Shown here in pieces: positions 1-58,606 of a stretch of DNA of 58,606 nucleotides (within the stretch, counting starts at the first letter, position 1; every line of letters begins with the position of its first letter). The position numbers were made by a program, and so were the translations under genes. The stretch lies in the IMG/VR virus record IMGVR_UViG_3300026528_000001, positions 1 through 58,606 of that record; one strand, 5' to 3'. Under the pieces are notes generated by a model. It searched no databases, had not been told where the DNA came from, and worked only from the letters and a program-made list of their open reading frames with translations. The stretch comes from a virus. Lineage: Duplodnaviria; Caudoviricetes.

Positions 1-127
1 AGACATCCAGTTCTCTGGCATGCTGTGGCGTGGCGGACCCACCGGTACGGTCAGGCGTGAGCCGAATCCCAAGCTTCTGAGCGGCGCCGCACCCATCGAG
101 CATCCCGAGCAAGGTCCAGGCCTTTTC
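1..127. repeat. Terminal direct repeat / circular assembly overlap (left copy)
   Basis: Bases 1-127 are identical to 58480-58606; an ORF reads through the junction in frame. Confidence 0.97.
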
Positions 128-550
128 ATCGGGAGCAAGGTGGATAACAAGTGGAATGCCAAAGAACTCGGCGCCATTGAAGACGCCTTGACGGCGGCCG
201 GGGCACGGTTTAATATTGACCCACAGGCAACATTGCAACAGGTTCTTGCCTTCAAGGAGGAATCTGGGCGCAAGGGCTTGTGGAAAGAGGATCAGAATGG
301 CCAATACTACCTTTCGCAAATTGCCGCCCGTAGTGGACCGGGAGTGGGATCCGGCCTGGCAGGAAGGCTCGTTCGTACATATCGGCCCCTTGTGGAATCC
401 TGGATCCGTGAAGCCTACCGACTATACGCCGGGGGAGCCGCCTCCGGAGCGCCGCAAGCTGCCACGCCCGCCCCGCCTCAAGCCGGACCAGCCGTAACCG
501 GGCCGGCAGCCATACGTCCGCCTCCGCCCTTGCCAAAGGACATACCGTGA
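2..550 (+). CDS. C-terminal part of the ~816-aa ejection-region protein that starts at 56579
   Basis: ATG at 20 corresponds to 58499, 640 codons after GTG 56579; no stop found on manual translation. Confidence 0.9.
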   Translation, partial: DIQFSGMLWRGGPTGTVRREPNPKLLSGAAPIEHPEQGPGLFIGSKVDNKWNAKELGAIEDALTAAGARFNIDPQATLQQVLAFKEESGRKGLWKEDQNGQYYLSQIAARSGPGVGSGLAGRLVRTYRPLVESWIREAYRLYAGGAASGAPQAATPAPPQAGPAVTGPAAIRPPPPLPKDIP

Positions 551-948
551 GCCGGTCACTCTCTGACTTGTCGGAGAAATTCCGCCCCTTGGCCGTTGAG
601 CTCATCGCACGCGCCACTGAGGCGGGCATCTGCGTTAAGGTGATTGACACACTGCGCACCGAGGCGGAACAGAAGGAAAACCTTAGACGTGGGGTCAGTT
701 GGACAATGCACTCCAAGCACTTGCCCGATGACGACGGGAAGGCGAATGCCATTGACCTTGCCCCGGTGGAATGCCTGTCGCTGAAGGCTTGGGCTCCGTC
801 GCATCCAGACTGGGAGCGGCTTGGTGAAATCGGTGAGTCTTTAGGCCTCACATGGGGAGGCCGCTGGCGGATCCGAGACTGCTGCCATTTCGAGTTAGGA
901 GAGACCGTACCAGTCGTGGCAGAGTCCCGGATCCATACTGCTACTTAG
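547..948 (+). CDS. Endolysin, peptidase M15 (L-Ala-D-Glu peptidase type)
   Basis: Motifs RTEAEQ, SKH, AID, WGGRW and DCCHFE; located at the end of the late arm. Confidence 0.9.
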   Translation: MSRSLSDLSEKFRPLAVELIARATEAGICVKVIDTLRTEAEQKENLRRGVSWTMHSKHLPDDDGKANAIDLAPVECLSLKAWAPSHPDWERLGEIGESLGLTWGGRWRIRDCCHFELGETVPVVAESRIHTAT

Positions 949-1141
949 GATCAGCGACAGTTCCGGCCTTGTCGGCGTCCTTGGCCAGAAGCGCGACAAT
1001 CATGAGGCCAAGCCCGGACACGAATTGCTTGGTGTCGAGCTGCCCGGTGTTGAGCCAGCCATAGAGTGCCTGACCGGCAAATCCGCCTCCAAAGAGGCTC
1101 CCTGCGATAGTGGTCTTGAAACTGCGTAGAAAGTTCTTCAC
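941..1141 (-). CDS. Putative holin / small two-TM membrane protein
   Basis: GTG at 1141 after GGAG; KTTIAG followed by two hydrophobic segments and a charged C-terminus; abuts the endolysin. Confidence 0.55.
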   Translation of the reverse strand: MKNFLRSFKTTIAGSLFGGGFAGQALYGWLNTGQLDTKQFVSGLGLMIVALLAKDADKAGTVADPK

Positions 1142-1490
1142 GTTTTTCTCCCGAGGTTGAATTTGGTTCCCTCGAACAGACGACCGCAGAATGACCCTGA
1201 CTTCGTACCGGCGGTGCGCGGCCCTGTCTGCCGGGCGCATTAGATTTGTCACGGAAATAGTTGTCCTGTTCGAGGGGATTACAGAGGACTCTATCGGAAG
1301 GAGTCGAGCTGCGGATTATGGGACTTTAGTGCCACACAAAGGAACTGCGCCCCTTTGTGTCCTTAAGCTGCCCTTCTTCTCTCGCTCGTCTCGTGCCACT
1401 CCCGGTGCGCTTGGGTCATTGCGTGCCACACGCTGAGGCCACCCGCCACCAGATCGTCCCGGCGCCTGTGGTAGCCGATGACATCCAGTT

Positions 1491-1829
1491 TCACGGGTTC
1501 GCGCCGCTCTCTGGTTCTGGGTCCACGAAAATGATTGTGTTGCAGAGGCGATGTTTGTGCAGGTACACCTCTTTGAACGCCTCGAAGTTCTCGAACACCA
1601 CCAGGGAACTGATCGGGGCGCGCCATCGGAGCACAGTCCTGCCGTCCGGAAACACTACTCCTTCGACGATCCGCCCAGTCCCGGACACGCCGGTCGGGTC
1701 GGCGACTCTGAGGACGTAGAACCTGCGCAGGGGAGACGTGGGTCTAGTGCCCTTGTCGGTGGCGGCATCATGCCTCATGTCCAGCCGTGTGCCAAGCATA
1801 ATAAGCCACATCGGCATGACGCCCGCCAT
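1491..1829 (-). CDS. Conserved-type phage hypothetical protein (DxxGVSGTG motif)
   Basis: DPTGVSGTGRIVEGVVFPDG motif; start codon uncertain. Confidence 0.65.
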   Translation of the reverse strand: MAGVMPMWLIMLGTRLDMRHDAATDKGTRPTSPLRRFYVLRVADPTGVSGTGRIVEGVVFPDGRTVLRWRAPISSLVVFENFEAFKEVYLHKHRLCNTIIFVDPEPESGANP

Positions 1830-1859
1830 ACTTAAGTCTCATAGGGGATAATGCTACTC

Positions 1860-2039
1860 CTAACCGGTGGGAGTGTCACCCACGGCGACCACGGCGTCGC
1901 AGCAAGCGCACCACAGAATCGGTCTTTTGTCAGTAGTAGTGAGGTCTTCCCACAGGGAGAGTTCCCGGCAGAAGGGGCAGCGGTCAGACGGGGTAAGGGG
2001 CAGGCCGTCACCAGTGAGGTAGGTTACTACGGCCGCCAT
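1860..2039 (-). CDS. Small zinc-finger protein (59 aa)
   Basis: Manual translation MAAVVTYL...CPFC...CACC...; below the ORF-track cutoff. Confidence 0.55.
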   Translation of the reverse strand: MAAVVTYLTGDGLPLTPSDRCPFCRELSLWEDLTTTDKRPILWCACCDAVVAVGDTPTG

Positions 2040-2183
2040 TTTCTCACGAGAGCTTCCATCCGTTCCTTGCGTTGCGCTTCGAGTTTCTCATTATCCTTAC
2101 GGTAGGATAACCAGGCGGACCAGACCACAAACCAGATAGTCAAGAATAGCGGTCACGGTGATATTCAGCCAGGACTCGTTCAT
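2027..2183 (-). pseudogene. Small membrane-protein gene with an apparent 1-nt frameshift
   Basis: MNESWLNITVT continues in another frame as LFLTIWFVVWSAWLSYRKDNEKLEAQRKERM; span 157 nt. Confidence 0.4.
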
Positions 2184-2932
2184 GGCTTGCCAGTCACCTG
2201 CGATGGTAGCGCGAAGGTTTGTTTGAAGTACTCATCGTAGGCTGGATCTTCCGATGTGAATCCCCATTCGGCTTTGAAGCGCGCCTTGTTTCTGTCTGCC
2301 TGCTCTCGGATCTTCTCAGCTTCAGCCTCACTCACCTCGGCGAGTGTCCCAGACCCGATGTGGTAGTAGGGTACAGAGAGTGACACCGCCTCGATCCCCA
2401 GTCTGTGCAAGCGGCAGTGATAGCTGTTATCTTCGTAGAATGCAATGAGATAGCCTTCGTCGAATGGTCCGGCCTTCTTCCACACCCAGTCACGAATGAG
2501 GAAGCAGGAGAAGTCTGGGTGGGGTCGCCACGACGCCGGGTTCACACTCTCCATCTGCTGTCTATCCTTGACTCCCACCGCAGTCACGAATCCCCTCCCG
2601 TCAGCCAGTAGGTGGCGGTAAGTGTCTGGCCGCAGTTCCACATCATTATTCACCACTAGGGCATGGGAGCATCTGAACTTACCCAGCACCAGAGAGAGTG
2701 CGCGGTTCCACGCCCCAGCCACGGAGTCGTGTCGGTCCCACAGGATGGTCACGTTTCCATCAGGGTATTTGGCCCTGGCCCATTGGCTGAACCCGTCCGT
2801 GCTCTCGCGGTCCGGAATCATGACTTTGACCGGGATGTCCTGCTCGAGGAAGGAGGCGAGCGCGCGCCGGGTATTGTCAAGGCCGGCACGGTGAAGGCAG
2901 ATGATCCAGTTGTCGGAGGAAAGTTGGCTCAT
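2180..2932 (-). CDS. Glycosyltransferase, GT2/GT-A family
   Basis: DRESTDG, AGAWNRAL, VVNNDVEL, FDEGY..YED and YYH.GSGT motifs. Confidence 0.88.
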   Translation of the reverse strand: MSQLSSDNWIICLHRAGLDNTRRALASFLEQDIPVKVMIPDRESTDGFSQWARAKYPDGNVTILWDRHDSVAGAWNRALSLVLGKFRCSHALVVNNDVELRPDTYRHLLADGRGFVTAVGVKDRQQMESVNPASWRPHPDFSCFLIRDWVWKKAGPFDEGYLIAFYEDNSYHCRLHRLGIEAVSLSVPYYHIGSGTLAEVSEAEAEKIREQADRNKARFKAEWGFTSEDPAYDEYFKQTFALPSQVTGKP

Positions 2933-3516
2933 TACTGGAAGTCTTCACACTGGCAGAAGAAGCACGCGAAACTGAGCCAGTGCTGCCCATGATCTGATAA
3001 TGTGTGACCGCATCTGCATTTTGGATTGAGAGGACCAGACACATATCCTCTTTCTTCCAGTAGTTTATTGGTGACGGCCTTATCCAGTATGATCTTCCCG
3101 CTTTTCGAGACGCCTATTCGCCTCCATCCGGCCTTGAGGAAGCAGCAGCCCGGATTCTGGCTCTTGATGCGGTGCGGGTCCACATAGGTGAAGAACCGTG
3201 TGAATACCGGCTGAAAGCCCCACTTCCTGACAGCAAGTTTCTCTGCCTCAAGGATAATTTTGGAACTCAGCCGGTTCGATTCATTTCGAAACAGCGTGCA
3301 ATGGTAGCCACCTATCAGCCCGTCCCGACGATATTGCTGGTGCATCCAGACGAAGAGGACTGTGCCAGCAGTGTTGCGTAACACTAGTTTTCTTCCGTTT
3401 GGGCAGAACTGTCTGGCTCCTGGCGTTTGGCGGGAATAGTGCCGATCGGCGAGGACCGACATCTCACCGTCAAAGTGAGTGGTTGGAACCAGACCGTCAG
3501 TGAAGGGAAGCATCAT
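2932..3516 (-). CDS. Mom-like / GNAT-fold acetyltransferase with C-terminal Cys/His zinc motif
   Basis: ADRHYSR, CTLFRNE and TYVD...NPGCCFLKAGW resemble Mom-like motifs; C-terminal CRCGH...H...CFFCQC. Confidence 0.55.
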   Translation of the reverse strand: MMLPFTDGLVPTTHFDGEMSVLADRHYSRQTPGARQFCPNGRKLVLRNTAGTVLFVWMHQQYRRDGLIGGYHCTLFRNESNRLSSKIILEAEKLAVRKWGFQPVFTRFFTYVDPHRIKSQNPGCCFLKAGWRRIGVSKSGKIILDKAVTNKLLEERGYVSGPLNPKCRCGHTLSDHGQHWLSFACFFCQCEDFQ

Positions 3517-4298
3517 ACTCTTATGGGCAGTACGTCCCTGAACTCGTCATAGATCAGCCGTGATCCACGCCTGTGAACCTCCAGATCGTCCTGATACCCG
3601 AGCGACAGCAGCAGCGCCTGATACTCAGGTGTGGTCGAGGTCCTACCACCGAGGTGGCGGCAGGGAACTGGAACGGCCATGACCTTCCATCCAAGCCGTC
3701 GCATAAAACAACATGCCGCTAAATCGTAATGGTGGAACACGATGCCGAGGTCGATTATCTTCTGCCAGCCTCCCATCTCTTCATATGCCTCACGCCTGAA
3801 GGCCAAAGCGAATCCATCGAGGACTGCCACTTCTCTGGGCTTGTCGAGGTATTCTCCGTGGGTCTTCCAGTCCTCCTGAGCCGAGGCGTAGTTCTCACGC
3901 GCTAGGTTCAATGGGTTGTATGAGACTTTGTACAGATCCTTGTGCCCCAACCCGGTGGCGCCGCCCCAGCCAACCAGACCCACCTTGGGGTCATCGAATA
4001 CGCTAAGTGTGGCCACATCCCAGAAGCGGTTCTTGTCCTCAGCCAGTTCCACGTCATCGTGTAGAAACATCACTATGGATGATGGCCGGTCAGGGATCTC
4101 TTTCAACCCAGCCAGGAGCATGGGCAGGAGCAGTCTCTCTCCTGGAGGTGCATCTGGTTTCACCAGGACGACATAAGGGAAGACATTCTTTGGTGAGGCG
4201 GCATGGGTGGAGAGACTGTCTATCAGTCGTTCGGCACGTTCCTGATTCCAACTCGGGATAATTATATCGATGCTCACTGTGTATGCTTCTGTAGCCAA
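3513..4298 (-). CDS. Glycosyltransferase, GT2-like
   Basis: IIIPSWN, FLHDDV, VAVLDGFALAFRR, FHHYD and CRHLGG motifs. Confidence 0.85.
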   Translation of the reverse strand: MATEAYTVSIDIIIPSWNQERAERLIDSLSTHAASPKNVFPYVVLVKPDAPPGERLLLPMLLAGLKEIPDRPSSIVMFLHDDVELAEDKNRFWDVATLSVFDDPKVGLVGWGGATGLGHKDLYKVSYNPLNLARENYASAQEDWKTHGEYLDKPREVAVLDGFALAFRREAYEEMGGWQKIIDLGIVFHHYDLAACCFMRRLGWKVMAVPVPCRHLGGRTSTTPEYQALLLSLGYQDDLEVHRRGSRLIYDEFRDVLPIRV

Positions 4299-4546
4299 GT
4301 TTGTGCTTCCAAGGCCAGTTCTATGGTCCCTTTCGTCACCACGACCATGTAGGAGTTGAATTCGTCTGCGCCGATGTGCGGCTTGAGTTTGACGATGGCA
4401 TCCGCCATCTGCCGGAAAAGCTCCGCGGCAGCGAATTCGTGGAGGCTCTTCTTTCCTGACTTTTGGTAACGATTCAGGAATACCTGCACCGCCTTGTCAC
4501 GGTCGGAATTGTGGTCATCCTCAGCCCCACAGTGCTTGCAGGTCAC
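4274..4546 (-). CDS. Hypothetical protein with N-terminal CxxC
   Basis: GTG at 4546 with GGAGG RBS, overlapping the upstream stop. Confidence 0.6.
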   Translation of the reverse strand: MTCKHCGAEDDHNSDRDKAVQVFLNRYQKSGKKSLHEFAAAELFRQMADAIVKLKPHIGADEFNSYMVVVTKGTIELALEAQTWLQKHTQ

Positions 4547-4719
4547 TTCGGGTTCCTCCCGTGAATGTCCTCCTCGAGCAGGGTGAGCCTCCGGTCCAAG
4601 CGCTCCTCCACATTCGAGAGGCGTATTTCTAGCGCGTCTAGTGAGGCACGCAAGGCCATGGCGAAGAGCCACAGGGCAACCACGCCGGTTATGACTGCGG
4701 TGAAGGCCCAGAAGTACAT
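4543..4719 (-). CDS. Small TM plus coiled-coil protein (58 aa)
   Basis: Manual translation MYFWAFTAVITGVVALWLFAMALRASLDALEIRLSNVEERL... Confidence 0.55.
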   Translation of the reverse strand: MYFWAFTAVITGVVALWLFAMALRASLDALEIRLSNVEERLDRRLTLLEEDIHGRNPK

Positions 4720-4721
4720 GG

Positions 4722-4967
4722 TTAGTTTTGTCCTTCGGTCAAGTCGATGACTTGGACGTCTCCGAGCGCCTCACTCACCGCCTTGGCGAACCTTTGCGCG
4801 GCTGCGGCGTTCATACCCGGGTAGGTGATGACGTTCACTTTTCCATTCTTGGCGAGGTAGACTGCGCAGAGTATAACCTTGGCTCCAAGCTTCTCCCGCA
4901 ACGCTTCCATGAGTCGGCCGACATCCTGTTCACCCTTCCGTTTGACGGTCACATTTTCTGATGTCAT
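4722..4967 (-). CDS. Hypothetical protein
   Basis: Tightly packed ORF in the minus-strand operon. Confidence 0.6.
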   Translation of the reverse strand: MTSENVTVKRKGEQDVGRLMEALREKLGAKVILCAVYLAKNGKVNVITYPGMNAAAAQRFAKAVSEALGDVQVIDLTEGQN

Positions 4968-4971
4968 TGGA

Positions 4972-6120
4972 TTATCTCTGGAACCATTTCTTCCACACAC
5001 CTGGCCACAGGGCGGTGTGCCAGTCCAAGTGCGAGACCATCTCGCGGGTTTGATGCTCGCATTCGCATCGGAAGAAGTTCTCTATCCAGTCCACCCAGGT
5101 CGCGGGGTTATAGACTGGTCTGAGGCAGTTGTAGGGCGTTTCCAGGCGCCACGCCACGGGCGCTACCTTCCACTCCTGATTCGGGACCAGTTCCGCCCCG
5201 CCCCCGTAATCTCCGACAATGCAGGGGACGCCGCAGGCCAAAGACTCAACTATGGGGTAACCAAACCCTTCTCCAAGACTAGGCAGCACGGTGAGGTCGC
5301 ACGCGGAATAGGCGTAGGAGAGCTCCTCATCGGTCATGTACTGGGTGACAGTGACCCTGCTGTTGAGTCCCAGGTCCTGTATGAGCGCGGGGATGGACCA
5401 TGCTCTTATGAGTAAATCCGTGTGGCACCAGAAGTGCCACTTTGGATCCCGTTTGGCCAAGACTGAAAAGGTAGTCATGGCCAAGCCCCAGTCTTTTCTC
5501 TCCTGGTTGGTCATGACACAGCCCACCAGTCTCTTATTCTTCCCTATTCCCAGACTCATGCGGCCAGCCACCTTGTCCCGGGGCTGCCATGTTTCCAGTT
5601 TGATTCCGTGGGGTATCCAGTCATCCTCCACCCCCAGTGTCTTTTGGGCAGCGTCTCTCCCGAACTGGGTATAGAAGAGTCTGCGGTCGTAGCCCTGGAG
5701 TACGGCGGTGAGCTCATGAGACAGCCTGCCTCCCGGTCCCAGAGCGTCGATGGGGAAGTAGCCCCATCGTTTGAACTGACCGCTGGTCAGGAATTGTTTG
5801 AGGTTCTCATCGGTCACAAACTCGGGCCTGGCGAACCACAGGAGGCGGGAGGGGTCCCAGATGGTCATGACTATGCCCTTCTCGTCTCCGGCGAAGTCGT
5901 GCCACACCGATTCCAATACTCCCTCCCCCCACTGGGCAGACTCGGGGAACCCGTACTGTTGGAAGGGAAACTGGCGTGACCCCACTCCCCCTCTGCCGAG
6001 ATAGCCCACGCGGTACTCCGGCATCGAGGACACCAAGGTAGCCAGATCCCTGCCGATGCGGGACAGTCCTCCCGGCAATTCGGGGGCATCACTCAGAAAG
6101 AGGATAGGTGTAGGCCTCAC
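4972..6120 (-). CDS. Glycosyltransferase, GT4/GT-B family
   Basis: GTG start at 6120; IPHGI, NQERKD and PSLGEGFGYPIVESLACGVP (E-x7-E signature). Confidence 0.92.
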   Translation of the reverse strand: MRPTPILFLSDAPELPGGLSRIGRDLATLVSSMPEYRVGYLGRGGVGSRQFPFQQYGFPESAQWGEGVLESVWHDFAGDEKGIVMTIWDPSRLLWFARPEFVTDENLKQFLTSGQFKRWGYFPIDALGPGGRLSHELTAVLQGYDRRLFYTQFGRDAAQKTLGVEDDWIPHGIKLETWQPRDKVAGRMSLGIGKNKRLVGCVMTNQERKDWGLAMTTFSVLAKRDPKWHFWCHTDLLIRAWSIPALIQDLGLNSRVTVTQYMTDEELSYAYSACDLTVLPSLGEGFGYPIVESLACGVPCIVGDYGGGAELVPNQEWKVAPVAWRLETPYNCLRPVYNPATWVDWIENFFRCECEHQTREMVSHLDWHTALWPGVWKKWFQR

Positions 6121-6356
6121 TTCCTGTGCTCTGCCTCCAGGGCGGCCTGCATCTTTTTGACCTCGTCGATACGAGCTTGAATCACAGCCTTGTCGATCTT
6201 GATGGTTATGGTTCCTATGCTTCCGACAAGTCCCAATGTGAACAACACAAGAACCAAGCGTTTCTTTAGCGTCAAGCTGTTTTCGGTGGCAATTGTGCCG
6301 ATGGAGAAGGAAAACAGTACGATGAAAAGGATATTCAACCACAGGTCGAAGGTCAT
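6117..6356 (-). CDS. Small two-TM membrane protein
   Basis: Two hydrophobic segments and a charged tail; coupled to neighbouring ORFs. Confidence 0.65.
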   Translation of the reverse strand: MTFDLWLNILFIVLFSFSIGTIATENSLTLKKRLVLVLFTLGLVGSIGTITIKIDKAVIQARIDEVKKMQAALEAEHRK

Positions 6357-6529
6357 TGCGGTTTGTGTTCCGGTTCTACCATGTGTCTGACGAAATCCAT
6401 GAAGTTGAGCAGCACCATTGGCTCGAGGTAAATCGTGTTTGTGATCGAGATACCGTCCTCTGTGGTGAGAATGATGGTACCGACGGGATCCACCTCGGCA
6501 TAAACGCCGTCACCCAGATAGGTTTTCAT
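6353..6529 (-). CDS. Small phage hypothetical protein (YLGDGVY motif, 58 aa)
   Basis: Manual translation MKTYLGDGVYAEVD...IYLEP; ATGA overlaps on both sides. Confidence 0.65.
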   Translation of the reverse strand: MKTYLGDGVYAEVDPVGTIILTTEDGISITNTIYLEPMVLLNFMDFVRHMVEPEHKPQ

Positions 6530-7065
6530 TTCACCCGTCTCACCATGGGTGTGGTATACGGTCTCCCCGGCTCATGCGCCGCCGCGATGGTGTCCGCCGG
6601 CACACCGAGTTCCAACAGCCTCTCCGGGTTCAGCCGCCCCGGCGTTGTCCTGTCAGCGAGCGTGACCAGCCACTCCCCGCTCCTCACACTCTTGACTTGG
6701 GCGACGTCCATCCACGCCCCGATCTGGCCATTGAGCGTCTCGACTAGTTCCTCGAGTGCCTTCTTGTGCTCCACCGCTTCCTGCCGCTGCCTGATAAGCT
6801 CGTCAAACGCGGCCTGGCTCTCCTCACTCTCACTAATCTCTGGCTTCAGTTCCCTCATTTCTCCCCCTTTCCATGTGTGAATTTTCCCATCCGGCACCAC
6901 CAACGGAACCTCACTGTCCTTCAGCACAAGCATGCTCACCAATACTGAGGTCGCGGTCCCATCCACTCGATTGTGCCTCTGGCTCAATGCGCACCCCACG
7001 TGACCCACATACTCAAAGGCAGAATCTTCCACATTCGTAACACCTCGCGCATCAGCAGAGATCAT
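6526..7065 (-). CDS. Hypothetical protein with coiled coil
   Basis: GGAGG RBS; 179-aa ORF in the operon. Confidence 0.7.
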   Translation of the reverse strand: MISADARGVTNVEDSAFEYVGHVGCALSQRHNRVDGTATSVLVSMLVLKDSEVPLVVPDGKIHTWKGGEMRELKPEISESEESQAAFDELIRQRQEAVEHKKALEELVETLNGQIGAWMDVAQVKSVRSGEWLVTLADRTTPGRLNPERLLELGVPADTIAAAHEPGRPYTTPMVRRVK

Positions 7066-7090
7066 TGCTCATCCTCCAGAGTCGTTGGTA

Positions 7091-7173
7091 GAGGCCTCAC
7101 CAGGGGTGGAGCCATCCCGACTTCAGCGGAGCGAAGCGGAGCCGAATGAAGCCGGGATGGCGAGGAGGGGAAC
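7091..7173. repeat. Palindromic element copy A (intergenic)
   Basis: GGCCTCACCAGGGGTGGA, then a 15-bp stem with GCGAAGC in the loop, then GAGGAGGGGAAC. Confidence 0.85.
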
Positions 7174-7175
7174 GG

Positions 7176-7412
7176 TTATCCGTCTTCCTCGCTCTTCTCC
7201 CCTACCAAGCCGAGTGCGTCATCGAGATTGGAGTACTTCCGGGCAAACTCCATCAGGCAATTCACACTGTCCATCTTCCACTCCACCAGCCTCCCGCCCC
7301 TGGTAATCATCGTCAGCAGGTAATACCCCTTCCCAAGCGGCTTGATGCAAACCTCACACTCATTGGGTGTGACCTTGTGCGCCCGGTTCTGGTTACGGGT
7401 CTTGGTGGGCAT
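7176..7412 (-). CDS. Small zinc-binding-like hypothetical protein
   Basis: CEVC and DSVNC motifs. Confidence 0.6.
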   Translation of the reverse strand: MPTKTRNQNRAHKVTPNECEVCIKPLGKGYYLLTMITRGGRLVEWKMDSVNCLMEFARKYSNLDDALGLVGEKSEEDG

Positions 7413-8136
7413 TGGGGTTAGTGCCGTTCAACTCTGCCACAATGCGTTGGCTGAGGATCTTCCCTATGCCGGCCACCTCTTTCCACTGGTCTTCCCCGGC
7501 GAGGACCATCTCACGCACAGACCCGTGGAAGTGTCTGGCCACGGCGCCGGCCCGGTCATAGCCCACCCCAGAGAGTTCCTTGGCCACACGGACGGCAAGG
7601 GACGGTTTGATGAGTGTGGGACGGTCGGACCTGTCAAATGCGAGGTGTGAGCGGTGGTCCTCCCACTCCTTGTCTGTCCACCAGCGGTACAAATTTAAGA
7701 CACACGCGGCCGTCTCTCTCTCGCTCTCGGTGCGCCTAAGCCTGACTCCGGTCATGGTCTCAATTGAGGTGAGCCAGTTGTCGAGCTCGCGGTACATCCA
7801 AACACGGGTCCCAAATACTACCGTCTGCCACCCGCCGCGGGCCAAACGCTCGAGAGTTCCTTCCTTGCCCGGACGCCACGCGCCTTCGACAATGAGGTAG
7901 ACCACGTCGTAGTCTCGCAGGAGCTTGGGAAGCTGGCCTCCAGAGAACCTCCCATTCTGAATGCACTGGAGGACATCGCTGAGTCCCTTGAGTTCGATGC
8001 CTACCATCATGGGTTTGCCTGGACCTTGGCCTATGAAGGCGGCATCGGCGCTCTCCAGACGACAAATTTCAGCACTCCCAGGAGGGAGAAGGCCATACAG
8101 TTCGCGGCTCCCGGTGCGATCGTCGATGAGAATCAC
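7393..8136 (-). CDS. ERCC4/XPF-family structure-specific nuclease with HhH tail (resolvase-like)
   Basis: ILIDDR, GIELKGLSD, QL..L, LIVEG; C-terminal GVG and VAGIGK HhH motifs. Confidence 0.85.
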   Translation of the reverse strand: MILIDDRTGSRELYGLLPPGSAEICRLESADAAFIGQGPGKPMMVGIELKGLSDVLQCIQNGRFSGGQLPKLLRDYDVVYLIVEGAWRPGKEGTLERLARGGWQTVVFGTRVWMYRELDNWLTSIETMTGVRLRRTESERETAACVLNLYRWWTDKEWEDHRSHLAFDRSDRPTLIKPSLAVRVAKELSGVGYDRAGAVARHFHGSVREMVLAGEDQWKEVAGIGKILSQRIVAELNGTNPNAHQDP

Positions 8137-8597
8137 TTCTTTCTTAGGCTCAGGATGTACTTGGTGACTTCGTTGGACACTTCCGAGTTGGCATGTTTAT
8201 CGGGATGCACAAGGGAAAGAATCTTGGTCAGCATATTCTGGTCCAGCGTGCCGTTGGTCTTTTCCTGGGTCATCCGGTGCATCCGGCTCAGCAGTTCAAA
8301 GTTGGCCCGGTTCAGTTGTGCTTCCAGATTGGCCGTCTGAACCCTCAGCCTGTGGAGTTCCGCTTCGGCTTTCTCGGCGCGCTCACGCCATCGTGCCATA
8401 GCGTCTTGAGGAAGAGAAGCAACGGTTCCTGCCATTCCCCGCTGGAGACCTTGGGCCATCAGGTCTTCCAGTGGGATGCCACCAAATATCCGATTCATTT
8501 CGTCGTAGGTCACATCGTGAAAACCTCGTGGGATGCACGCATGGAGTCCCGATGGGTCCGCAGGAACGACTCCGCATCTCGTGCAGGCTGTGGGCAT
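8133..8597 (-). CDS. Coiled-coil protein with C-terminal J-domain-like HPD motif
   Basis: N-terminal CTRC; KILSLVHPDKH. Confidence 0.55.
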   Translation of the reverse strand: MPTACTRCGVVPADPSGLHACIPRGFHDVTYDEMNRIFGGIPLEDLMAQGLQRGMAGTVASLPQDAMARWRERAEKAEAELHRLRVQTANLEAQLNRANFELLSRMHRMTQEKTNGTLDQNMLTKILSLVHPDKHANSEVSNEVTKYILSLRKK

Positions 8598-8601
8598 TGG
8601 C

Positions 8602-9405
8602 CTAGCTCCACGTTTCCGGGTTTGTCTCTGGCAAAATCATGCTCGCCAGATACGGAAAGGTATTCATGGGCGCCGCGAGAATCTGGCCCGTCAACTCGGC
8701 ATTCTGCCTGCACGTCAGTACATGGAGGCGAAAGCCGTCATCCCCAGGAGTATCCGTAGTGACCCGTGATACTCTGACCGAGGCCTGGACGATGAACCCG
8801 GTATCCCCAAACCCGCTTCTCTCATACTCACCGGTCCGGCTCCCCTTGGTGCCTCCCTTGCCATCGGGCACATCCACCCACACCGCCTTCATCTTGTGAA
8901 CCAGGATCAGGTTGGCGTTCCCGTCATAGGCCATCCGTAGCATTTCCCTGAACTCGCTATTGACCGTGGTGTAGTGGTGGGGCATGACCTGGGCCAGCTT
9001 CCCGAAGCGCGCGAGCCGCAACAACTCCCACACCTCTGTGGCGGTGTCCATCACCACGGTCCTGAATGAGCGGAGCGCGGCTTTGTAGTCTGCCATCAGT
9101 GAGGTCCACACCTTGTCCGCCTCGTCAGCCACTTCTTTGGCGTTGCCTCGGGTCGTGCTGGGGAGCTGGTAACTGGAGACGTAGATCTTCTTGTCGCGGG
9201 CGAATTTATGGACGACTCCCTCCAATCCCAAGTCCATATTGATGATGCCGATGGGACCGGGAGCGGTCATGGCAAGGTGGGACTTGCCTTCCTTCTCACG
9301 GCCCTCCACCGAGAGTATGACTCTCGGCTTCACCTCAGTGTCGGCGAGGTCAAAGCCGGTTCCTTTCAAGAGTTGACTGTCTTTTGGGTCTCTTTGGGTA
9401 GCCAC
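8602..9405 (-). CDS. AAA/P-loop ATPase (Sak4-like recombination protein)
   Basis: Walker A GREKEGKS, Walker B TVVMDT; adjacent to the exonuclease and SSB-like genes. Confidence 0.78.
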   Translation of the reverse strand: MATQRDPKDSQLLKGTGFDLADTEVKPRVILSVEGREKEGKSHLAMTAPGPIGIINMDLGLEGVVHKFARDKKIYVSSYQLPSTTRGNAKEVADEADKVWTSLMADYKAALRSFRTVVMDTATEVWELLRLARFGKLAQVMPHHYTTVNSEFREMLRMAYDGNANLILVHKMKAVWVDVPDGKGGTKGSRTGEYERSGFGDTGFIVQASVRVSRVTTDTPGDDGFRLHVLTCRQNAELTGQILAAPMNTFPYLASMILPETNPETWS

Positions 9406-9977
9406 CCTCTGCTCCTTCCATGAGCCAAAATCATGCTCCAGTTGTCATGAAGTTCCCTCTGACTGAACTCAATCGCGTACCCCTGCGGCCGGGGCACAGT
9501 GGGTTTATAGTCCCCATTCACATACAGAATACGGAAGTTGGCTCGAGTCAGCTTCAAAGCGTGACAATACGCCTTGGCTTGCACGAACCAGTGCCAGTTC
9601 TCACTCTCCAGGTCCCGAGCAGCACTGCGCCAAGTACACTTCCACTCTTCCAACACCGGCGGATCCTGAGCGAAGTCCACGGCGTCAGGAGTCATAAGAA
9701 TCCCGTCGAGTTCAATTTCCCCGACACGCACGAGTCCCGGTGCGGCCCAGGACCTTTCCCGGTTCATCTCACGGGTGACAATGTCCTCCCATACAAACCC
9801 CAGTGTGCGGTAGAGCTTCAACTTCTCGTCTCCCATAGCCCTTGGGTTCCGGTCACGACCGATACTCTTTTCCATGTCCTTGATGACGTCTGTGAGGTGG
9901 ACTCCCGCGGTTCTCATGCGGTTGTCCGAGGAGAAGTAGGAGGAGTCGATTATCAGGTCGAAGGGGGTGAGTTTCAC
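9366..9977 (-). CDS. PD-(D/E)XK (Cas4/RecB-like) exonuclease
   Basis: HLTD, TPD, EEWKCT and QAKAY motifs. Confidence 0.82.
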   Translation of the reverse strand: MKLTPFDLIIDSSYFSSDNRMRTAGVHLTDVIKDMEKSIGRDRNPRAMGDEKLKLYRTLGFVWEDIVTREMNRERSWAAPGLVRVGEIELDGILMTPDAVDFAQDPPVLEEWKCTWRSAARDLESENWHWFVQAKAYCHALKLTRANFRILYVNGDYKPTVPRPQGYAIEFSQRELHDNWSMILAHGRSRGWLPKETQKTVNS

Positions 9978-10829
9978 CTAAGCCATCTCCACCTTCTGGG
10001 CTTTGGCATCGTACTTCCACGGATGTCCCTCGCCCCCGAGGAATGAATCTTGGTACACCATTCCGACAATGGTCTGCCGGTCCGGGTCGCTCGCCAATAC
10101 TTTGAACACCTCGGCAGTGAGCCGGTTCTTCAGGATTGATCCGCCCATCTGCGTGAGTATGCCCAACACCACAGTGCGGGCCTTCTCGACCTGAGCCTCG
10201 CCAGCTTGGTTCGTGGCACCGGCGGCCATGGCGGCGGCGTGGGCCTCGGTTGCTGTGGACGGTCCCTTGCTGGCCGGCATCTTTGAGACGCTCCCACCTG
10301 CGGCTTTGGCCTTCTTCGCCTCCCATGGGAAGCGGTAAATCTTACTCACCACGAGTATGGTGGCCTCCCGGGTCTTGTCTGCGGACTTGACCAGTCCTTT
10401 TCTCTCAGGCTGCGGTATTCGGTGAACGTGGCATTCCATGCCGTCGATCACGGAGATGTCACCCTCGAGGAGTTTGTCTTCGGGGAACCCGGCGTTGACC
10501 AGGGCGACGATGAAGAGTCCGACATTAGACGTAGTCTTCAGCCCGCCAACCCCGGTCACCTCGAGTGTCTTGCCATCCGCTGACGGCATGAGGTTTCTGG
10601 CGTCTCCGCAGGAGTAGTACTGGGTGTAAGTTTCAGTGAGGGGTGTGCCATCGCCCCCGGTCTCCATTGTTATTGCGAGCGCCGGGACGGCATTGTGGAT
10701 CTGGCCCGCGTAGTCCCACATGACAAACCTCGCCTCGTTAATTGTCACATCCACATCGTCTATGAGTCCGCCTGTGGTGAAGTCACTGGGCCTCAGGCTG
10801 GCGCGTTTTGGTTTTTCCATTTCCTTCAT
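9978..10829 (-). CDS. Putative ssDNA-binding / recombination accessory protein
   Basis: ATG at 10829 with GGAGGT RBS; beta-rich N-domain, Ala/Lys linker; position next to the exonuclease. Confidence 0.45.
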   Translation of the reverse strand: MKEMEKPKRASLRPSDFTTGGLIDDVDVTINEARFVMWDYAGQIHNAVPALAITMETGGDGTPLTETYTQYYSCGDARNLMPSADGKTLEVTGVGGLKTTSNVGLFIVALVNAGFPEDKLLEGDISVIDGMECHVHRIPQPERKGLVKSADKTREATILVVSKIYRFPWEAKKAKAAGGSVSKMPASKGPSTATEAHAAAMAAGATNQAGEAQVEKARTVVLGILTQMGGSILKNRLTAEVFKVLASDPDRQTIVGMVYQDSFLGGEGHPWKYDAKAQKVEMA

Positions 10830-10878
10830 TGATTTACCTCCTAAGTGTGGGTTGGCATCATGCCGTGTCTTGTGTCTG

Positions 10879-11211
10879 TCAGTCAACAGGAAAAACGTCC
10901 AACGCTTCCAGTCTCGCCTCGGCCAGACGCTCCCGCTCACGGAATTCAACCTCTTGACGTTGGGCTTCGGCCAAGTTGGCCAGGATGGTTTCGACAGGAA
11001 GCGCCGTAACACGGTTACGGTTTTCGTCTTCGGCTTTCAGTCGGGAAGCGTGCTCGTAGGCTTTCCCGGCCATGTATGCGTCAAGTTCCGAGCCTCTGAT
11101 TGCCGTGGAAGCGATTATCTCCCCACGGTAATAAAGACGCGTGAACCCGTGACTGTAGATGTAGCGGTAATCCTTGCCTTCTTTGGTCAGGAATAAGCTT
11201 GGTCTGGGCAT
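10879..11211 (-). CDS. Hypothetical protein
   Basis: GGAG RBS; directly downstream of a promoter. Confidence 0.7.
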   Translation of the reverse strand: MPRPSLFLTKEGKDYRYIYSHGFTRLYYRGEIIASTAIRGSELDAYMAGKAYEHASRLKAEDENRNRVTALPVETILANLAEAQRQEVEFRERERLAEARLEALDVFPVD

Positions 11212-11237
11212 TTTGTCTCTCCCTTAGGTATGCGAGA

Positions 11238-11268
11238 ATGATATGCCATGTGTGTGACTATGAGTCAA
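11238..11268 (-). promoter_or_regulatory. Sigma70-like promoter (TTGACT...TATCAT)
   Basis: Minus strand reads TTGACTCATAGTCACACACATGGCATATCAT; 19-nt spacer. Confidence 0.55.
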
Positions 11269-11297
11269 CAACAATCTTCACTTCCCCTCACTGTTTC

Positions 11298-12950
11298 TCA
11301 CGCCACAAGTGGCCCGCTCGGGGGAGCGGGAAGGGGAATGACCACTGACCGTCTGACCGCTTCCCGGAACCACCTTGGGGCCATCCCTTGATTCCTTCCG
11401 TAGAACCAGGTCCACATGTCATCCACGATATACGTCTCGCACCAGTCGGTCTGACTCCTGACCCCGCGGCCGGCTGCTTGGACCACGGACTGCATTGCCA
11501 GGTACAGGCCATACTCTGGGTCTGCCTCAGTCCTCGCACGCACCAGGGGATCCCTGCCATCGGGGAAGGGCACCTTGGCGATTATCTGGTATCTGCACTC
11601 GTCGTCTGGGAAATCCACCCCGGTCGTCACGCTCGGGGATACGAGTACGCTAGGCGCCTTGGCTCGCTTGAACTGGCTCACAGCGTATGCCACTCCTCCA
11701 GCCCGGTGGGTGAGCATCAGATCTTTGTACTGACTCCTCTCCAGTATCAAGCGCGCGCGATCATAGCTCACGGTGTGGATGATTCCCTTGCGATCCAATC
11801 TTCGGCCTATGATCTGATCCATGCGCATGACCCACAATAAGACGTCTGTCTCACTCGACCTGTGGTTGAGCCTCACCGTGGGAATGTGGGTAACCAGACG
11901 GTTCTGCACAGGGAAAGTGCTGGGGCAATCCTCGATCTCCACTTCTTCACTTTGGATTCCCAGGAGGCTCAGTGTCTTTGGCCTTACCGTGGCTGAGGTC
12001 AGCATTACCCTGGGTATCCCGAGAAACAAACTCCCTTCCGCATAGGGCGCCGGCCACAGAGGGGTGAGGGTGACTCCCTTCCCTCGCCTATCGATCACCC
12101 ATTCTCCTTTGGCTCGATTCAACTCCTCGAGCTTCCCTATGAGTTGCTTCAGCTCCCGCGCGCGCCGGCGGGTAGAACCACTCGACCCGACCGAGCCGGC
12201 TTCACCTCTCAGCCCTTTGTATGCCTGCGCGGCTGCCACGCTCCCACGGGCGGCCCAAGTCTTCCATTCTTTCAAGTCGTCCGTGTTGGGGAACCTGAGT
12301 CCCAGAAACCTCAACTCGTACTGGTCCAGGCTGATCTCCAGGGCCCCACTCAATTCATCAGGGACCAGCGAGGCTTCATCACATACCAGCAGGTCGAACT
12401 TTCCCAGGGCATCCGCATCCGCCCTATGGCTGGCTATCCAATAGGCGTAATTGGTCACCACCAGGCGGCTCCTATTCGCGTGTCTCACCGCGTCGAAGTA
12501 CTCACATCCTTGACCCTTGTAACGGCACTCATACCCATGGTGGCAGGGCCCGTCCCACGCCGATGGGTATGTGGCAGGAACCTCACCGGGGGAGGAGCTT
12601 CGAAGAGGCGAAGCCTCTGAGAAGCGAGGAGGGGACACACCATTCCCACCCGTGAGTATGGCGCAAGGGTAGTTAGTCTGACCTCGGATGTCACGTAGTC
12701 CTACTTCCTCAAAGTCATGGAGTAATTGATTTTCAAGCGCCTTGGTCGCGGTCAGTACCGCCACACGCCTACCTGTGGCGAGTGCGGCTACCATATAGAT
12801 GAGGCTTTTTCCCGACCCTGTACTTAAAGTTAGTGCCACGAAGCGTTTATCTGAGTCTACAGCTCTGAGAAAAGCTTCGCCCTGTCCCTGTCTCCAGGTG
12901 TCATACCTCTGTGGGGCGCCGAGTGAGTTAGGCGGCGGCAGTATGGTCAT
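11298..12950 (-). CDS. DinG/XPD-family SF2 helicase
   Basis: Q motif RQGQ, STGSGKS, Cys cluster, VCDEA, TSAT, GVDFP, KVPFP and QAAGRGVRSQTD. Confidence 0.93.
   Translation of the reverse strand: MTILPPPNSLGAPQRYDTWRQGQGEAFLRAVDSDKRFVALTLSTGSGKSLIYMVAALATGRRVAVLTATKALENQLLHDFEEVGLRDIRGQTNYPCAILTGGNGVSPPRFSEASPLRSSSPGEVPATYPSAWDGPCHHGYECRYKGQGCEYFDAVRHANRSRLVVTNYAYWIASHRADADALGKFDLLVCDEASLVPDELSGALEISLDQYELRFLGLRFPNTDDLKEWKTWAARGSVAAAQAYKGLRGEAGSVGSSGSTRRRARELKQLIGKLEELNRAKGEWVIDRRGKGVTLTPLWPAPYAEGSLFLGIPRVMLTSATVRPKTLSLLGIQSEEVEIEDCPSTFPVQNRLVTHIPTVRLNHRSSETDVLLWVMRMDQIIGRRLDRKGIIHTVSYDRARLILERSQYKDLMLTHRAGGVAYAVSQFKRAKAPSVLVSPSVTTGVDFPDDECRYQIIAKVPFPDGRDPLVRARTEADPEYGLYLAMQSVVQAAGRGVRSQTDWCETYIVDDMWTWFYGRNQGMAPRWFREAVRRSVVIPLPAPPSGPLVA
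12581..12636. repeat. Palindromic element copy B, inside the helicase CDS
   Basis: CCTCACCGGGGGAGGA-GCTTC..AGAGGCGAAGCCTCT..GAAGC-GAGGAGGGGAC. Confidence 0.85.
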
Positions 12951-13233
12951 GGTCGGGGTAAATCATCCGGTAGAGGTCAGGGTCAATCTGCCTACGGTAT
13001 TTGCGGAGCATCCATTTGGCTGAGATCAACTGACTTCTGTTCAAGCCACCGTCTTGCGCTTTCGCGGCAAGTGAATGCCCAAGGCCGGTATCGGCCTTGG
13101 AAAACCCGACGCCGTTTTTGACCTTAGCATAGTCAGTATCCAGACAAGTCAGGATTCCGAGTATCGTGCACACTGCCGTGACGTGATCCCATGACCAGCA
13201 TTCATCCCCGATCGGAAGCAATCCGGCTCTCAT
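12928..13233 (-). CDS. Small helicase-associated-type domain protein
   Basis: NGVGFSKAD.G.GHSLA...KYRRQI, a pattern I associate with phage helicase loci. Confidence 0.55.
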   Translation of the reverse strand: MRAGLLPIGDECWSWDHVTAVCTILGILTCLDTDYAKVKNGVGFSKADTGLGHSLAAKAQDGGLNRSQLISAKWMLRKYRRQIDPDLYRMIYPDHDHTAAA

Positions 13234-13487
13234 TCCATCTCTCCTTCCCGGATTATGGCTTCCAGCATTCGGTTGTCTACCCTACCCAATACTCTGTCTA
13301 TTTCCTTGTTTGACAGGGTGATTCCCTGGACGGCCCGATGCTGCCGCCAAGCATTGAGATAAGCATCCAGCATCTGCTTCATGACCTGTGTTACCGTCAT
13401 ATTTCTTTCCTTGGCGTTTTCTCTCAGCAGCATCCTGTAAGCCGGGTCAAGTCTAAATGTTACAGTCTCTTTCGGCGTTTTTCCCAT
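13230..13487 (-). CDS. Ribbon-helix-helix (CopG/Arc-like) DNA-binding protein
   Basis: TVTFRLD...L...AKERNMTVTQVMKQML. Confidence 0.75.
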   Translation of the reverse strand: MGKTPKETVTFRLDPAYRMLLRENAKERNMTVTQVMKQMLDAYLNAWRQHRAVQGITLSNKEIDRVLGRVDNRMLEAIIREGEME

Positions 13488-13731
13488 GGTTTCCCTCTCG
13501 GAATGTAAATCACATCTGCTGCCGATAAAATGTGTTTGTCAAGCAAAAAATCGTATCTTTACGTGGCATTACGTGCTCTTTTACGATGTCGATTTTACAA
13601 TCAAATATCTTCAAGTCAGCTAGTTACAAGAATTAGTATTACAAGTAGGCGGTGGGGCGGCAAAATGGGTAAAAAAAGGTGAAAGTGTGTCATGTCCGGT
13701 CTTCATACTACTAATACTTAATACTTACTAC

Positions 13732-14343
13732 TTACTCAGGGCACTTTTTTGTCCAGTATTCGAGGAACTCGCTGAGCTTGGCAAGGTGGGCTTTTTTGCG
13801 CCGGCCTTCAGGGAAACTGTTTTTGGCGGCGGCGATTGTGTCGCGCAGGAAGTCGCGGGCTTCCTCTGGACCGTACTTTGCGGCGGCATCGCTCGCGGCA
13901 CGCTCGGCGTCGGCCAGGTTTTCGGCCAGTCCGTTTTCCTCCATCTGGCGTCGGATGATTTCGCGCTCGGCGATTACACCCCCCAGAATCGTCTTGATCT
14001 TCGGTGACCCGTTGCGGTGGAATATGGTCAAAAACAGCAGCGCCAGTGCTGACCGGACCACATCGGCACGGTTATCCCAGTTTGGATAAACCATGGCCTT
14101 GATCAGTTGGTCCATCGCCCGACCCACCTTCGCCGTAACGTGTGCGTGCAGGTCAACCGACGGTCCTCCTGCCTTCTGATCCTGGCCAGGGAAAAACACA
14201 TCTTCCTCAAAGCTGATCCGCTCGTCTGGTTTGGGCAGGCTTTTGTACAGATCCTTCATCCCTTCCTCAAGCATTGGCTCGAAATCCTTCCTTGGCTTGG
14301 CGAAATCGACGGGTCTGAGACTGGCTTTCTTTGTGTCGCTCAC
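13732..14343 (-). CDS. Putative regulator with an internal RHH-like domain
   Basis: GTG at 14343 with AGGAGG RBS; LHAHV...MDQLI...WDNRADVVRSAL. Confidence 0.6.
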   Translation of the reverse strand: MSDTKKASLRPVDFAKPRKDFEPMLEEGMKDLYKSLPKPDERISFEEDVFFPGQDQKAGGPSVDLHAHVTAKVGRAMDQLIKAMVYPNWDNRADVVRSALALLFLTIFHRNGSPKIKTILGGVIAEREIIRRQMEENGLAENLADAERAASDAAAKYGPEEARDFLRDTIAAAKNSFPEGRRKKAHLAKLSEFLEYWTKKCPE

Positions 14344-14488
14344 AGGCTTTCTCCTCCTCGCACAGGGGCGGGTACGGGCGTTTAACAAACAGGCCGGGCG
14401 GTGAGCCACGCCCGTGGACTCACCGCCTTCGACCTGTTCGAGGAAGGCACAAGGCTGGGGGCCTCGCGCGTAACGTGAACGACTGGGT

Positions 14489-14554
14489 ATATTATCCACC
14501 ACCAGGACTGAATCAACAAAAATCTTGACTCAAAGACACCACACTAAGTATCAT
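14489..14554. promoter_or_regulatory. Back-to-back divergent promoters at the strand switch
   Basis: Plus strand TTGACT(14525)-N18-TATCAT; minus strand TTGATT(14516)-N16-TAATAT. Confidence 0.6.
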
Positions 14555-14564
14555 TTTCCCCGTC

Positions 14565-14849
14565 ATGGTGACCCCGTCTACTATACCCAGGACCAAGCTC
14601 AGAACTCACGACGCCGTGGCTTCCCGAAACTCCCTAGCCACCATCGCCAAACGCACCGGCATCTGCCGCTCCCATCTCTTCCGCATCTTCGACGGCTCCC
14701 GTGTCCCCAGTCTCCCCGTCGCATGGAAATTGGCAAACGCCTTGCGCATCTCTTTGGACGAACTCTATAACCGCCTCCAGAAGGTCAAGGCGCGACGATT
14801 AGCCAAACACCCATCTCAGTCCACCTCAGAGGAGATCTCCGCGCCTTGA
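14565..14849 (+). CDS. XRE/Cro-like HTH regulator
   Basis: SLATIAKRTGICRSHLFRIFDGSRVPSLPVAWKLANALRISLDEL. Confidence 0.88.
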   Translation: MVTPSTIPRTKLRTHDAVASRNSLATIAKRTGICRSHLFRIFDGSRVPSLPVAWKLANALRISLDELYNRLQKVKARRLAKHPSQSTSEEISAP

Positions 14850-14937
14850 GCCGTATACGCAAAACAATAGGCATTCCTCAAGACAGAATGTCCGCCAAAT
14901 TAACTTCGGTTTGCACCTGTTCCCGCGCTGGTTACTG

Positions 14938-15219
14938 ATGGCTCGACCTACGGTTGACATAGACGATCCCAAGACACTCGTGGTTACTCCTGAGCAGGCA
15001 GCACTTTACCTGAAAATGTCACCCTGGACTTTGCGCCATTACAGGCGTGAAGGCCGCGGCCCCCGCTTCGCCCGCATTGGACGCTACGTCATGTATCCGA
15101 TGAAAGAGCTCGAACGCTGGGTCGAGTCGATGACTGTCGAGCCGGCTTTCTACCACGCGGAGCAGGTGGCCAGAAAACCGAAGTTCCCAGGAAAGCGCAA
15201 GCGCCAGCCCGCAGCCTGA
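14938..15219 (+). CDS. Excisionase/AlpA-like winged-HTH protein
   Basis: TPEQAALYL.MSPWTLRHYRREGRGPRF.RIGR.V.Y...ELERW. Confidence 0.85.
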   Translation: MARPTVDIDDPKTLVVTPEQAALYLKMSPWTLRHYRREGRGPRFARIGRYVMYPMKELERWVESMTVEPAFYHAEQVARKPKFPGKRKRQPAA

Positions 15220-15440
15220 CAAATTCCCTCAAAGGAAATTGCATCCGTTTTCGCATCCGATAAGGGCCATTATGTCAACTAGCCCCTTATTGGCCCAAGC
15301 GGCGAAGCGCATAGGAAGTTGCATATTCCTTGGCCCTGTTAGCCCATTAGGCTACTCATTGTCCGAGGGGTGGGCGGGCCCGGGGCTTGGCGTGCCCCCG
15401 GTTTCGGGCGGTAATGTCAAAAAAAATCTTCAGAATGTCA

Positions 15441-15470
15441 TTGACAGGGAGTCAACCACTCGAGTATATG
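15441..15470 (+). promoter_or_regulatory. Sigma70-like promoter overlapping a TTGAC-N5-GTCAA palindrome
   Basis: TTGACAGGGAGTCAACCACTCGAGTATATG. Confidence 0.55.
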
Positions 15471-15509
15471 TTTTGGGGCGAAGTTCGGCAAGACGAAAGC
15501 GGGGCGGTA

Positions 15510-15761
15510 ATGAGACAAGCCTTTAGAATTCGAGACGCCAACACCGTCCTCAACCGCTACGAGATCGGCTGGACCAAAGACGACAACGCCAATGTGGAAA
15601 CTTTCGCGAGCCGGAAAGCGGACGCTCTTGACTGGGCGGCAGGGGAATCGGTTAGCCGCCATGGATACACATACTACGTCTTCGACCGGATGGCTAGGCG
15701 CGGGTGTGCGTGCCGATGGGATTTCAGATCAGGGGCGCTCGTCGAGGTAACCAACCGATGA
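15510..15761 (+). CDS. Hypothetical protein
   Basis: ATG at 15510 downstream of the promoter. Confidence 0.6.
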   Translation: MRQAFRIRDANTVLNRYEIGWTKDDNANVETFASRKADALDWAAGESVSRHGYTYYVFDRMARRGCACRWDFRSGALVEVTNR

Positions 15762-15879
15762 CCTGGAAGAAACTCACCCCCACCGAGCACGAGGAGCAGG
15801 TTTGCTTGTTCGACTGGTGCTCTGCGATGGAAAAAGAGGGGTTGGTGAGTCGAATCCCATTTAGATCCTGGCAAGGGAG

Positions 15880-16182
15880 GTGAAGATGGATCTGACACGG
15901 GAGGAGATGGAGACTGTGATTCGGTGTTCTGCAGCGGACAAGGTATGGGATGTGGTGACAGCGGATCCGAGGGTGAAGACGCGGTTGAGGCGGGCGGGAT
16001 ATGAGGGTGTGCCGGATCACCAACTGTCGGCGCCCTACGAGAAGTTTGAGGTGCCGTTCAAGCTGGTGAGGTTCGGGAGCATGAAGGCAGCGGAGGCGCG
16101 GCGGGAGAGGGCGCTTAAAAACCCGATTAAGCCGAAAAGCGAACGTGCAGACGCGGGCAAAATGGGAGAGAATGCGTCATGA
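15880..16182 (+). CDS. Hypothetical protein
   Basis: GGAGGT RBS; 100-aa ORF. Confidence 0.7.
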   Translation: MKMDLTREEMETVIRCSAADKVWDVVTADPRVKTRLRRAGYEGVPDHQLSAPYEKFEVPFKLVRFGSMKAAEARRERALKNPIKPKSERADAGKMGENAS

Positions 16183-16247
16183 GTGGTATGGCAAGGGGGT
16201 AAGTCATTGTTACGGTAATTCAGCCGGGAATTTGGGAGGTTTTGGAA

Positions 16248-16463
16248 ATGGCGAAACTGACGTACAAGCGGAGGCAGAGTCTTCCGAAGAAGGAGTTTGC
16301 GATACCGAGCAAGGCCCCGAAAAGCGGGAGTTATCCCATTGACACTGCCAATAGAGCCAGGAATGCGCTAGCCCGTGTGAGTCAATACGGGACCGCGAGT
16401 GAGAAGCGGATGGTAAGGGCGAAGGTGGCTGGTAGGTATCCGGGGATAGGCAGGGGGAAATGA
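16248..16463 (+). CDS. Small basic phage protein (YPI.T...ARNALAR motif)
   Basis: K/R-rich; GGAGG RBS. Confidence 0.75.
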   Translation: MAKLTYKRRQSLPKKEFAIPSKAPKSGSYPIDTANRARNALARVSQYGTASEKRMVRAKVAGRYPGIGRGK

Positions 16464-17281
16464 AGGCGAACAAACACGGCCCAGGATGTCTCACCGATGA
16501 CACGCATCCCTTCGCGGACCTGGTGGACACCCATACTCTGAGCCGCAGACGCAACGGGCCAGTGCGGCCACGGAAAGAGCCGCTGGAAGAGACGCAGGAG
16601 GATGAAACGTTACCAGGGCAGGCGGATGCGGAACCCGTCAGTTCTGCTCTGGACAGGGAGACGGAGACCGTTGCGATCACCGGGGACTCGTCTCCGTCTC
16701 CCATACTTTCCCCCTTCCCTGTGAGTGGTGACCTTGCCACCAAACATGACGTCAAATTGCGTGTCATGCGCCGTCTGGGGCGTGACCGGCTTCTCGAGTG
16801 CCTCCGGTATTGCGACGACCGGCGCCTGCTCAAGTTCGCGCATGCCTTGGCGGACCCGGCCAATGACGAGAGGGAACTCGACCAGGTTTACCGTGAGTGC
16901 GGCCTCTCCGTGGTCGATCTGCTTGGGGCATTCCGTAGGTTCCAACTGGATCTGGCCATGCTGGATCTCTTCGAATGGCTCCCCGCGGTGAGCAGGGACG
17001 CGGCTCGGGTCGCGCTGTCTCGGCGGGGGAACTGCCGAAGGTGCGATGGCCTCAAGAAAGTCCAGGACGAGAAGGACGGGCCTTACCGCATGTGCCCCGA
17101 GTGCCGTGGCAAGGGGTATGTGAGAGTGCCGGGGGACGCCGCCGCCCGCGCCGCCGTACTGGATGCCGCCGGGGTGACAGGGAAGAAGCAGGTGATCAGG
17201 GTGCCTGTTTTTGGGGATGAGGCGTTCGAAACGGATATATCCCGAGTGGTAGTAGTACCCGCGCGGGAGGTCAAGGAATGA
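16460..17281 (+). CDS. Protein with DnaJ-type zinc finger; candidate terminase small subunit
   Basis: CRRCDG...CPECRGKG; upstream of terL; the TerS call is positional only. Confidence 0.4.
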   Translation: MKANKHGPGCLTDDTHPFADLVDTHTLSRRRNGPVRPRKEPLEETQEDETLPGQADAEPVSSALDRETETVAITGDSSPSPILSPFPVSGDLATKHDVKLRVMRRLGRDRLLECLRYCDDRRLLKFAHALADPANDERELDQVYRECGLSVVDLLGAFRRFQLDLAMLDLFEWLPAVSRDAARVALSRRGNCRRCDGLKKVQDEKDGPYRMCPECRGKGYVRVPGDAAARAAVLDAAGVTGKKQVIRVPVFGDEAFETDISRVVVVPAREVKE

Positions 17282-17505
17282 ACGTCAACTTGGTTCGCCT
17301 CCGCATGGTAGAGAAACAGCTCCGGCGTATCGCTGACCTCCTTGAGATAGTGGTGGAGGAGTCCTACGGCCGGCGCCTCACTCCTTCCTCTCCTCCCACG
17401 GGCCCGGAACCGGAAGTCCTCTACACCGATGAGGAGGCCGACGCGGTGAGGGAGATGGAGGAAGCCATGAAGAAATACAAGGGTCCAGTGGAGGAGGAAG
17501 AATGA
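17278..17505 (+). CDS. Small acidic hypothetical protein
   Basis: ATGA-coupled ORF. Confidence 0.65.
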   Translation: MNVNLVRLRMVEKQLRRIADLLEIVVEESYGRRLTPSSPPTGPEPEVLYTDEEADAVREMEEAMKKYKGPVEEEE

Positions 17506-17804
17506 AGCCGGAAGAATCTATGGTCATCTCGGAAGCTGTTGATGCCGTGATCCGTTTCTGCTCATCCACCGCGGAGATAGACAAGCTCCATGCCAAGGCC
17601 TTGGAGGAATTGACCGGCCTCGTCAGGAATCTCCACGACCGGGCACTGGCTCTGGAGGAGAGGCTGGCTGTGGTCGAGAGGCGGTTTCAGGAAAACGTCA
17701 CCATCGACTACACCACACCACCGGGCACGTTCGTGCGGACGAAAGTCTCGCAGAGTGACCCGGCCGCCTCTCTCAAGACGCCCAACTGGGAGAAGAAGTT
17801 GTGA
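17502..17804 (+). CDS. Coiled-coil hypothetical protein
   Basis: ATGA-coupled ORF. Confidence 0.65.
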   Translation: MKPEESMVISEAVDAVIRFCSSTAEIDKLHAKALEELTGLVRNLHDRALALEERLAVVERRFQENVTIDYTTPPGTFVRTKVSQSDPAASLKTPNWEKKL

Positions 17805-18547
17805 CCATGGTCAACGCGGTGATGCTCGTCAGAGACAGGTTAGAACTCACCCGGCAGGCGATCTTCACAATGCTTGATCATGTGCCTGTCGGTTCGCTCA
17901 ACCTCACCATTGCGGATGACGGCAGCCAGGACGAGACGCGTTTCCTTCTCGAGCGATTTGCCAATGACCGTGTCCGCGTCCTGCGCCTCTTCCCCCCCGT
18001 GGGCATAGTCGGCCTCGCTCGCAACTTGGGCATCCTCGCCAGTGAGAGACTGTTTGGCCGGGGCGACTATCTCTATCTGGCGGACAATGACGCCTACCAC
18101 CTGCCCGGCTGGCTCGATACGCTACGTGGCGCATTTGAACGGGCTGAACCGCACGTCAAACTTCTCGGTGGTTACACTCATCCGTATCATGGCGTCAACC
18201 AATGGGCGCCAGCATCGTCACCAAGAATCGGTCTGCATGACGCGGTTCAGGGACTCTCTCAACTGATGCGTTGGAATACGTTTGACCGCTACGGGCCGTT
18301 TGACTCAAACGCTCAGGGCACTAACCAGTCAGAAGATTTTGCCTTTTGTCAGAGAATCATCAAGGACAGCTATCTGGTTGGCTCAATCTATCCTAGGGTA
18401 ATCATCAACTGCGGTCTGCTCGACTCCTACGGCAAGCCGTGTGTTGGGTATGAGGCGGTGCAGGCGGAGTTAGAGGCGGAGATAAGGGCACGGGGTTTGG
18501 AGGGAAAGGTGTACTACCCAACGGTGGGGGAGAAGGCGTCAGCATGA
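17801..18547 (+). CDS. Glycosyltransferase, GT2 family
   Basis: IADDGSQD, ARNLGI, LADNDAY and SEDFAFCQR motifs. Confidence 0.9.
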   Translation: MTMVNAVMLVRDRLELTRQAIFTMLDHVPVGSLNLTIADDGSQDETRFLLERFANDRVRVLRLFPPVGIVGLARNLGILASERLFGRGDYLYLADNDAYHLPGWLDTLRGAFERAEPHVKLLGGYTHPYHGVNQWAPASSPRIGLHDAVQGLSQLMRWNTFDRYGPFDSNAQGTNQSEDFAFCQRIIKDSYLVGSIYPRVIINCGLLDSYGKPCVGYEAVQAELEAEIRARGLEGKVYYPTVGEKASA

Positions 18548-18665
18548 AATGGTACAAGGCCGTGGCCATTCTGTGCCTCATGGCAACCATCGCTTTCTTC
18601 ATTGACATCTATGGATTCGGTTTTGGTCCCACGCCCGTGCTGCGCTAGGCGTCTCACCGGGCCTT

Positions 18666-19232
18666 ATGGATGCTGATGGGGATAGCTTGGTACGAGTGGA
18701 CAAGGTGAGCGGACTGAGAATCAACGCCGGGTCAGGTCAGAGACCCTTCGCCAATTTCGTCAACCTCGACATCCAGGAGAAGTGGCGCCAGCCGGCCCTG
18801 GACAAGGGCGGTGAATTCATCTTGGGTGACATGGACAGTCTCCCGTTTCCCGATGAGTCCGCCTCACTGGTAGTGTCTCATCATACGCTGGAGCACATGG
18901 GCTGTGGCGAGGCTGCGCCCTTCGTCAAAGAAGCTCATCGTGTCCTGCGTCCCGGCGGGAGTCTCTTGGTGTTTGTCCCTGACATGCTGGCGCTCGCACG
19001 GGCCTACCTCGAGGGCAAACTCACCACACAGGTCTACCTGACTAATGTCTACGGGGCCTACATGGGCGATCCGCACGATGCCCATGCGTGGGGTTTCGAC
19101 AGGGGGAGTCTTTATGACTTCCTGCGTGCCTCGGCCCCATGGAAGAGAGTGATGCGCTTCGACTGGCGCGACATCCAGGGAATGGACGCCGCCCGGGACT
19201 GGTGGGTACTCGATTGCGAGGCGGTCAAGTGA
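18666..19232 (+). CDS. Class I SAM-dependent methyltransferase
   Basis: INAGSG, NLDI, LPFPDES, SHHTLEH and RVLRPGGSLLVFVPD motifs. Confidence 0.9.
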   Translation: MDADGDSLVRVDKVSGLRINAGSGQRPFANFVNLDIQEKWRQPALDKGGEFILGDMDSLPFPDESASLVVSHHTLEHMGCGEAAPFVKEAHRVLRPGGSLLVFVPDMLALARAYLEGKLTTQVYLTNVYGAYMGDPHDAHAWGFDRGSLYDFLRASAPWKRVMRFDWRDIQGMDAARDWWVLDCEAVK

Positions 19233-19480
19233 CAAAGAAGGCGCCTGCTGCACTGGAGGCTGCGTATCATGCGGCGTGGGGAGAACCGGTCAACCGTTGC
19301 GACAGCCGCAACCCGCACGACAGTGTTCGGCTGCAGCATTTGGTCCAGGATCTCTACTTTCCTGTCCGCTGGATGGCCCGGTGCGTGAAACCAAAGGGTC
19401 ACCCCGGCCCTCACCTCGGCCCGGACGAATCGGTGTGGCATGATGCGAAGGCAGAGGCGAAATGTACTCCGAAAGAGTGA
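19229..19480 (+). CDS. Small Cys/His hypothetical protein
   Basis: GTG at 19229; C...C.KPKGHPGPH. Confidence 0.5.
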   Translation: MTKKAPAALEAAYHAAWGEPVNRCDSRNPHDSVRLQHLVQDLYFPVRWMARCVKPKGHPGPHLGPDESVWHDAKAEAKCTPKE

Positions 19481-20688
19481 CTGATTCCCAGATCCGCCTG
19501 ACCGAGCGTTCTCACCACGGGCGCCTCCACCTCACCTACCACTCCGTCTCTGAGTGCGACGACATGGGGAAGAAGCTTGCCTCGGCCATCGACGAGAGTG
19601 GGAATCAAAAACGCAAGCTCACCGAGCCCGAGCGTGACTTCGTCCGCAATGAGAGAATCCTGAGTAAGATTGACTTCCATTACTGGCGAGAGAGGTACGC
19701 CAGTCTCATACGTGACCCGGTGGAAGGCGGTGGCCTCGGCAGATTTGACCACCTCTGGGATTCCCAAGTGGAGATTCTTCGCTTGGTAGCCAAGGCCGAA
19801 GAGGACGCCTACGACGCCTTCCTCGCCGGCGACCCCAGCGACGGAGTACTCCTGGCAATTCACAAGGCCCGCCAACTGGGTGCCTCCATGCTGGCGCAGG
19901 CCATGTTGTGGCACCGGGTTACCACCACCGAACACCTCCGGGCCCTCATTGCGAGTGTGGAAGGTGAGAAGACCCGCCTTCTCTATGACCGGGGTGACCG
20001 CATACTGAACAATCTGCCGTGGTGGCTCAAGCCCTCCGTCCGCTATCAGGTCAAGGGCGAGCATACGATGTTCGACCGGTTAGACACGATTATCACGTTG
20101 CAGGATGCGAAGCAGACCACCGGTCTGGGCCAAGGGGAGCAGTGGGACATCTCGCATCTTACTGAGTGCGCGAGCTGGCCTTACCCAAATGTGATTGAGC
20201 ATGATTTCTTCCCCACGATCCCACAGAGTCCTCTGGCTCTTTCCTTTCTCGAATCCACCGCGCAAGGCAGAGGCAACTGGTGGCATGATTTCACCGAGCG
20301 TGTCCGCAACGGCAAGACCCGGCGCTGGCGCTATTGCTTCATCCCCTGGTACATCGAGACCAAGAAGTATCGCGCCAAACCTCCCGCCAATTGGATCCCC
20401 TCGGACGTGTCCATGCTCCACGCCAAGATGGTTCACGACACCTCTGCCGAGTGGTGCGGCGGCCGGTCGGTGTTCTTACCCAAAGAACAACTCTATTGGT
20501 ACGAGACCACCCGCGCGGAGTACCAGGAAGCGGGGAAGCTGAATTTATTCCTGACCAATTACGCGGCGACGCCCGAGGAGTCATTTCAACATTCGGGTTC
20601 AACGGCCTTTACGCCTGAATGCCTGGAATGGGCCAGGCTCATGACGACGAGAGCCAAGGCGACGGCCTACGATCTGGTGACGCGATGA
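19462..20688 (+). CDS. terL: Terminase large subunit, ATPase half
   Basis: Walker A HKARQLGAS, Walker B SHLTECASW, coupling motif ESTAQG, FIPWY, EESFQHSG; ends before any nuclease domain. Confidence 0.9.
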   Translation: MYSERVTDSQIRLTERSHHGRLHLTYHSVSECDDMGKKLASAIDESGNQKRKLTEPERDFVRNERILSKIDFHYWRERYASLIRDPVEGGGLGRFDHLWDSQVEILRLVAKAEEDAYDAFLAGDPSDGVLLAIHKARQLGASMLAQAMLWHRVTTTEHLRALIASVEGEKTRLLYDRGDRILNNLPWWLKPSVRYQVKGEHTMFDRLDTIITLQDAKQTTGLGQGEQWDISHLTECASWPYPNVIEHDFFPTIPQSPLALSFLESTAQGRGNWWHDFTERVRNGKTRRWRYCFIPWYIETKKYRAKPPANWIPSDVSMLHAKMVHDTSAEWCGGRSVFLPKEQLYWYETTRAEYQEAGKLNLFLTNYAATPEESFQHSGSTAFTPECLEWARLMTTRAKATAYDLVTR

Positions 20689-20927
20689 TGAAGCTTCACC
20701 CGGATGGAACGGTTCGCAAGTACGGGGGCCAGTTTGAGGAAGGCGACTGGACCGTCAGTCCCGCCGAACTGGTCGAGCCGCCAAGCGTGGAGCCGAATCT
20801 CTCCTGTGAATGCGGCTCCGATCAGTTCAAGGTGTGCTGGTGGGATTACCCCAATTGCGGCGGCTACTGCCGCGTGGTGTGCGCCGCCTGTGAGAAGGAT
20901 CTGGTTCTGATTAACGACTACGCCTGA
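20685..20927 (+). CDS. Small zinc-ribbon protein
   Basis: CECG and CAAC; ATGA overlap with the terL-N stop. Confidence 0.65.
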   Translation: MMKLHPDGTVRKYGGQFEEGDWTVSPAELVEPPSVEPNLSCECGSDQFKVCWWDYPNCGGYCRVVCAACEKDLVLINDYA

Positions 20928-20944
20928 GAGAGGTTGGAGGCCCA

Positions 20945-21229
20945 ATGATGACCGATGCTGAGGTCGCGGCAGTGGAACTCAGGCGACTCAGGGAGAAACG
21001 CCGTCTCCGCTTGCGTCCCGCCTCCAGAGTGACCAGGATGAGAGTTGAACGTGAGCGCCTTGGCCTGACGGTGCGCGAGGTTGCACGCTATGTCGGAATC
21101 TCGAACTCTTTCGTGAGCCAAGTGGAAAACGGCATGGCCGAACCTTCGCTGTCGAAGGGTCTACGGCTGGCCAGGTTTTTCGGTCTTGCTCCCGGGGAGT
21201 TGCTGGTCACGGTGAAGGAGGAAAAGTGA
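20945..21229 (+). CDS. XRE-family HTH protein
   Basis: GLTVREVARYVGISNSFVSQVENGMAEPSL. Confidence 0.9.
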   Translation: MMTDAEVAAVELRRLREKRRLRLRPASRVTRMRVERERLGLTVREVARYVGISNSFVSQVENGMAEPSLSKGLRLARFFGLAPGELLVTVKEEK

Positions 21230-21296
21230 ACCGATTTCTGACCGATTGGTATGAGTTCGTGGCGGTGAAGCTCGGGGTATTCATCTGGAGGCTCCC

Positions 21297-21482
21297 GTGA
21301 AAGTAACAGTTGACTTCGACTACGACGACGCTTTGGCCCGTGCGGTGGCCATCCATAACGGCGGCCGCGGTCTCGCCGGCCCGGAGGAGGTCCGCTCCTG
21401 GGCTAAAGAACAACTCAGCATCGCCGGGGAGATGGCCGTCGAGGAGATGCGCGAGTCCATGGAAGAAGGAGAACCCTCATGA
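21297..21482 (+). CDS. Hypothetical protein
   Basis: GGAGG RBS; coupled to the next ORF. Confidence 0.6.
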   Translation: MKVTVDFDYDDALARAVAIHNGGRGLAGPEEVRSWAKEQLSIAGEMAVEEMRESMEEGEPS

Positions 21483-21724
21483 GCCAGACCAGAGTGGTTG
21501 TCTGTCGCTTTGACAGTACTGGTCACCTGGAGGGAAAGAAGCGTACTTATAAGGCGGTCAAGGCCGCCGTGCTCGAAGAGGGCTGCTTCTCTGTCTTCGA
21601 GGCAACCGCCAGCATGAAGGACGCGAAGTTGTTCACTCGCCTACACCATGACCCCGAGATCGAGATTGACAAGGAGAATTCCGTCTTCCCGTGGATTGCC
21701 GTGAGGAGGAAGGAACCTTCCTGA
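21479..21724 (+). CDS. Hypothetical protein
   Basis: AGGAG RBS; ATGA overlap. Confidence 0.65.
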   Translation: MSQTRVVVCRFDSTGHLEGKKRTYKAVKAAVLEEGCFSVFEATASMKDAKLFTRLHHDPEIEIDKENSVFPWIAVRRKEPS

Positions 21725-21725
21725 T

Positions 21726-22217
21726 ATGAACGCGCATCAGAAGATCGCCTTGGCCAATCATTGCCGCCTCGCTGTCGAGGTCGTCCGCCCCATGTTTCAC
21801 TGGGTGCGCCCCGACGGCATGACTGTCACTCTGACCGTTAACTCGGGCTACGAGTTAATCGAGGAAGGCTATGGCGGGCCCGTGTGGCACGCCAGTGTCT
21901 GTCCCCAGGGGCGGAAAGTGTCACAGCGCATCTTGGCTTATGAAACACACGGTGTGCTTCGCGGTGTGGGTTTCGCCTCTCTGGGAGAATGGGCAGAATA
22001 CAGCCCTGACTTGACCGCCTATCACTTGCGTCGTCGCCTCAGTCCTGTTGAGGAAATGCTGATAGTCCCGCCGGTCGCAGACATTCGCGGTACAAAGGAG
22101 GCGTGGGACAGAGTGGATCGGGTGCGCGAGGAATTGCCCAAACATAAAGAAATGATCATGTGCTGGGAAGAGATGCTGCGTCAGGAGTTGGGGAGAGTGA
22201 GCCGATGCGCACTGTGA
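21726..22217 (+). CDS. Hypothetical protein
   Basis: 163-aa ORF in the operon; WHASV motif. Confidence 0.65.
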   Translation: MNAHQKIALANHCRLAVEVVRPMFHWVRPDGMTVTLTVNSGYELIEEGYGGPVWHASVCPQGRKVSQRILAYETHGVLRGVGFASLGEWAEYSPDLTAYHLRRRLSPVEEMLIVPPVADIRGTKEAWDRVDRVREELPKHKEMIMCWEEMLRQELGRVSRCAL

Positions 22218-22576
22218 TCTGTGGCGGTCCCAAGACCGGCAAGACCACCCTCTCCCAATCTCTTCCCAGTCCCGTCTACCATACCGACGACCGCATCTCT
22301 CTGGGCTGGTCCGAAGCTTCCGAGTCCGTCTCCCAACTCTTCTCCTCTCCCGGCCCCTGGACCGTCGAGGGCGCCGCCGCCGCCAGGGCGTTACGCAAGT
22401 GGCTCGCCTCCAATCCCACAGGCAAACCTTGCGACCAAGTCATCCTCCTCTCGGGCGTCATGGACTCCGCTCAGTACACTCCCCGCCACGCCGCCATGGC
22501 CAAGGGCATAGAGACCGTCTTCAGTGAGATCGAAGGGGAACTCCTCGCAAGAGGGGTCGAGGTTATTCGCCAATGA
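22205..22576 (+). CDS. Small P-loop (nucleotide-kinase-like) NTPase
   Basis: VICGGPKTGKTT, HTDD and WTVEG motifs. Confidence 0.78.
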   Translation: MRTVICGGPKTGKTTLSQSLPSPVYHTDDRISLGWSEASESVSQLFSSPGPWTVEGAAAARALRKWLASNPTGKPCDQVILLSGVMDSAQYTPRHAAMAKGIETVFSEIEGELLARGVEVIRQ

Positions 22577-23667
22577 ATATTCTCCTTGTCCAACTCGACG
22601 GCCGTCTTCCCAACCTCGCCGTCATGCGCCTCTCTGCTCACCACAAAGCCATGGGCGACACCGTCGAATTCCACCGTGGCCGCGTCACTCAACCCAACCT
22701 CTTCTTCCGCCCCGACCGTGTGTACGCCTCGCTGATCTTCGAGAAGACACGGCCTTACGCGCATGAACTCTTGCGGACTTATCCCGACGCCATTCCGGGC
22801 GGCACCGGCTGGAGCATCGCAGACACTTTGGAAGACCATGATGTGGAGACTTTGACGCAGGACTACTCCTTCTATCCCAATTTCCCTTTCTCCATCGGCT
22901 TCACCTCCCGTGGCTGCCGCATGCGCTGTCCCTTCTGTGTGGTTCCGCGTAAGGAAGGCCGTCCGCGCGCCGTCTCCACTATTGCTGGCATCTGGCGCGG
23001 CAACCCGTGGCCGCGCAAGCTCATCCTGCTCGACAACGACTTCTTCGGCCAGCCCGAGAGTCAGTGGCAGGCGCGCATCCAAGAAATCCGTGAAGGCAAC
23101 TTCCGCATCTCCTTCTGCCAGGGCGTCAACGTCCGCCAGATTACTCCCGAGTCCGCCGCCGCTCTCGCTTCCGTCCATTACCGCGACAACGAATTCCGCG
23201 AGCGCATCCTCTACACCGCTTGGGACAACCTAGGCGACGAGAAGGTATTCAAGCGCGGCGTCGGCATTCTCAATTCGGCTGGCATTCCGTCCTCCCATCT
23301 GCGCGTCTACATGCTCATCGGCTACCGCCAGGACGAAACTTGGGACGAGATCCTCTACCGCTTCCACTCCCTCGTCTCTCTCGGCTGCCAGCCCTACCCC
23401 ATGGTCTACGGTGACACTCGCCCAGATCTGAAGGCCTTCCAGCGCTGGGCCGTCACAGGCCTCTACAGGGCGGTGAGGTGGGAGGACTATCGTGACCCGA
23501 GACTCATAGGCAGACGCGTGGTCAGAGGCCTCACCGGGGGTGGAGCTTGGGCAATCCACTCAGGGTTCGCAGAGCGAACCGGAGAGGGATTGGACAAGCG
23601 AGGAGGGGACCAAAGGGGGCAAGCTCCCTTTGAGAACCACCAACTGCGAGGAGTGGACACTCGGTGA
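22573..23667 (+). CDS. Radical SAM protein
   Basis: PNLAVMRLS, GGTG, SRGCRMRCPFC (CxxxCxxC), LLDNDF, QGVNVR and YMLIGY motifs. Confidence 0.92.
   Translation: MNILLVQLDGRLPNLAVMRLSAHHKAMGDTVEFHRGRVTQPNLFFRPDRVYASLIFEKTRPYAHELLRTYPDAIPGGTGWSIADTLEDHDVETLTQDYSFYPNFPFSIGFTSRGCRMRCPFCVVPRKEGRPRAVSTIAGIWRGNPWPRKLILLDNDFFGQPESQWQARIQEIREGNFRISFCQGVNVRQITPESAAALASVHYRDNEFRERILYTAWDNLGDEKVFKRGVGILNSAGIPSSHLRVYMLIGYRQDETWDEILYRFHSLVSLGCQPYPMVYGDTRPDLKAFQRWAVTGLYRAVRWEDYRDPRLIGRRVVRGLTGGGAWAIHSGFAERTGEGLDKRGGDQRGQAPFENHQLRGVDTR
23525..23610. repeat. Palindromic element copy C, in the radical SAM C-terminus
   Basis: GGCCTCACCGGGGGTGGA, a long interrupted hairpin, then GAGGAGGGGAC. Confidence 0.85.
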
Positions 23668-23912
23668 ATTCCCATCAGCGCGTCTGCATTGAGTGCGGTC
23701 AAGTCAAATCCAGAGAAAGGGACTTCCCGGCTGTGAATGATCCTTCCCGTGTTCAGCCTCGCTATCTTGACCGCTGCTGGGCCTGCTATCGTAGCATCCT
23801 CAGACGCATCGACATTCGCGAGCGCATACGCGAACTCAGGGTCAGGGGCCTTACCAGGGGTGGAGCTTCGAACGTGCGCAGCACGGACGAAGCGAGGAGG
23901 GGGGACAAGTGA
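23664..23912 (+). CDS. Small zinc-finger protein
   Basis: CIEC and CWAC. Confidence 0.65.
   Translation: MNSHQRVCIECGQVKSRERDFPAVNDPSRVQPRYLDRCWACYRSILRRIDIRERIRELRVRGLTRGGASNVRSTDEARRGDK
23845..23906. repeat. Palindromic element copy D, in an ORF C-terminus
   Basis: GGCCTTACCAGGGGTGGA-GCTTCG..CGTGCGCAGCACG..CGAAGC-GAGGAGGGGGGAC. Confidence 0.85.
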
Positions 23913-24169
23913 CACGACCATGGATAACCGAGCAACTCATCTCTCTCGTCGAATCTCCCGCCGTCACCCAGCCCGTCATCGCCCGCGCCTACTCCGCGGC
24001 ACTGTCTTACTCTGGCGTCAGATGGTCCGAGGTCAATGCCGCCATTCTCCGCCGCTACAAGCCGTCGGGTCTCACGCGCATCAAGGAAATGGCTTGGAAG
24101 ATAACGGAAACCTATGAGGAGGTTCTTGATGAAATGAGGGCAGAGACTTACAGGAGGTCGGGTGCCTGA
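23909..24169 (+). CDS. Hypothetical protein
   Basis: WSEVNAAILRRY.PSGL.RIK..AW; coupled on both sides. Confidence 0.7.
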   Translation: MTRPWITEQLISLVESPAVTQPVIARAYSAALSYSGVRWSEVNAAILRRYKPSGLTRIKEMAWKITETYEEVLDEMRAETYRRSGA

Positions 24170-24998
24170 AACCTACCGTATCGGCACCTTCGGTAGTCTT
24201 GTTCCCGTCTCTTACGACAGAGATCCAAGAGGTGTGATTTTTTTGTTCGAACCTCCCAATCCCCGTGCCACCTATGTCCTGGGCTGTGATCCCACCAAGG
24301 GGATCACCGGTTGGTCCCGCGAACTCCGCACGCAAGACGACTCCAAGACCGACAACGGGGCCATCGAGATCATCCGCAAGGGGCGCACCCAAGAAGACCC
24401 AGATGTCCAAGTCTGTGAATTCGCGGCCCCCATAGACCCCTACGAACTGGCCATCTACTGCAACATCCTCGGGCGCCTCTACGGAGGGGCGGACGAATCC
24501 GGCCAGGCCCTCACGATAATCGAGGTGTGGCCCGGACCAGGACTGCCGACTCAGCGTGAGTTGATCAACAGGTACGGGTATACGAATCTGTTTGTCTGGA
24601 AATACCTGGACTCTATGGCGGTCAAGGCCACTCACTCACTAGGCTGGACCTCCACTCAGAAGTCGGTCCGTGACCTTTGGATCATGGGCTCGCGCCACAT
24701 CCAGGGTCGGCACTTCCTCCCTGCCTCCCCGTGGCTGGTGGAGGAGATGTCGGACTGCGAGACAGACCCGGTCAAGATGTCAGGCAAAGCGATCTACGGC
24801 CGTCACGACGACCGGGTGCGCGCCTTACTCATGGCCATCTGGGCGGCTCACGACTGGAGTTTCCAAGTTGAGATCCCGGAGAATGTGGACATCGAGACCG
24901 GCGCCCCTGGTTTGGATTGGCAGAGAAGTGACATCAGTGTGGAAGACATGCTGAGCGAGTGGGATGACCGCTTCAGCAGAATGTTGGAGGGTGGGTGA
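24162..24998 (+). CDS. terL: Terminase large subunit, RNase H-like nuclease half
   Basis: LFEPP...YVLGCDPTKG, DNGAI, IIEVWPGPG, GW.ST and HDDRV motifs. Confidence 0.88.
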   Translation: MPETYRIGTFGSLVPVSYDRDPRGVIFLFEPPNPRATYVLGCDPTKGITGWSRELRTQDDSKTDNGAIEIIRKGRTQEDPDVQVCEFAAPIDPYELAIYCNILGRLYGGADESGQALTIIEVWPGPGLPTQRELINRYGYTNLFVWKYLDSMAVKATHSLGWTSTQKSVRDLWIMGSRHIQGRHFLPASPWLVEEMSDCETDPVKMSGKAIYGRHDDRVRALLMAIWAAHDWSFQVEIPENVDIETGAPGLDWQRSDISVEDMLSEWDDRFSRMLEGG

Positions 24999-25222
24999 AA
25001 CTGAAGGAGAAGTTGCGGTCAAGCGTGGACTATGAGCGGGCGGCGGAGTTCTATGGAAAGAAAATCGTCCTTTTCAAAGCGGATGCCGTTATGGGTGCTG
25101 GGTCGGCTCAAGAACTCATGAATGCGGTTGTGGCCCGTGAGGCTCTGGTGATTCTTGCCGCTGTGGCACATGCCAAAGAAATGATGTCCGGGAAGGAAGA
25201 GGAAATCGAGTTGGAAGGATAA
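24995..25222 (+). CDS. Hypothetical protein
   Basis: GTGA overlap and GGAGG RBS. Confidence 0.55.
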   Translation: MKLKEKLRSSVDYERAAEFYGKKIVLFKADAVMGAGSAQELMNAVVAREALVILAAVAHAKEMMSGKEEEIELEG

Positions 25223-25248
25223 TCTGTTGCGTCCGCTCCCGTCTTGTA

Positions 25249-25680
25249 GTGAAATATCCCGCCGTGGACACCGCTACCGCTGAAACCCGTGAGCAAATCC
25301 TGATCCGCCTCCAGGTAGACCTTCCCTCCGACATTGCCACAAGTTATGAGGCTCAGGCTAAGGAGCGGGGGATGACCATGGAGCAACTTCTGTCTGAGCG
25401 CCTTTTCCGGTGTGTCTCTCACACCGCCGCCTCGGGCCTCTACTTTTCCGACGCTGAACGCAATGAACTCGAGCGCATCTTCGGTCGTCAGCTCAAGACC
25501 GCCGCGGACGTGATCCGCCACGGGGCCAAGCTGGTGACCATCTCTGTGGAAGGAATCAAGGTGGGCCTTACTCCCCGTCTCATCACCCGGATCAAGTCGC
25601 GCACTTTCCGCACCCCGCTCGCAGAGGTGGTCAAGCGCGAGGTCCGGGCGGGTCTGGAACTCTTCTGTGGGATGAGGTGA
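25249..25680 (+). CDS. Hypothetical protein, possible RHH-like N-terminus
   Basis: LQVDLP...YEAQAKERGMTMEQLL. Confidence 0.6.
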   Translation: MKYPAVDTATAETREQILIRLQVDLPSDIATSYEAQAKERGMTMEQLLSERLFRCVSHTAASGLYFSDAERNELERIFGRQLKTAADVIRHGAKLVTISVEGIKVGLTPRLITRIKSRTFRTPLAEVVKREVRAGLELFCGMR

Positions 25681-25797
25681 GAGAATGCGGAGCCGGACAG
25701 TCCCCCTCGCCCCTTGTTTTTGTAGGTCAAACCGAGGCGCTTTCTCCGTCTCGGCTCCGCACGGATTCATATCGGCACACACCATGGACTGATTTAG

Positions 25798-26238
25798 ATG
25801 CCACTGCACGACCTTATCTGCTCCTCCTGTTCCGTCACCCTACGTCACTTCCTCTCCCCTTGGCCCGACCGGGTCGTTCACCTGGAGGATGGGGGCCAGT
25901 TCGAGATCCTGTGGTCTGACCCGGGTCGCACCCACACCGCTCAAGTTCACCCCCGGGAGAGGATAGTCCTGTGGCGTCACCCAAAGTCAGGCCAAGTCGC
26001 CTACCCGGGACGGAATGATGCCGTGATGCCGGAGCGCTACCGCAAACTAGGTTATGAGCGCGTTGAACTCCACAACCTGCGAAGCGTGGAGCGGTTCGAG
26101 AAGGAGAGTCATGTCTTAGGTCATGGGGTCAGGTCAGAAATAGCCTGGTTTGATCGGGGTTCGGGCCGGGGTTTTGACGACCGCATCCCGGACCTTCCCC
26201 CTACCGATCCCTCTGTGCGTGGAGGGTTTCGCCGGTGA
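25798..26238 (+). CDS. FmdB-like zinc-ribbon protein upstream of portal
   Basis: MPLHDLICSSC start. Confidence 0.6.
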   Translation: MPLHDLICSSCSVTLRHFLSPWPDRVVHLEDGGQFEILWSDPGRTHTAQVHPRERIVLWRHPKSGQVAYPGRNDAVMPERYRKLGYERVELHNLRSVERFEKESHVLGHGVRSEIAWFDRGSGRGFDDRIPDLPPTDPSVRGGFRR

Positions 26239-26546
26239 AGGCTCCCATCTGGCAGTCTGGCTTGACTCCAGAGCAAGAGCGTGACATCGCTTACCAGGAG
26301 CGGAACCTCCTGGTCCTGCGCTATGCTGATGGCTGGTACTACGATACTCAAAACAACTGGGAAGGTTGGAAGCGTGTTCTCAGTCTCGACGGTGGCCGCA
26401 TGTGCTTTCACATCCCAGACGACTTCCCTGTCGGCAATCTGCCTGAGATCAAGCCCAATTGGGATGGCCATTCCACCCGTGAGAAGTGGGAACGCGTGAT
26501 GATGAAATTTGGCATCCAGCCGGAAGGCTATGGTTCTGATTCTTAG
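26235..26546 (+). CDS. WDGH-motif protein
   Basis: MCFHI...PNWDGHSTREKWER. Confidence 0.7.
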   Translation: MKAPIWQSGLTPEQERDIAYQERNLLVLRYADGWYYDTQNNWEGWKRVLSLDGGRMCFHIPDDFPVGNLPEIKPNWDGHSTREKWERVMMKFGIQPEGYGSDS

Positions 26547-26582
26547 CGTGCCCCATGCGCCCACGGAGGAGAAGGCTGGAGC

Positions 26583-28493
26583 ATGAGCGAAAAGTCTGAC
26601 CTCACGCCTCCCGAGGCGGAACTCGAACGCAAGATCCTGGGTTGGTGTGCTTCCGCATTGGAAGAAGGCGAGCTATTCCTCAAGCAACAGAAGGGCTATA
26701 GCAAGATTTCTGAGACGATTGACGCTATTTCCGGTGACGATTTGCCCGTGAAATCTGTCTCTCTCTCGACCACCACCTGCAACCAATTAGGTCATATCGC
26801 ACTGAACCTAAGTGCTGCAATGACTGATGTTAAACCGTTCTGGGAATACAAGACCTTCAACAAAAAATACGAGCCCCAACAAGTGGCCCTAGGCAAACTC
26901 TCCCTCCACCTCTGGCTGCAGCGCCGCCTCAACATGCGCTATGCCGACACAGTGAGGTATTGGGTTGCGGCCGGAACCGGATTTATGCATCCCTACTACA
27001 ACCCGATTACCGGCGACCTTGACGCCTCCGCCGAGGATCCTCGGGACATCCTCCCCGTCCGTCCCAGTTCCTACGTTTCCATCCAGGATGCGGTTGGGGT
27101 CATCATGCGTCGGGAGCGGTCGGTCAACTACCTCAAGCAGAGGTATCCTGAGAAGGCGCACCTGATCAAGCCGGACCGTGACTCCTCTCTCGCCAAACTC
27201 TCTACCTCCACGCGTGCGGGTCGCCTCCTGCAATCGATCAACGCCTTCTCCCCCTTTGCCGAATATCTCTTTGGCAACAAGCCGTCCCAAGACATCAAGG
27301 GGATTCCCGTCTGTGACGAGTTCATCCTCTACGTCAAGTCCGACGAAATTCACCGGGGCACCACTCCCATCATCATGGGGGACCCCGAGACCAACTGGTC
27401 CTACACGGTCAACCCCGGGGAAAAAAAGTACCCTCGCGGCCGGCGTATCCCGTTCACCCGGACCACAGTCTTGGAAGACGGCCCCAACCAGTACTGGCAC
27501 GGCCTGTTTCCACTCTGCAAGCTGACACTCGACCCATGGCCCTGGACTTGGCTTGGCAAGGCTCCGCTCTGGGACCTCCTGCCTCTCCAGAAGGCTCTGG
27601 ACTGCAACATCCGCGTCGTGGACGATCACAACGAGAAGCTGGCCCGCCCCGACCTGATTGCCGACAAAAACGCGGTCTCCCGCGCCGCGCTGGATCGCAT
27701 AGACACGCGCAAGGGCGGGCTGAAGATGCAGCAGAATCCGCTCGGGGGCAAGGGCATCCAATTGCAGTACCCGAACCCACTGGACCCATCGATCCGGGAC
27801 TACATCACTTTCCTGATCGACCGGATGGACACCTACTCTGGGATCAAGGATGTGAGTTCCTTGATGCGCTTGGGGCAAATCCCGTCATCCGAGACTATCG
27901 AGAAGATTCTCGAAAGTATGACCCCGGCCATCCGTCTCCGCTCCCAGGCCGCCGAAGCCTTCATGACCGAGTTTGCGATGATGACGGCTTCGAATGTGAT
28001 GCAGTTCTATACTCTGCCCATGCGCCTCGCCATCCTCGGCCCATCCGGTCTCACTTTCGAAGACTTCGACTATGACCCGGGCACCATGGTTCCCGATTAC
28101 ATTCACCCGGAGGACCACAACAACTTCGGCGACGTGACTCCCGAAGCGCTCCTGCGTGGCCCTCGCCCTCGTTATGACCGTGCCCGTGAGTTCTTGCGCC
28201 AGTTCACCTACCACATTGCTCCAGGTTCTCTCCTGGCGGCCTCGGAGATCACCAGGAAGCTTTTGTACCTGCAATTGGCGCGTGCTGGGATGGTCGATGT
28301 TTGGACACTTTTAGAAATATTGGGAGTGCCAAATGTAGGCGAGCCGCCCGAAGGAACGGGGAATACCATCACCGCCCGCCTGATTGCGCAGCAGCAAATG
28401 GGCTTCGGGCCTAATGCGACGAGTGTGGGTAGAAAAGCTTCGGGACAGGAAATGCCTCAAATGACTCCCGGCGGGATTGTGGAGTCAAGATAA
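26583..28493 (+). CDS. Portal protein
   Basis: 636 aa after terminase; GTGF, YWHGLFP, DLLPLQKALD and SGIKDV pattern typical of P22-like portals. Confidence 0.85.
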   Translation: MSEKSDLTPPEAELERKILGWCASALEEGELFLKQQKGYSKISETIDAISGDDLPVKSVSLSTTTCNQLGHIALNLSAAMTDVKPFWEYKTFNKKYEPQQVALGKLSLHLWLQRRLNMRYADTVRYWVAAGTGFMHPYYNPITGDLDASAEDPRDILPVRPSSYVSIQDAVGVIMRRERSVNYLKQRYPEKAHLIKPDRDSSLAKLSTSTRAGRLLQSINAFSPFAEYLFGNKPSQDIKGIPVCDEFILYVKSDEIHRGTTPIIMGDPETNWSYTVNPGEKKYPRGRRIPFTRTTVLEDGPNQYWHGLFPLCKLTLDPWPWTWLGKAPLWDLLPLQKALDCNIRVVDDHNEKLARPDLIADKNAVSRAALDRIDTRKGGLKMQQNPLGGKGIQLQYPNPLDPSIRDYITFLIDRMDTYSGIKDVSSLMRLGQIPSSETIEKILESMTPAIRLRSQAAEAFMTEFAMMTASNVMQFYTLPMRLAILGPSGLTFEDFDYDPGTMVPDYIHPEDHNNFGDVTPEALLRGPRPRYDRAREFLRQFTYHIAPGSLLAASEITRKLLYLQLARAGMVDVWTLLEILGVPNVGEPPEGTGNTITARLIAQQQMGFGPNATSVGRKASGQEMPQMTPGGIVESR

Positions 28494-29150
28494 GCTATGG
28501 TCTTCCTTCTTTCGTCTGTCGTGTTTTTTCATCTCGGGCGGCTTCGTTGTGAGTGCTCTTTCAACAGACCATCCTGCCTTGAGTCTGTTGAAAAGCGTCG
28601 GCTGTCGGATTCCGGTGACTCTCGCCCATTCGGTCACACAGAGAGTCTTTCCTTGAAAGGTCAGATAGGTGCTGGAGCGGCGGTTCTGCGCCTGTTGCGT
28701 TTTTGTTGCCCAGACACAGTTCTCAGGCGAATAAGGTCCCTCATTATTCTTTCGTTCCAGGGTATGCTGCGACGTTGGGCGTGGTCCCATGTCTTTGTAG
28801 AAGGCTTCAAAGGAATTGAGCCACCTCTCGCAAACTGTGATTCCCCGTGCGCCGTAACGGAAAAACCCAGTGTCATTCGGTCTGTAGCAACGGCCTTTCA
28901 TCGCGTCCCAGATCTTAAACTCGCGCGAGCGTGTGAGTCCGTGTGTTGTTTTGGTTTCGCGTATCCAGTCCTTCAACAGGCAACCGCAAGACTTTGTGTG
29001 GCCGGTTGTGAGGTTCTGTGCCTGTACGATCACTTCCCTGCCGCACTCACATTGGCAGAGCCAGTAGGTTCTTTTGTTCTCAGTTCTATCTTCCGAAATT
29101 ACTGTGAGTCTGTTGAAGTGTCGGTCTGTAAGATTAATCTTACGCGACAT
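28485..29150 (-). CDS. HNH homing-endonuclease-like protein
   Basis: LT...F.RLTVI, WLCQCECG, SCGC, YGARGITVC.RW and TLERKNN.GPYSPENC.WAT. Confidence 0.9.
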   Translation of the reverse strand: MSRKINLTDRHFNRLTVISEDRTENKRTYWLCQCECGREVIVQAQNLTTGHTKSCGCLLKDWIRETKTTHGLTRSREFKIWDAMKGRCYRPNDTGFFRYGARGITVCERWLNSFEAFYKDMGPRPTSQHTLERKNNEGPYSPENCVWATKTQQAQNRRSSTYLTFQGKTLCVTEWARVTGIRQPTLFNRLKAGWSVERALTTKPPEMKKHDRRKKEDHSLS

Positions 29151-29226
29151 GGTTCCTCCAGGTTAGGAACTGTGTTGACAGGGCCGATAGGAAGTAGCAT
29201 TCCCATCGGCCCGTTATCTTAGCATA
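29151..29226 (-). promoter_or_regulatory. -10 box plus two-hairpin leader of HNH gene 1
   Basis: TATGCT; GGGCCGAT..ATCGGCCC hairpin; CAACACA; GTTCCT-AACCT-GGAGGAAC hairpin covering the SD. Confidence 0.65.
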
Positions 29227-29228
29227 CT

Positions 29229-29390
29229 ATGACCGTCTCCGAGCTTCTCGACAAACTCTCGTCCTTCCCCCCGGAGATGGATGTGTGGATTTCAGGTGAC
29301 GGTCCCGCCACCGACGTCCGTGTCGCCGGCCGCGCTCTGGAGGAGTACATCGTCATCGACGCCGCCGAGGACGAAGAGTTCCCCGGCTAG
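29229..29390 (+). CDS. Small acidic protein (53 aa)
   Basis: Manual translation MTVSELLDKLSSFPPEMDVWIS... Confidence 0.6.
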   Translation: MTVSELLDKLSSFPPEMDVWISGDGPATDVRVAGRALEEYIVIDAAEDEEFPG

Positions 29391-29409
29391 AAAGAGGAGG
29401 AATAAAACT

Positions 29410-29727
29410 GTGGGCTATCATACAGGCCGCCAGTCGGTCACGACTCCAGGAACGAGAGTCGCTCTCACCCCTGCTGTGCGCACCCCTGCCTCCTGGACCA
29501 CCATTCAGGCCTGGGACGGCAACACCGGAGCCATCTACGTCGGGGACCGGACCGTGGCCTACGACGCTTCTGCGAACGGCAAGAGTTACACAGGTCATAA
29601 GCTCGTCCCGGGGGATTTCAAGAATCTCCGTGAGATCGGCGGCACCACGTATTTGGACCTGCAGAACGTGTACATCGATGCCGATAACGCCGCTGACGGA
29701 TGTTGCTTCGATTACGGAGCCAGGTAG
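29410..29727 (+). CDS. Putative minor virion beta-sandwich protein
   Basis: GTG with GAGGAGG RBS; IQAW.GNTGAIYVGD motif. Confidence 0.6.
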   Translation: MGYHTGRQSVTTPGTRVALTPAVRTPASWTTIQAWDGNTGAIYVGDRTVAYDASANGKSYTGHKLVPGDFKNLREIGGTTYLDLQNVYIDADNAADGCCFDYGAR

Positions 29728-29728
29728 A

Positions 29729-30826
29729 ATGAAATTCAAGCTTCTCTTCCTTCTCGTCCTCCTCACGCCCTTGCGGGCTTACTCACAGATGGGCATCGCC
29801 CGCGGCATCGCCCAGGTCCCTGCCCCCCCCACCACCCCATGCTCCCAAGGCGCGGTCCGCTTCGCCCGCTCCACCAACCTCGTCTACCTCTGCGGCCCGA
29901 ATAACACCTGGACCGCCGTGGGCGCCGCCGCGGGCACGGTCACCGGCACGGGTACGGCCAACCAGTTCCCGATCTTCACCGGGACGTCCACCATCGGGAA
30001 CTCCATCCTGACTCAGGGAACCAATCTCCTCGAGCAGAAGGCCACCACGAACCCGCAGACGTTCCGCGTCTACGAAACCACCGCGAATACCGGCAGCGTG
30101 GCTCAGATCCAGGCGCTCTCGACCGCAAACACAGTGCGCTTAGGAAGCAAAATCCTCAACGGCGCCGCCACCGCGCGCGCTACCGAGTGGGGCTACGAGA
30201 ACCAGGCGGGGACCTTTCTGGGCTGGTCCGTTTCAACCTCCGGGCACTTGAACGCTGCCGGCACCAATCTTGAGATCGGGAATACCAACGCTCCGAAGGC
30301 GCTCTACCTCGGCGGGACCAACGGGCAGGGTTTGTTGAACTTCAACGGGACGACCGCCGGAACACTTACAATTGCCGCCCCGGCGTCGATCACAAGTTAC
30401 ACGCTGACTTGGCCTGCCGCCGTGGGTGCCGCGAATACATTCGTCAAGACGGACGCGAGCGGGAATCTCAGCTACTCGAACACGTTCAATCAGCCCATTC
30501 TGCGCGGCATTGCCACCGCCACACTAACCGACGCCGCCACCATCGCCACGGACGCCTCTCTCGGCAATCACTTCCGGGTCACACTCGCAGGCAACCGGAC
30601 TCTAGGAAACCCGACCAACGCCACGGATGGGCAGAAAATCGTGTGGGAAGTGATTCAGGACTCGACAGGGAGCCGCACTCTTTCATTTGACACCCAGTTT
30701 GCCTTTGGTTCGGATGTCGCCAGTTGCATTGTTTCCACCACCGCGAGCAAGCGAGATTTCATTGGGGCCATATACAATTCGACAGCCACGAAGTGGTACG
30801 TCACAAGTTGTGTCAGGGGGTACTGA
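29729..30826 (+). CDS. Fibre-like protein with N-terminal signal peptide
   Basis: MKFKLLFLLVLLTPLRAYSQ; T/G/A-rich; GTVTGTGT; C-terminal TLAGNRTLGNPTN..IQD.TGSRTL fibre-type domain. Confidence 0.75.
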   Translation: MKFKLLFLLVLLTPLRAYSQMGIARGIAQVPAPPTTPCSQGAVRFARSTNLVYLCGPNNTWTAVGAAAGTVTGTGTANQFPIFTGTSTIGNSILTQGTNLLEQKATTNPQTFRVYETTANTGSVAQIQALSTANTVRLGSKILNGAATARATEWGYENQAGTFLGWSVSTSGHLNAAGTNLEIGNTNAPKALYLGGTNGQGLLNFNGTTAGTLTIAAPASITSYTLTWPAAVGAANTFVKTDASGNLSYSNTFNQPILRGIATATLTDAATIATDASLGNHFRVTLAGNRTLGNPTNATDGQKIVWEVIQDSTGSRTLSFDTQFAFGSDVASCIVSTTASKRDFIGAIYNSTATKWYVTSCVRGY

Positions 30827-31447
30827 ATGCTAAGACGCAAACTCCTCGCCACCGTCCTTTCCGCCATTCTCGCCTTCCCGCCGCTCTTCCTCTTCGGCTC
30901 AGTCACGAAGATCACTTACGGCACCTCGACCGCTATCACTTGCACACTGGCCTCTCTTGCCCAGGCAGCCGCTCGTGAGAGCACCGCCGTGGACAATACC
31001 TCGAACCTCTTCCTTGACGTTCTGGTCTACGTGGCGGTCACGTTGCAAAGCGGCTCGCCAGCCTCGGACAAGCAGATCGTCATCTATGCCTACGGCAGTG
31101 AGGATGGGACTAACTACACAGACAACGCCACCGGGACCGACGCGGCTGTCACGCTTCGCATTCCCGCCAATTTCCGCGTGATCGGCGTTATCGCCACGCC
31201 TGATTCCGGGTCTCTTCTTTACAAGAGTCACCCTATGAGTATTGCCGCGGCCTTCGGCGGCGTTATGCCACGCAAGTGGGGCATTGTTGTGGAAAACCGG
31301 ACCAATATCACGTTCAACGCAACCGAGAACACGCACACGAAAAGCTACACAGGCATCACGCTCACTACTGTCGAGACCCGTCCTCTCACGCTTCCGTTCA
31401 CGGATGGGGAGCCGCAATACCCAATCGAACTGCTGAGGGTCGCATGA
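30827..31447 (+). CDS. Virion-associated beta-rich protein with signal peptide
   Basis: MLRRKLLATVLSAILAFPPLFLFG followed by TLASLA...RESTAVDN. Confidence 0.65.
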   Translation: MLRRKLLATVLSAILAFPPLFLFGSVTKITYGTSTAITCTLASLAQAAARESTAVDNTSNLFLDVLVYVAVTLQSGSPASDKQIVIYAYGSEDGTNYTDNATGTDAAVTLRIPANFRVIGVIATPDSGSLLYKSHPMSIAAAFGGVMPRKWGIVVENRTNITFNATENTHTKSYTGITLTTVETRPLTLPFTDGEPQYPIELLRVA

Positions 31448-32370
31448 AGAAGGCTTTTGTTCTGATCTTCATCCTTCTTACTCTGACGGGATGCCCCAGG
31501 AAACTTCAGGCTCAGGCTCTGCGCAAGGGATGGGGAAACACAAAGCCGCCGATCGGGACGCAACTCCGAATCGGATACCCCTGGTCTGTGGGCTTGCGGA
31601 TTGCCGTGGTGTTCAACGGGCTCCAGATCAGCGTGGGTTCCGCCGGCGGAAATCAGGTGATCAATTACGGCACTTGGCCGGTGGGCCCGGTAACTCTCGG
31701 TTCCACCACATCGGCGGGCCCTCGATTAAGCGGGCCCGATCAGGTGACCCCGACTATTGCCAGGAAAGGCGGCGGCAGGCGTGTGGTTCTTTCCGATGTC
31801 TCCTACAGGGTGCAGTTTGACAATTCCAATATGATACCAACCGGCGGCGGGACTACCATCCTGATGGGGCACCAGAAGACGGACACGACAGCGCGCGCCG
31901 CGATTGGGTTCTCCACGGGCAGCACCGCCGCAGCCTACTGTAATGCGCTTATCCGCTACACTGGCCTTGGGACGCAGTTCTACTACGGAGGCGCCGTCGA
32001 GACGGCAAGTCTTGTCACTTGGGTGACGCCATCTGGGAATGCCGACGACGATGACATCTGGGCCTTCTCGACGGGTCCGCGCGGTATGGAGATCTGGAAA
32101 AACGGCGTCATCGGGGCAAGCAATAGCGCCGATCCAACAAGGTCAGCAAGCACAGATCCCTTCACGATCGGGAGTCCATCGGGTACCGATAGCGATCTTG
32201 TGATCCGGGATTTTTTCTATCTCTGGGCGCGTCAACTGACCACAACCGAGATCGCCTACTTGAGCAAATTCCCGTTTGACGTCTTCACGCCGCCTCCCAA
32301 CTGGCTGTCTGTCTTTGCGGCATCTGCGGCAGGTGGTAACTTCACGACCTTCCACGGGGGCGGGAAATGA
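31444..32370 (+). CDS. LamG/ConA-like protein with lipobox-type signal
   Basis: MKKAFVLIFILLTLTGC; EIWKNGV...FTIG...LWARQLTTTEI. Confidence 0.6.
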   Translation: MKKAFVLIFILLTLTGCPRKLQAQALRKGWGNTKPPIGTQLRIGYPWSVGLRIAVVFNGLQISVGSAGGNQVINYGTWPVGPVTLGSTTSAGPRLSGPDQVTPTIARKGGGRRVVLSDVSYRVQFDNSNMIPTGGGTTILMGHQKTDTTARAAIGFSTGSTAAAYCNALIRYTGLGTQFYYGGAVETASLVTWVTPSGNADDDDIWAFSTGPRGMEIWKNGVIGASNSADPTRSASTDPFTIGSPSGTDSDLVIRDFFYLWARQLTTTEIAYLSKFPFDVFTPPPNWLSVFAASAAGGNFTTFHGGGK

Positions 32371-32993
32371 AACGAATCACTCTCGCGATAATCCTTACGC
32401 TCATCCTCGCCTTGGACACCGTGGCGTCTACCAGTTGGTCGATCTGGCCCAAGACTTCCACCAAGGTGAAAGTCTCCGGCACGGACGTCTACTTCGACTT
32501 CCCGGCACCGCCCGACACGGCCAATTACCTGCTCAAGCCGTTCACGACTCCGATCTTCTCTTCAGTCACGGCTTCCTTCAGTCTGACCATGGACCCGGGC
32601 GCCTTCTTCACTTGGTGCGGCGCCCCGTGTGGCAACCCGTGTCCTGATCCGGCAAAGACCCGGCTTTATCTCGAACAACTGGATCCTCCCACATGCGATT
32701 GGAACGACCCCGAAACGCCGTGCCAATACCATCGATGGTGGAGCAATCCCGTCTCCCAGGAACTAGTAGCCGGAGATTTCATGCTGGCGGTGCCGCTCAC
32801 TCCCGACCAGTGGTCGAGCGTCTACGGACGGTTCGGGACTTATGACGCAACGGCGATGGCGGCGTTTTACACGGCGCTACAGAACCTCAATCGGATCGGC
32901 ATGTCCTTTGGCGGCGGATGCTTTTTCGGGCATGGCGTGAGCGTGGCTGGGGGCAACGCCCGCTTCACGCTCCACTCGTACACAGCACAGTGA
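32367..32993 (+). CDS. Secreted Cys-rich beta protein
   Basis: MKRITLAIILTLILALDTVAS signal; six Cys; RWWSNP, WSSVYG and FGGGCFFGHG. Confidence 0.7.
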   Translation: MKRITLAIILTLILALDTVASTSWSIWPKTSTKVKVSGTDVYFDFPAPPDTANYLLKPFTTPIFSSVTASFSLTMDPGAFFTWCGAPCGNPCPDPAKTRLYLEQLDPPTCDWNDPETPCQYHRWWSNPVSQELVAGDFMLAVPLTPDQWSSVYGRFGTYDATAMAAFYTALQNLNRIGMSFGGGCFFGHGVSVAGGNARFTLHSYTAQ

Positions 32994-33281
32994 GTGATGG
33001 AATGGACCATAGTACTTGTGGCGTTACTCTCCATGTTTGGCCTTGGCGTGCTGGTTGGCTGGCTCCTGCGCGGCGACACAAAGTCAGAAACGTCAGTGAC
33101 CCTGGCAGCGGACATCCGGGAGAAAAAGTCCCAACTGGCTCTTCTCACTCTCCGGGAACTTGTGGACGTGGTTACCGTGATCCCGTGGCAGGACAATCAC
33201 GAAGACGTGGAGCACAGCGTGGAGCGTGCCGCCAAGATAATCAACAGGCTCAGGCTGCTCCAGGAGGAGAATCAAAAGTGA
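32994..33281 (+). CDS. N-terminal TM plus helical protein
   Basis: WTIVLVALLSMFGLGVLVGWLL. Confidence 0.65.
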   Translation: MMEWTIVLVALLSMFGLGVLVGWLLRGDTKSETSVTLAADIREKKSQLALLTLRELVDVVTVIPWQDNHEDVEHSVERAAKIINRLRLLQEENQK

Positions 33282-33323
33282 ATTGTTTTCCTACACTCTT
33301 GTGTCGTATAAGGTAAGGCCAGG

Positions 33324-33521
33324 ATGGCTGAGTCAAAGTCGGACAAGATCACCGAGTCAGTCGGCAAGGAACTCAAAGATAATCCGCCCGCGATTCTGGC
33401 CTCCACGAAACGGAAGTTCGGCGCCGCGCGGGCCGAGAGTCAGCGCCGTGCTATCCTACTCTCCAAAGCTCGTCGCATGGGCGCTCGTATTCCGAAACCA
33501 AAAAGCATGAAGGAGTACTAA
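33324..33521 (+). CDS. Small basic head-module protein
   Basis: K/R-rich; AILLSKARRMGARIPK. Confidence 0.7.
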   Translation: MAESKSDKITESVGKELKDNPPAILASTKRKFGAARAESQRRAILLSKARRMGARIPKPKSMKEY

Positions 33522-33525
33522 AACC

Positions 33526-33688
33526 ATGGCAGGCAGTCTAGTCAAAGGTCCCGCAAACTCACCCGCCTCTCCGGGAGGACACAGGGGTTTGCGTGGCAAA
33601 GGCGGGCGCAGGTCTACAGGTAAAAAGGGATTCATGAACACTCCGGCGCAGGCCCCACAGAAGGGCTTCGGGTCCAAGAAAGGCTGAG
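33526..33688 (+). CDS. Small Gly/Lys-rich protein
   Basis: AAGGAG RBS; MAGSLVKGPANSP...KGFGSKKG; coordinates approximate to 1 nt. Confidence 0.55.
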
Positions 33689-33692
33689 TTAC

Positions 33693-34133
33693 ATGCCTGT
33701 TATCCACCCTCCCATGGACCGCTCCGGCGTGGACCTCGACAACCCGCCGCCTTCGCCGTCCGGGACACCCGTGAAGCCTCCCGGTCTCCTGCAGGGTCTG
33801 GCCGGCCGCGGACCCGCACCGTCATTCCAGGGACCGGGCATGGGACCCATGGGCAGTTCGCCTCAGACACTTGTCCTCTCCGAACTTATGAGTGTGGAGA
33901 ACAGTCTCAAGCGCATTGCCACGGTCCTTCCGGGAACCATCTCGGCAATCGGCCCAATGATCGACGCTCTCCGTCAAAGCATCCCGCGCGCCCTGGCGGA
34001 ATCGGGCGCTGGTCAGCAGTCCCCTGCCCTCGCAGCTCCGCCTGTGCCGGGCCAGGGCATGATCCCACCGCCTGTTCCCGCGGTCCCGCTCCCAGCGATG
34101 GGGCCGCAATTGGGGCAGGCATTCATGGGTTAA
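33693..34133 (+). CDS. Pro-rich head-module protein
   Basis: Located between portal and scaffold. Confidence 0.65.
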   Translation: MPVIHPPMDRSGVDLDNPPPSPSGTPVKPPGLLQGLAGRGPAPSFQGPGMGPMGSSPQTLVLSELMSVENSLKRIATVLPGTISAIGPMIDALRQSIPRALAESGAGQQSPALAAPPVPGQGMIPPPVPAVPLPAMGPQLGQAFMG

Positions 34134-34212
34134 AAACCAAATCTTCCAGGCGTTAGGCCACAAAGAGGCTTCGCCTTCTGAGAGGCAGACGCTAGGGAAA
34201 GAGGCAAAACCA

Positions 34213-35031
34213 ATGGCAACCGACACATCCAACCTCCAAGCCTACTGGCAGGAGCTCGCCAAGCGTGCGGGTCTTCCTGAGGACAAGGCCAAACTGGTTT
34301 CAGACGCTCTTGCCGACGAGACCGTGCAGAAGACCTTCCGCGAGGGCTTCCGTGCGATGCCGGACTACAGTCGTGATCTTGATTCTGTCCGGGACCGCAC
34401 GAGAAAGGAAACCGGCGAGGCGGTGAAGTCTTACTATGACAAGTGGTACGCCACAGAGGCGCTTCCGGTTCTGACTAGTAAGGCAAAGGAGGCGGCCGAT
34501 TACAAGGCGTCACTGGACCGCTACCGCCAAGCCTACGGTGACCTTGACGGCGACAATGGCAACCGGCAGCAGATCATTACCCCGGCTTCGGGCGATTTCC
34601 TCTCCAAGGCCGAATTCACGGAGTATATGCGCTCCCGGGAGCAGGCGGAGATCAATGTCCTCAAGGCCGGTCTTACCGCTGCTTCCCATCACATGCACGT
34701 CTTCGGGAAACCTCTCGACGTGGACGCGGTTCTCAAGACCGCGGCCGAGAAAGGTCTGACCTTCGACGAGGCCTACCGCCAGTATGTGGCGCCGGAACTC
34801 GAGAAGAAGACGCAGGAGACTCGTGCCGCTGAATTGAAGGCTGCCCGCGAAGAGGGCGCTCGTGACGCTCTCTCACGTCACAAGATCCCGGTGGACGCCG
34901 GTCCCAAGGAATTTCACCCCTTCTTCGACCGCGAGGTTTCAGACGGCAAGACGCCTCCACCCACCGAGCGCGACTCCATGGCCGCGTTCGTCGAAGGGTG
35001 GTACGAAGCGGCAGAGAAACAGCAGAAGTAA
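34213..35031 (+). CDS. Capsid scaffolding protein
   Basis: Helical, charged 272-aa protein directly upstream of the major capsid gene. Confidence 0.7.
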   Translation: MATDTSNLQAYWQELAKRAGLPEDKAKLVSDALADETVQKTFREGFRAMPDYSRDLDSVRDRTRKETGEAVKSYYDKWYATEALPVLTSKAKEAADYKASLDRYRQAYGDLDGDNGNRQQIITPASGDFLSKAEFTEYMRSREQAEINVLKAGLTAASHHMHVFGKPLDVDAVLKTAAEKGLTFDEAYRQYVAPELEKKTQETRAAELKAAREEGARDALSRHKIPVDAGPKEFHPFFDREVSDGKTPPPTERDSMAAFVEGWYEAAEKQQK

Positions 35032-35100
35032 GTTCCCCTCGCCAGAGCCAGTCTTCTTCTGTGACTGTCCCTTCCCGAGGGAGAATAGGAGAAGACACGA

Positions 35101-36198
35101 ATGGCTGAATTAGACCAGCTTACAGTCGCAACAAAACGCTACATCCGCAAGACCCCCGCGTTGGTGGACAACGTCTTCAACCGGGATCCCTTCCTGGCCT
35201 ACGCCAAGCTGAACGTCAGGGAAGATTTCACCGGGGGCCGGCTCATTGGGGAAGATTTTGTCTATGACGCGCTGATCGGCGGGTTCTATCAGAAAGGCAA
35301 GGAATTCGACGTCACCGAGAAGCAGGTTGAACAGCAGGCGCAGTTTCTCATGAAGTTCGCCGAGGCGGGCGTCACCCTCAGCAAGGAAGACGTGCAGGTT
35401 CTCAACAAGGGGCCCGAGGCGTCCTTCCGCCTGATCGAATCGCGCCTTACCAATGCCTACATGACCATCGGGGCGCATATGGCTATCGCCCTCTACCTCA
35501 ACGGTGTCCGTGCCGGATTCACCCCGTTCTACAACGGCATTGCCGAGGCCCTCAACGACAACTCCACGGTCAGTTGGGACAACAACACCTACTCCACCTA
35601 CGGCGGCATCACGCGTGGCGGGGCAGTGGGCAACGCACTAAACAGTGCCCCGACCAATGTCAATGGAACTATCGAGTACAACACGCTCGAGGAAACCTAC
35701 GGGGACGCGAGCTTCGGGGATGCGGAGTTTGAACCTAATCTGGGTGTGACCACGGTCAAGGGATATTCGTACATCAAAGAGAAGTTTCAGACTCAGCAAA
35801 GATTTAATGACACGCAAGACCCGCGCATCGGGTTCAATGGACTCAAGTTCAACAACGCCACTCTGATCAAGTCGCGCTACGTTCCCGGGTCAGACATCGT
35901 GACCGCCAATACCGACTCGAACAAGATCGCGGTAGCGATGCTCAAGGAAACCTCGGGCAACGTCATCACCGCCTACCCCCCGCTTGCGGTTTCCGCGAGC
36001 GAGACCTTGCTATGGCTGAATTGCAGGAAACCCTTCTTTTTCTTCTACCTGTCGAACGATCCTGAGTTCGGTCTCGGCTTCACGGGGTTCAAGCCCGGGC
36101 AAGGAAACACCAAAATTGTCGGCCAGGTCTTGGCTGCCTCAGCCATCACGTTTCCTGGTCCTCGTTATCACCGCCAGATCCACGGGTTCACCGGCTAG
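35101..36198 (+). CDS. Major capsid protein
   Basis: 365 aa, AGGAG RBS, LVDNVF.RDP, YGGITR, RIGFNGLKFNNA; follows the scaffold. Confidence 0.85.
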   Translation: MAELDQLTVATKRYIRKTPALVDNVFNRDPFLAYAKLNVREDFTGGRLIGEDFVYDALIGGFYQKGKEFDVTEKQVEQQAQFLMKFAEAGVTLSKEDVQVLNKGPEASFRLIESRLTNAYMTIGAHMAIALYLNGVRAGFTPFYNGIAEALNDNSTVSWDNNTYSTYGGITRGGAVGNALNSAPTNVNGTIEYNTLEETYGDASFGDAEFEPNLGVTTVKGYSYIKEKFQTQQRFNDTQDPRIGFNGLKFNNATLIKSRYVPGSDIVTANTDSNKIAVAMLKETSGNVITAYPPLAVSASETLLWLNCRKPFFFFYLSNDPEFGLGFTGFKPGQGNTKIVGQVLAASAITFPGPRYHRQIHGFTG

Positions 36199-36218
36199 GG
36201 AGCTGCGCCCCCTAGGGA

Positions 36219-36238
36219 CCCCGGCCAAAAGCCGGGGC
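36219..36238 (+). terminator. GC hairpin after the capsid gene (terminator or mRNA-stability element)
   Basis: CCCCGGC-CAAAA-GCCGGGG; no U-tract. Confidence 0.35.
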
Positions 36239-36257
36239 TAAAGAAAGGAGACATTAG

Positions 36258-36776
36258 ATGCCAAATACCAAGATCCAAACCGTCTACATCTCGACCGGCG
36301 ACCCCGACACGATGAACGCGAGTGAACTCTACAAACCAGGGGAACTGGGCGCGGTGTTCGACTTCGCCGGAAGCCGCCGGTATCAACTTGTTCAGCTCGA
36401 CTCCGGGGTCGTGGCCGCCAATACCACAGGTGTGGTGGCAGCCACGCAACTGGCTTACTGGAAGGACAAGTCCACGTATCTCGTGACCAATGACCTGCGC
36501 TTCTCGCAGCGCAACCTCGTGGCCGGGGTTTTCCGTGTGGCCCTCACCGCCGGCTATTACGGCTGCATTCTGAAGAAGGGCAAGTCCATCAACGTCAAGG
36601 CAGCCTCGGCCACCTATGCGGACGGGGATGTCATGATCGCCAATTCCGGCACCGCAGCCGACGCGGTCAACATCGCCGCCGGCACGGCGCCTACTTACCT
36701 TCCCATCGGCGTGGCTCGCGGAGCGAGGTCGGGCAGCGTGGTTCCCACGGACGTGGACATTCCTGACGTGATCTAA
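36258..36776 (+). CDS. Capsid decoration/cement protein (paralog 1)
   Basis: Directly after the MCP; TGDP.T.N, YQLVQLD, VTND and VAGV motifs. Confidence 0.65.
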   Translation: MPNTKIQTVYISTGDPDTMNASELYKPGELGAVFDFAGSRRYQLVQLDSGVVAANTTGVVAATQLAYWKDKSTYLVTNDLRFSQRNLVAGVFRVALTAGYYGCILKKGKSINVKAASATYADGDVMIANSGTAADAVNIAAGTAPTYLPIGVARGARSGSVVPTDVDIPDVI

Positions 36777-36789
36777 AGGGAGGAAGCCT

Positions 36790-37038
36790 ATGGCAGCAGT
36801 GACGGTCAACCGCCGGCGCGCCTTTGTCTCTGGCAACATGCGCGAGGTTGTGGCCAACGTCTCGGTCGCCGCGGACGGAGACACTTTCAATACCCAGCTC
36901 CGGCGCATCGAGGCCGTGGCCGCTACTCCATCACAGTCTTCAGCCACCCAGGTAGGCTGTACTATCTCAGGGGGTACGGTCACTTTCAAAGTGGGTGGCG
37001 CTGAGGCTAACGTTCTGGTCCGGGTTGTGGGACAATAA
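36790..37038 (+). CDS. Small virion protein
   Basis: GGAGG RBS; beta-rich 82 aa. Confidence 0.65.
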   Translation: MAAVTVNRRRAFVSGNMREVVANVSVAADGDTFNTQLRRIEAVAATPSQSSATQVGCTISGGTVTFKVGGAEANVLVRVVGQ

Positions 37039-37198
37039 GCATCGCCTGTTTCCAAGCCTGGACCAGGACGAAGCAGGTAAGGGGACGGGCAGGGTAAGAG
37101 GGGGGAACCCAGGGGGTGGATGCTCCTTCGACACTCTGGCTTCTTGCTCTGTCCTCCCGTCCCTTTAGTATGGGAATTTGGACCTCGCGGAGACGCAT

Positions 37199-38131
37199 GT
37201 GGCCCTGGATACATATCCTGACATCTGGAACCGTGTGCTCCTACGGGTGCCGTCCGCCTCTTCGCTCTTAGCCCAAGATTGGGTCGGGAACGCTTTCCGT
37301 CAAGTGGCTGAGCGTCGGCCCTGGTCCTGGCGGATAAAGCGGCAGCAATTTCTCTTTCCCGCGGTCTACAAGACGGGAACGGTTTCAGTCACATTCGGAT
37401 CAACCACGGTCACAGGATCGGGAACCGCTTTCACTTCCGGGATGGCTGGGCGCCAGTTTCGTGTGGGTCTTCAGGTGCCAATCTACACAATTGTCGCGGT
37501 TCCCGATGCCACAACTCTGACTCTTGACCAAGCTTGGGGCGGGGATGACGCTTCTGGAGTCGGCTTCGAGATTTACTCCGCCTACCAGACGGTGCCGGCC
37601 GATTTCAGCTACTTCCTGACCGTCTGGGATCCCCGTTTCAACTGGCAGCTTCACCGCAACACCACGCAGGAGGAATTGAACTGGTACGACGCGCAGCGGG
37701 CAAACCAGGCGTCCTCTTCCTACTGTGTCGTCAGTTGCGACTACGATCAGACCACCACACCGCCGCGGCCTCGTTACGAGCTATGGCCGCACATGAAGGC
37801 GCAGTATTGCTATCCGTACCTTTACATCGCCCGCCCGGCAGATCTCGCGGATTCTGGCGCGCAACTGCCTTTCTATTTGTCAGGTGATGTACTGCTGGAG
37901 ATGGCTCTGGCCGAGGCGGCCCGCTGGCCTGGCCCATCGCGGGACAAGCCCAGCCAGTACTATTCGCTGGCTCTGGCCATGATGCATGAGCGGCGGGCGG
38001 AGAGAAGGATCGTTGAGATGGAGCGCAATGACGACGAGACGTTTGAGGCGGATGTGAAGTACGCCATGAACCTGCCGTTTTCGCCGTGGCCCTTTGACTC
38101 GAACTGGATCCAGAGCCATGCGCTGGGATAG
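37199..38131 (+). CDS. Head-to-tail adaptor-like protein 1
   Basis: RRPWSW, inserted GTVSVT.GSTTVTGSGTAF domain, YELWP; position after capsid genes. Confidence 0.65.
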   Translation: MALDTYPDIWNRVLLRVPSASSLLAQDWVGNAFRQVAERRPWSWRIKRQQFLFPAVYKTGTVSVTFGSTTVTGSGTAFTSGMAGRQFRVGLQVPIYTIVAVPDATTLTLDQAWGGDDASGVGFEIYSAYQTVPADFSYFLTVWDPRFNWQLHRNTTQEELNWYDAQRANQASSSYCVVSCDYDQTTTPPRPRYELWPHMKAQYCYPYLYIARPADLADSGAQLPFYLSGDVLLEMALAEAARWPGPSRDKPSQYYSLALAMMHERRAERRIVEMERNDDETFEADVKYAMNLPFSPWPFDSNWIQSHALG

Positions 38132-38246
38132 GCGAGGAACTTGGACTGATGCCATGGTCTGTCGTGGTCGTGGCATCTAAGGCCGCTCCGGTTTTTCTTT
38201 GTCGGATTTCCGGGGCGGCCCACGCGCTTTTCAAAGGAGGGTTTGA

Positions 38247-38486
38247 ATGTCAGTTTTACTTCGTTGCAAGATGAAGGTCCAGTCTCTGGAAGCCGCCAAG
38301 AACGCAGACGGTTCCGTCCACGATGAGCGTATCAAGCTTACTGCTGTCTTGGGCCCGGAGAATGAACCCTGGTCACTGTTCACGCCGTCCGGTGAACTCA
38401 ACATCACTATCACCAATTCGGCGGTGTTCGGGAAACTAAAACAGGACGCCGAGTACTACATCGACATCGTGCCCGTGGAGGGATGA
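38247..38486 (+). CDS. Small conserved-type beta protein
   Basis: AAGGAGG RBS; EN..WS.FTPSGELNITITN...EYYIDI. Confidence 0.75.
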   Translation: MSVLLRCKMKVQSLEAAKNADGSVHDERIKLTAVLGPENEPWSLFTPSGELNITITNSAVFGKLKQDAEYYIDIVPVEG

Positions 38487-38489
38487 GAA

Positions 38490-38690
38490 ATGCCAAGCTT
38501 TGACAAGAGTCTGATTCACACCCCGGTGGAGCCCTGCGCCACGCCGCCCAAGAATAACAAGGGGTCAGGTGGCGGGACTTATGACGGGGAGGAAGGGTAT
38601 AAAAAACGTACGCCTTCCCCGGATGCCGCCCCCGAGAAGATCTACGATGATGTGGGTCCGCTTGGGAAGCCTCCCGAAAGATTTCCTTGA
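38490..38690 (+). CDS. Small Pro/Gly/Lys-rich protein
   Basis: GGAGG RBS. Confidence 0.6.
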   Translation: MPSFDKSLIHTPVEPCATPPKNNKGSGGGTYDGEEGYKKRTPSPDAAPEKIYDDVGPLGKPPERFP

Positions 38691-38705
38691 TTCCTGGAGT
38701 GCCGC

Positions 38706-40100
38706 ATGATGAAACGTCCCGCCCTGGTCCTGACGCTAGTCTTTCTCCTTTGCTGCCAGCGACCGCTTTTCGGCAGGGAACGCCTCCAAGGATGGTGTCA
38801 GGACGGGGCGGGCGTGGTCACGGTTTCTGGGACCACCGCGACCATCACCCCGGGGACCGCCAACCGGGCGATGGTCAGCTACCCCTCCTGCACGGTGACG
38901 GTTTACCTCACCGGCACCACTACTCTCGCCAGCCTGTACTCCGACAATTCCGGCACGGTAAAATCCAATCCCTTCACCGCCGCCAACACGGGCCAATTCT
39001 TCTTTTACGCTGATTCAGGCCGCTATGATGTCCGTCTCTCTGGCGGGGGTATCTCGACTCCCTTCACTCTCTCTGACTTCTCCCTCTGGGACACGGGCAC
39101 ACTCGGGGCTTCTGGCACAGTCCTCCGTAGCAACGGCTCGAATCCCGTGTGGGCTACGCTCGGTTCTTCCGACCTTCCCACGCTCCAGGCATTGAGTGGC
39201 ACCCTCACGGCCGCCAAGGGCGGGACGGGCCAGAGTTCATTCGTGAAAGGGACCTTGCTGGTCGCTTCTGCCGGGACGACTCTCGGCAAGCTGGCGGTAG
39301 GGACAAATACCCAGGTTCTTACTGCCGACAGCACTCAAACCCTGGGAGTGAAGTGGGCCGCACCCGCAGTCACGGCGCACAATATTCTTTCGGCTTCACA
39401 TGGAGACAGTCTGGCAGGAACGGTAGTGCGCGGCGACATCATCGTTGGGAACTCGACTCCCGCGTGGTCCCGGCTTGCCATCGGGGCAAACAACCGAGTG
39501 CTCAGAAGTAACGGCACGGATGCATCCTGGGCGCAGGTGGCTCTGGCTACCGATGTGAGCGGGGTTTTGCCTGTGGCAAACGGCGGGACCGGGACGGCCT
39601 ACTTCACCGTGGCTGGTCCCACCACAGCTCGTACTCTGACTTTTCCTGACGCTAACGCGACGGTGCTCACGACTAATGCCGCAGTGACCGCCGCACAGGG
39701 AGGCACAGGGCAATCTTCATTCACTAAGGGTGATGTGACGGTAGCATCGGGCTCCACGACGCTCGTGAAGCTCCCGGTGGGTTCGGACAACCAGTTGCTC
39801 ACAGCGGATAGCTCTCAGACCAGTGGCCTTAAGTACGGGTGGAAGCATCTGACGGCGACCGCCACGTTAGACTTTCCAAGCACCAATGCTCAATTGTCGG
39901 CGGATCTCACCATCGCGGTGACAGGGGCCGCCGTGGGAAATCCAGTCATACTCGGCACACCCGCAGCTCCAGATGCAAACAGTGCGTACACCGCCTTCAT
40001 AAGCGCGAGCGGAGTTTGCACGGTACGCTTTCATAACTACAGTTCAGGGGCGATCAACCCGGCTTCTGGAAGTTTCACGGTTATTGTTGTTGTTCCTTAG
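38706..40100 (+). CDS. Tail fibre with signal-peptide-like N-terminus and internal repeats
   Basis: MMKRPALVLTLVFLLCC; NPFTA..GQFFFYADSGRYDV anchor-type domain; two GGTGQSSF.KG...KL.VG...LTADS repeats. Confidence 0.8.
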   Translation: MMKRPALVLTLVFLLCCQRPLFGRERLQGWCQDGAGVVTVSGTTATITPGTANRAMVSYPSCTVTVYLTGTTTLASLYSDNSGTVKSNPFTAANTGQFFFYADSGRYDVRLSGGGISTPFTLSDFSLWDTGTLGASGTVLRSNGSNPVWATLGSSDLPTLQALSGTLTAAKGGTGQSSFVKGTLLVASAGTTLGKLAVGTNTQVLTADSTQTLGVKWAAPAVTAHNILSASHGDSLAGTVVRGDIIVGNSTPAWSRLAIGANNRVLRSNGTDASWAQVALATDVSGVLPVANGGTGTAYFTVAGPTTARTLTFPDANATVLTTNAAVTAAQGGTGQSSFTKGDVTVASGSTTLVKLPVGSDNQLLTADSSQTSGLKYGWKHLTATATLDFPSTNAQLSADLTIAVTGAAVGNPVILGTPAAPDANSAYTAFISASGVCTVRFHNYSSGAINPASGSFTVIVVVP

Positions 40101-40722
40101 AGCGGTGATGCAGAACTCGAATTGGGACAGAAAGCGTTTTCTCTATCGGCCAACCGAGTTTTTGGATGCGGGCAGACAGTGTGCTGCCACTAGTGCCGAT
40201 TTCTTCCGCCCATTGGGAAACGCACATGGTTTTATTACCGTAGGTCCACTTTACGTTGGATCTCTGGTTTCGCGCTTGTTCCTTTCTGGTTGCCCAGATG
40301 CAATTTTCTTTGGAGTATGGGCCATGGTTGTCCTTGCGCTCAATTGTGTGTTTTGGGCTCGGACGTGGTCCTATGTCACGGAGAAAGTTTTCAAAGGATT
40401 CGTACCATTCGTAAGACATGATGATCCCGCGTCCGCCATAGTCCTTAAAGGCACGATTGTTGCTGTTGTAGCACCGGCCGCGTATCGATGCCCAAATGTT
40501 GTATTCGACAGTCTTTCTCAGGCCGTGGGTTTTGCGCAGACCTGTTTTCAAATGGCAGCCGCAAGAGCCAGAGTTGCCGCTTCTAAGATTGCTTGTCGGG
40601 ACTGTGGTAACTGTGCCGCAGTCACAGCGGCATTCCCAATAGCGTATCCACTTTCTGCTTTCCTTGTAACGGATCACTGTAAGTTTTCTGAAGCGCTGTC
40701 CGGTGAGATCGAGAACTGGCAT
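40081..40722 (-). CDS. HNH homing-endonuclease-like protein (paralog of 28485-29150)
   Basis: DLTGQRF, WECRCDCG, SCGC, YGGRGI and TIERKDNHGPYSKENC.WAT. Confidence 0.9.
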   Translation of the reverse strand: MPVLDLTGQRFRKLTVIRYKESRKWIRYWECRCDCGTVTTVPTSNLRSGNSGSCGCHLKTGLRKTHGLRKTVEYNIWASIRGRCYNSNNRAFKDYGGRGIIMSYEWYESFENFLRDIGPRPSPKHTIERKDNHGPYSKENCIWATRKEQARNQRSNVKWTYGNKTMCVSQWAEEIGTSGSTLSARIQKLGWPIEKTLSVPIRVLHHRSKEQQQ

Positions 40723-40805
40723 GGCTTCTCTCCAGGTGAGAAGTTGTGTCGGCAAGGTCTGCCCGGAGGTTACGAGCCTCTTGGGCAGACCGCTTGACTA
40801 TATCA
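40723..40805 (-). promoter_or_regulatory. Extended -10 box plus two-hairpin leader of HNH gene 2
   Basis: TGATATAGT; GGTCTGCCC..GGGCAGACC hairpin; CGACACA; CTTCTC-ACCT-GGAGAGAAG hairpin covering the SD. Confidence 0.65.
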
Positions 40806-40819
40806 TTTGGTATTTGGTT

Positions 40820-41197
40820 TTGGCGACGATTCTTACTGACTCAGGAAAGACGATTTTGGTTAATTGCCTTGCTGATATTGGTTCGATTCCTGTGTATCTT
40901 GCGGGTGGGACAGGTGCCGGATCCGCTGCGGTCACGGATACGACTCTGTTTTCGGAGACCGGAGCACGGGTCCAGTGTCAGGTTTCGATAGTCACCACAA
41001 CAACCGCGAATGACACATGTAGATTTGTCGGAACTATTACCAACTATGGGGCCATCGAGACAATTACGAATGTCGGCCTTTTTGACGCGGCCTCCTCGGG
41101 CAACCTCCTGTGCAAGGCCGATGGTGTGGGCCAGGCCCTGGACACCAACGAGGGCCTGGAGATAATCTGGGACATCAAGATCACGGGGCAATGCTAG
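40820..41197 (+). CDS. Tail-associated protein (fibre N-terminal-like)
   Basis: TTG start; ILTDSGK, GTG..AAVTDTTLFSE and ITNVGLFDAASSGNL. Confidence 0.7.
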   Translation: MATILTDSGKTILVNCLADIGSIPVYLAGGTGAGSAAVTDTTLFSETGARVQCQVSIVTTTTANDTCRFVGTITNYGAIETITNVGLFDAASSGNLLCKADGVGQALDTNEGLEIIWDIKITGQC

Positions 41198-41689
41198 ATG
41201 GCGAGCGGCGCGCTTTACCCAAGCAGCATAGTCTACGTCACAAGCGGCCTCGTGGGCCCTGCCGTCCACGTCGGCGCGGCTTCCACCGGCCTCAGGCGCA
41301 CCCGCGGCATTCAAGTGGTGGCTGCGGCCGACCTCAGTGCGAACGCTGATGTGGAAATGACCTTCGACATGCCACCCGCTCTTCCCTCGGGCACGGGCAA
41401 ACTTATTCTCTTAGGCCGTACGGTGGGCACGGGCAACGCGATAATCCTGGTCAGTTGGGTTTCGGTGGCCATCGGGGAGGACCCATCCGCCGCCACGTTA
41501 CTCAGCGAAGGGAACCAGACTCTCACGGTTGTCGGCGGGGACTCGGACAAGTTCCTGCGGCTCAAGACGACTCTGGACGCAGACACTCTGACTGCGGATG
41601 AGATTGTCTGCATGCGGCTACGGTTCGTCCAGGCGAGTTACACGCTGAACCAGCCTCTCACCGTGGCTCCAAGCATGAGGTGGGAATAA
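41198..41689 (+). CDS. Putative virion beta-sandwich protein
   Basis: Coupled ORF in the structural module. Confidence 0.6.
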   Translation: MASGALYPSSIVYVTSGLVGPAVHVGAASTGLRRTRGIQVVAAADLSANADVEMTFDMPPALPSGTGKLILLGRTVGTGNAIILVSWVSVAIGEDPSAATLLSEGNQTLTVVGGDSDKFLRLKTTLDADTLTADEIVCMRLRFVQASYTLNQPLTVAPSMRWE

Positions 41690-41697
41690 GGGGAGCT

Positions 41698-42582
41698 ATG
41701 TCTCGTCTCTTTGTTGCAGCCAACTCTGACAAAATCGTCCTTCCCAATACCGCCTGGGCTTCCCGTTTTTCCTTCTCCGCCTGGATCTACCCCGTCAGTC
41801 AACCGGCGGTCAGCTCTGGCCTCACAATTCTTTCAAACGCCACCGGCAGCACCAACCTCACTGGTTACCGCTTCGCTTATGAGAACGACGGGTCGATCTT
41901 TCCCAAGCTGACGGCCTACTGGACGCTCGCGTTTGGATTGGCGACCAAGTACACCCACAGCGTCCTCCTGACTCTCAACGAGTGGCATCATCTGGTCTGG
42001 ACTTATACCGGTGCTGCGGCGGTCTGCTACGTGGATGGGGCCGCGAATGTTCCGGTTCTCGAGCTCAACAACCCCGGGGTGAATGTGGCGGCCTTTGGTG
42101 CCAACCGCATCGGCTGCTGGTTCGGCATCAGTAATGTGGATCTCTGGTTCTGGGACGGGCGCATCGGGGAGGTGGCATTCCTGGGAGACAACTGCAATCC
42201 CGTCCTGTCCGCGGGCGAGGTTTTGAATCTCTACCGCGGCGCCTACCTGTGCGAATTGCGCCCCACGGGGCCGACGAACCATTACGAAGGGATCTGGATG
42301 CTGGAGGGGCTTTTTGACCCGGAGCCGGACTGGTCCGGGCACAGGCGGCACTCCATCTCCATCAGTGGGACCAGCAGGGCGGCCAATCCTCCCACCGCCT
42401 GGTATCCGCCACTCATTCCCAGTTACCCTCTCGACATCTCCGGCGGCAGCGGCTCCCTCGGACTTTCCATGTCCGTTCTGGTGCAGCCTGCCGCCTACCA
42501 GACCTTTGTCCCGGCGCCCGGTCCGTGCGTGGGCGAGACCGGGGATGCCTCGCGCCCGCCTGACCCTGAGACTGGAGCCTGA
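41698..42582 (+). CDS. LamG/concanavalin-A-like lectin domain protein
   Basis: FSFSAWIYP, LNEWHHLVWTY, YVDG, WDGRIGEV and LSAGEV motifs. Confidence 0.85.
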   Translation: MSRLFVAANSDKIVLPNTAWASRFSFSAWIYPVSQPAVSSGLTILSNATGSTNLTGYRFAYENDGSIFPKLTAYWTLAFGLATKYTHSVLLTLNEWHHLVWTYTGAAAVCYVDGAANVPVLELNNPGVNVAAFGANRIGCWFGISNVDLWFWDGRIGEVAFLGDNCNPVLSAGEVLNLYRGAYLCELRPTGPTNHYEGIWMLEGLFDPEPDWSGHRRHSISISGTSRAANPPTAWYPPLIPSYPLDISGGSGSLGLSMSVLVQPAAYQTFVPAPGPCVGETGDASRPPDPETGA

Positions 42583-42586
42583 TGAA

Positions 42587-43180
42587 ATGAGAGACCTGAG
42601 CTACATCCGTTCCTGGTTTGCCGACAATAACCCGTCCGGTTTCTACCATAAGGCAGTCATCACCACAGGCGATCCCCGGACCGTCAATGACCGCGCCCCA
42701 CGCAATCCCTTGGGGATTCTGTATCGGCATTGGGATGGGAACATCTACCGCTACGTGAAGTTCGACTGGGGGACGGATCAGGTTACCGCATTGGCTGGTG
42801 GTTGCGTCCACTGGAAGCAGCTAAATTACGCGAACGGGCTGTTCACGGTGACAAGCGACATTTCTGACAGTATGGATATCTACCAAGGCGTCGGTATTCC
42901 TATGGACGTCGCCGGGTTCCTCGGCTGTGTGGTGACCAATGGCCGCTATTGCTGGGTACAGGTTGGCGGTGCTGGCATGGTTCTCGCTAACTCATCGGAT
43001 GAGCCGAGCGGCACGGGAGTACTCTTCGACGGAGGTAGTAACGACCTCACGGTGAGCGCATGGACCAGCAGTCACGGACTCGTCGTGGCTCAGTCCATAC
43101 AAGCCATCCCGGTGTGGACGGGCGACCCTAGCGTGATACAAAACCCGATTCAGGCTCGCATCCTGATAGTGCCCGCATGA
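42587..43180 (+). CDS. Capsid decoration-like protein (paralog 2)
   Basis: TTGDPRTVN, YRYVKFD, VTSD, VAGF and YCWVQVGG align by eye with 36258-36776. Confidence 0.6.
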   Translation: MRDLSYIRSWFADNNPSGFYHKAVITTGDPRTVNDRAPRNPLGILYRHWDGNIYRYVKFDWGTDQVTALAGGCVHWKQLNYANGLFTVTSDISDSMDIYQGVGIPMDVAGFLGCVVTNGRYCWVQVGGAGMVLANSSDEPSGTGVLFDGGSNDLTVSAWTSSHGLVVAQSIQAIPVWTGDPSVIQNPIQARILIVPA

Positions 43181-44571
43181 GCTACACCCACACCACGCTC
43201 GGAACACTCAAGAGCCAGCTCGCTTCCCGGCTGGGAGACTCAGGAAAAGTTTTTTGGCCCGACGCGGAGCTAGGCCGCTACCTCACGGAGGCCTTGCGCA
43301 CCTGGGGGTCACTCTCGGCCTTCTGGCGCGAGAGGGGAACCTTCGCTACCGCCGCCCCCACTGCCTTCTATTCTCTCCAGACACAGGTTTCGGGCCTCTT
43401 GGGGTACACGGTCACAGACAGGTCTGTCATCTCGGACCTGCTCGACCACCTGATGGAGCCGCCCATCACTGATTGGGCTGTCTACCCAGGAACGGAGATG
43501 TTTACCCTAGACGACCTGACCCGCGCGGTGGAGAGACGGCGTGATCAGTTTCTCGCGGAGACAGGAGTGGTCCTCACACGGCATGATGTTTCCATCACCC
43601 CAGCGGGCCGCGTCAGTCTCCCGGACACCGTTATCGACGTCCGCCGCCTGGTGTGGCGCTCTGCCGCCGGTGTCAACTCTCACCTGTGGCGGGAGGACGA
43701 ATGGGCATTGACTGCGGCTACGCGAGGGCTTTGGGCGGTCAATCCGGGTACTCCCGCCGCTTACTCCGTGATGGCGACCCAGCCGGTTCAGGTCCAGTTG
43801 GCTCCTGTTCCAATGGATGCAGGGACTTTGGATCTCATCTCTGTCTCCACTGGCGCAGACCTCGATCCAGCCACGTCTGCCACGGTTCTCGGGATTCCTG
43901 ACGATTTGGCTTGGGTGGTGAAGTGTGGCGCGCTCGCGGACTTATTAGGGAGAGATGGTCCTGCGTCAGACCCTGTCCGGTCGGTATTTGCCGAGTCCCG
44001 CTACCAGCAGGGAGTCCAGATTGCTCGTATGCTGGCGAGTGTGGTGATGGCCGAGATTAACGGAGTCCCACTGGTGAGCGACTCGCTCCAGAGTTTGGAC
44101 TCGGCGCGAGTGAACTGGCAGAACACCACCGCCACCACTCCAACCACGGTGGCGTTAGCTGGACTTAATCTTCTGGCGCTTCATCCGACTCCCGATGCAG
44201 CCTATGGGGTGACTCTGGATGTGGTGAGGAATGCGCCTGTCCCTGTGGCGGACACAGACTATGTGGAGGTGGGCCGGGAGCAACTGGACGCTATCCTGGA
44301 CTACGCCGCGCACTTGGCTAGTTTCAAGATGGGAGGTCAGGAGTTCGACGTGACCATTAGGGAGGCGGACAACTTCCTGCGCCAAGCCATGACGTACAAT
44401 GAGCGTCTGGCTGCGGCGGCACGGTACGTGGTTCCTTCCCGCGACCAAGCCAGGGGCGAGGAGAAGCGCCGGCCACGACGGGATTCCGCCCAAGGGTTGG
44501 GGGCGCTGCCGCCAGCCACCCCGAGGACCACCCCGTCGCCTTACCTGCCGGTGGAGTTAGTGGAGAGGTGA
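43177..44571 (+). CDS. Head-to-tail adaptor-like protein 2 (tandem domains)
   Basis: LKSQLASRLGD..FWPDAEL.RYL.EA; LPDTVIDVRR; L.P.PD motif occurs twice. Confidence 0.65.
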   Translation: MSYTHTTLGTLKSQLASRLGDSGKVFWPDAELGRYLTEALRTWGSLSAFWRERGTFATAAPTAFYSLQTQVSGLLGYTVTDRSVISDLLDHLMEPPITDWAVYPGTEMFTLDDLTRAVERRRDQFLAETGVVLTRHDVSITPAGRVSLPDTVIDVRRLVWRSAAGVNSHLWREDEWALTAATRGLWAVNPGTPAAYSVMATQPVQVQLAPVPMDAGTLDLISVSTGADLDPATSATVLGIPDDLAWVVKCGALADLLGRDGPASDPVRSVFAESRYQQGVQIARMLASVVMAEINGVPLVSDSLQSLDSARVNWQNTTATTPTTVALAGLNLLALHPTPDAAYGVTLDVVRNAPVPVADTDYVEVGREQLDAILDYAAHLASFKMGGQEFDVTIREADNFLRQAMTYNERLAAAARYVVPSRDQARGEEKRRPRRDSAQGLGALPPATPRTTPSPYLPVELVER

Positions 44572-44572
44572 G

Positions 44573-47500
44573 ATGGCCCGCCAGGAGTTCAAACCAGACA
44601 CGCACCGGTTCTTCAGCAAGGGACTTTTCCTCAACGCTCCCGTGGACATGATTCCAGAAGGCGGCTATCCCATACTCAAGAACGTCCGGTCTTACCAGCA
44701 GGGCCGTATCGAGCCGCGTCCCGGCTTCACTGTAGTAAGCCCAACTGCCCCAATGGGAGGCGACGTCGTCTCGGGCCAGTCCCCGGTCCACTCCGCGCGC
44801 CGTTTGCAGGGGTCAGCCACTACATGGGCACGAGTCGTTGGGACCGGGACCCATCTGGCTGTGGGGCAACAGTCATTCGCTGATGTTGACTCTGGCTACT
44901 CGGGGGACCCGCTCTCCCTGGTCCCGGCGGTTCCCCAAGGTTCCCCTTCTCCCTGGGTCTACGTGGGGGATCGTAGCCGGATGAGAAAAGTCTCGGACTC
45001 TGGCACAGTGCGCAAAGTAGGCCTGCCGCCACCAACGGAGCCGCCCACAGTCACACTCGACGCTCCCAACTATGACCTGTTCAACAATACCGAGGCCTTA
45101 ACCGGCTGGGCCAATGCCGGGACCGCCGGGGCGCTCTTTCTGGTCGGCTACCGGGTGTCACAGTCGATCACGGCCATCGCGTTTGACTCTGGCACCACGG
45201 GCTGGGCTTCCATCGGCACTGCCCTCGCCTATCTCGACTCCGCCATTCGTGCCGGGATGCACCTCCAATTGGACCCCGGCGGGACGCATGACGAGTTCGT
45301 GATCGCCGAGTCGGTCCATCCTGCCGTGGCGACTTCCACCATTGCCGGGATTATCTATGACTCCGGCACCACCGGGGCGTGTGTTATTGCCCTGGCGGAT
45401 CCGGGGGATGACTACGTGGTGGACAGTCTCATCAAGATAGACACCGAGGTGGTTAGAGTCGTGAGTGTCACTCCTGGTCCAGATGGGTCCAACAGCTTCC
45501 GGTGTGTCACGACATCGAACCATGTGGTGGGGGAAACGGTCACGGGGATTGGTTCGGTCCGTGCCTATTGCAAGAAGACGCACATTGTGACAGAAACGGT
45601 GCGGGCCAATGCCATTCGCTCCGACATTACCGCAGGCCTGGGGTACGTCCAACTCACTCAGCCGGTGAACCTCAACCGGCACCTGGACGACATCATCCAC
45701 GTCTCGGTCAAGTTCTCGGACATCTCCAAGGTCACGGAAGGGAAGATCCTTTTCGATGTTGACTCGGGCACGAATGATTTCGCCCACAACTTCTACTTTC
45801 TCGCTTTCCATCCGTCTGACCTGGTTCCAGCGGTGGCCGAAGCCAAAACGATAGCGGAAGCCCGCACCAACGCGGTAACCCGCTATGGAGACTCTAAGCC
45901 GCTGCGGGACACCCAGGTAGTAGTAAGTCCCACGGTGCGTCCCGGCAGTCCTGCAGATGTGCGCGGCACACTGGATCCGGTCAGTCCGGGACCATTGCCG
46001 TCCCAGTCGCAGGTGTCGGTGAGCGGCGACCTGGTTCCCAATCCTCGAGTCGTCCCTGGGCCGCCATTCGGCACCATCCGCACTGTCTTGGATCCGGGGT
46101 CCGGCAGGCCTGTGGCCGCCACCACGCCGCGAGCCACGGAGACCTCGAGCGCCTGGTCCGACTTTGCCACCTCGCGCGAGATCGCCCCGGGGTCGGACCA
46201 GTGGCTGGAGCTCAGGTTCACTCTGCGTGACCTCATCCGGGTAGGATCCGACTCCTCGCGCAATCTCGGTAATGTGGCCAAGATACGAATCCAACTCACC
46301 GTCACCGCCACAGTCACGCTCTCGTTCTCCTCTCTCTGGATACTCCGCGGCCCCGGCCCCGAGGTGGGCGACGTGGGCGCCCCCTACGTGTACAGGTACA
46401 GGTGCCGTCACCGTGATACCGGGGTCAGGTCAAACTTTTCTCCAGTTTCTAGAGGCGAGGTGAGTCCTCACCGGACGCCTGTGCTTGTGACTCTCCCCTA
46501 TGTCTCAGACTCAGACGTCTCTCACTTGGACGTGGAACGCTTCGGCGGGGACCTCCTGGGCTGGCGCTACGTGGGCACAGCGGAGAACGTCGTAGGCGGA
46601 TCAGTCCTGCATGACACACTGTCCGATGATGTCGTTGCCGCCAGTGCCTCTGAGGGAAATATGAATTTCCAACTCTGGCCTACGATAGGGACCGCAGTCT
46701 CTGGCACCGCCAACGTGGTGGGTCCCGTGGTTCTAGACTCGGGAACCGGCTTCAACACGGCATGGGCTCCAGGGACGACCATCGAAATCTCGGGCAAGCA
46801 GTACACTATCGACAGGGTAATCTCCACTTCCCGTCTGGAACTGGTGGAGACTGCCCCAACCGCATCGGCTGTGGCATGGTCAGTCCAGGCGCCCGTCATC
46901 CAGGGGCAACCACTCCCGGCACTCTGGGGGCCGCTCGACGGGTTTCTGTTTGGCTGCGGCGACCCCGCTAATCCCGGGACGCTTTACTGTTCAAACGGGA
47001 ACAACCCGGACAGCACCCAGGAGAACCACAAGGTAGAGGTGACTCCGGCCACGGAGCCGCTCCAGAACGGGTGTGTGTACAACGGCCGTGCCTATGTCTG
47101 GTCCACGGAGAGGATGTTCCAAATCCTGCGCGATCCGGTCACCGGACTCCCATTGCTTCCGTTTGAGATCCCGAATGCGCGCGGTCTCTACAGCCGGTGG
47201 GCCTTTGCCGTTGGCCCGTCCATCTACTGGCTGGCCCGGGACGGCATTTACGAGACCCAGGGCGGGGCACCACGCTCCCTGACCGATGCCGCCCTCTATC
47301 CTCTCTTCCCTCATGAGGGCCAGGACGGGCAGGCGGTCAACGGATACTCTCCCCCTGACCTGCCGGTGCGCGCTTCCATCACGGACCAGCCTCCGCGCTT
47401 GCGTCTGGCCTATTACGAGGACTGGTTGTATTTCGACTACAAGGCCAGGGACACCACGCAAGCGACTCTGGCCTACCAGACCGATGCCGGCGCCTGGTAC

Positions 47501-48622
47501 TGGGACCAGTACACTCCGGCCGCGTACATGCACTACGGGGAGGAAGGGCAGGGAGTCCGCAGTCTTCTCCTGGGCGGGTCGGATGGGAAGCTGTACCAGT
47601 CGGGCGGGTCAGATGACAACCTTGTCGCGATCTCCTGCCAGGTGCGCACCGCTTCCAAGGACCAGGGTTCCCCGCGCAACATCAAAGTCTACGGGGACGC
47701 GATTGTGGATGCGGAAGCCGGGGTAATCGCGGGTGTGAGTCTGACCGTGACCCCGGGCTTTGACAACCATTCCCGCCTGCTTACCGCCCGGACCTTCTCC
47801 CTGGGCATACGTGGTCAGACAGTCTTAGAGCTTTCTGATACAAACGACAACGGGGAGGCGCCGCAAGCCAGGAACGTGTCCCTTGACCTGACCTTCACCG
47901 CAGTCTCGGGCTACCCTTGGCTCTACCTCTGGGAGCCGCGCTACCTCGCCTATCCCGAGGCCACAGGTAAACGCGCCACGGACTGGGACGATGCTGGCCA
48001 CCCAGGTGCCAAATGGGTGCAAGGACTGATCATTGAAGCCGACACCCGTGCCACGCTGGATAGTGGTGCCTGGCTCAATACGCCTCGCACCATCCAAGTC
48101 CAAGGTGACGGCGGCGTGGCGATGGCCGCACTCACGGTCACGCACCCTAGGAGGACGGAAAAGGCCTACTCTTTTCCTGGCTTCTTTACCCACCAGATGC
48201 GTCTTGTCCCGCTCGATTCGGGTTTGTGGCGGGAATTCACCGTCCGCTGGGTATGGCAGCCGGCGCCGGAACTCGCCATAGTGTGGGAGACGCCAGACAC
48301 TACGGGAAACGGCAGAGGATTCCAACACTTGCGGGATGGATGGATCGCACACATTTCCACGGCGGACATCACTTGGCGGGTGACCTATGACGGGGTGGCT
48401 TACTCCTACACCATACCCTCGAGTGGTGGGAGGTACGTCAAGACCTACGTCCCTCTGCGTGCGGTCAAGCACAAGGGGCGGCGGCACAAATTGTCTTCCT
48501 CTTGTCCTTTCCGGCTGTATGCTGAGGACTCAGAGGTGAGGACTAGGGACTGGGGCAGTACGGGTTCTTACCGTGTGGAACGTCCCTTTGGCGGGGCAAG
48601 CGGAAGCGGAGCGCAGGTGTAA
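44573..48622 (+). CDS. Tail nozzle / DNA-stabilisation protein (P22 gp10-like position) with inserted domains
   Basis: 1349 aa, beta-rich; GL.LN.P.D, NVR..GRI.PRPG start; IYWLARDGIY. Confidence 0.65.
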   Translation: MARQEFKPDTHRFFSKGLFLNAPVDMIPEGGYPILKNVRSYQQGRIEPRPGFTVVSPTAPMGGDVVSGQSPVHSARRLQGSATTWARVVGTGTHLAVGQQSFADVDSGYSGDPLSLVPAVPQGSPSPWVYVGDRSRMRKVSDSGTVRKVGLPPPTEPPTVTLDAPNYDLFNNTEALTGWANAGTAGALFLVGYRVSQSITAIAFDSGTTGWASIGTALAYLDSAIRAGMHLQLDPGGTHDEFVIAESVHPAVATSTIAGIIYDSGTTGACVIALADPGDDYVVDSLIKIDTEVVRVVSVTPGPDGSNSFRCVTTSNHVVGETVTGIGSVRAYCKKTHIVTETVRANAIRSDITAGLGYVQLTQPVNLNRHLDDIIHVSVKFSDISKVTEGKILFDVDSGTNDFAHNFYFLAFHPSDLVPAVAEAKTIAEARTNAVTRYGDSKPLRDTQVVVSPTVRPGSPADVRGTLDPVSPGPLPSQSQVSVSGDLVPNPRVVPGPPFGTIRTVLDPGSGRPVAATTPRATETSSAWSDFATSREIAPGSDQWLELRFTLRDLIRVGSDSSRNLGNVAKIRIQLTVTATVTLSFSSLWILRGPGPEVGDVGAPYVYRYRCRHRDTGVRSNFSPVSRGEVSPHRTPVLVTLPYVSDSDVSHLDVERFGGDLLGWRYVGTAENVVGGSVLHDTLSDDVVAASASEGNMNFQLWPTIGTAVSGTANVVGPVVLDSGTGFNTAWAPGTTIEISGKQYTIDRVISTSRLELVETAPTASAVAWSVQAPVIQGQPLPALWGPLDGFLFGCGDPANPGTLYCSNGNNPDSTQENHKVEVTPATEPLQNGCVYNGRAYVWSTERMFQILRDPVTGLPLLPFEIPNARGLYSRWAFAVGPSIYWLARDGIYETQGGAPRSLTDAALYPLFPHEGQDGQAVNGYSPPDLPVRASITDQPPRLRLAYYEDWLYFDYKARDTTQATLAYQTDAGAWYWDQYTPAAYMHYGEEGQGVRSLLLGGSDGKLYQSGGSDDNLVAISCQVRTASKDQGSPRNIKVYGDAIVDAEAGVIAGVSLTVTPGFDNHSRLLTARTFSLGIRGQTVLELSDTNDNGEAPQARNVSLDLTFTAVSGYPWLYLWEPRYLAYPEATGKRATDWDDAGHPGAKWVQGLIIEADTRATLDSGAWLNTPRTIQVQGDGGVAMAALTVTHPRRTEKAYSFPGFFTHQMRLVPLDSGLWREFTVRWVWQPAPELAIVWETPDTTGNGRGFQHLRDGWIAHISTADITWRVTYDGVAYSYTIPSSGGRYVKTYVPLRAVKHKGRRHKLSSSCPFRLYAEDSEVRTRDWGSTGSYRVERPFGGASGSGAQV

Positions 48623-48787
48623 ATGGCTGAGGCGAGGTACTACCCTAACCTGGACGAGTTGAAGGACCCGATGCGCCTGGAGTTTGTGGTGCGTTCACTG
48701 TTCGACCGGCTCTACGCGATGGAGAACCGGGTGAGGGATCTCGAGAGACAACTGCAGAGCCAGACGCAGGTGAAGAGGAAAGAGTGA
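48623..48787 (+). CDS. Small coiled-coil tail protein (54 aa)
   Basis: Manual translation MAEARYYPNLDELKDP... Confidence 0.6.
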   Translation: MAEARYYPNLDELKDPMRLEFVVRSLFDRLYAMENRVRDLERQLQSQTQVKRKE

Positions 48788-49161
48788 AATACGAACTCCT
48801 TGACCCTAATGACTGGCCGCGCCTTCTGGAACTGGTTGATCCCATGACTGTTCCTATCCCCCCTCCCCACACCGCCTCTGCCGTGGTAGCCCGGGATGAT
48901 TCCGACCATGGCCGTGTCACAGGCGCGCTCTTTCTCCAACCCGCACTCCATATGGAACCATTGGTTATTCATCCGGTGTACTCGGGGTACGTCAACTACG
49001 CGCGCATGGTGCGGCTCTTCGAAGACAACATGGCCCGTCTCGGCGGCGGGGAGTACTACGTGTTTGCCCCGGACGGTAGGATAGCCAGAATGGCAGAACT
49101 GGTTGGGATGCAGAGGCTGCCCTATACCGTGTATCGCAAGACCGTGGAAGGAGGAAGTTGA
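48784..49161 (+). CDS. GNAT-like protein between nozzle and ejection genes
   Basis: VVARD..G.V.G, HMEPLVIHP.Y.G; positional analogy to podoviruses. Confidence 0.5.
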   Translation: MKYELLDPNDWPRLLELVDPMTVPIPPPHTASAVVARDDSDHGRVTGALFLQPALHMEPLVIHPVYSGYVNYARMVRLFEDNMARLGGGEYYVFAPDGRIARMAELVGMQRLPYTVYRKTVEGGS

Positions 49162-49162
49162 C

Positions 49163-49999
49163 ATGCCATTTCTGGCTCCATTGATTCCCGCCGTTATTGG
49201 CGGGATTGGCGCCCTCGGTGGTGCCGGCACAGGCGCGGCCCTGGCTCGGGCGGGCATAGGTCTTGGTACTGGTCTGCTTGGGTCCAAGCTGGGTGGCGGC
49301 GTTGGTGGGGCTAACCCGCAACTGAATCCCTACGAATCCGGTGCCATGGCCAACCTACAAAGTCTCATGGGCCAGTTGGGCCAGTATGGCCCTCAATTCA
49401 TGTCACGCGCGGAGCAGGCCTATGGCCCGGCTCAGTCTTACTGGTCGCGTCTCCTTGCCGGGAACCGCCCTGCGGTCATGGGCGCCCTGGGTCCTGAGAT
49501 AGAGGCGCTTACGGGGCAACAGCAGCAAGTCAGGCAAATACAGGGGGAGTTACAGCCGCGGGGCGGTCCCGGGGCGGCCTTCATGGCGCAGCTTCCCTAC
49601 CAGACGGCGGGACAAATAGGCGCGCTGATGTCACAAGCCCGTGGGGGTGCGGCCACCAGTCTGGGGCAATTGGCCGGTACCGCTGGGCAACTGGGCCTTG
49701 GCGCTTTCAGGGAGCAGCAGGGGGCTGCCAGCGGGATATTGGACACGGTGCTGCGGCAGAAGTATCTGGATCTCTACCGTCGGCAGCAGGAGTTCGACCG
49801 GGCCAGAACCATCGGCAAGGGAATCTACGGCTTGTTGGGTGGACTGCCGGGTGGAGGCACCCCATCCGGGGAACCTCCGCTCAGCCCGAAGGAGTTTCCC
49901 GGCACAGGAGTTCCTACAGGCACGCCATTCCCCGGCGCTACGCCGCCGTTTCTCCCTGGTGGCACCGGCATACCGCCACTTGGCGGTTTCCCATGGTGA
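49163..49999 (+). CDS. DNA ejection / pilot protein (P22 gp7-like)
   Basis: Gly/Ala hydrophobic N-terminus; Q/A/G-rich body. Confidence 0.65.
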   Translation: MPFLAPLIPAVIGGIGALGGAGTGAALARAGIGLGTGLLGSKLGGGVGGANPQLNPYESGAMANLQSLMGQLGQYGPQFMSRAEQAYGPAQSYWSRLLAGNRPAVMGALGPEIEALTGQQQQVRQIQGELQPRGGPGAAFMAQLPYQTAGQIGALMSQARGGAATSLGQLAGTAGQLGLGAFREQQGAASGILDTVLRQKYLDLYRRQQEFDRARTIGKGIYGLLGGLPGGGTPSGEPPLSPKEFPGTGVPTGTPFPGATPPFLPGGTGIPPLGGFPW

Positions 50000-50010
50000 G
50001 GTATTGACCT

Positions 50011-51630
50011 ATGAGCGTCTTTGGTGTCCTCACGGGCATGGCCGAGGCCCATGCGGAGAAGCAGAAGACCCTGTTCGAGAAAGAGATGGAGCGCCGTCAG
50101 ACGCTGGCCAACCTCTACCTGAAATTCGCCATGGATCCAGGCACCAGACCAGAGGCTATGGGACCCATGCTCCAGACTGGGCTTTCAATCATGGCTCACC
50201 CGCCGGATAAGAAGCTGCCACCCAAGTACGAGGACATCACACCGTTTCTGACAACCACGCTACCGGCGGGGAAACAGACGATATCCGCTCAGGAGACGCC
50301 AGGATTCCAGCCAGCCACGCCTACTGGTGGCGGTATGCCTGCGGTTCCACCGGTTCCTGGATTCAGTGGGATTGGTCCTCTGGCTCCCGGACAGTCGCGG
50401 GAAGATATTCCAGGCATCCCGGCATTGCCATCTCTACCTGGACCCGCCGCCCCAGCCATGCCAAGCGTGAGCCTGCCACCTCCCCCTCCACCTCCCGCCG
50501 TCCAAGTTTCTTCCCGCTACACCCCGGAGGAAATGTCAGAGATGGCAGCCGCGGCGGCAGAGGCCAAGATGGCGGCAGAGTACCCCTACAAAGCCGCGCT
50601 GGCTCGTGTGGAGCATCCGATACAGCCGCATGAGATAGGCCAGTACGGTCTCTATCTCCCAAGCACAGGCCAAACCATCTCTCCTCCCTCAGGCGTCTCA
50701 CTTCCGATAGAGCAGCAGAGGTGGGAGGCGGCGGCCATCTCTGTGGCGCAGAAGGAAAAGGTTCCAGTGGACTGGTCTCGCCCGGTAGGTCCGCAACTGT
50801 CGCCGACACTCAAGCCCGCCGTCACCCAGGAGTACGAGCGGCTGACGAAGAAGCCGCCCGATGAAACCATGCAAGTGCTCCGGCAGATGCTGACCCAGAA
50901 GCATGAACTGGAGCTCGAGGACCTGAAGGCGCGGCGTGGGCCTGAGGCTGTCAATACTTGGGTGGATAAGCTCGACGCCAGCCAGGGCGGCGACCCGGAC
51001 GACTGGTGGAACGTCCCGAACGAGATCCGCACACAGGTGAAGGTGCGAGCGGCCCAACGTGGCGTGGCGGTCCCGACGCGCAAGCTTCCGACAGAGATGA
51101 AAAACAAGGAAGAGTCTGCGGACATGGCGCTGTCAGCAATTGACGCGCTTTCCGCACTGGCTGAGGCCAACCCGAACCTGATCGGACCAGTCTTTGGAAG
51201 GATAGGATTAACAGAGCAGGCATTCGGGGCGTCCTTCCGTGATCCGAGGGAAGCCCAGATAGCGCAGGAGATGCGCACCCGGATGGTCTACCTTCTGGGT
51301 CTTGAATCCAAAGCCCTCTTCGGCGGCAGAACGGCGCATCAGTTGGTGGAGAAGCTTGAGAAGGGAAGTGCCGGCCCGACACAGGATCTCAACTTGCTAA
51401 GAGGCAGCATCACAGGGATGCGCTGGCACGCGAACAACGTGAAGCGCGAGGGGGCGGCATACCGGTTTGGCGGGATGCAGACACCTGCCGGCAGGGCGGC
51501 GGCGGAAAGGGTGGGAGGCCCGCCTGCAGCCGTAGTCGGTGGCATCGTGACAAGCGGTGGGAAGCGCTACCGGGTGGTCGCGGTCAACCCGGACGGTAGC
51601 GTGGACGTGGATCCCAAAGAGGTCAAGTGA
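50011..51630 (+). CDS. Internal virion / ejection protein
   Basis: Helical and Pro-rich 539 aa; follows the pilot gene. Confidence 0.6.
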   Translation: MSVFGVLTGMAEAHAEKQKTLFEKEMERRQTLANLYLKFAMDPGTRPEAMGPMLQTGLSIMAHPPDKKLPPKYEDITPFLTTTLPAGKQTISAQETPGFQPATPTGGGMPAVPPVPGFSGIGPLAPGQSREDIPGIPALPSLPGPAAPAMPSVSLPPPPPPPAVQVSSRYTPEEMSEMAAAAAEAKMAAEYPYKAALARVEHPIQPHEIGQYGLYLPSTGQTISPPSGVSLPIEQQRWEAAAISVAQKEKVPVDWSRPVGPQLSPTLKPAVTQEYERLTKKPPDETMQVLRQMLTQKHELELEDLKARRGPEAVNTWVDKLDASQGGDPDDWWNVPNEIRTQVKVRAAQRGVAVPTRKLPTEMKNKEESADMALSAIDALSALAEANPNLIGPVFGRIGLTEQAFGASFRDPREAQIAQEMRTRMVYLLGLESKALFGGRTAHQLVEKLEKGSAGPTQDLNLLRGSITGMRWHANNVKREGAAYRFGGMQTPAGRAAAERVGGPPAAVVGGIVTSGGKRYRVVAVNPDGSVDVDPKEVK

Positions 51631-51634
51631 GGGG

Positions 51635-52708
51635 ATGCCTCAGACTCTGCGACTCAAGCCGGAAGAGATCACCACAACTGAGCCACCATCTCCAGCTTCT
51701 AATACGATACGGCTCAAGCCGGGTGACATTTCCGGTGTGGAGCCGCCGCCATTCAGCCCGCCACCGGATCTGCCACGCAAGTGGTGGCAGCTCCCACAAC
51801 CGGGACCAACATGGAAAGAGATAGGTGCTGAGTCGCCTCCGGGGCCGGATCAGGCCTATGGCCAGGAACTGATTGGCGCGGGCAAGTCCGCTCTCGGCAC
51901 CGCCTACCAAGCTGCCCGCCTTCCTCTCGCTGCCATGGCACGTCCTTGGGCCCGTGCTGCGGGGAAAGAGTCGCCCTCACTGATTGGCCAGACTCCTGAA
52001 CCTTTGCGTCCCACCGATGACGCTCAGATGATCGGGACCGCCTTTGAGCGCATTGCCGAAACCTTGGTCGCTCCAGAACTGTGGGGTGCCAGGCTGGGTG
52101 TCATTGTCCCAGCAATTCAAAACATGGCATCGCAAGCCGGTGTGAATTGGCTTCAGGGAGGAACTAAAGAAGAGGTCGCGCTCGCGACGGCTCTTGGCGC
52201 GTTGCCATCCGGTGTGGGTGTGGTGACGCGGAGGACTGGAGATTGGATTCGCGCCTGGAAACCAGAAACAGTGACAAAGCTGGTGGAACGTATCGGGAAA
52301 GTCCTGCCGTATCTTGGTGCCGCCTACGGGCACCACATGGGAGAGACGGGGGGCGCCGTACTGGGTTACGCGACCGGCCATGCCGGCAGGGAACTGGGCG
52401 AGTGGATTGCGGGTAAGTTGGCTGGCCGTCTTGGCACCACAAGCCGCCTGCCTGGTGCGGCTGGTTACACTGCTCCATGGCTCAAGCCGCCGGGAGTGCC
52501 GGGAGTGACGACGGAAGAGGCGGTGAGACTTCTCCCTGGGCTGGCGCAACCGGAGATGCAGGTGCCCAGTGGAGAGCAACAGGCGCCTACGGGAAAGGTT
52601 GTGATTCGCCGTCCTGGTCAAAAGCCCGAGACGGTGGATGTGTACGTTGATGCTGAGGGAAGAGTAAGACTTGGCGGGGGACAGGGGGAGACGGTCCCCC
52701 GCCAATAA
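51635..52708 (+). CDS. Internal virion / ejection protein
   Basis: RLKP.[ED]I repeated twice; Gly/Ala hydrophobic helices. Confidence 0.6.
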   Translation: MPQTLRLKPEEITTTEPPSPASNTIRLKPGDISGVEPPPFSPPPDLPRKWWQLPQPGPTWKEIGAESPPGPDQAYGQELIGAGKSALGTAYQAARLPLAAMARPWARAAGKESPSLIGQTPEPLRPTDDAQMIGTAFERIAETLVAPELWGARLGVIVPAIQNMASQAGVNWLQGGTKEEVALATALGALPSGVGVVTRRTGDWIRAWKPETVTKLVERIGKVLPYLGAAYGHHMGETGGAVLGYATGHAGRELGEWIAGKLAGRLGTTSRLPGAAGYTAPWLKPPGVPGVTTEEAVRLLPGLAQPEMQVPSGEQQAPTGKVVIRRPGQKPETVDVYVDAEGRVRLGGGQGETVPRQ

Positions 52709-52711
52709 GGC

Positions 52712-53140
52712 TCAAGGCACAAGATGGCAGAAACCACCCACATCACATATCATCCTGTATAAACTTCCGTCTGGACGCTCAAATGTTCTTGGTGTTGGAT
52801 AGGTCATGGGTGTGGTTATGGAGTTAGATGAGATACCCAGACAACATCCAGCAGCTAGGCCCCGGTCGATTATTTCTGCCGTCGATGCGGATAGAGCCTT
52901 CCAGTAGCTGGCATCCGGGTAGATTGAAAAGGATGGTTCTCTGGTTGTATAGGTCGTGCCAACGACGAAGTCACGGCCTATAAACCCAATGGAAAACGAG
53001 TCGTTGGCAGACTGGCGCGTGGTGATATGGTAGTCCAGGTTGCCGAGGAAGCCGTTGGACCAAGTCGTCAAGTCTTGAGTATAACCAGTTGCAGAAAGGG
53101 CCATCACAGCCAGTGTCAGAAGCAGTAAGGTTCTTGTCAT
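52712..53140 (-). CDS. Secreted moron protein
   Basis: Signal MTRTLLLLTLAVMALSATGYTQ; antisense to the late genes. Confidence 0.7.
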   Translation of the reverse strand: MTRTLLLLTLAVMALSATGYTQDLTTWSNGFLGNLDYHITTRQSANDSFSIGFIGRDFVVGTTYTTREPSFSIYPDASYWKALSASTAEIIDRGLAAGCCLGISSNSITTPMTYPTPRTFERPDGSLYRMICDVGGFCHLVP

Positions 53141-53346
53141 TTGTGTTTCTCCTTTTTGGAATCATCCACGATAAGTCCATGGTCATCGAGTATCCCGCGA
53201 TGAAGTCCGAAGCTCTTGTGCCACTGCCACATGTTATTTGCCGTCTCACCGCGCCATATGTCGGTCTTGGTACGGTCTTGGTAATGGTCGCCGACGCGAC
53301 CAACCACGAAGTCTCCCCCGGGAGTTTTTGCAATGTAGCGTTTCAT
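53137..53346 (-). CDS. Small moron protein (69 aa)
   Basis: ATG at 53346 just after a promoter; ATGA-coupled to the secreted gene. Confidence 0.6.
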   Translation of the reverse strand: MKRYIAKTPGGDFVVGRVGDHYQDRTKTDIWRGETANNMWQWHKSFGLHRGILDDHGLIVDDSKKEKHK

Positions 53347-53355
53347 GAAAGTGAG

Positions 53356-53385
53356 ACTGTAAGATTTGTGTTGCCTGTGAGTCAA
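53356..53385 (-). promoter_or_regulatory. Sigma70-like promoter of the moron
   Basis: TTGACT-N18-TACAGT. Confidence 0.6.
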
Positions 53386-53429
53386 TAGTCCAGATGAGCT
53401 AGCCCTTTGCGCTAGCCAGTGGTTACTCT

Positions 53430-56400
53430 GTGAACGGAAACTCGCCTTTTGACCCCTACTACTACGATCCGACAGAGGTGCGTCGCCGACTGGCCGAATT
53501 GGCAGGCACACCACTCCTTCCCGAACTGCCTTCCCCTCGGCAGTACGATGTGGGTATCGGCCCCGGTCAGATGACTCCTACGGAGATAGGTGTCAGATCC
53601 TTCATGGACCAACTCACGGGCAGGAGTTACAACTTGGCAAGGCCGCTGACTTCCCCCACCAACTTGGCCATCCTGGGCGGCACGGCTGTGGCTCCAGAAC
53701 TGGCACCCTTCGCCTCCCGCGCCTTTGGACTTGGGATGGGTACGGTCGGGCTTCATGAGGCTGAGTCAGGGAAGTACCCAGAGGCGGCCACATCTTTGGG
53801 TTTAGGTCTGATGGGACTAGCTGGACCCAGCCTTCGTTCCGGCCAGCGTGTTGACTTACGGACAACACAAATGTTACCATACGGATCAGAGGTACCTTAT
53901 GCCGAAAGACCCGCGGGAATTGTCAGAGAACCGGAACCCACAGGAGCGCCCGGCGGTGGTCCAGTACCCGCTCGAGGAGTGCCATATCTGGCACGACCTC
54001 GATCCGGAGTGTCTCTGCTCGGCCTGTCGATCCGCCGCGACCTCGCCAACCGCGACTGGGTTGACCTCCGGGGAAAACAAGTAAACACTTCTGAAGACAT
54101 TGCCGCCGCCGCGCAGACTTTCCGTAGTCCGCAGTTTGAGACTTTCCATGTTCTCTATGTCAATAAGAATGGACAGATAGCAGGGCATGAGGCGCTGACG
54201 AGCAGGCTTCCCGCTGGTGTGGCGCCGTTCGCTGAGGGTCAATCTGCGCGTTTTGCGTATGGGATAAACAGCCGCGCTAAACGTCTCGAGGCTAGCGACG
54301 TGTGGCTGCTTCACAATCATCCTAGTGGGCGTACCATACCATCACGGGAAGACGTTTCCATAACACGGTCATTGGCAGGACGTGTGCCCAGATTGAGAGG
54401 ACAGCTCATCATCAATGATGTGTCATATGGCGAGATTTCACCAACGGGTAGTGTTTATCAAAGGAGCTTGCCGGAAGCGGCTAGGGTTACTACTGGTCTT
54501 GGTGAAGCGGAAGTACCGCATCCGGAACTTGGTCGTACCATCATGAGTAGCCTCGACGTGGCTTCGGTCGGGCGGATTCTGAAAACACCAGAGAATATGG
54601 TAAGTCTGGTCTACCGTAGCTCGGATGGTGCTGTGCGTGCTATCGAGTCTGTTCCGGTGAACCTCTATCTCAAGTCGGATGATATGGCCGATTGGATACG
54701 CGGCCGGCAACGTGAGTACGGTGCTTCGATGGCTTTATCCTATTATGACTCGACAGGGCGCTTTGCTCCTGAGGTTACTGAAGCCGGACTGAAATTGATA
54801 CGCACTCGCGCGATACGAGACGGCATACTCGGTTCAGAAGGCGGTCAAACTAGGTCTCTGGAGGACTTTGCGGGTGTGACGAGAGAGCCGGAACAGTGGC
54901 CGAAGAGTATCCGTATACGTGAACCGGAAGAGCCACTACAGTCCCGTCTTGTTTCGCCTTTCTACAGTCAATTAGAGCGTGTGATTGAGGCCAAGATGCC
55001 CAATGTCACCACGGTAGACCAGCTCCAGGGGATACTGAAGGACCCGAGGATTAAAGGGACAGAGCTTGAGGCAACAGGCCTTCAGCGGTGGCTGGACACA
55101 TTTAAGGGAAGCACCAAGAAGATCACGAAGGACGAGGTGAGAAGGCAACTGGCGCTGGGGAAGGTGGAACTGAAGGACGTGACATACGCGGAGGAAGACC
55201 CGGCCGTCATGGCGAAAAGAAGTACTCTTGACGCCCAGATCAAGTCCACGCAGAGCGAGTTAAACGATGTCTACTACTACGACCGTGACGCGAAGGACTG
55301 GCTGCAACGAGTCGAGAAGTTGAACAAACAACTGGAGGATCTGAGCTATGCGCGGGCCGAGATACCGGAGCCACCAGAGGAACCGAAATTCGGCAGGCAG
55401 AAACTCCAGCTTGAGGGTGGGACCAACTACCGGGAAAAGCTCCTGGTGATGCCGGGAGGGGAGAAGGTCATCGACTGGAGGGTCACTGGTCCAGGCGGTC
55501 GCGTCAGAACCTTCCCCACCGAGGCTGAGGCACGCATTTACACCAATCAGTGGTACGGGCGTCCCGATCCGCCCTTGGTTACTATTGAAAGGGTTACGAG
55601 GCGGGAGCCCTATGTGGAACCGCATTTTAATGTGGAAGGCGTGGTGGCTCATGGCCGCTTCACCGACCGGACCACCACTGCGGGAGAGCCGATGCTCTTC
55701 GGGGAAGAGCTCCAGTCTCAGGCAGCTCTGGACGTGCGCAAGGCCAGAGAAGCAGGCGAGCTATCCCCATGGAAGGGGTTTCCCTTTGAGAAGAACTGGC
55801 ATGAACTGATGTTGTGGCGTGCGCTCAGGATGGCCGCGGAGGAGGGGAAGACCAGGTTTGGGTGGACCACTGGGGAGCAGCAGATAGAGAGGTACAATCT
55901 CGGCAGACATATCGACAGTCTCAGTGTGGCTCAGAGTCCGCAGGGTCACTTTATTCTCGACATGAGAGGCGGGCGTTTACCCGGAGGTTATCAAGTCACT
56001 ACCGTATCGCCTGAGCAACTGCCCGACTATGTGGGAACTGAACTGGCGCAAAAGATCAAAGCTGAAGTTGAGCCAGGAGGCAAGTTCAAGGACTATTCAG
56101 GCTTAGACCTTCGTGTGGGTGGCGAGGGCAAGCGGCAGCTTTACGACCAGATGCTGACCCAGGCGGCTAACCGGATAGGCAAGCGGTACGGGGCGAAGGT
56201 GGAAGACGTGACGATGCCCACCAACGTGCCACAGATAGTCCAGACGGGGAACACATGGATCGTCAAAAGCACCATCACAGGCCAGCCGCTGTACGAAGGG
56301 GCCACAAGGCAAGCGGCCATGGATTTCATCAATGAGATGCAGGAGCTTGGGTCTGTGGCTAAAGGTGAAGGTCTAACCACGGTCCACAGCATCCCGATTA

Positions 56401-56582
56401 CTCCTGACTTGTATCAGGCTCTCATGGGCGAAGGCCGGCCCCTCTTCCAGTCCCCTCTCCCCTTCCTTGCGGGTGGCGCCGGGGCTGCTCTCGCGGGAGC
56501 CGCAGCGGCACAGAAGGGGAAGGCCCAAGACGCAGACTACGAATATGACCGAGCCACAGGCAAAGTCAGGCGGGTGAAGTGA
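53430..56582 (+). CDS. Large polyvalent ejection-region protein with JAB/RadC domain
   Basis: ETFHVLY...HNHPSGRTIPSRED (JAMM motif); later FYSQLE, GGTNYRE, PHF, AHGRFTDR and EELQS domain. Confidence 0.8.
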   Translation: MNGNSPFDPYYYDPTEVRRRLAELAGTPLLPELPSPRQYDVGIGPGQMTPTEIGVRSFMDQLTGRSYNLARPLTSPTNLAILGGTAVAPELAPFASRAFGLGMGTVGLHEAESGKYPEAATSLGLGLMGLAGPSLRSGQRVDLRTTQMLPYGSEVPYAERPAGIVREPEPTGAPGGGPVPARGVPYLARPRSGVSLLGLSIRRDLANRDWVDLRGKQVNTSEDIAAAAQTFRSPQFETFHVLYVNKNGQIAGHEALTSRLPAGVAPFAEGQSARFAYGINSRAKRLEASDVWLLHNHPSGRTIPSREDVSITRSLAGRVPRLRGQLIINDVSYGEISPTGSVYQRSLPEAARVTTGLGEAEVPHPELGRTIMSSLDVASVGRILKTPENMVSLVYRSSDGAVRAIESVPVNLYLKSDDMADWIRGRQREYGASMALSYYDSTGRFAPEVTEAGLKLIRTRAIRDGILGSEGGQTRSLEDFAGVTREPEQWPKSIRIREPEEPLQSRLVSPFYSQLERVIEAKMPNVTTVDQLQGILKDPRIKGTELEATGLQRWLDTFKGSTKKITKDEVRRQLALGKVELKDVTYAEEDPAVMAKRSTLDAQIKSTQSELNDVYYYDRDAKDWLQRVEKLNKQLEDLSYARAEIPEPPEEPKFGRQKLQLEGGTNYREKLLVMPGGEKVIDWRVTGPGGRVRTFPTEAEARIYTNQWYGRPDPPLVTIERVTRREPYVEPHFNVEGVVAHGRFTDRTTTAGEPMLFGEELQSQAALDVRKAREAGELSPWKGFPFEKNWHELMLWRALRMAAEEGKTRFGWTTGEQQIERYNLGRHIDSLSVAQSPQGHFILDMRGGRLPGGYQVTTVSPEQLPDYVGTELAQKIKAEVEPGGKFKDYSGLDLRVGGEGKRQLYDQMLTQAANRIGKRYGAKVEDVTMPTNVPQIVQTGNTWIVKSTITGQPLYEGATRQAAMDFINEMQELGSVAKGEGLTTVHSIPITPDLYQALMGEGRPLFQSPLPFLAGGAGAALAGAAAAQKGKAQDADYEYDRATGKVRRVK

Positions 56583-58606
56583 CAAACGGCATCGGCATCA
56601 AGCGAGTCAAGCTGCCTGACGGCACGGTATACGAGTTCCACGGGGATTTTACGAACGCTCACCTTGAGGATGCGATGCGGCAACTCGAGGGGGGACCGCC
56701 ACCGGTGCCGGAATCATCTGTCTTAGGCCGTATCCCTTATGAAGCAGGCCAAGCCGTGCGTGGCGCCGCCGAGGCTTATGGCATCCTGCCGCCTCCCGGG
56801 GCGCCGCCCGTAGGATCGCGTCTCATGCCGGATCCAAACGCTCCCATGCCTCTGACTCAAATGTACGGTGCGGGGAGGCAATTGACCGAAGCCGGACTCG
56901 GTGAACTCGGCCCCGCGGTCATGTCAGAAGATCCTCAGGCCGTGCGTCGTGCCGCCATGATGACCACGCTCGGGACCGTTCCGATGGCCGGGCCGGGCAT
57001 ATGGTCGGGTCTCCAGATGATTCAGACCGGTGAGCCGGGGCGCGGTCTCGGGACCATGTTGCCCTGGGTCATGGGCATCGGCGGGAAGCGCCCGCCACGA
57101 ATCACGGAGCACATGCCTCCGCCGCCTGGTACTGTTCCCTCTTACCTGGCATCCGCCTTCCCGCCTGGTAGGACTTTGCCTCTCCTCAACAAACTCATTC
57201 AACGTGTCCCGGACGTAGGCGCATTGAAGAACGTCCGCACCGTGTTAGAGGACGCTGCCGGGAAGCTGGTGGTAGGCAAAATCACTTTTCAGGACTGGAT
57301 GGACCGCGTCCAGGTGAACATGACGCCTGCTGAGATCGAGGTGGGCCGCAGGTGGTATTCGGATCTGCACAAGCTCTTTGCCGCGCACTTCGGGGAGGCG
57401 AATGCGGACAAGGAACTGATTGCCTGGGGACTCAGTCAGCAAAAGACTTCTCCGTCCGCCGGCATGGGGAATGTGCTCAAGGCCAAGGATATCATTGCGG
57501 CCGGTTCTGCGCCCTGGCCTGGTCCTTACCCTGTCCCGGGCGGAAGTCTGCCGCAAGCCGGGCTGAGCGAGGAGGCGCTTCTGGCGTGGCTGCGCGGTCA
57601 GGTGCCCGAAGCTGGCATCGGCCAGAAGCTGGTGGATTTTTCTGACAACACGCAAGGCAGGGTGACACGCACTCTCTATGGGGATGACCCAAGAGCGGGA
57701 GCTCCAGTCACGGTAGATACTCACACCTTCCGGGACGCGGGCGGCATCGACCAGACGCTGCTCGACTACCTCAAGGAGCGCTTCGGGCCGCAAGTCACCA
57801 GAGGTCTGCGCCGTGACACTGCCGGACCGATCTCACCGACTCAGTACGAGAACGCGACAAAGTTCTTCAATGACTTGACAGCACACTTGAACCAAGTGGG
57901 TTTCGCTGGAGGCAATTGGAAGTCGCCGGCCGAAGCTCAAGCGGTGGGCTGGATGACGATGCAGAAAGCCATCGGGCGCACTCCGGAGACGCCGGCAGAC
58001 ATCTTCAACAAGAACTACCGCACGATTTCCTATGAGTTAAGCTATGCAGCCGGCTCGCCTTACGAGAAGACTTTCGGCCCGATGTACAAGCTGCCTTATG
58101 ACACGGCACAGCAGATAACAAGGTATGTGGACGACCGGGTCGCCTCGGAGTTTCTGGCTCATGAATTCGGCTCTCAAGGCGTTCAGGTGGAAAACCTTCA
58201 CCGTGGCGGGACGTATCTCGATTACCCGGTGGCCCCGTCGATCCAGCGGAAAGTGATGGCCTCGCCTGAAACGGTGGCGCAGATACGCGATTCACTGGCC
58301 TATTTGTATCAGCAGGACGAAGCCTACAGTTTCCGTTTCGACGTGGGAAAAGATTCTGCCAACGTCAATGGCATCCGTGCTGTGGGTGACCCGAGGTTTG
58401 CCGATCGGGTGTTTCTGGACAGTTTCTGGAAAGCGTTCCGCGAAGAGTTAGAACCGCGAGCGCCTCATCTTCTGAAAGAAGACATCCAGTTCTCTGGCAT
58501 GCTGTGGCGTGGCGGACCCACCGGTACGGTCAGGCGTGAGCCGAATCCCAAGCTTCTGAGCGGCGCCGCACCCATCGAGCATCCCGAGCAAGGTCCAGGC
58601 CTTTTC
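56579..58606 (+). CDS. ~816-aa ejection-region protein continuing at 1-550, with HhH-glycosylase-like domain; absent from the ORF track
   Basis: GTGA overlap; open frame to the contig end; RWYSD, SQQKTSP, GQKLVDFSDN, VTVDTHTFR, QYE and AEAQAVGW. Confidence 0.8.
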   Translation, partial: MTNGIGIKRVKLPDGTVYEFHGDFTNAHLEDAMRQLEGGPPPVPESSVLGRIPYEAGQAVRGAAEAYGILPPPGAPPVGSRLMPDPNAPMPLTQMYGAGRQLTEAGLGELGPAVMSEDPQAVRRAAMMTTLGTVPMAGPGIWSGLQMIQTGEPGRGLGTMLPWVMGIGGKRPPRITEHMPPPPGTVPSYLASAFPPGRTLPLLNKLIQRVPDVGALKNVRTVLEDAAGKLVVGKITFQDWMDRVQVNMTPAEIEVGRRWYSDLHKLFAAHFGEANADKELIAWGLSQQKTSPSAGMGNVLKAKDIIAAGSAPWPGPYPVPGGSLPQAGLSEEALLAWLRGQVPEAGIGQKLVDFSDNTQGRVTRTLYGDDPRAGAPVTVDTHTFRDAGGIDQTLLDYLKERFGPQVTRGLRRDTAGPISPTQYENATKFFNDLTAHLNQVGFAGGNWKSPAEAQAVGWMTMQKAIGRTPETPADIFNKNYRTISYELSYAAGSPYEKTFGPMYKLPYDTAQQITRYVDDRVASEFLAHEFGSQGVQVENLHRGGTYLDYPVAPSIQRKVMASPETVAQIRDSLAYLYQQDEAYSFRFDVGKDSANVNGIRAVGDPRFADRVFLDSFWKAFREELEPRAPHLLKEDIQFSGMLWRGGPTGTVRREPNPKLLSGAAPIEHPEQGPGLF
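58480..58606. repeat. Terminal direct repeat / circular assembly overlap (right copy)
   Basis: Identical to 1-127; 127 nt is a common assembler k-mer length. Confidence 0.97.

Follow-up and report, generated by a model that had tools for sequence, protein, structure and literature searches.

Predicted secretion signals on fibre- and lectin-like proteins of a soil podophage suggest possible arming of the virion at lysis

The window analysed here, a 58.6-kb stretch of DNA from a soil phage, represents a podophage genome in full, bounded by direct terminal repeats. The host is likely an Acidobacteriota-type diderm. Sec-type signals start five genes of the structural module, all on the plus strand: A (365 aa; 29729..30826), B (206 aa; 30827..31447), C (308 aa; 31444..32370), D (208 aa; 32367..32993) and E (464 aa; 38706..40100). 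The predicted signals cover residues 1–19 of A (nt 29729–29785), 1–24 of B (nt 30827–30898), 1–21 of D (nt 32367–32429) and 1–23 of E (nt 38706–38774), and that of C (nt 31444–31491) is a lipoprotein signal with the lipobox L14-T-G-C17. A first-pass annotation made from the sequence had pointed to these five N-termini and to the lipobox; all five are present, and the lipobox is canonical, although its match to Pfam LPAM_1 (E = 0.0064, 17.3 bits) falls under the 20-bit cut-off. Its description of four of the genes as consecutive also holds: A–D abut or overlap by 4 bp and are thus tightly coupled, the ATG of B directly abutting the stop of A, and the ATGs of C (31444) and D (32367) each overlapping the preceding stop by 4 bp.

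In-frame stop codons precede the starts of B (codon −1), D (codon −10) and E (codon −6), and each of these genes uses the first start codon thereafter. The ATG of A (29729) lies one base after the stop of the upstream ORF (29727); two alternative in-frame starts further upstream (GTG at −33 and ATG at −17) would both overlap that ORF. All five genes were positive in a home-made signal test, which requires a net positive charge before the core, an uncharged nine-residue core with a mean Kyte–Doolittle value of at least 2.2 and a small −3/−1 site. A looser genome-wide test of 86 crude ORF calls flagged no ORFs other than B, D, E and a doubtful 99-aa ORF at 53089; it overlooked A and C, as it worked from the longest ORF. 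Cleavage sites, assigned by eye, were placed at AYS↓Q20 in A, LFG↓S25 in B, VAS↓T22 in D and LFG↓R24 in E, where the non-canonical region (CCQRPLFG↓R) is the least canonical of the set. The signals are short and very hydrophobic, that is, of Sec type; a twin arginine occurs in B and some homologues and is absent from A, C, D and E. Dozens of divergent homologues begin with basic residues and display the full n/h/c architecture, with small −3/−1 residues 0–6 positions before the conserved mature start. The signal sequence differs among homologues and its position is kept, a recurrence which argues that the signals are more than chance.

Behind its signal, A has a hairpin flanked by cysteines (C38, C55) and a fibre shaft, and it ends in a tail-fibre C-terminal domain (residues ~255–365). 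Residues 255–364 match phrog_19976 (E = 4.1e-11), and residues 277–365 match the C-terminal ends of proteins from isolated phages that are annotated as minor tail or tail fibre (ten records, including Kromp, S2B and Epa19). Both cysteines are invariant in all five signal-bearing A homologues. The four other members of alignment A1 (P0002, P0003, P0004 and P0052; two aligned over their full length and two partially) all bear a signal, with the −3/−1 site just before a conserved Gln. E matches a virion structural PHROG and comprises an N-domain (residues 24–127, nt 38775–39086) with the Cys pair C31/C62, GGTG-type fibre repeats and a C-terminal domain. Fibre repeats and a tail-fibre tip confirm the fibre-like bodies proposed in the first-pass annotation, and the NPFTA..FYA..GRYD region that it took for an anchor-like domain is the N-terminal domain of E. 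Compared with the PDB, the profile of this domain gives weak matches over ~45 residues (E = 0.002–0.003) to entries named 'Tail spike protein' (9vyg) and 'Tailspike head-binding domain' (7eeq), with the common motif Y.tGTtt..vY....NP..Ad..G; 7EEQ is cited as a tail entry of cyanophage Pam1. Also encoded in this region is p37178 (37178..38131, plus strand), a conserved 317-aa tail protein without a signal that matches tail and tail-fibre PHROGs. Its residues ~57–130 look like the attachment region at the N-terminus of tail fibres, and its profile (A4) matches the F2-pyocin side fiber N-terminus (E = 1.3e-7) and Distal tail protein gp20 (E = 2.4e-6). In relatives, p37178 is conserved immediately 5′ of E-type genes; it is a candidate for the docking partner of E.

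The other three proteins have compact, non-fibrous bodies. B carries a ~160-aa β-sandwich domain of a type typical of viral proteins; residues 23–182 match viral (Uroviricota) clusters of 154–170 aa with TM scores of 0.68–0.73 by query and 0.87–0.89 by hit, lengths which suggest scant space for a signal in those clusters. The body of C is LamG/concanavalin-like. The proposal of a LamG-like fold stands through a homologue with 46% identity (P0392), which combines PF13385 with a signal of SPase I type; for C, Pfam returned no LamG match at E up to 0.1. A second relative (P0393, 30% identity) lacks a signal, and its first residue corresponds to the mature residue of C. D has a jelly-roll body with six cysteines that resembles a carbohydrate-binding module, its structural neighbours including CBM_4_9, CIA30 and PEP-CTERM clusters (TM 0.52–0.59, flagged 'under the bar'). 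Its family, with 1257 relatives at E up to 0.001, is found in bacteria and viruses and is mostly signal-bearing or lipoprotein: among the best 150 relatives 103 are signal-like, as are 98 of the 127 full-length ones (190–260 aa), many with lipoboxes. No homologues of B, C or D were detectable in relatives' loci, except for B in L190 and L223, so that the A–D cassette looks accessory and variable. The cassette is hypervariable among relatives, a homing endonuclease gene flanks its slot, and it forms an insertion with respect to the portal-to-MCP region of Tunturi 1.

A 95-aa ORF abutting D (32994..33281, plus strand) encodes a protein with a transmembrane segment at its N-terminus and a tail that is helical and charged, with a weak match to Pfam LapA_dom (E = 0.052); its membership of the signal-bearing system is uncertain. 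Downstream of E, four fibre- or lectin-like genes on the plus strand (40703..43180; PF23140, E = 1.9e-6; PF13385, E = 1.2e-12) have no signal: a GP4 gp80 fibre-I-like gene (40703–41197), a LamG gene (41680–42582) and two further fibre/lectin-like genes (41198–41689 and 42314–43180). They are candidates for the conventional cytoplasmic appendages of the same genome, and no paralogy to A–E was found for them at the BLAST level.

Signals are found in all close homologues of E (72–78% identity) and in 69 of its best 120 matches. Alignment A3 of the N-domain, comprising the window and 36 loci, contains 29 signal-bearing and eight signal-less rows. Seven of the latter start with Met at the column of window residue R24, the predicted mature start, and the eighth (L214) has a GTG start and a 10-residue lead. 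The C31/C62 pair occurs in 19 of the 29 signal-bearing rows versus none of the eight signal-less rows (Fisher p = 0.0011, kinship ignored). The E-domain tree is poorly resolved (one of 34 branches starred), and an independent-pairs test on the Cys pair had one usable pair. Overall, mature A–E are not enriched in cysteine relative to 36 other proteins of the genome (p = 0.68). In a sample of 301 genomes from the phylum of one relative-bearing MAG, three matched the A3 profile; the E-type domain is not a common cellular family.

Most relatives have the gene order MCP, p37178, E-type gene, p43177 and p44573. The same tail-module slot is occupied by E-type genes with a signal (for example in L168–L172) and without one (L173, L179, L181 and L189); judged by MCP identity (61–63%), L173 and L179 rank with the nearest relatives. 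E-type genes with and without a signal are positional orthologues. In the 20-kb locus examined of L168, a signal-bearing E-type gene is the sole gene between p37178 and p43177, and an A-like signal-bearing fibre is present in the portal-to-MCP slot, where L175, L193, L203 and L216 have an E-type fibre gene. Co-variation of signals across the module, a point raised by the first-pass annotation, is borne out. Among plus-strand ORFs of at least 100 aa, those scored as signal-like number 72 of 386 where the E-type gene of the locus bears a signal (29 loci) and two of 122 where it does not (eight loci; Mann–Whitney p = 8e-5; 0.003 after one is subtracted per locus). Signal presence across the module is thus nearly all-or-none.

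The clade of the window phage includes the cultured Tunturi 1 and 2, which are described as podoviruses of Tunturiibacter, Acidobacteriota (PMC11924767), and the signal pattern extends to one of these cultured relatives. In Tunturi 1, signals are present at the N-termini of gp12, gp13, gp14 ('tail spike protein'), gp16 and gp17 ('virion structural protein'), and gp12 has an E-type N-domain with the Cys pair, 49% identical to that of E over 75 residues (E = 1e-3). The Tunturi phages are distant relatives of the window phage with an MCP of 27% identity and a common module order (portal, HNH, scaffold, MCP, tail protein), and in Tunturi 1, as in the window, large signal-bearing tail proteins form a block after the tail protein gene. 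In the Tunturi arrangement, by contrast, the signal block lies between gp11 and the lysis cassette, and an A–D-type cassette is lacking between portal and scaffold. The main text of the Tunturi paper contains no occurrence of the term 'signal peptide' (PMC11924767).

Export of A–E is well supported by the predicted features of their sequences, since homologues keep the signal architecture, signal-less orthologues have their first residue precisely where the mature protein is predicted to start, the Cys pair is restricted to forms with a signal, and most of the full-length relatives of D among its best matches bear signals. Secretion signals on fibre-like and sugar-binding-like proteins suggest that these are probably made outside the cytoplasm, the compartment in which the rest of the particle is built. 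The first-pass annotation had proposed export followed either by joining of the virion at or after lysis or by display as decoys or adhesins; its export part is backed, and the two fates are inseparable by sequence alone. The best reading, which we hold tentatively and at slightly less than even chances, is that A–E, once exported, arm the virion at lysis. The five late-operon genes would encode appendage proteins with cleavable Sec signals (A, B, D and E) or a lipoprotein signal (C), which would cross to the periplasm unfolded and fold there, E and A probably gaining a disulfide. DNA-filled tailed particles would be assembled in the cytoplasm without these appendages. Holin and endolysin would then breach the inner membrane and wall; the endolysin is encoded at 547..948 (plus strand; Peptidase_M15_4, PF13539, E = 3.3e-9), and its action would merge periplasm and cytoplasm. 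E, and probably A, would dock on the tail through the N-terminal head-binding-like domain, and the lectin-like B, C and D may act alongside as accessory glycan binders or adaptors. What the sequences show is conserved signals on phage-type bodies, orthology to fibres that have no signal and co-variation throughout the module; that the proteins are in fact exported, form disulfides and, in particular, dock on the virion at lysis is what we infer. If true, this would be an unusual way of building a tailed phage. For E the evidence leans towards a virion appendage, given its positional orthology with signal-less forms, its weak likeness to head-binding domains and the near all-or-none signals of the module.

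The proteins may instead be exported and never enter the virion, acting on the envelope or debris of the infected cell, which we regard as rather unlikely. They might mask or occupy glycan receptors, thereby excluding superinfection or sparing progeny from debris, remodel or cut EPS or capsule from the periplasmic side, or serve as cell-surface adhesins; T5 Llp is a precedent for protecting progeny from adsorption to debris. Signals and their conservation are equally expected in this case, and the large, mostly exported D family of bacteria and viruses, the lipoprotein nature of C and the hypervariable A–D insertion fit it. The signal-less genes at 40703–43180 could be the real virion fibres, freeing A–E for another role, and cellular precedents are available in the exported MAT fibres (PMC10769870) and in Tat-exported WceF, proposed to act on EPS (PMC7949094). 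A decoy, however, is expected to share the receptor-binding domain of a virion fibre, and a comparison at the BLAST level gave no support for the predicted pairing of a signal-less fibre with a signal-bearing paralogue within one genome. Positional orthology within a conserved tail module, the signal-bearing gene that stands alone between p37178 and p43177 in the L168 locus examined and the signal on the annotated tail spike of Tunturi 1 also speak against a purely off-virion role, and the near all-or-none pattern is more in keeping with proteins that have to meet one another in a common compartment than with individual masking factors.

A split fate, in which E is a real tail fibre on the virion and A–D a separately acquired, exported glycan-binding module off it, appears improbable. 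The conserved tail slot of E and the docking type of its N-domain similarity would suit it, as would the variable slot of A–D beside a homing endonuclease gene between portal and scaffold, the lack of fibre features in B, C and D and the largely cellular or exported D family. Yet E-type genes in the portal-to-MCP slot of four relatives make this slot a legitimate fibre locus, L168 has an A-like fibre there, the tip of A is a genuine tail-fibre domain, and A–D are translationally coupled to one another. Very improbable, in our view, is that the hydrophobic segments are uncleaved or non-functional as signals (serving, for example, in trimerisation or as cytoplasmic-side membrane tethers) and that the fibres assemble in the cytoplasm. 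The signal calls are predictions by a home-made test, the cleavage region of E is atypical, ten of the 29 signal-bearing E-type rows lack the Cys pair and overall cysteine content is not raised. Against this stand the full n/h/c architecture in divergent homologues, the canonical lipobox of C, the restriction of the Cys pair to signal-bearing forms and the signal-less orthologues, which simply lack the segment, so that it is dispensable for the fold.

Conventional podophage fibres and tailspikes (PDB 7EEQ, 9VYG) resemble E in having a ~100-aa N-terminal domain with the motif, a shaft and a C-terminal domain; E also shares their place in the tail module beside conserved tail genes, and A shares its terminal domain with annotated tail-fibre C-termini. 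Conventional fibres, however, are made in the cytoplasm with the docking domain first, whereas E has a Sec signal ahead of it and an added Cys pair; the signal-less E orthologues of related phages resemble the conventional form. Small exported phage proteins encoded beside tail or receptor-binding genes include receptor-blocking lipoproteins and outer-membrane morons such as T5 Llp, Cor and lambda Lom and Bor, which are not known to have fibre or lectin domains, unlike A–E with their 206–464 aa and virion- or lectin-type bodies. Literature searches found no description of signal-bearing phage tail fibres. The MAT fibres of Bdellovibrio bacteriovorus are reported to have a signal, a conserved β-rich N-domain of ~130 aa, a trimeric phage-like fibre and a variable C-terminal tip (PMC10769870). 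Like the window set they are exported and related to phage tail fibres; the likeness to E is one of architecture. They are encoded outside any phage tail module on the chromosome of a predatory bacterium and displayed on its own surface for prey binding (PMC10769870). Pantoea stewartii WceF is described as an exported tailspike-like trimer whose N-terminal domain is structurally homologous to the P22 tailspike head-binding domain, with a proposed action on exopolysaccharide in periplasm or biofilm; it differs from A–E, whose signals are of Sec type, in its Tat signal and its chromosomal EPS gene cluster (PMC7949094).

The morphogenesis of tailed phages is taken to be entirely cytoplasmic. By title and abstract, and in passages of PMC5723332, PMC10769870, PMC7949094 and PMC11924767, no description of Sec signals on the tail fibres or spikes of tailed phages was found, and in a 2026 preprint on huge phages the signal-bearing proteins described are sortase substrates, not fibres. 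Five genes of the structural module, denoted A (29729), B (30827), C (31444), D (32367) and E (38706), begin with signal-like N-termini, and inspection of the window sequence places all five where the first-pass annotation had put them. All five also pass a simple home-written heuristic for the n-, h- and c-regions of a signal peptide. In A, B, D and E the n-region carries a net charge of +2 or +3 before the hydrophobic core, and the h-region, beginning at residue 5–7, has a mean hydropathy of 2.5–3.3 in its best nine-residue window. The c-region contains a clear −3/−1 site in A (A-Y-S↓Q) and D (V-A-S↓T) and a weaker one in B and E (L-F-G↓); in most homologues the site is A-x-A or has A/G at −1, and it precedes the conserved mature start by 0–6 residues. 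C carries a canonical lipobox at the end of its h-region (L14-T15-G16-C17; pattern [LVI][ASTVI][GAS]C), which Pfam LPAM_1 matches with an E-value of 0.0064 and 17.3 bits, below the curated cut-off of 20 bits. When a looser test was applied to 86 crude ORF calls in the window, it picked out B, D, E and a single small ORF of doubtful status and nothing else; longer upstream extensions of their ORFs masked A and C in that scan.

The assigned starts are consistent with the gene layout. The start codons of B, D and E are each the first after an in-frame stop, the ATG of A comes one base past the stop of the ORF before it, B directly adjoins the stop of A, and C and D overlap B and C, respectively, by 4 bp. 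A cytoplasmic isoform of A starting at Met21 was rejected for want of a convincing ribosome-binding site upstream, and in E the mature start is not a Met. Judged by the S/T-R-R-x-F-L-K motif and a longer, less hydrophobic h-region, Tat export is disfavoured: A, C, D and E carry KF, KK or KR rather than RR, and B has RRK in a signal that is short and strongly hydrophobic. RR is present in some homologues. The predicted signals of A–E are conserved features and not chance occurrences, and export of the five proteins to the periplasm is well supported and, in our judgement, highly probable. Abutting D is a 95-aa ORF (32994–33281) whose C-terminal half is charged and helical and whose N-terminal transmembrane segment has no basic n-region; the positive-inside rule would place its tail in the cytoplasm, and the protein therefore does not look like an i-spanin.

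Two homologues of A (P0002 and P0052) align over 97–100% of its length, a third (P0003) over 64% and a fourth (P0004) over 30%. All four carry a signal with a −3/−1 site just before a conserved Gln, and the two cysteines that flank a hairpin in A (C38 and C55) are invariant in them too. A signal-less marine phage fibre (locus L008) shares the hairpin and collar motif but lacks the cysteines, and it has an N-terminus of the ordinary fibre type where A has its signal. Most matches to A share only its C-terminal tip, and signal-like N-termini number 15 among its best 120 matches, compared with 69 among the best 120 for E. The tip matches phrog_19976 (E-value 4.1e-11), and tblastn with the last ~90 residues finds the C-terminal ends of proteins annotated as minor tail or tail fibre in ten phage records, with hosts including Streptomyces, Caulobacter and Pseudomonas. 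Scanning IMG/VR with A as a single protein recovered no relative; scanning with the alignment of A homologues gave five partial matches. The C-terminal domain of A (~100 aa, residues ~255–365, window 30490–30826) is 60–76% identical to the C-termini of hundreds of otherwise different fibre-like proteins, among them some from large contigs with a Saccharimonadales or Patescibacteria label and some from phages of both Gram-positive and Gram-negative hosts. Such conservation is unusually high for a receptor-binding tip, and the domain may be a chaperone/trimerization module or a generic glycan binder.

From residue 23 onwards, the Atlas model of B can be aligned with viral proteins 154–170 aa long, a size that, judged by length alone, leaves little room for a signal in these neighbours. 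Neither B nor D has a tblastn match in isolated phages. C has only two relatives: P0392 (46% identity) combines an SPase I type signal with a precomputed PF13385 (LamG) assignment, and P0393 is signal-less and starts at the mature residue of C. C itself gave no match to Pfam Laminin_G_3 (PF13385) at E-values up to 0.1, and a single-protein scan of IMG/VR with C found one partial relative. D is matched by 1257 cluster representatives at E-values up to 0.001; among the best 150 of these, 103 are signal-like (98 of the 127 with normal length) and many have lipoboxes. The Atlas model of D (pTM 0.82) is a jelly roll that resembles CBM_4_9, CIA30 and PEP-CTERM clusters with TM scores of 0.52–0.59, sub-threshold for naming any family; its closest clusters include both viral and bacterial ones, some of the latter from Acidobacteriota. 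No conservation of B, C and D is seen in the loci of relatives.

The region of the form NPFTA..FYA..GRYD, which the first-pass annotation had likened to an anchor, proves to be the N-terminal domain of E, which spans residues 24–127 and precedes a body with GGTG-type fibre repeats. E matches phrog_23837, a 'virion structural protein' (E-value 1.4e-5), and its N-domain matches the tail fiber protein of Oceanospirillum phage GJ44 (E-value 1e-2). A profile of 37 such domains, from the window and 36 related loci, gives weak matches over ~45 residues to the 9vyg tail spike chains (E-values 0.0021–0.0023) and to 7eeq_A, 'Tailspike head-binding domain' (E-value 0.0034); 7EEQ is cited in a figure legend of PMC13730344 as a cyanophage Pam1 tail entry. 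Taken together, the matches and models of A, B, C, D and E indicate that all five bodies are phage-type or lectin-type domains preceded by an export signal. A metagenome scan with E returned mainly matches to the GGTG repeat motif and did not recover the E relatives of 72–78% identity. Many other proteins with E-like GGTG repeats are also signal-bearing but have different post-signal N-domains (P0134, P0156, P0168, P0179, P0191, P0238, P0239, P0178, P0187, P0195, P0205 and others); one group has the N-domain '..APNPGH.F..V.GG..QGD..YGS' and occurs on contigs of up to 327–352 kb, and another has '..AQPF.TQIQ.AI.QLTTGV.PF'. From the signals on these proteins with other N-domains, exported fibre-like proteins seem widespread beyond this phage clade.

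The alignment of E-type N-domains drew 59 IMG/VR loci, many of them on contigs of 57–74 kb with the gene order of the window (portal, scaffold, MCP, p36258, p37178, p43177 and p44573, the last four named by their start positions in the window). Whatever its signal state, the E-type gene lies between p37178 and p43177 or just after p43177; the same slot is occupied by signal-bearing genes in L168–L172 and L174 and by signal-less ones in L173, L179, L181 and L189. In four further loci (L175, L193, L203 and L216) the E-type gene lies between portal and MCP, which is the slot of A–D in the window. The domain alignment comprises 29 rows with a signal and eight without. In seven of the eight signal-less orthologues the domain is the extreme N-terminus of the protein, opened by a Met in the column of window residue R24, the predicted mature start, and the genes are flanked by conserved tail genes; the eighth (L214) has a ten-residue lead. 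The cysteine pair C31/C62 is present in 19 of the 29 signal-bearing rows and in none of the eight signal-less ones (Fisher p = 0.0011, uncorrected for relatedness), and an independent-pairs test of signal against Cys pair had one usable pair and no power. At least six changes of signal state fall on the poorly resolved tree of the domain. L173 and L179, which are signal-less and Cys-less and yet group with the signal-bearing L168 and L178 on this tree, are among the closest relatives by MCP identity (61–63%).

Co-variation of signals across the whole module, which the first-pass annotation had asked about, is borne out by the heuristic. Across the 29 loci whose E-type gene bears a signal, signal-like N-termini account for 72 of the 386 plus-strand ORFs of at least 100 aa, compared with two of 122 in the eight loci with a signal-less one (Mann–Whitney p = 8e-5, and still 0.003 when one per locus is deducted), in a count that leaves relatedness uncontrolled and uses a test that misses A and C of the window. 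L168 mirrors the window: its portal-to-scaffold interval holds a 679-aa fibre that resembles A, bears a signal and has the Cys hairpin, together with two further signal-like proteins, and the sole gene between p37178 and p43177 is a signal-bearing E-type gene.

The isolated phages closest by MCP are the cultured Acidobacteriota podoviruses Tunturi 1 and 2 (27% identity, E-value 3e-17; PMC11924767). In Tunturi 1 the tail protein gp11 is followed by gp12 (1190 aa), gp13, gp14, gp16 and gp17, all with N-terminal signals; gp12 has the E-type N-domain with both cysteines kept, and the deposited annotations of gp14 and gp17 are 'tail spike protein' and 'virion structural protein', respectively. Six of the 26 plus-strand CDSs of at least 100 aa are flagged in this genome, namely these five and an acetyltransferase that is probably a false positive. 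A text search of the main text of the Tunturi paper (PMC11924767) returned no instance of 'signal peptide'. In the siphovirus Tunturi 4, which infects the same host genus, one of 23 structural-region CDSs is flagged and none of the tail genes, read by eye, has a signal. A host-driven trait is thus ruled out as a general rule, and the signals are a trait of this podophage lineage, not of all Acidobacteriota phages. The signal block gp12–gp17 of Tunturi 1 is followed within ~1 kb by the endolysin cassette gp20–gp23 (record positions 10371–25122; loci L004 and L233), so that exported appendage genes and lysis genes stand side by side.

IMG/VR classes the window record as having direct terminal repeats and 100% estimated completeness at 58,606 bases, and an exact 127-bp repeat is common to both ends. 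The portal (26583–28493; phrog_156), the probable scaffold (34213–35031), the major head protein (35101–36198; phrog_9953, E-value 5e-18) and the tail protein p37178 (37178–38131), residues ~57–130 of which resemble tail fibre N-termini, are annotated; an endolysin of the M15 peptidase type lies at 547–948. No integrase was found among the ORFs scanned, a part of all window ORFs, which counts against a temperate or moron reading. Searched against species-representative genomes, the E N-domain alignment found six loci; their contigs are of phage size and fall in MAG bins of Ca. Sulfotelmatobacter (two), Bryobacterales, Gemmatimonadota and Planctomycetaceae and in one uncultured single-cell assembly; by these assignments the host is likely to be an Acidobacteriota-type diderm. 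The structural region also contains, on the opposite strand, two genes for HNH homing endonucleases that share 43% identity (E-value 1e-65), one just before the A–D cassette (28485–29150, minus) and the other just after E (40081–40755, minus); Tunturi 1 likewise has an HNH gene after its portal gene.

How would exported fibres serve the phage? Holin lesions and endolysin action merge the cytoplasm and periplasm before the outer membrane fails, and in T4 the attachment of fibres to fibre-less particles works in vitro; docking at lysis is therefore physically plausible. We favour a reading in which the particles are armed at that moment. Fibres, spikes and lectin-like accessory proteins would be exported by Sec, stabilized by disulfides in the periplasm and perhaps pre-assembled there with each other, while fibre-less particles would be made in the cytoplasm and loaded with appendages only once lysis merges the compartments. 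This is preferred because the fibres keep an N-domain of the tail-docking type, because signal-bearing and signal-less orthologues are interchangeable in the tail-fibre slot, because the signal-bearing gene is the sole fibre candidate in the stretch read of some relatives and because the appendage genes switch together, as expected if their products must meet in one compartment. More broadly, we propose tentatively, and at somewhat less than even odds, that the podophage clade to which Tunturi 1 and 2 belong has transferred all of its receptor-binding apparatus to the periplasm, with two-compartment assembly at lysis, and that close relatives toggle between it and the usual cytoplasmic assembly.

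The main rival holds that A–E are exported proteins that act on the host envelope. Small receptor-blocking lipoproteins are known phage-encoded exported proteins and give it a phage precedent; cellular precedents are Pantoea WceF (PMC7949094) and the Bdellovibrio MAT fibres, the latter being alike to E in architecture when compared by description only (PMC10769870). Several observations also weigh against arming at lysis: four signal-less fibre- or lectin-like genes (40703–43180) could encode the true virion fibres, B, C and D lack conservation in relatives, the PDB similarity of the E N-domain is weak, and no overall Cys enrichment was found in A–E, their total Cys content being unremarkable. 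The envelope reading fares less well in its decoy form, which the first-pass annotation had offered as an alternative: BLAST detects no similarity between A–E and the signal-less fibre candidates of the window, leaving that prediction unsupported at this level.

Arming at lysis, if confirmed, could represent a new assembly route, in which conserved export signals on receptor-binding proteins would add a step to assembly. The other outcome would be a widespread class of lectins and fibres, made by phages and acting in the periplasm or at the surface, through which the host envelope is reshaped in the course of infection. Both outcomes bear on host-range prediction from tail-fibre genes in soil viromes, on recombinant fibre expression, for which oxidizing conditions may be needed, and on the handling of signal-bearing 'tail' proteins by annotation pipelines. 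The question is directly testable, since the cultured pair of Tunturi 1 and Tunturiibacter shows the same feature, and phages that are closely related but differ in having or lacking the signal allow a natural comparison.

Other genes of the window merit mention. A basic protein of 65 aa encoded immediately upstream of the scaffold region (33324–33521) is 52–68% identical in seven related loci, a conservation that exceeds that of most structural proteins in the clade. The 172-aa protein that follows the MCP (36258–36776) has a domain in common with the C-terminal part of the 288-aa p42314 (42314–43180), with 30% identity over 122 residues (E-value 2e-7). A 1050-aa protein (53430–56582) contains a RadC-like JAB domain at residues 220–316 (Pfam E-value 1e-8). 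The window also encodes four glycosyltransferases (GT2, GT2_5, a GT1/GT4 protein with a 'GT4-conflict' Pfam match and another GT2), a SAM methyltransferase and a radical SAM protein, the set occupying 2180–2932, 3513–4298 and 4972–6342 on the minus strand and 17801–18547, 18666–19232 and 22573–23667 on the plus strand; these could alter glycans on the host surface or glycosylate proteins of the phage. Tunturi 4 too has a glycosyltransferase gene, located between terminase and portal.
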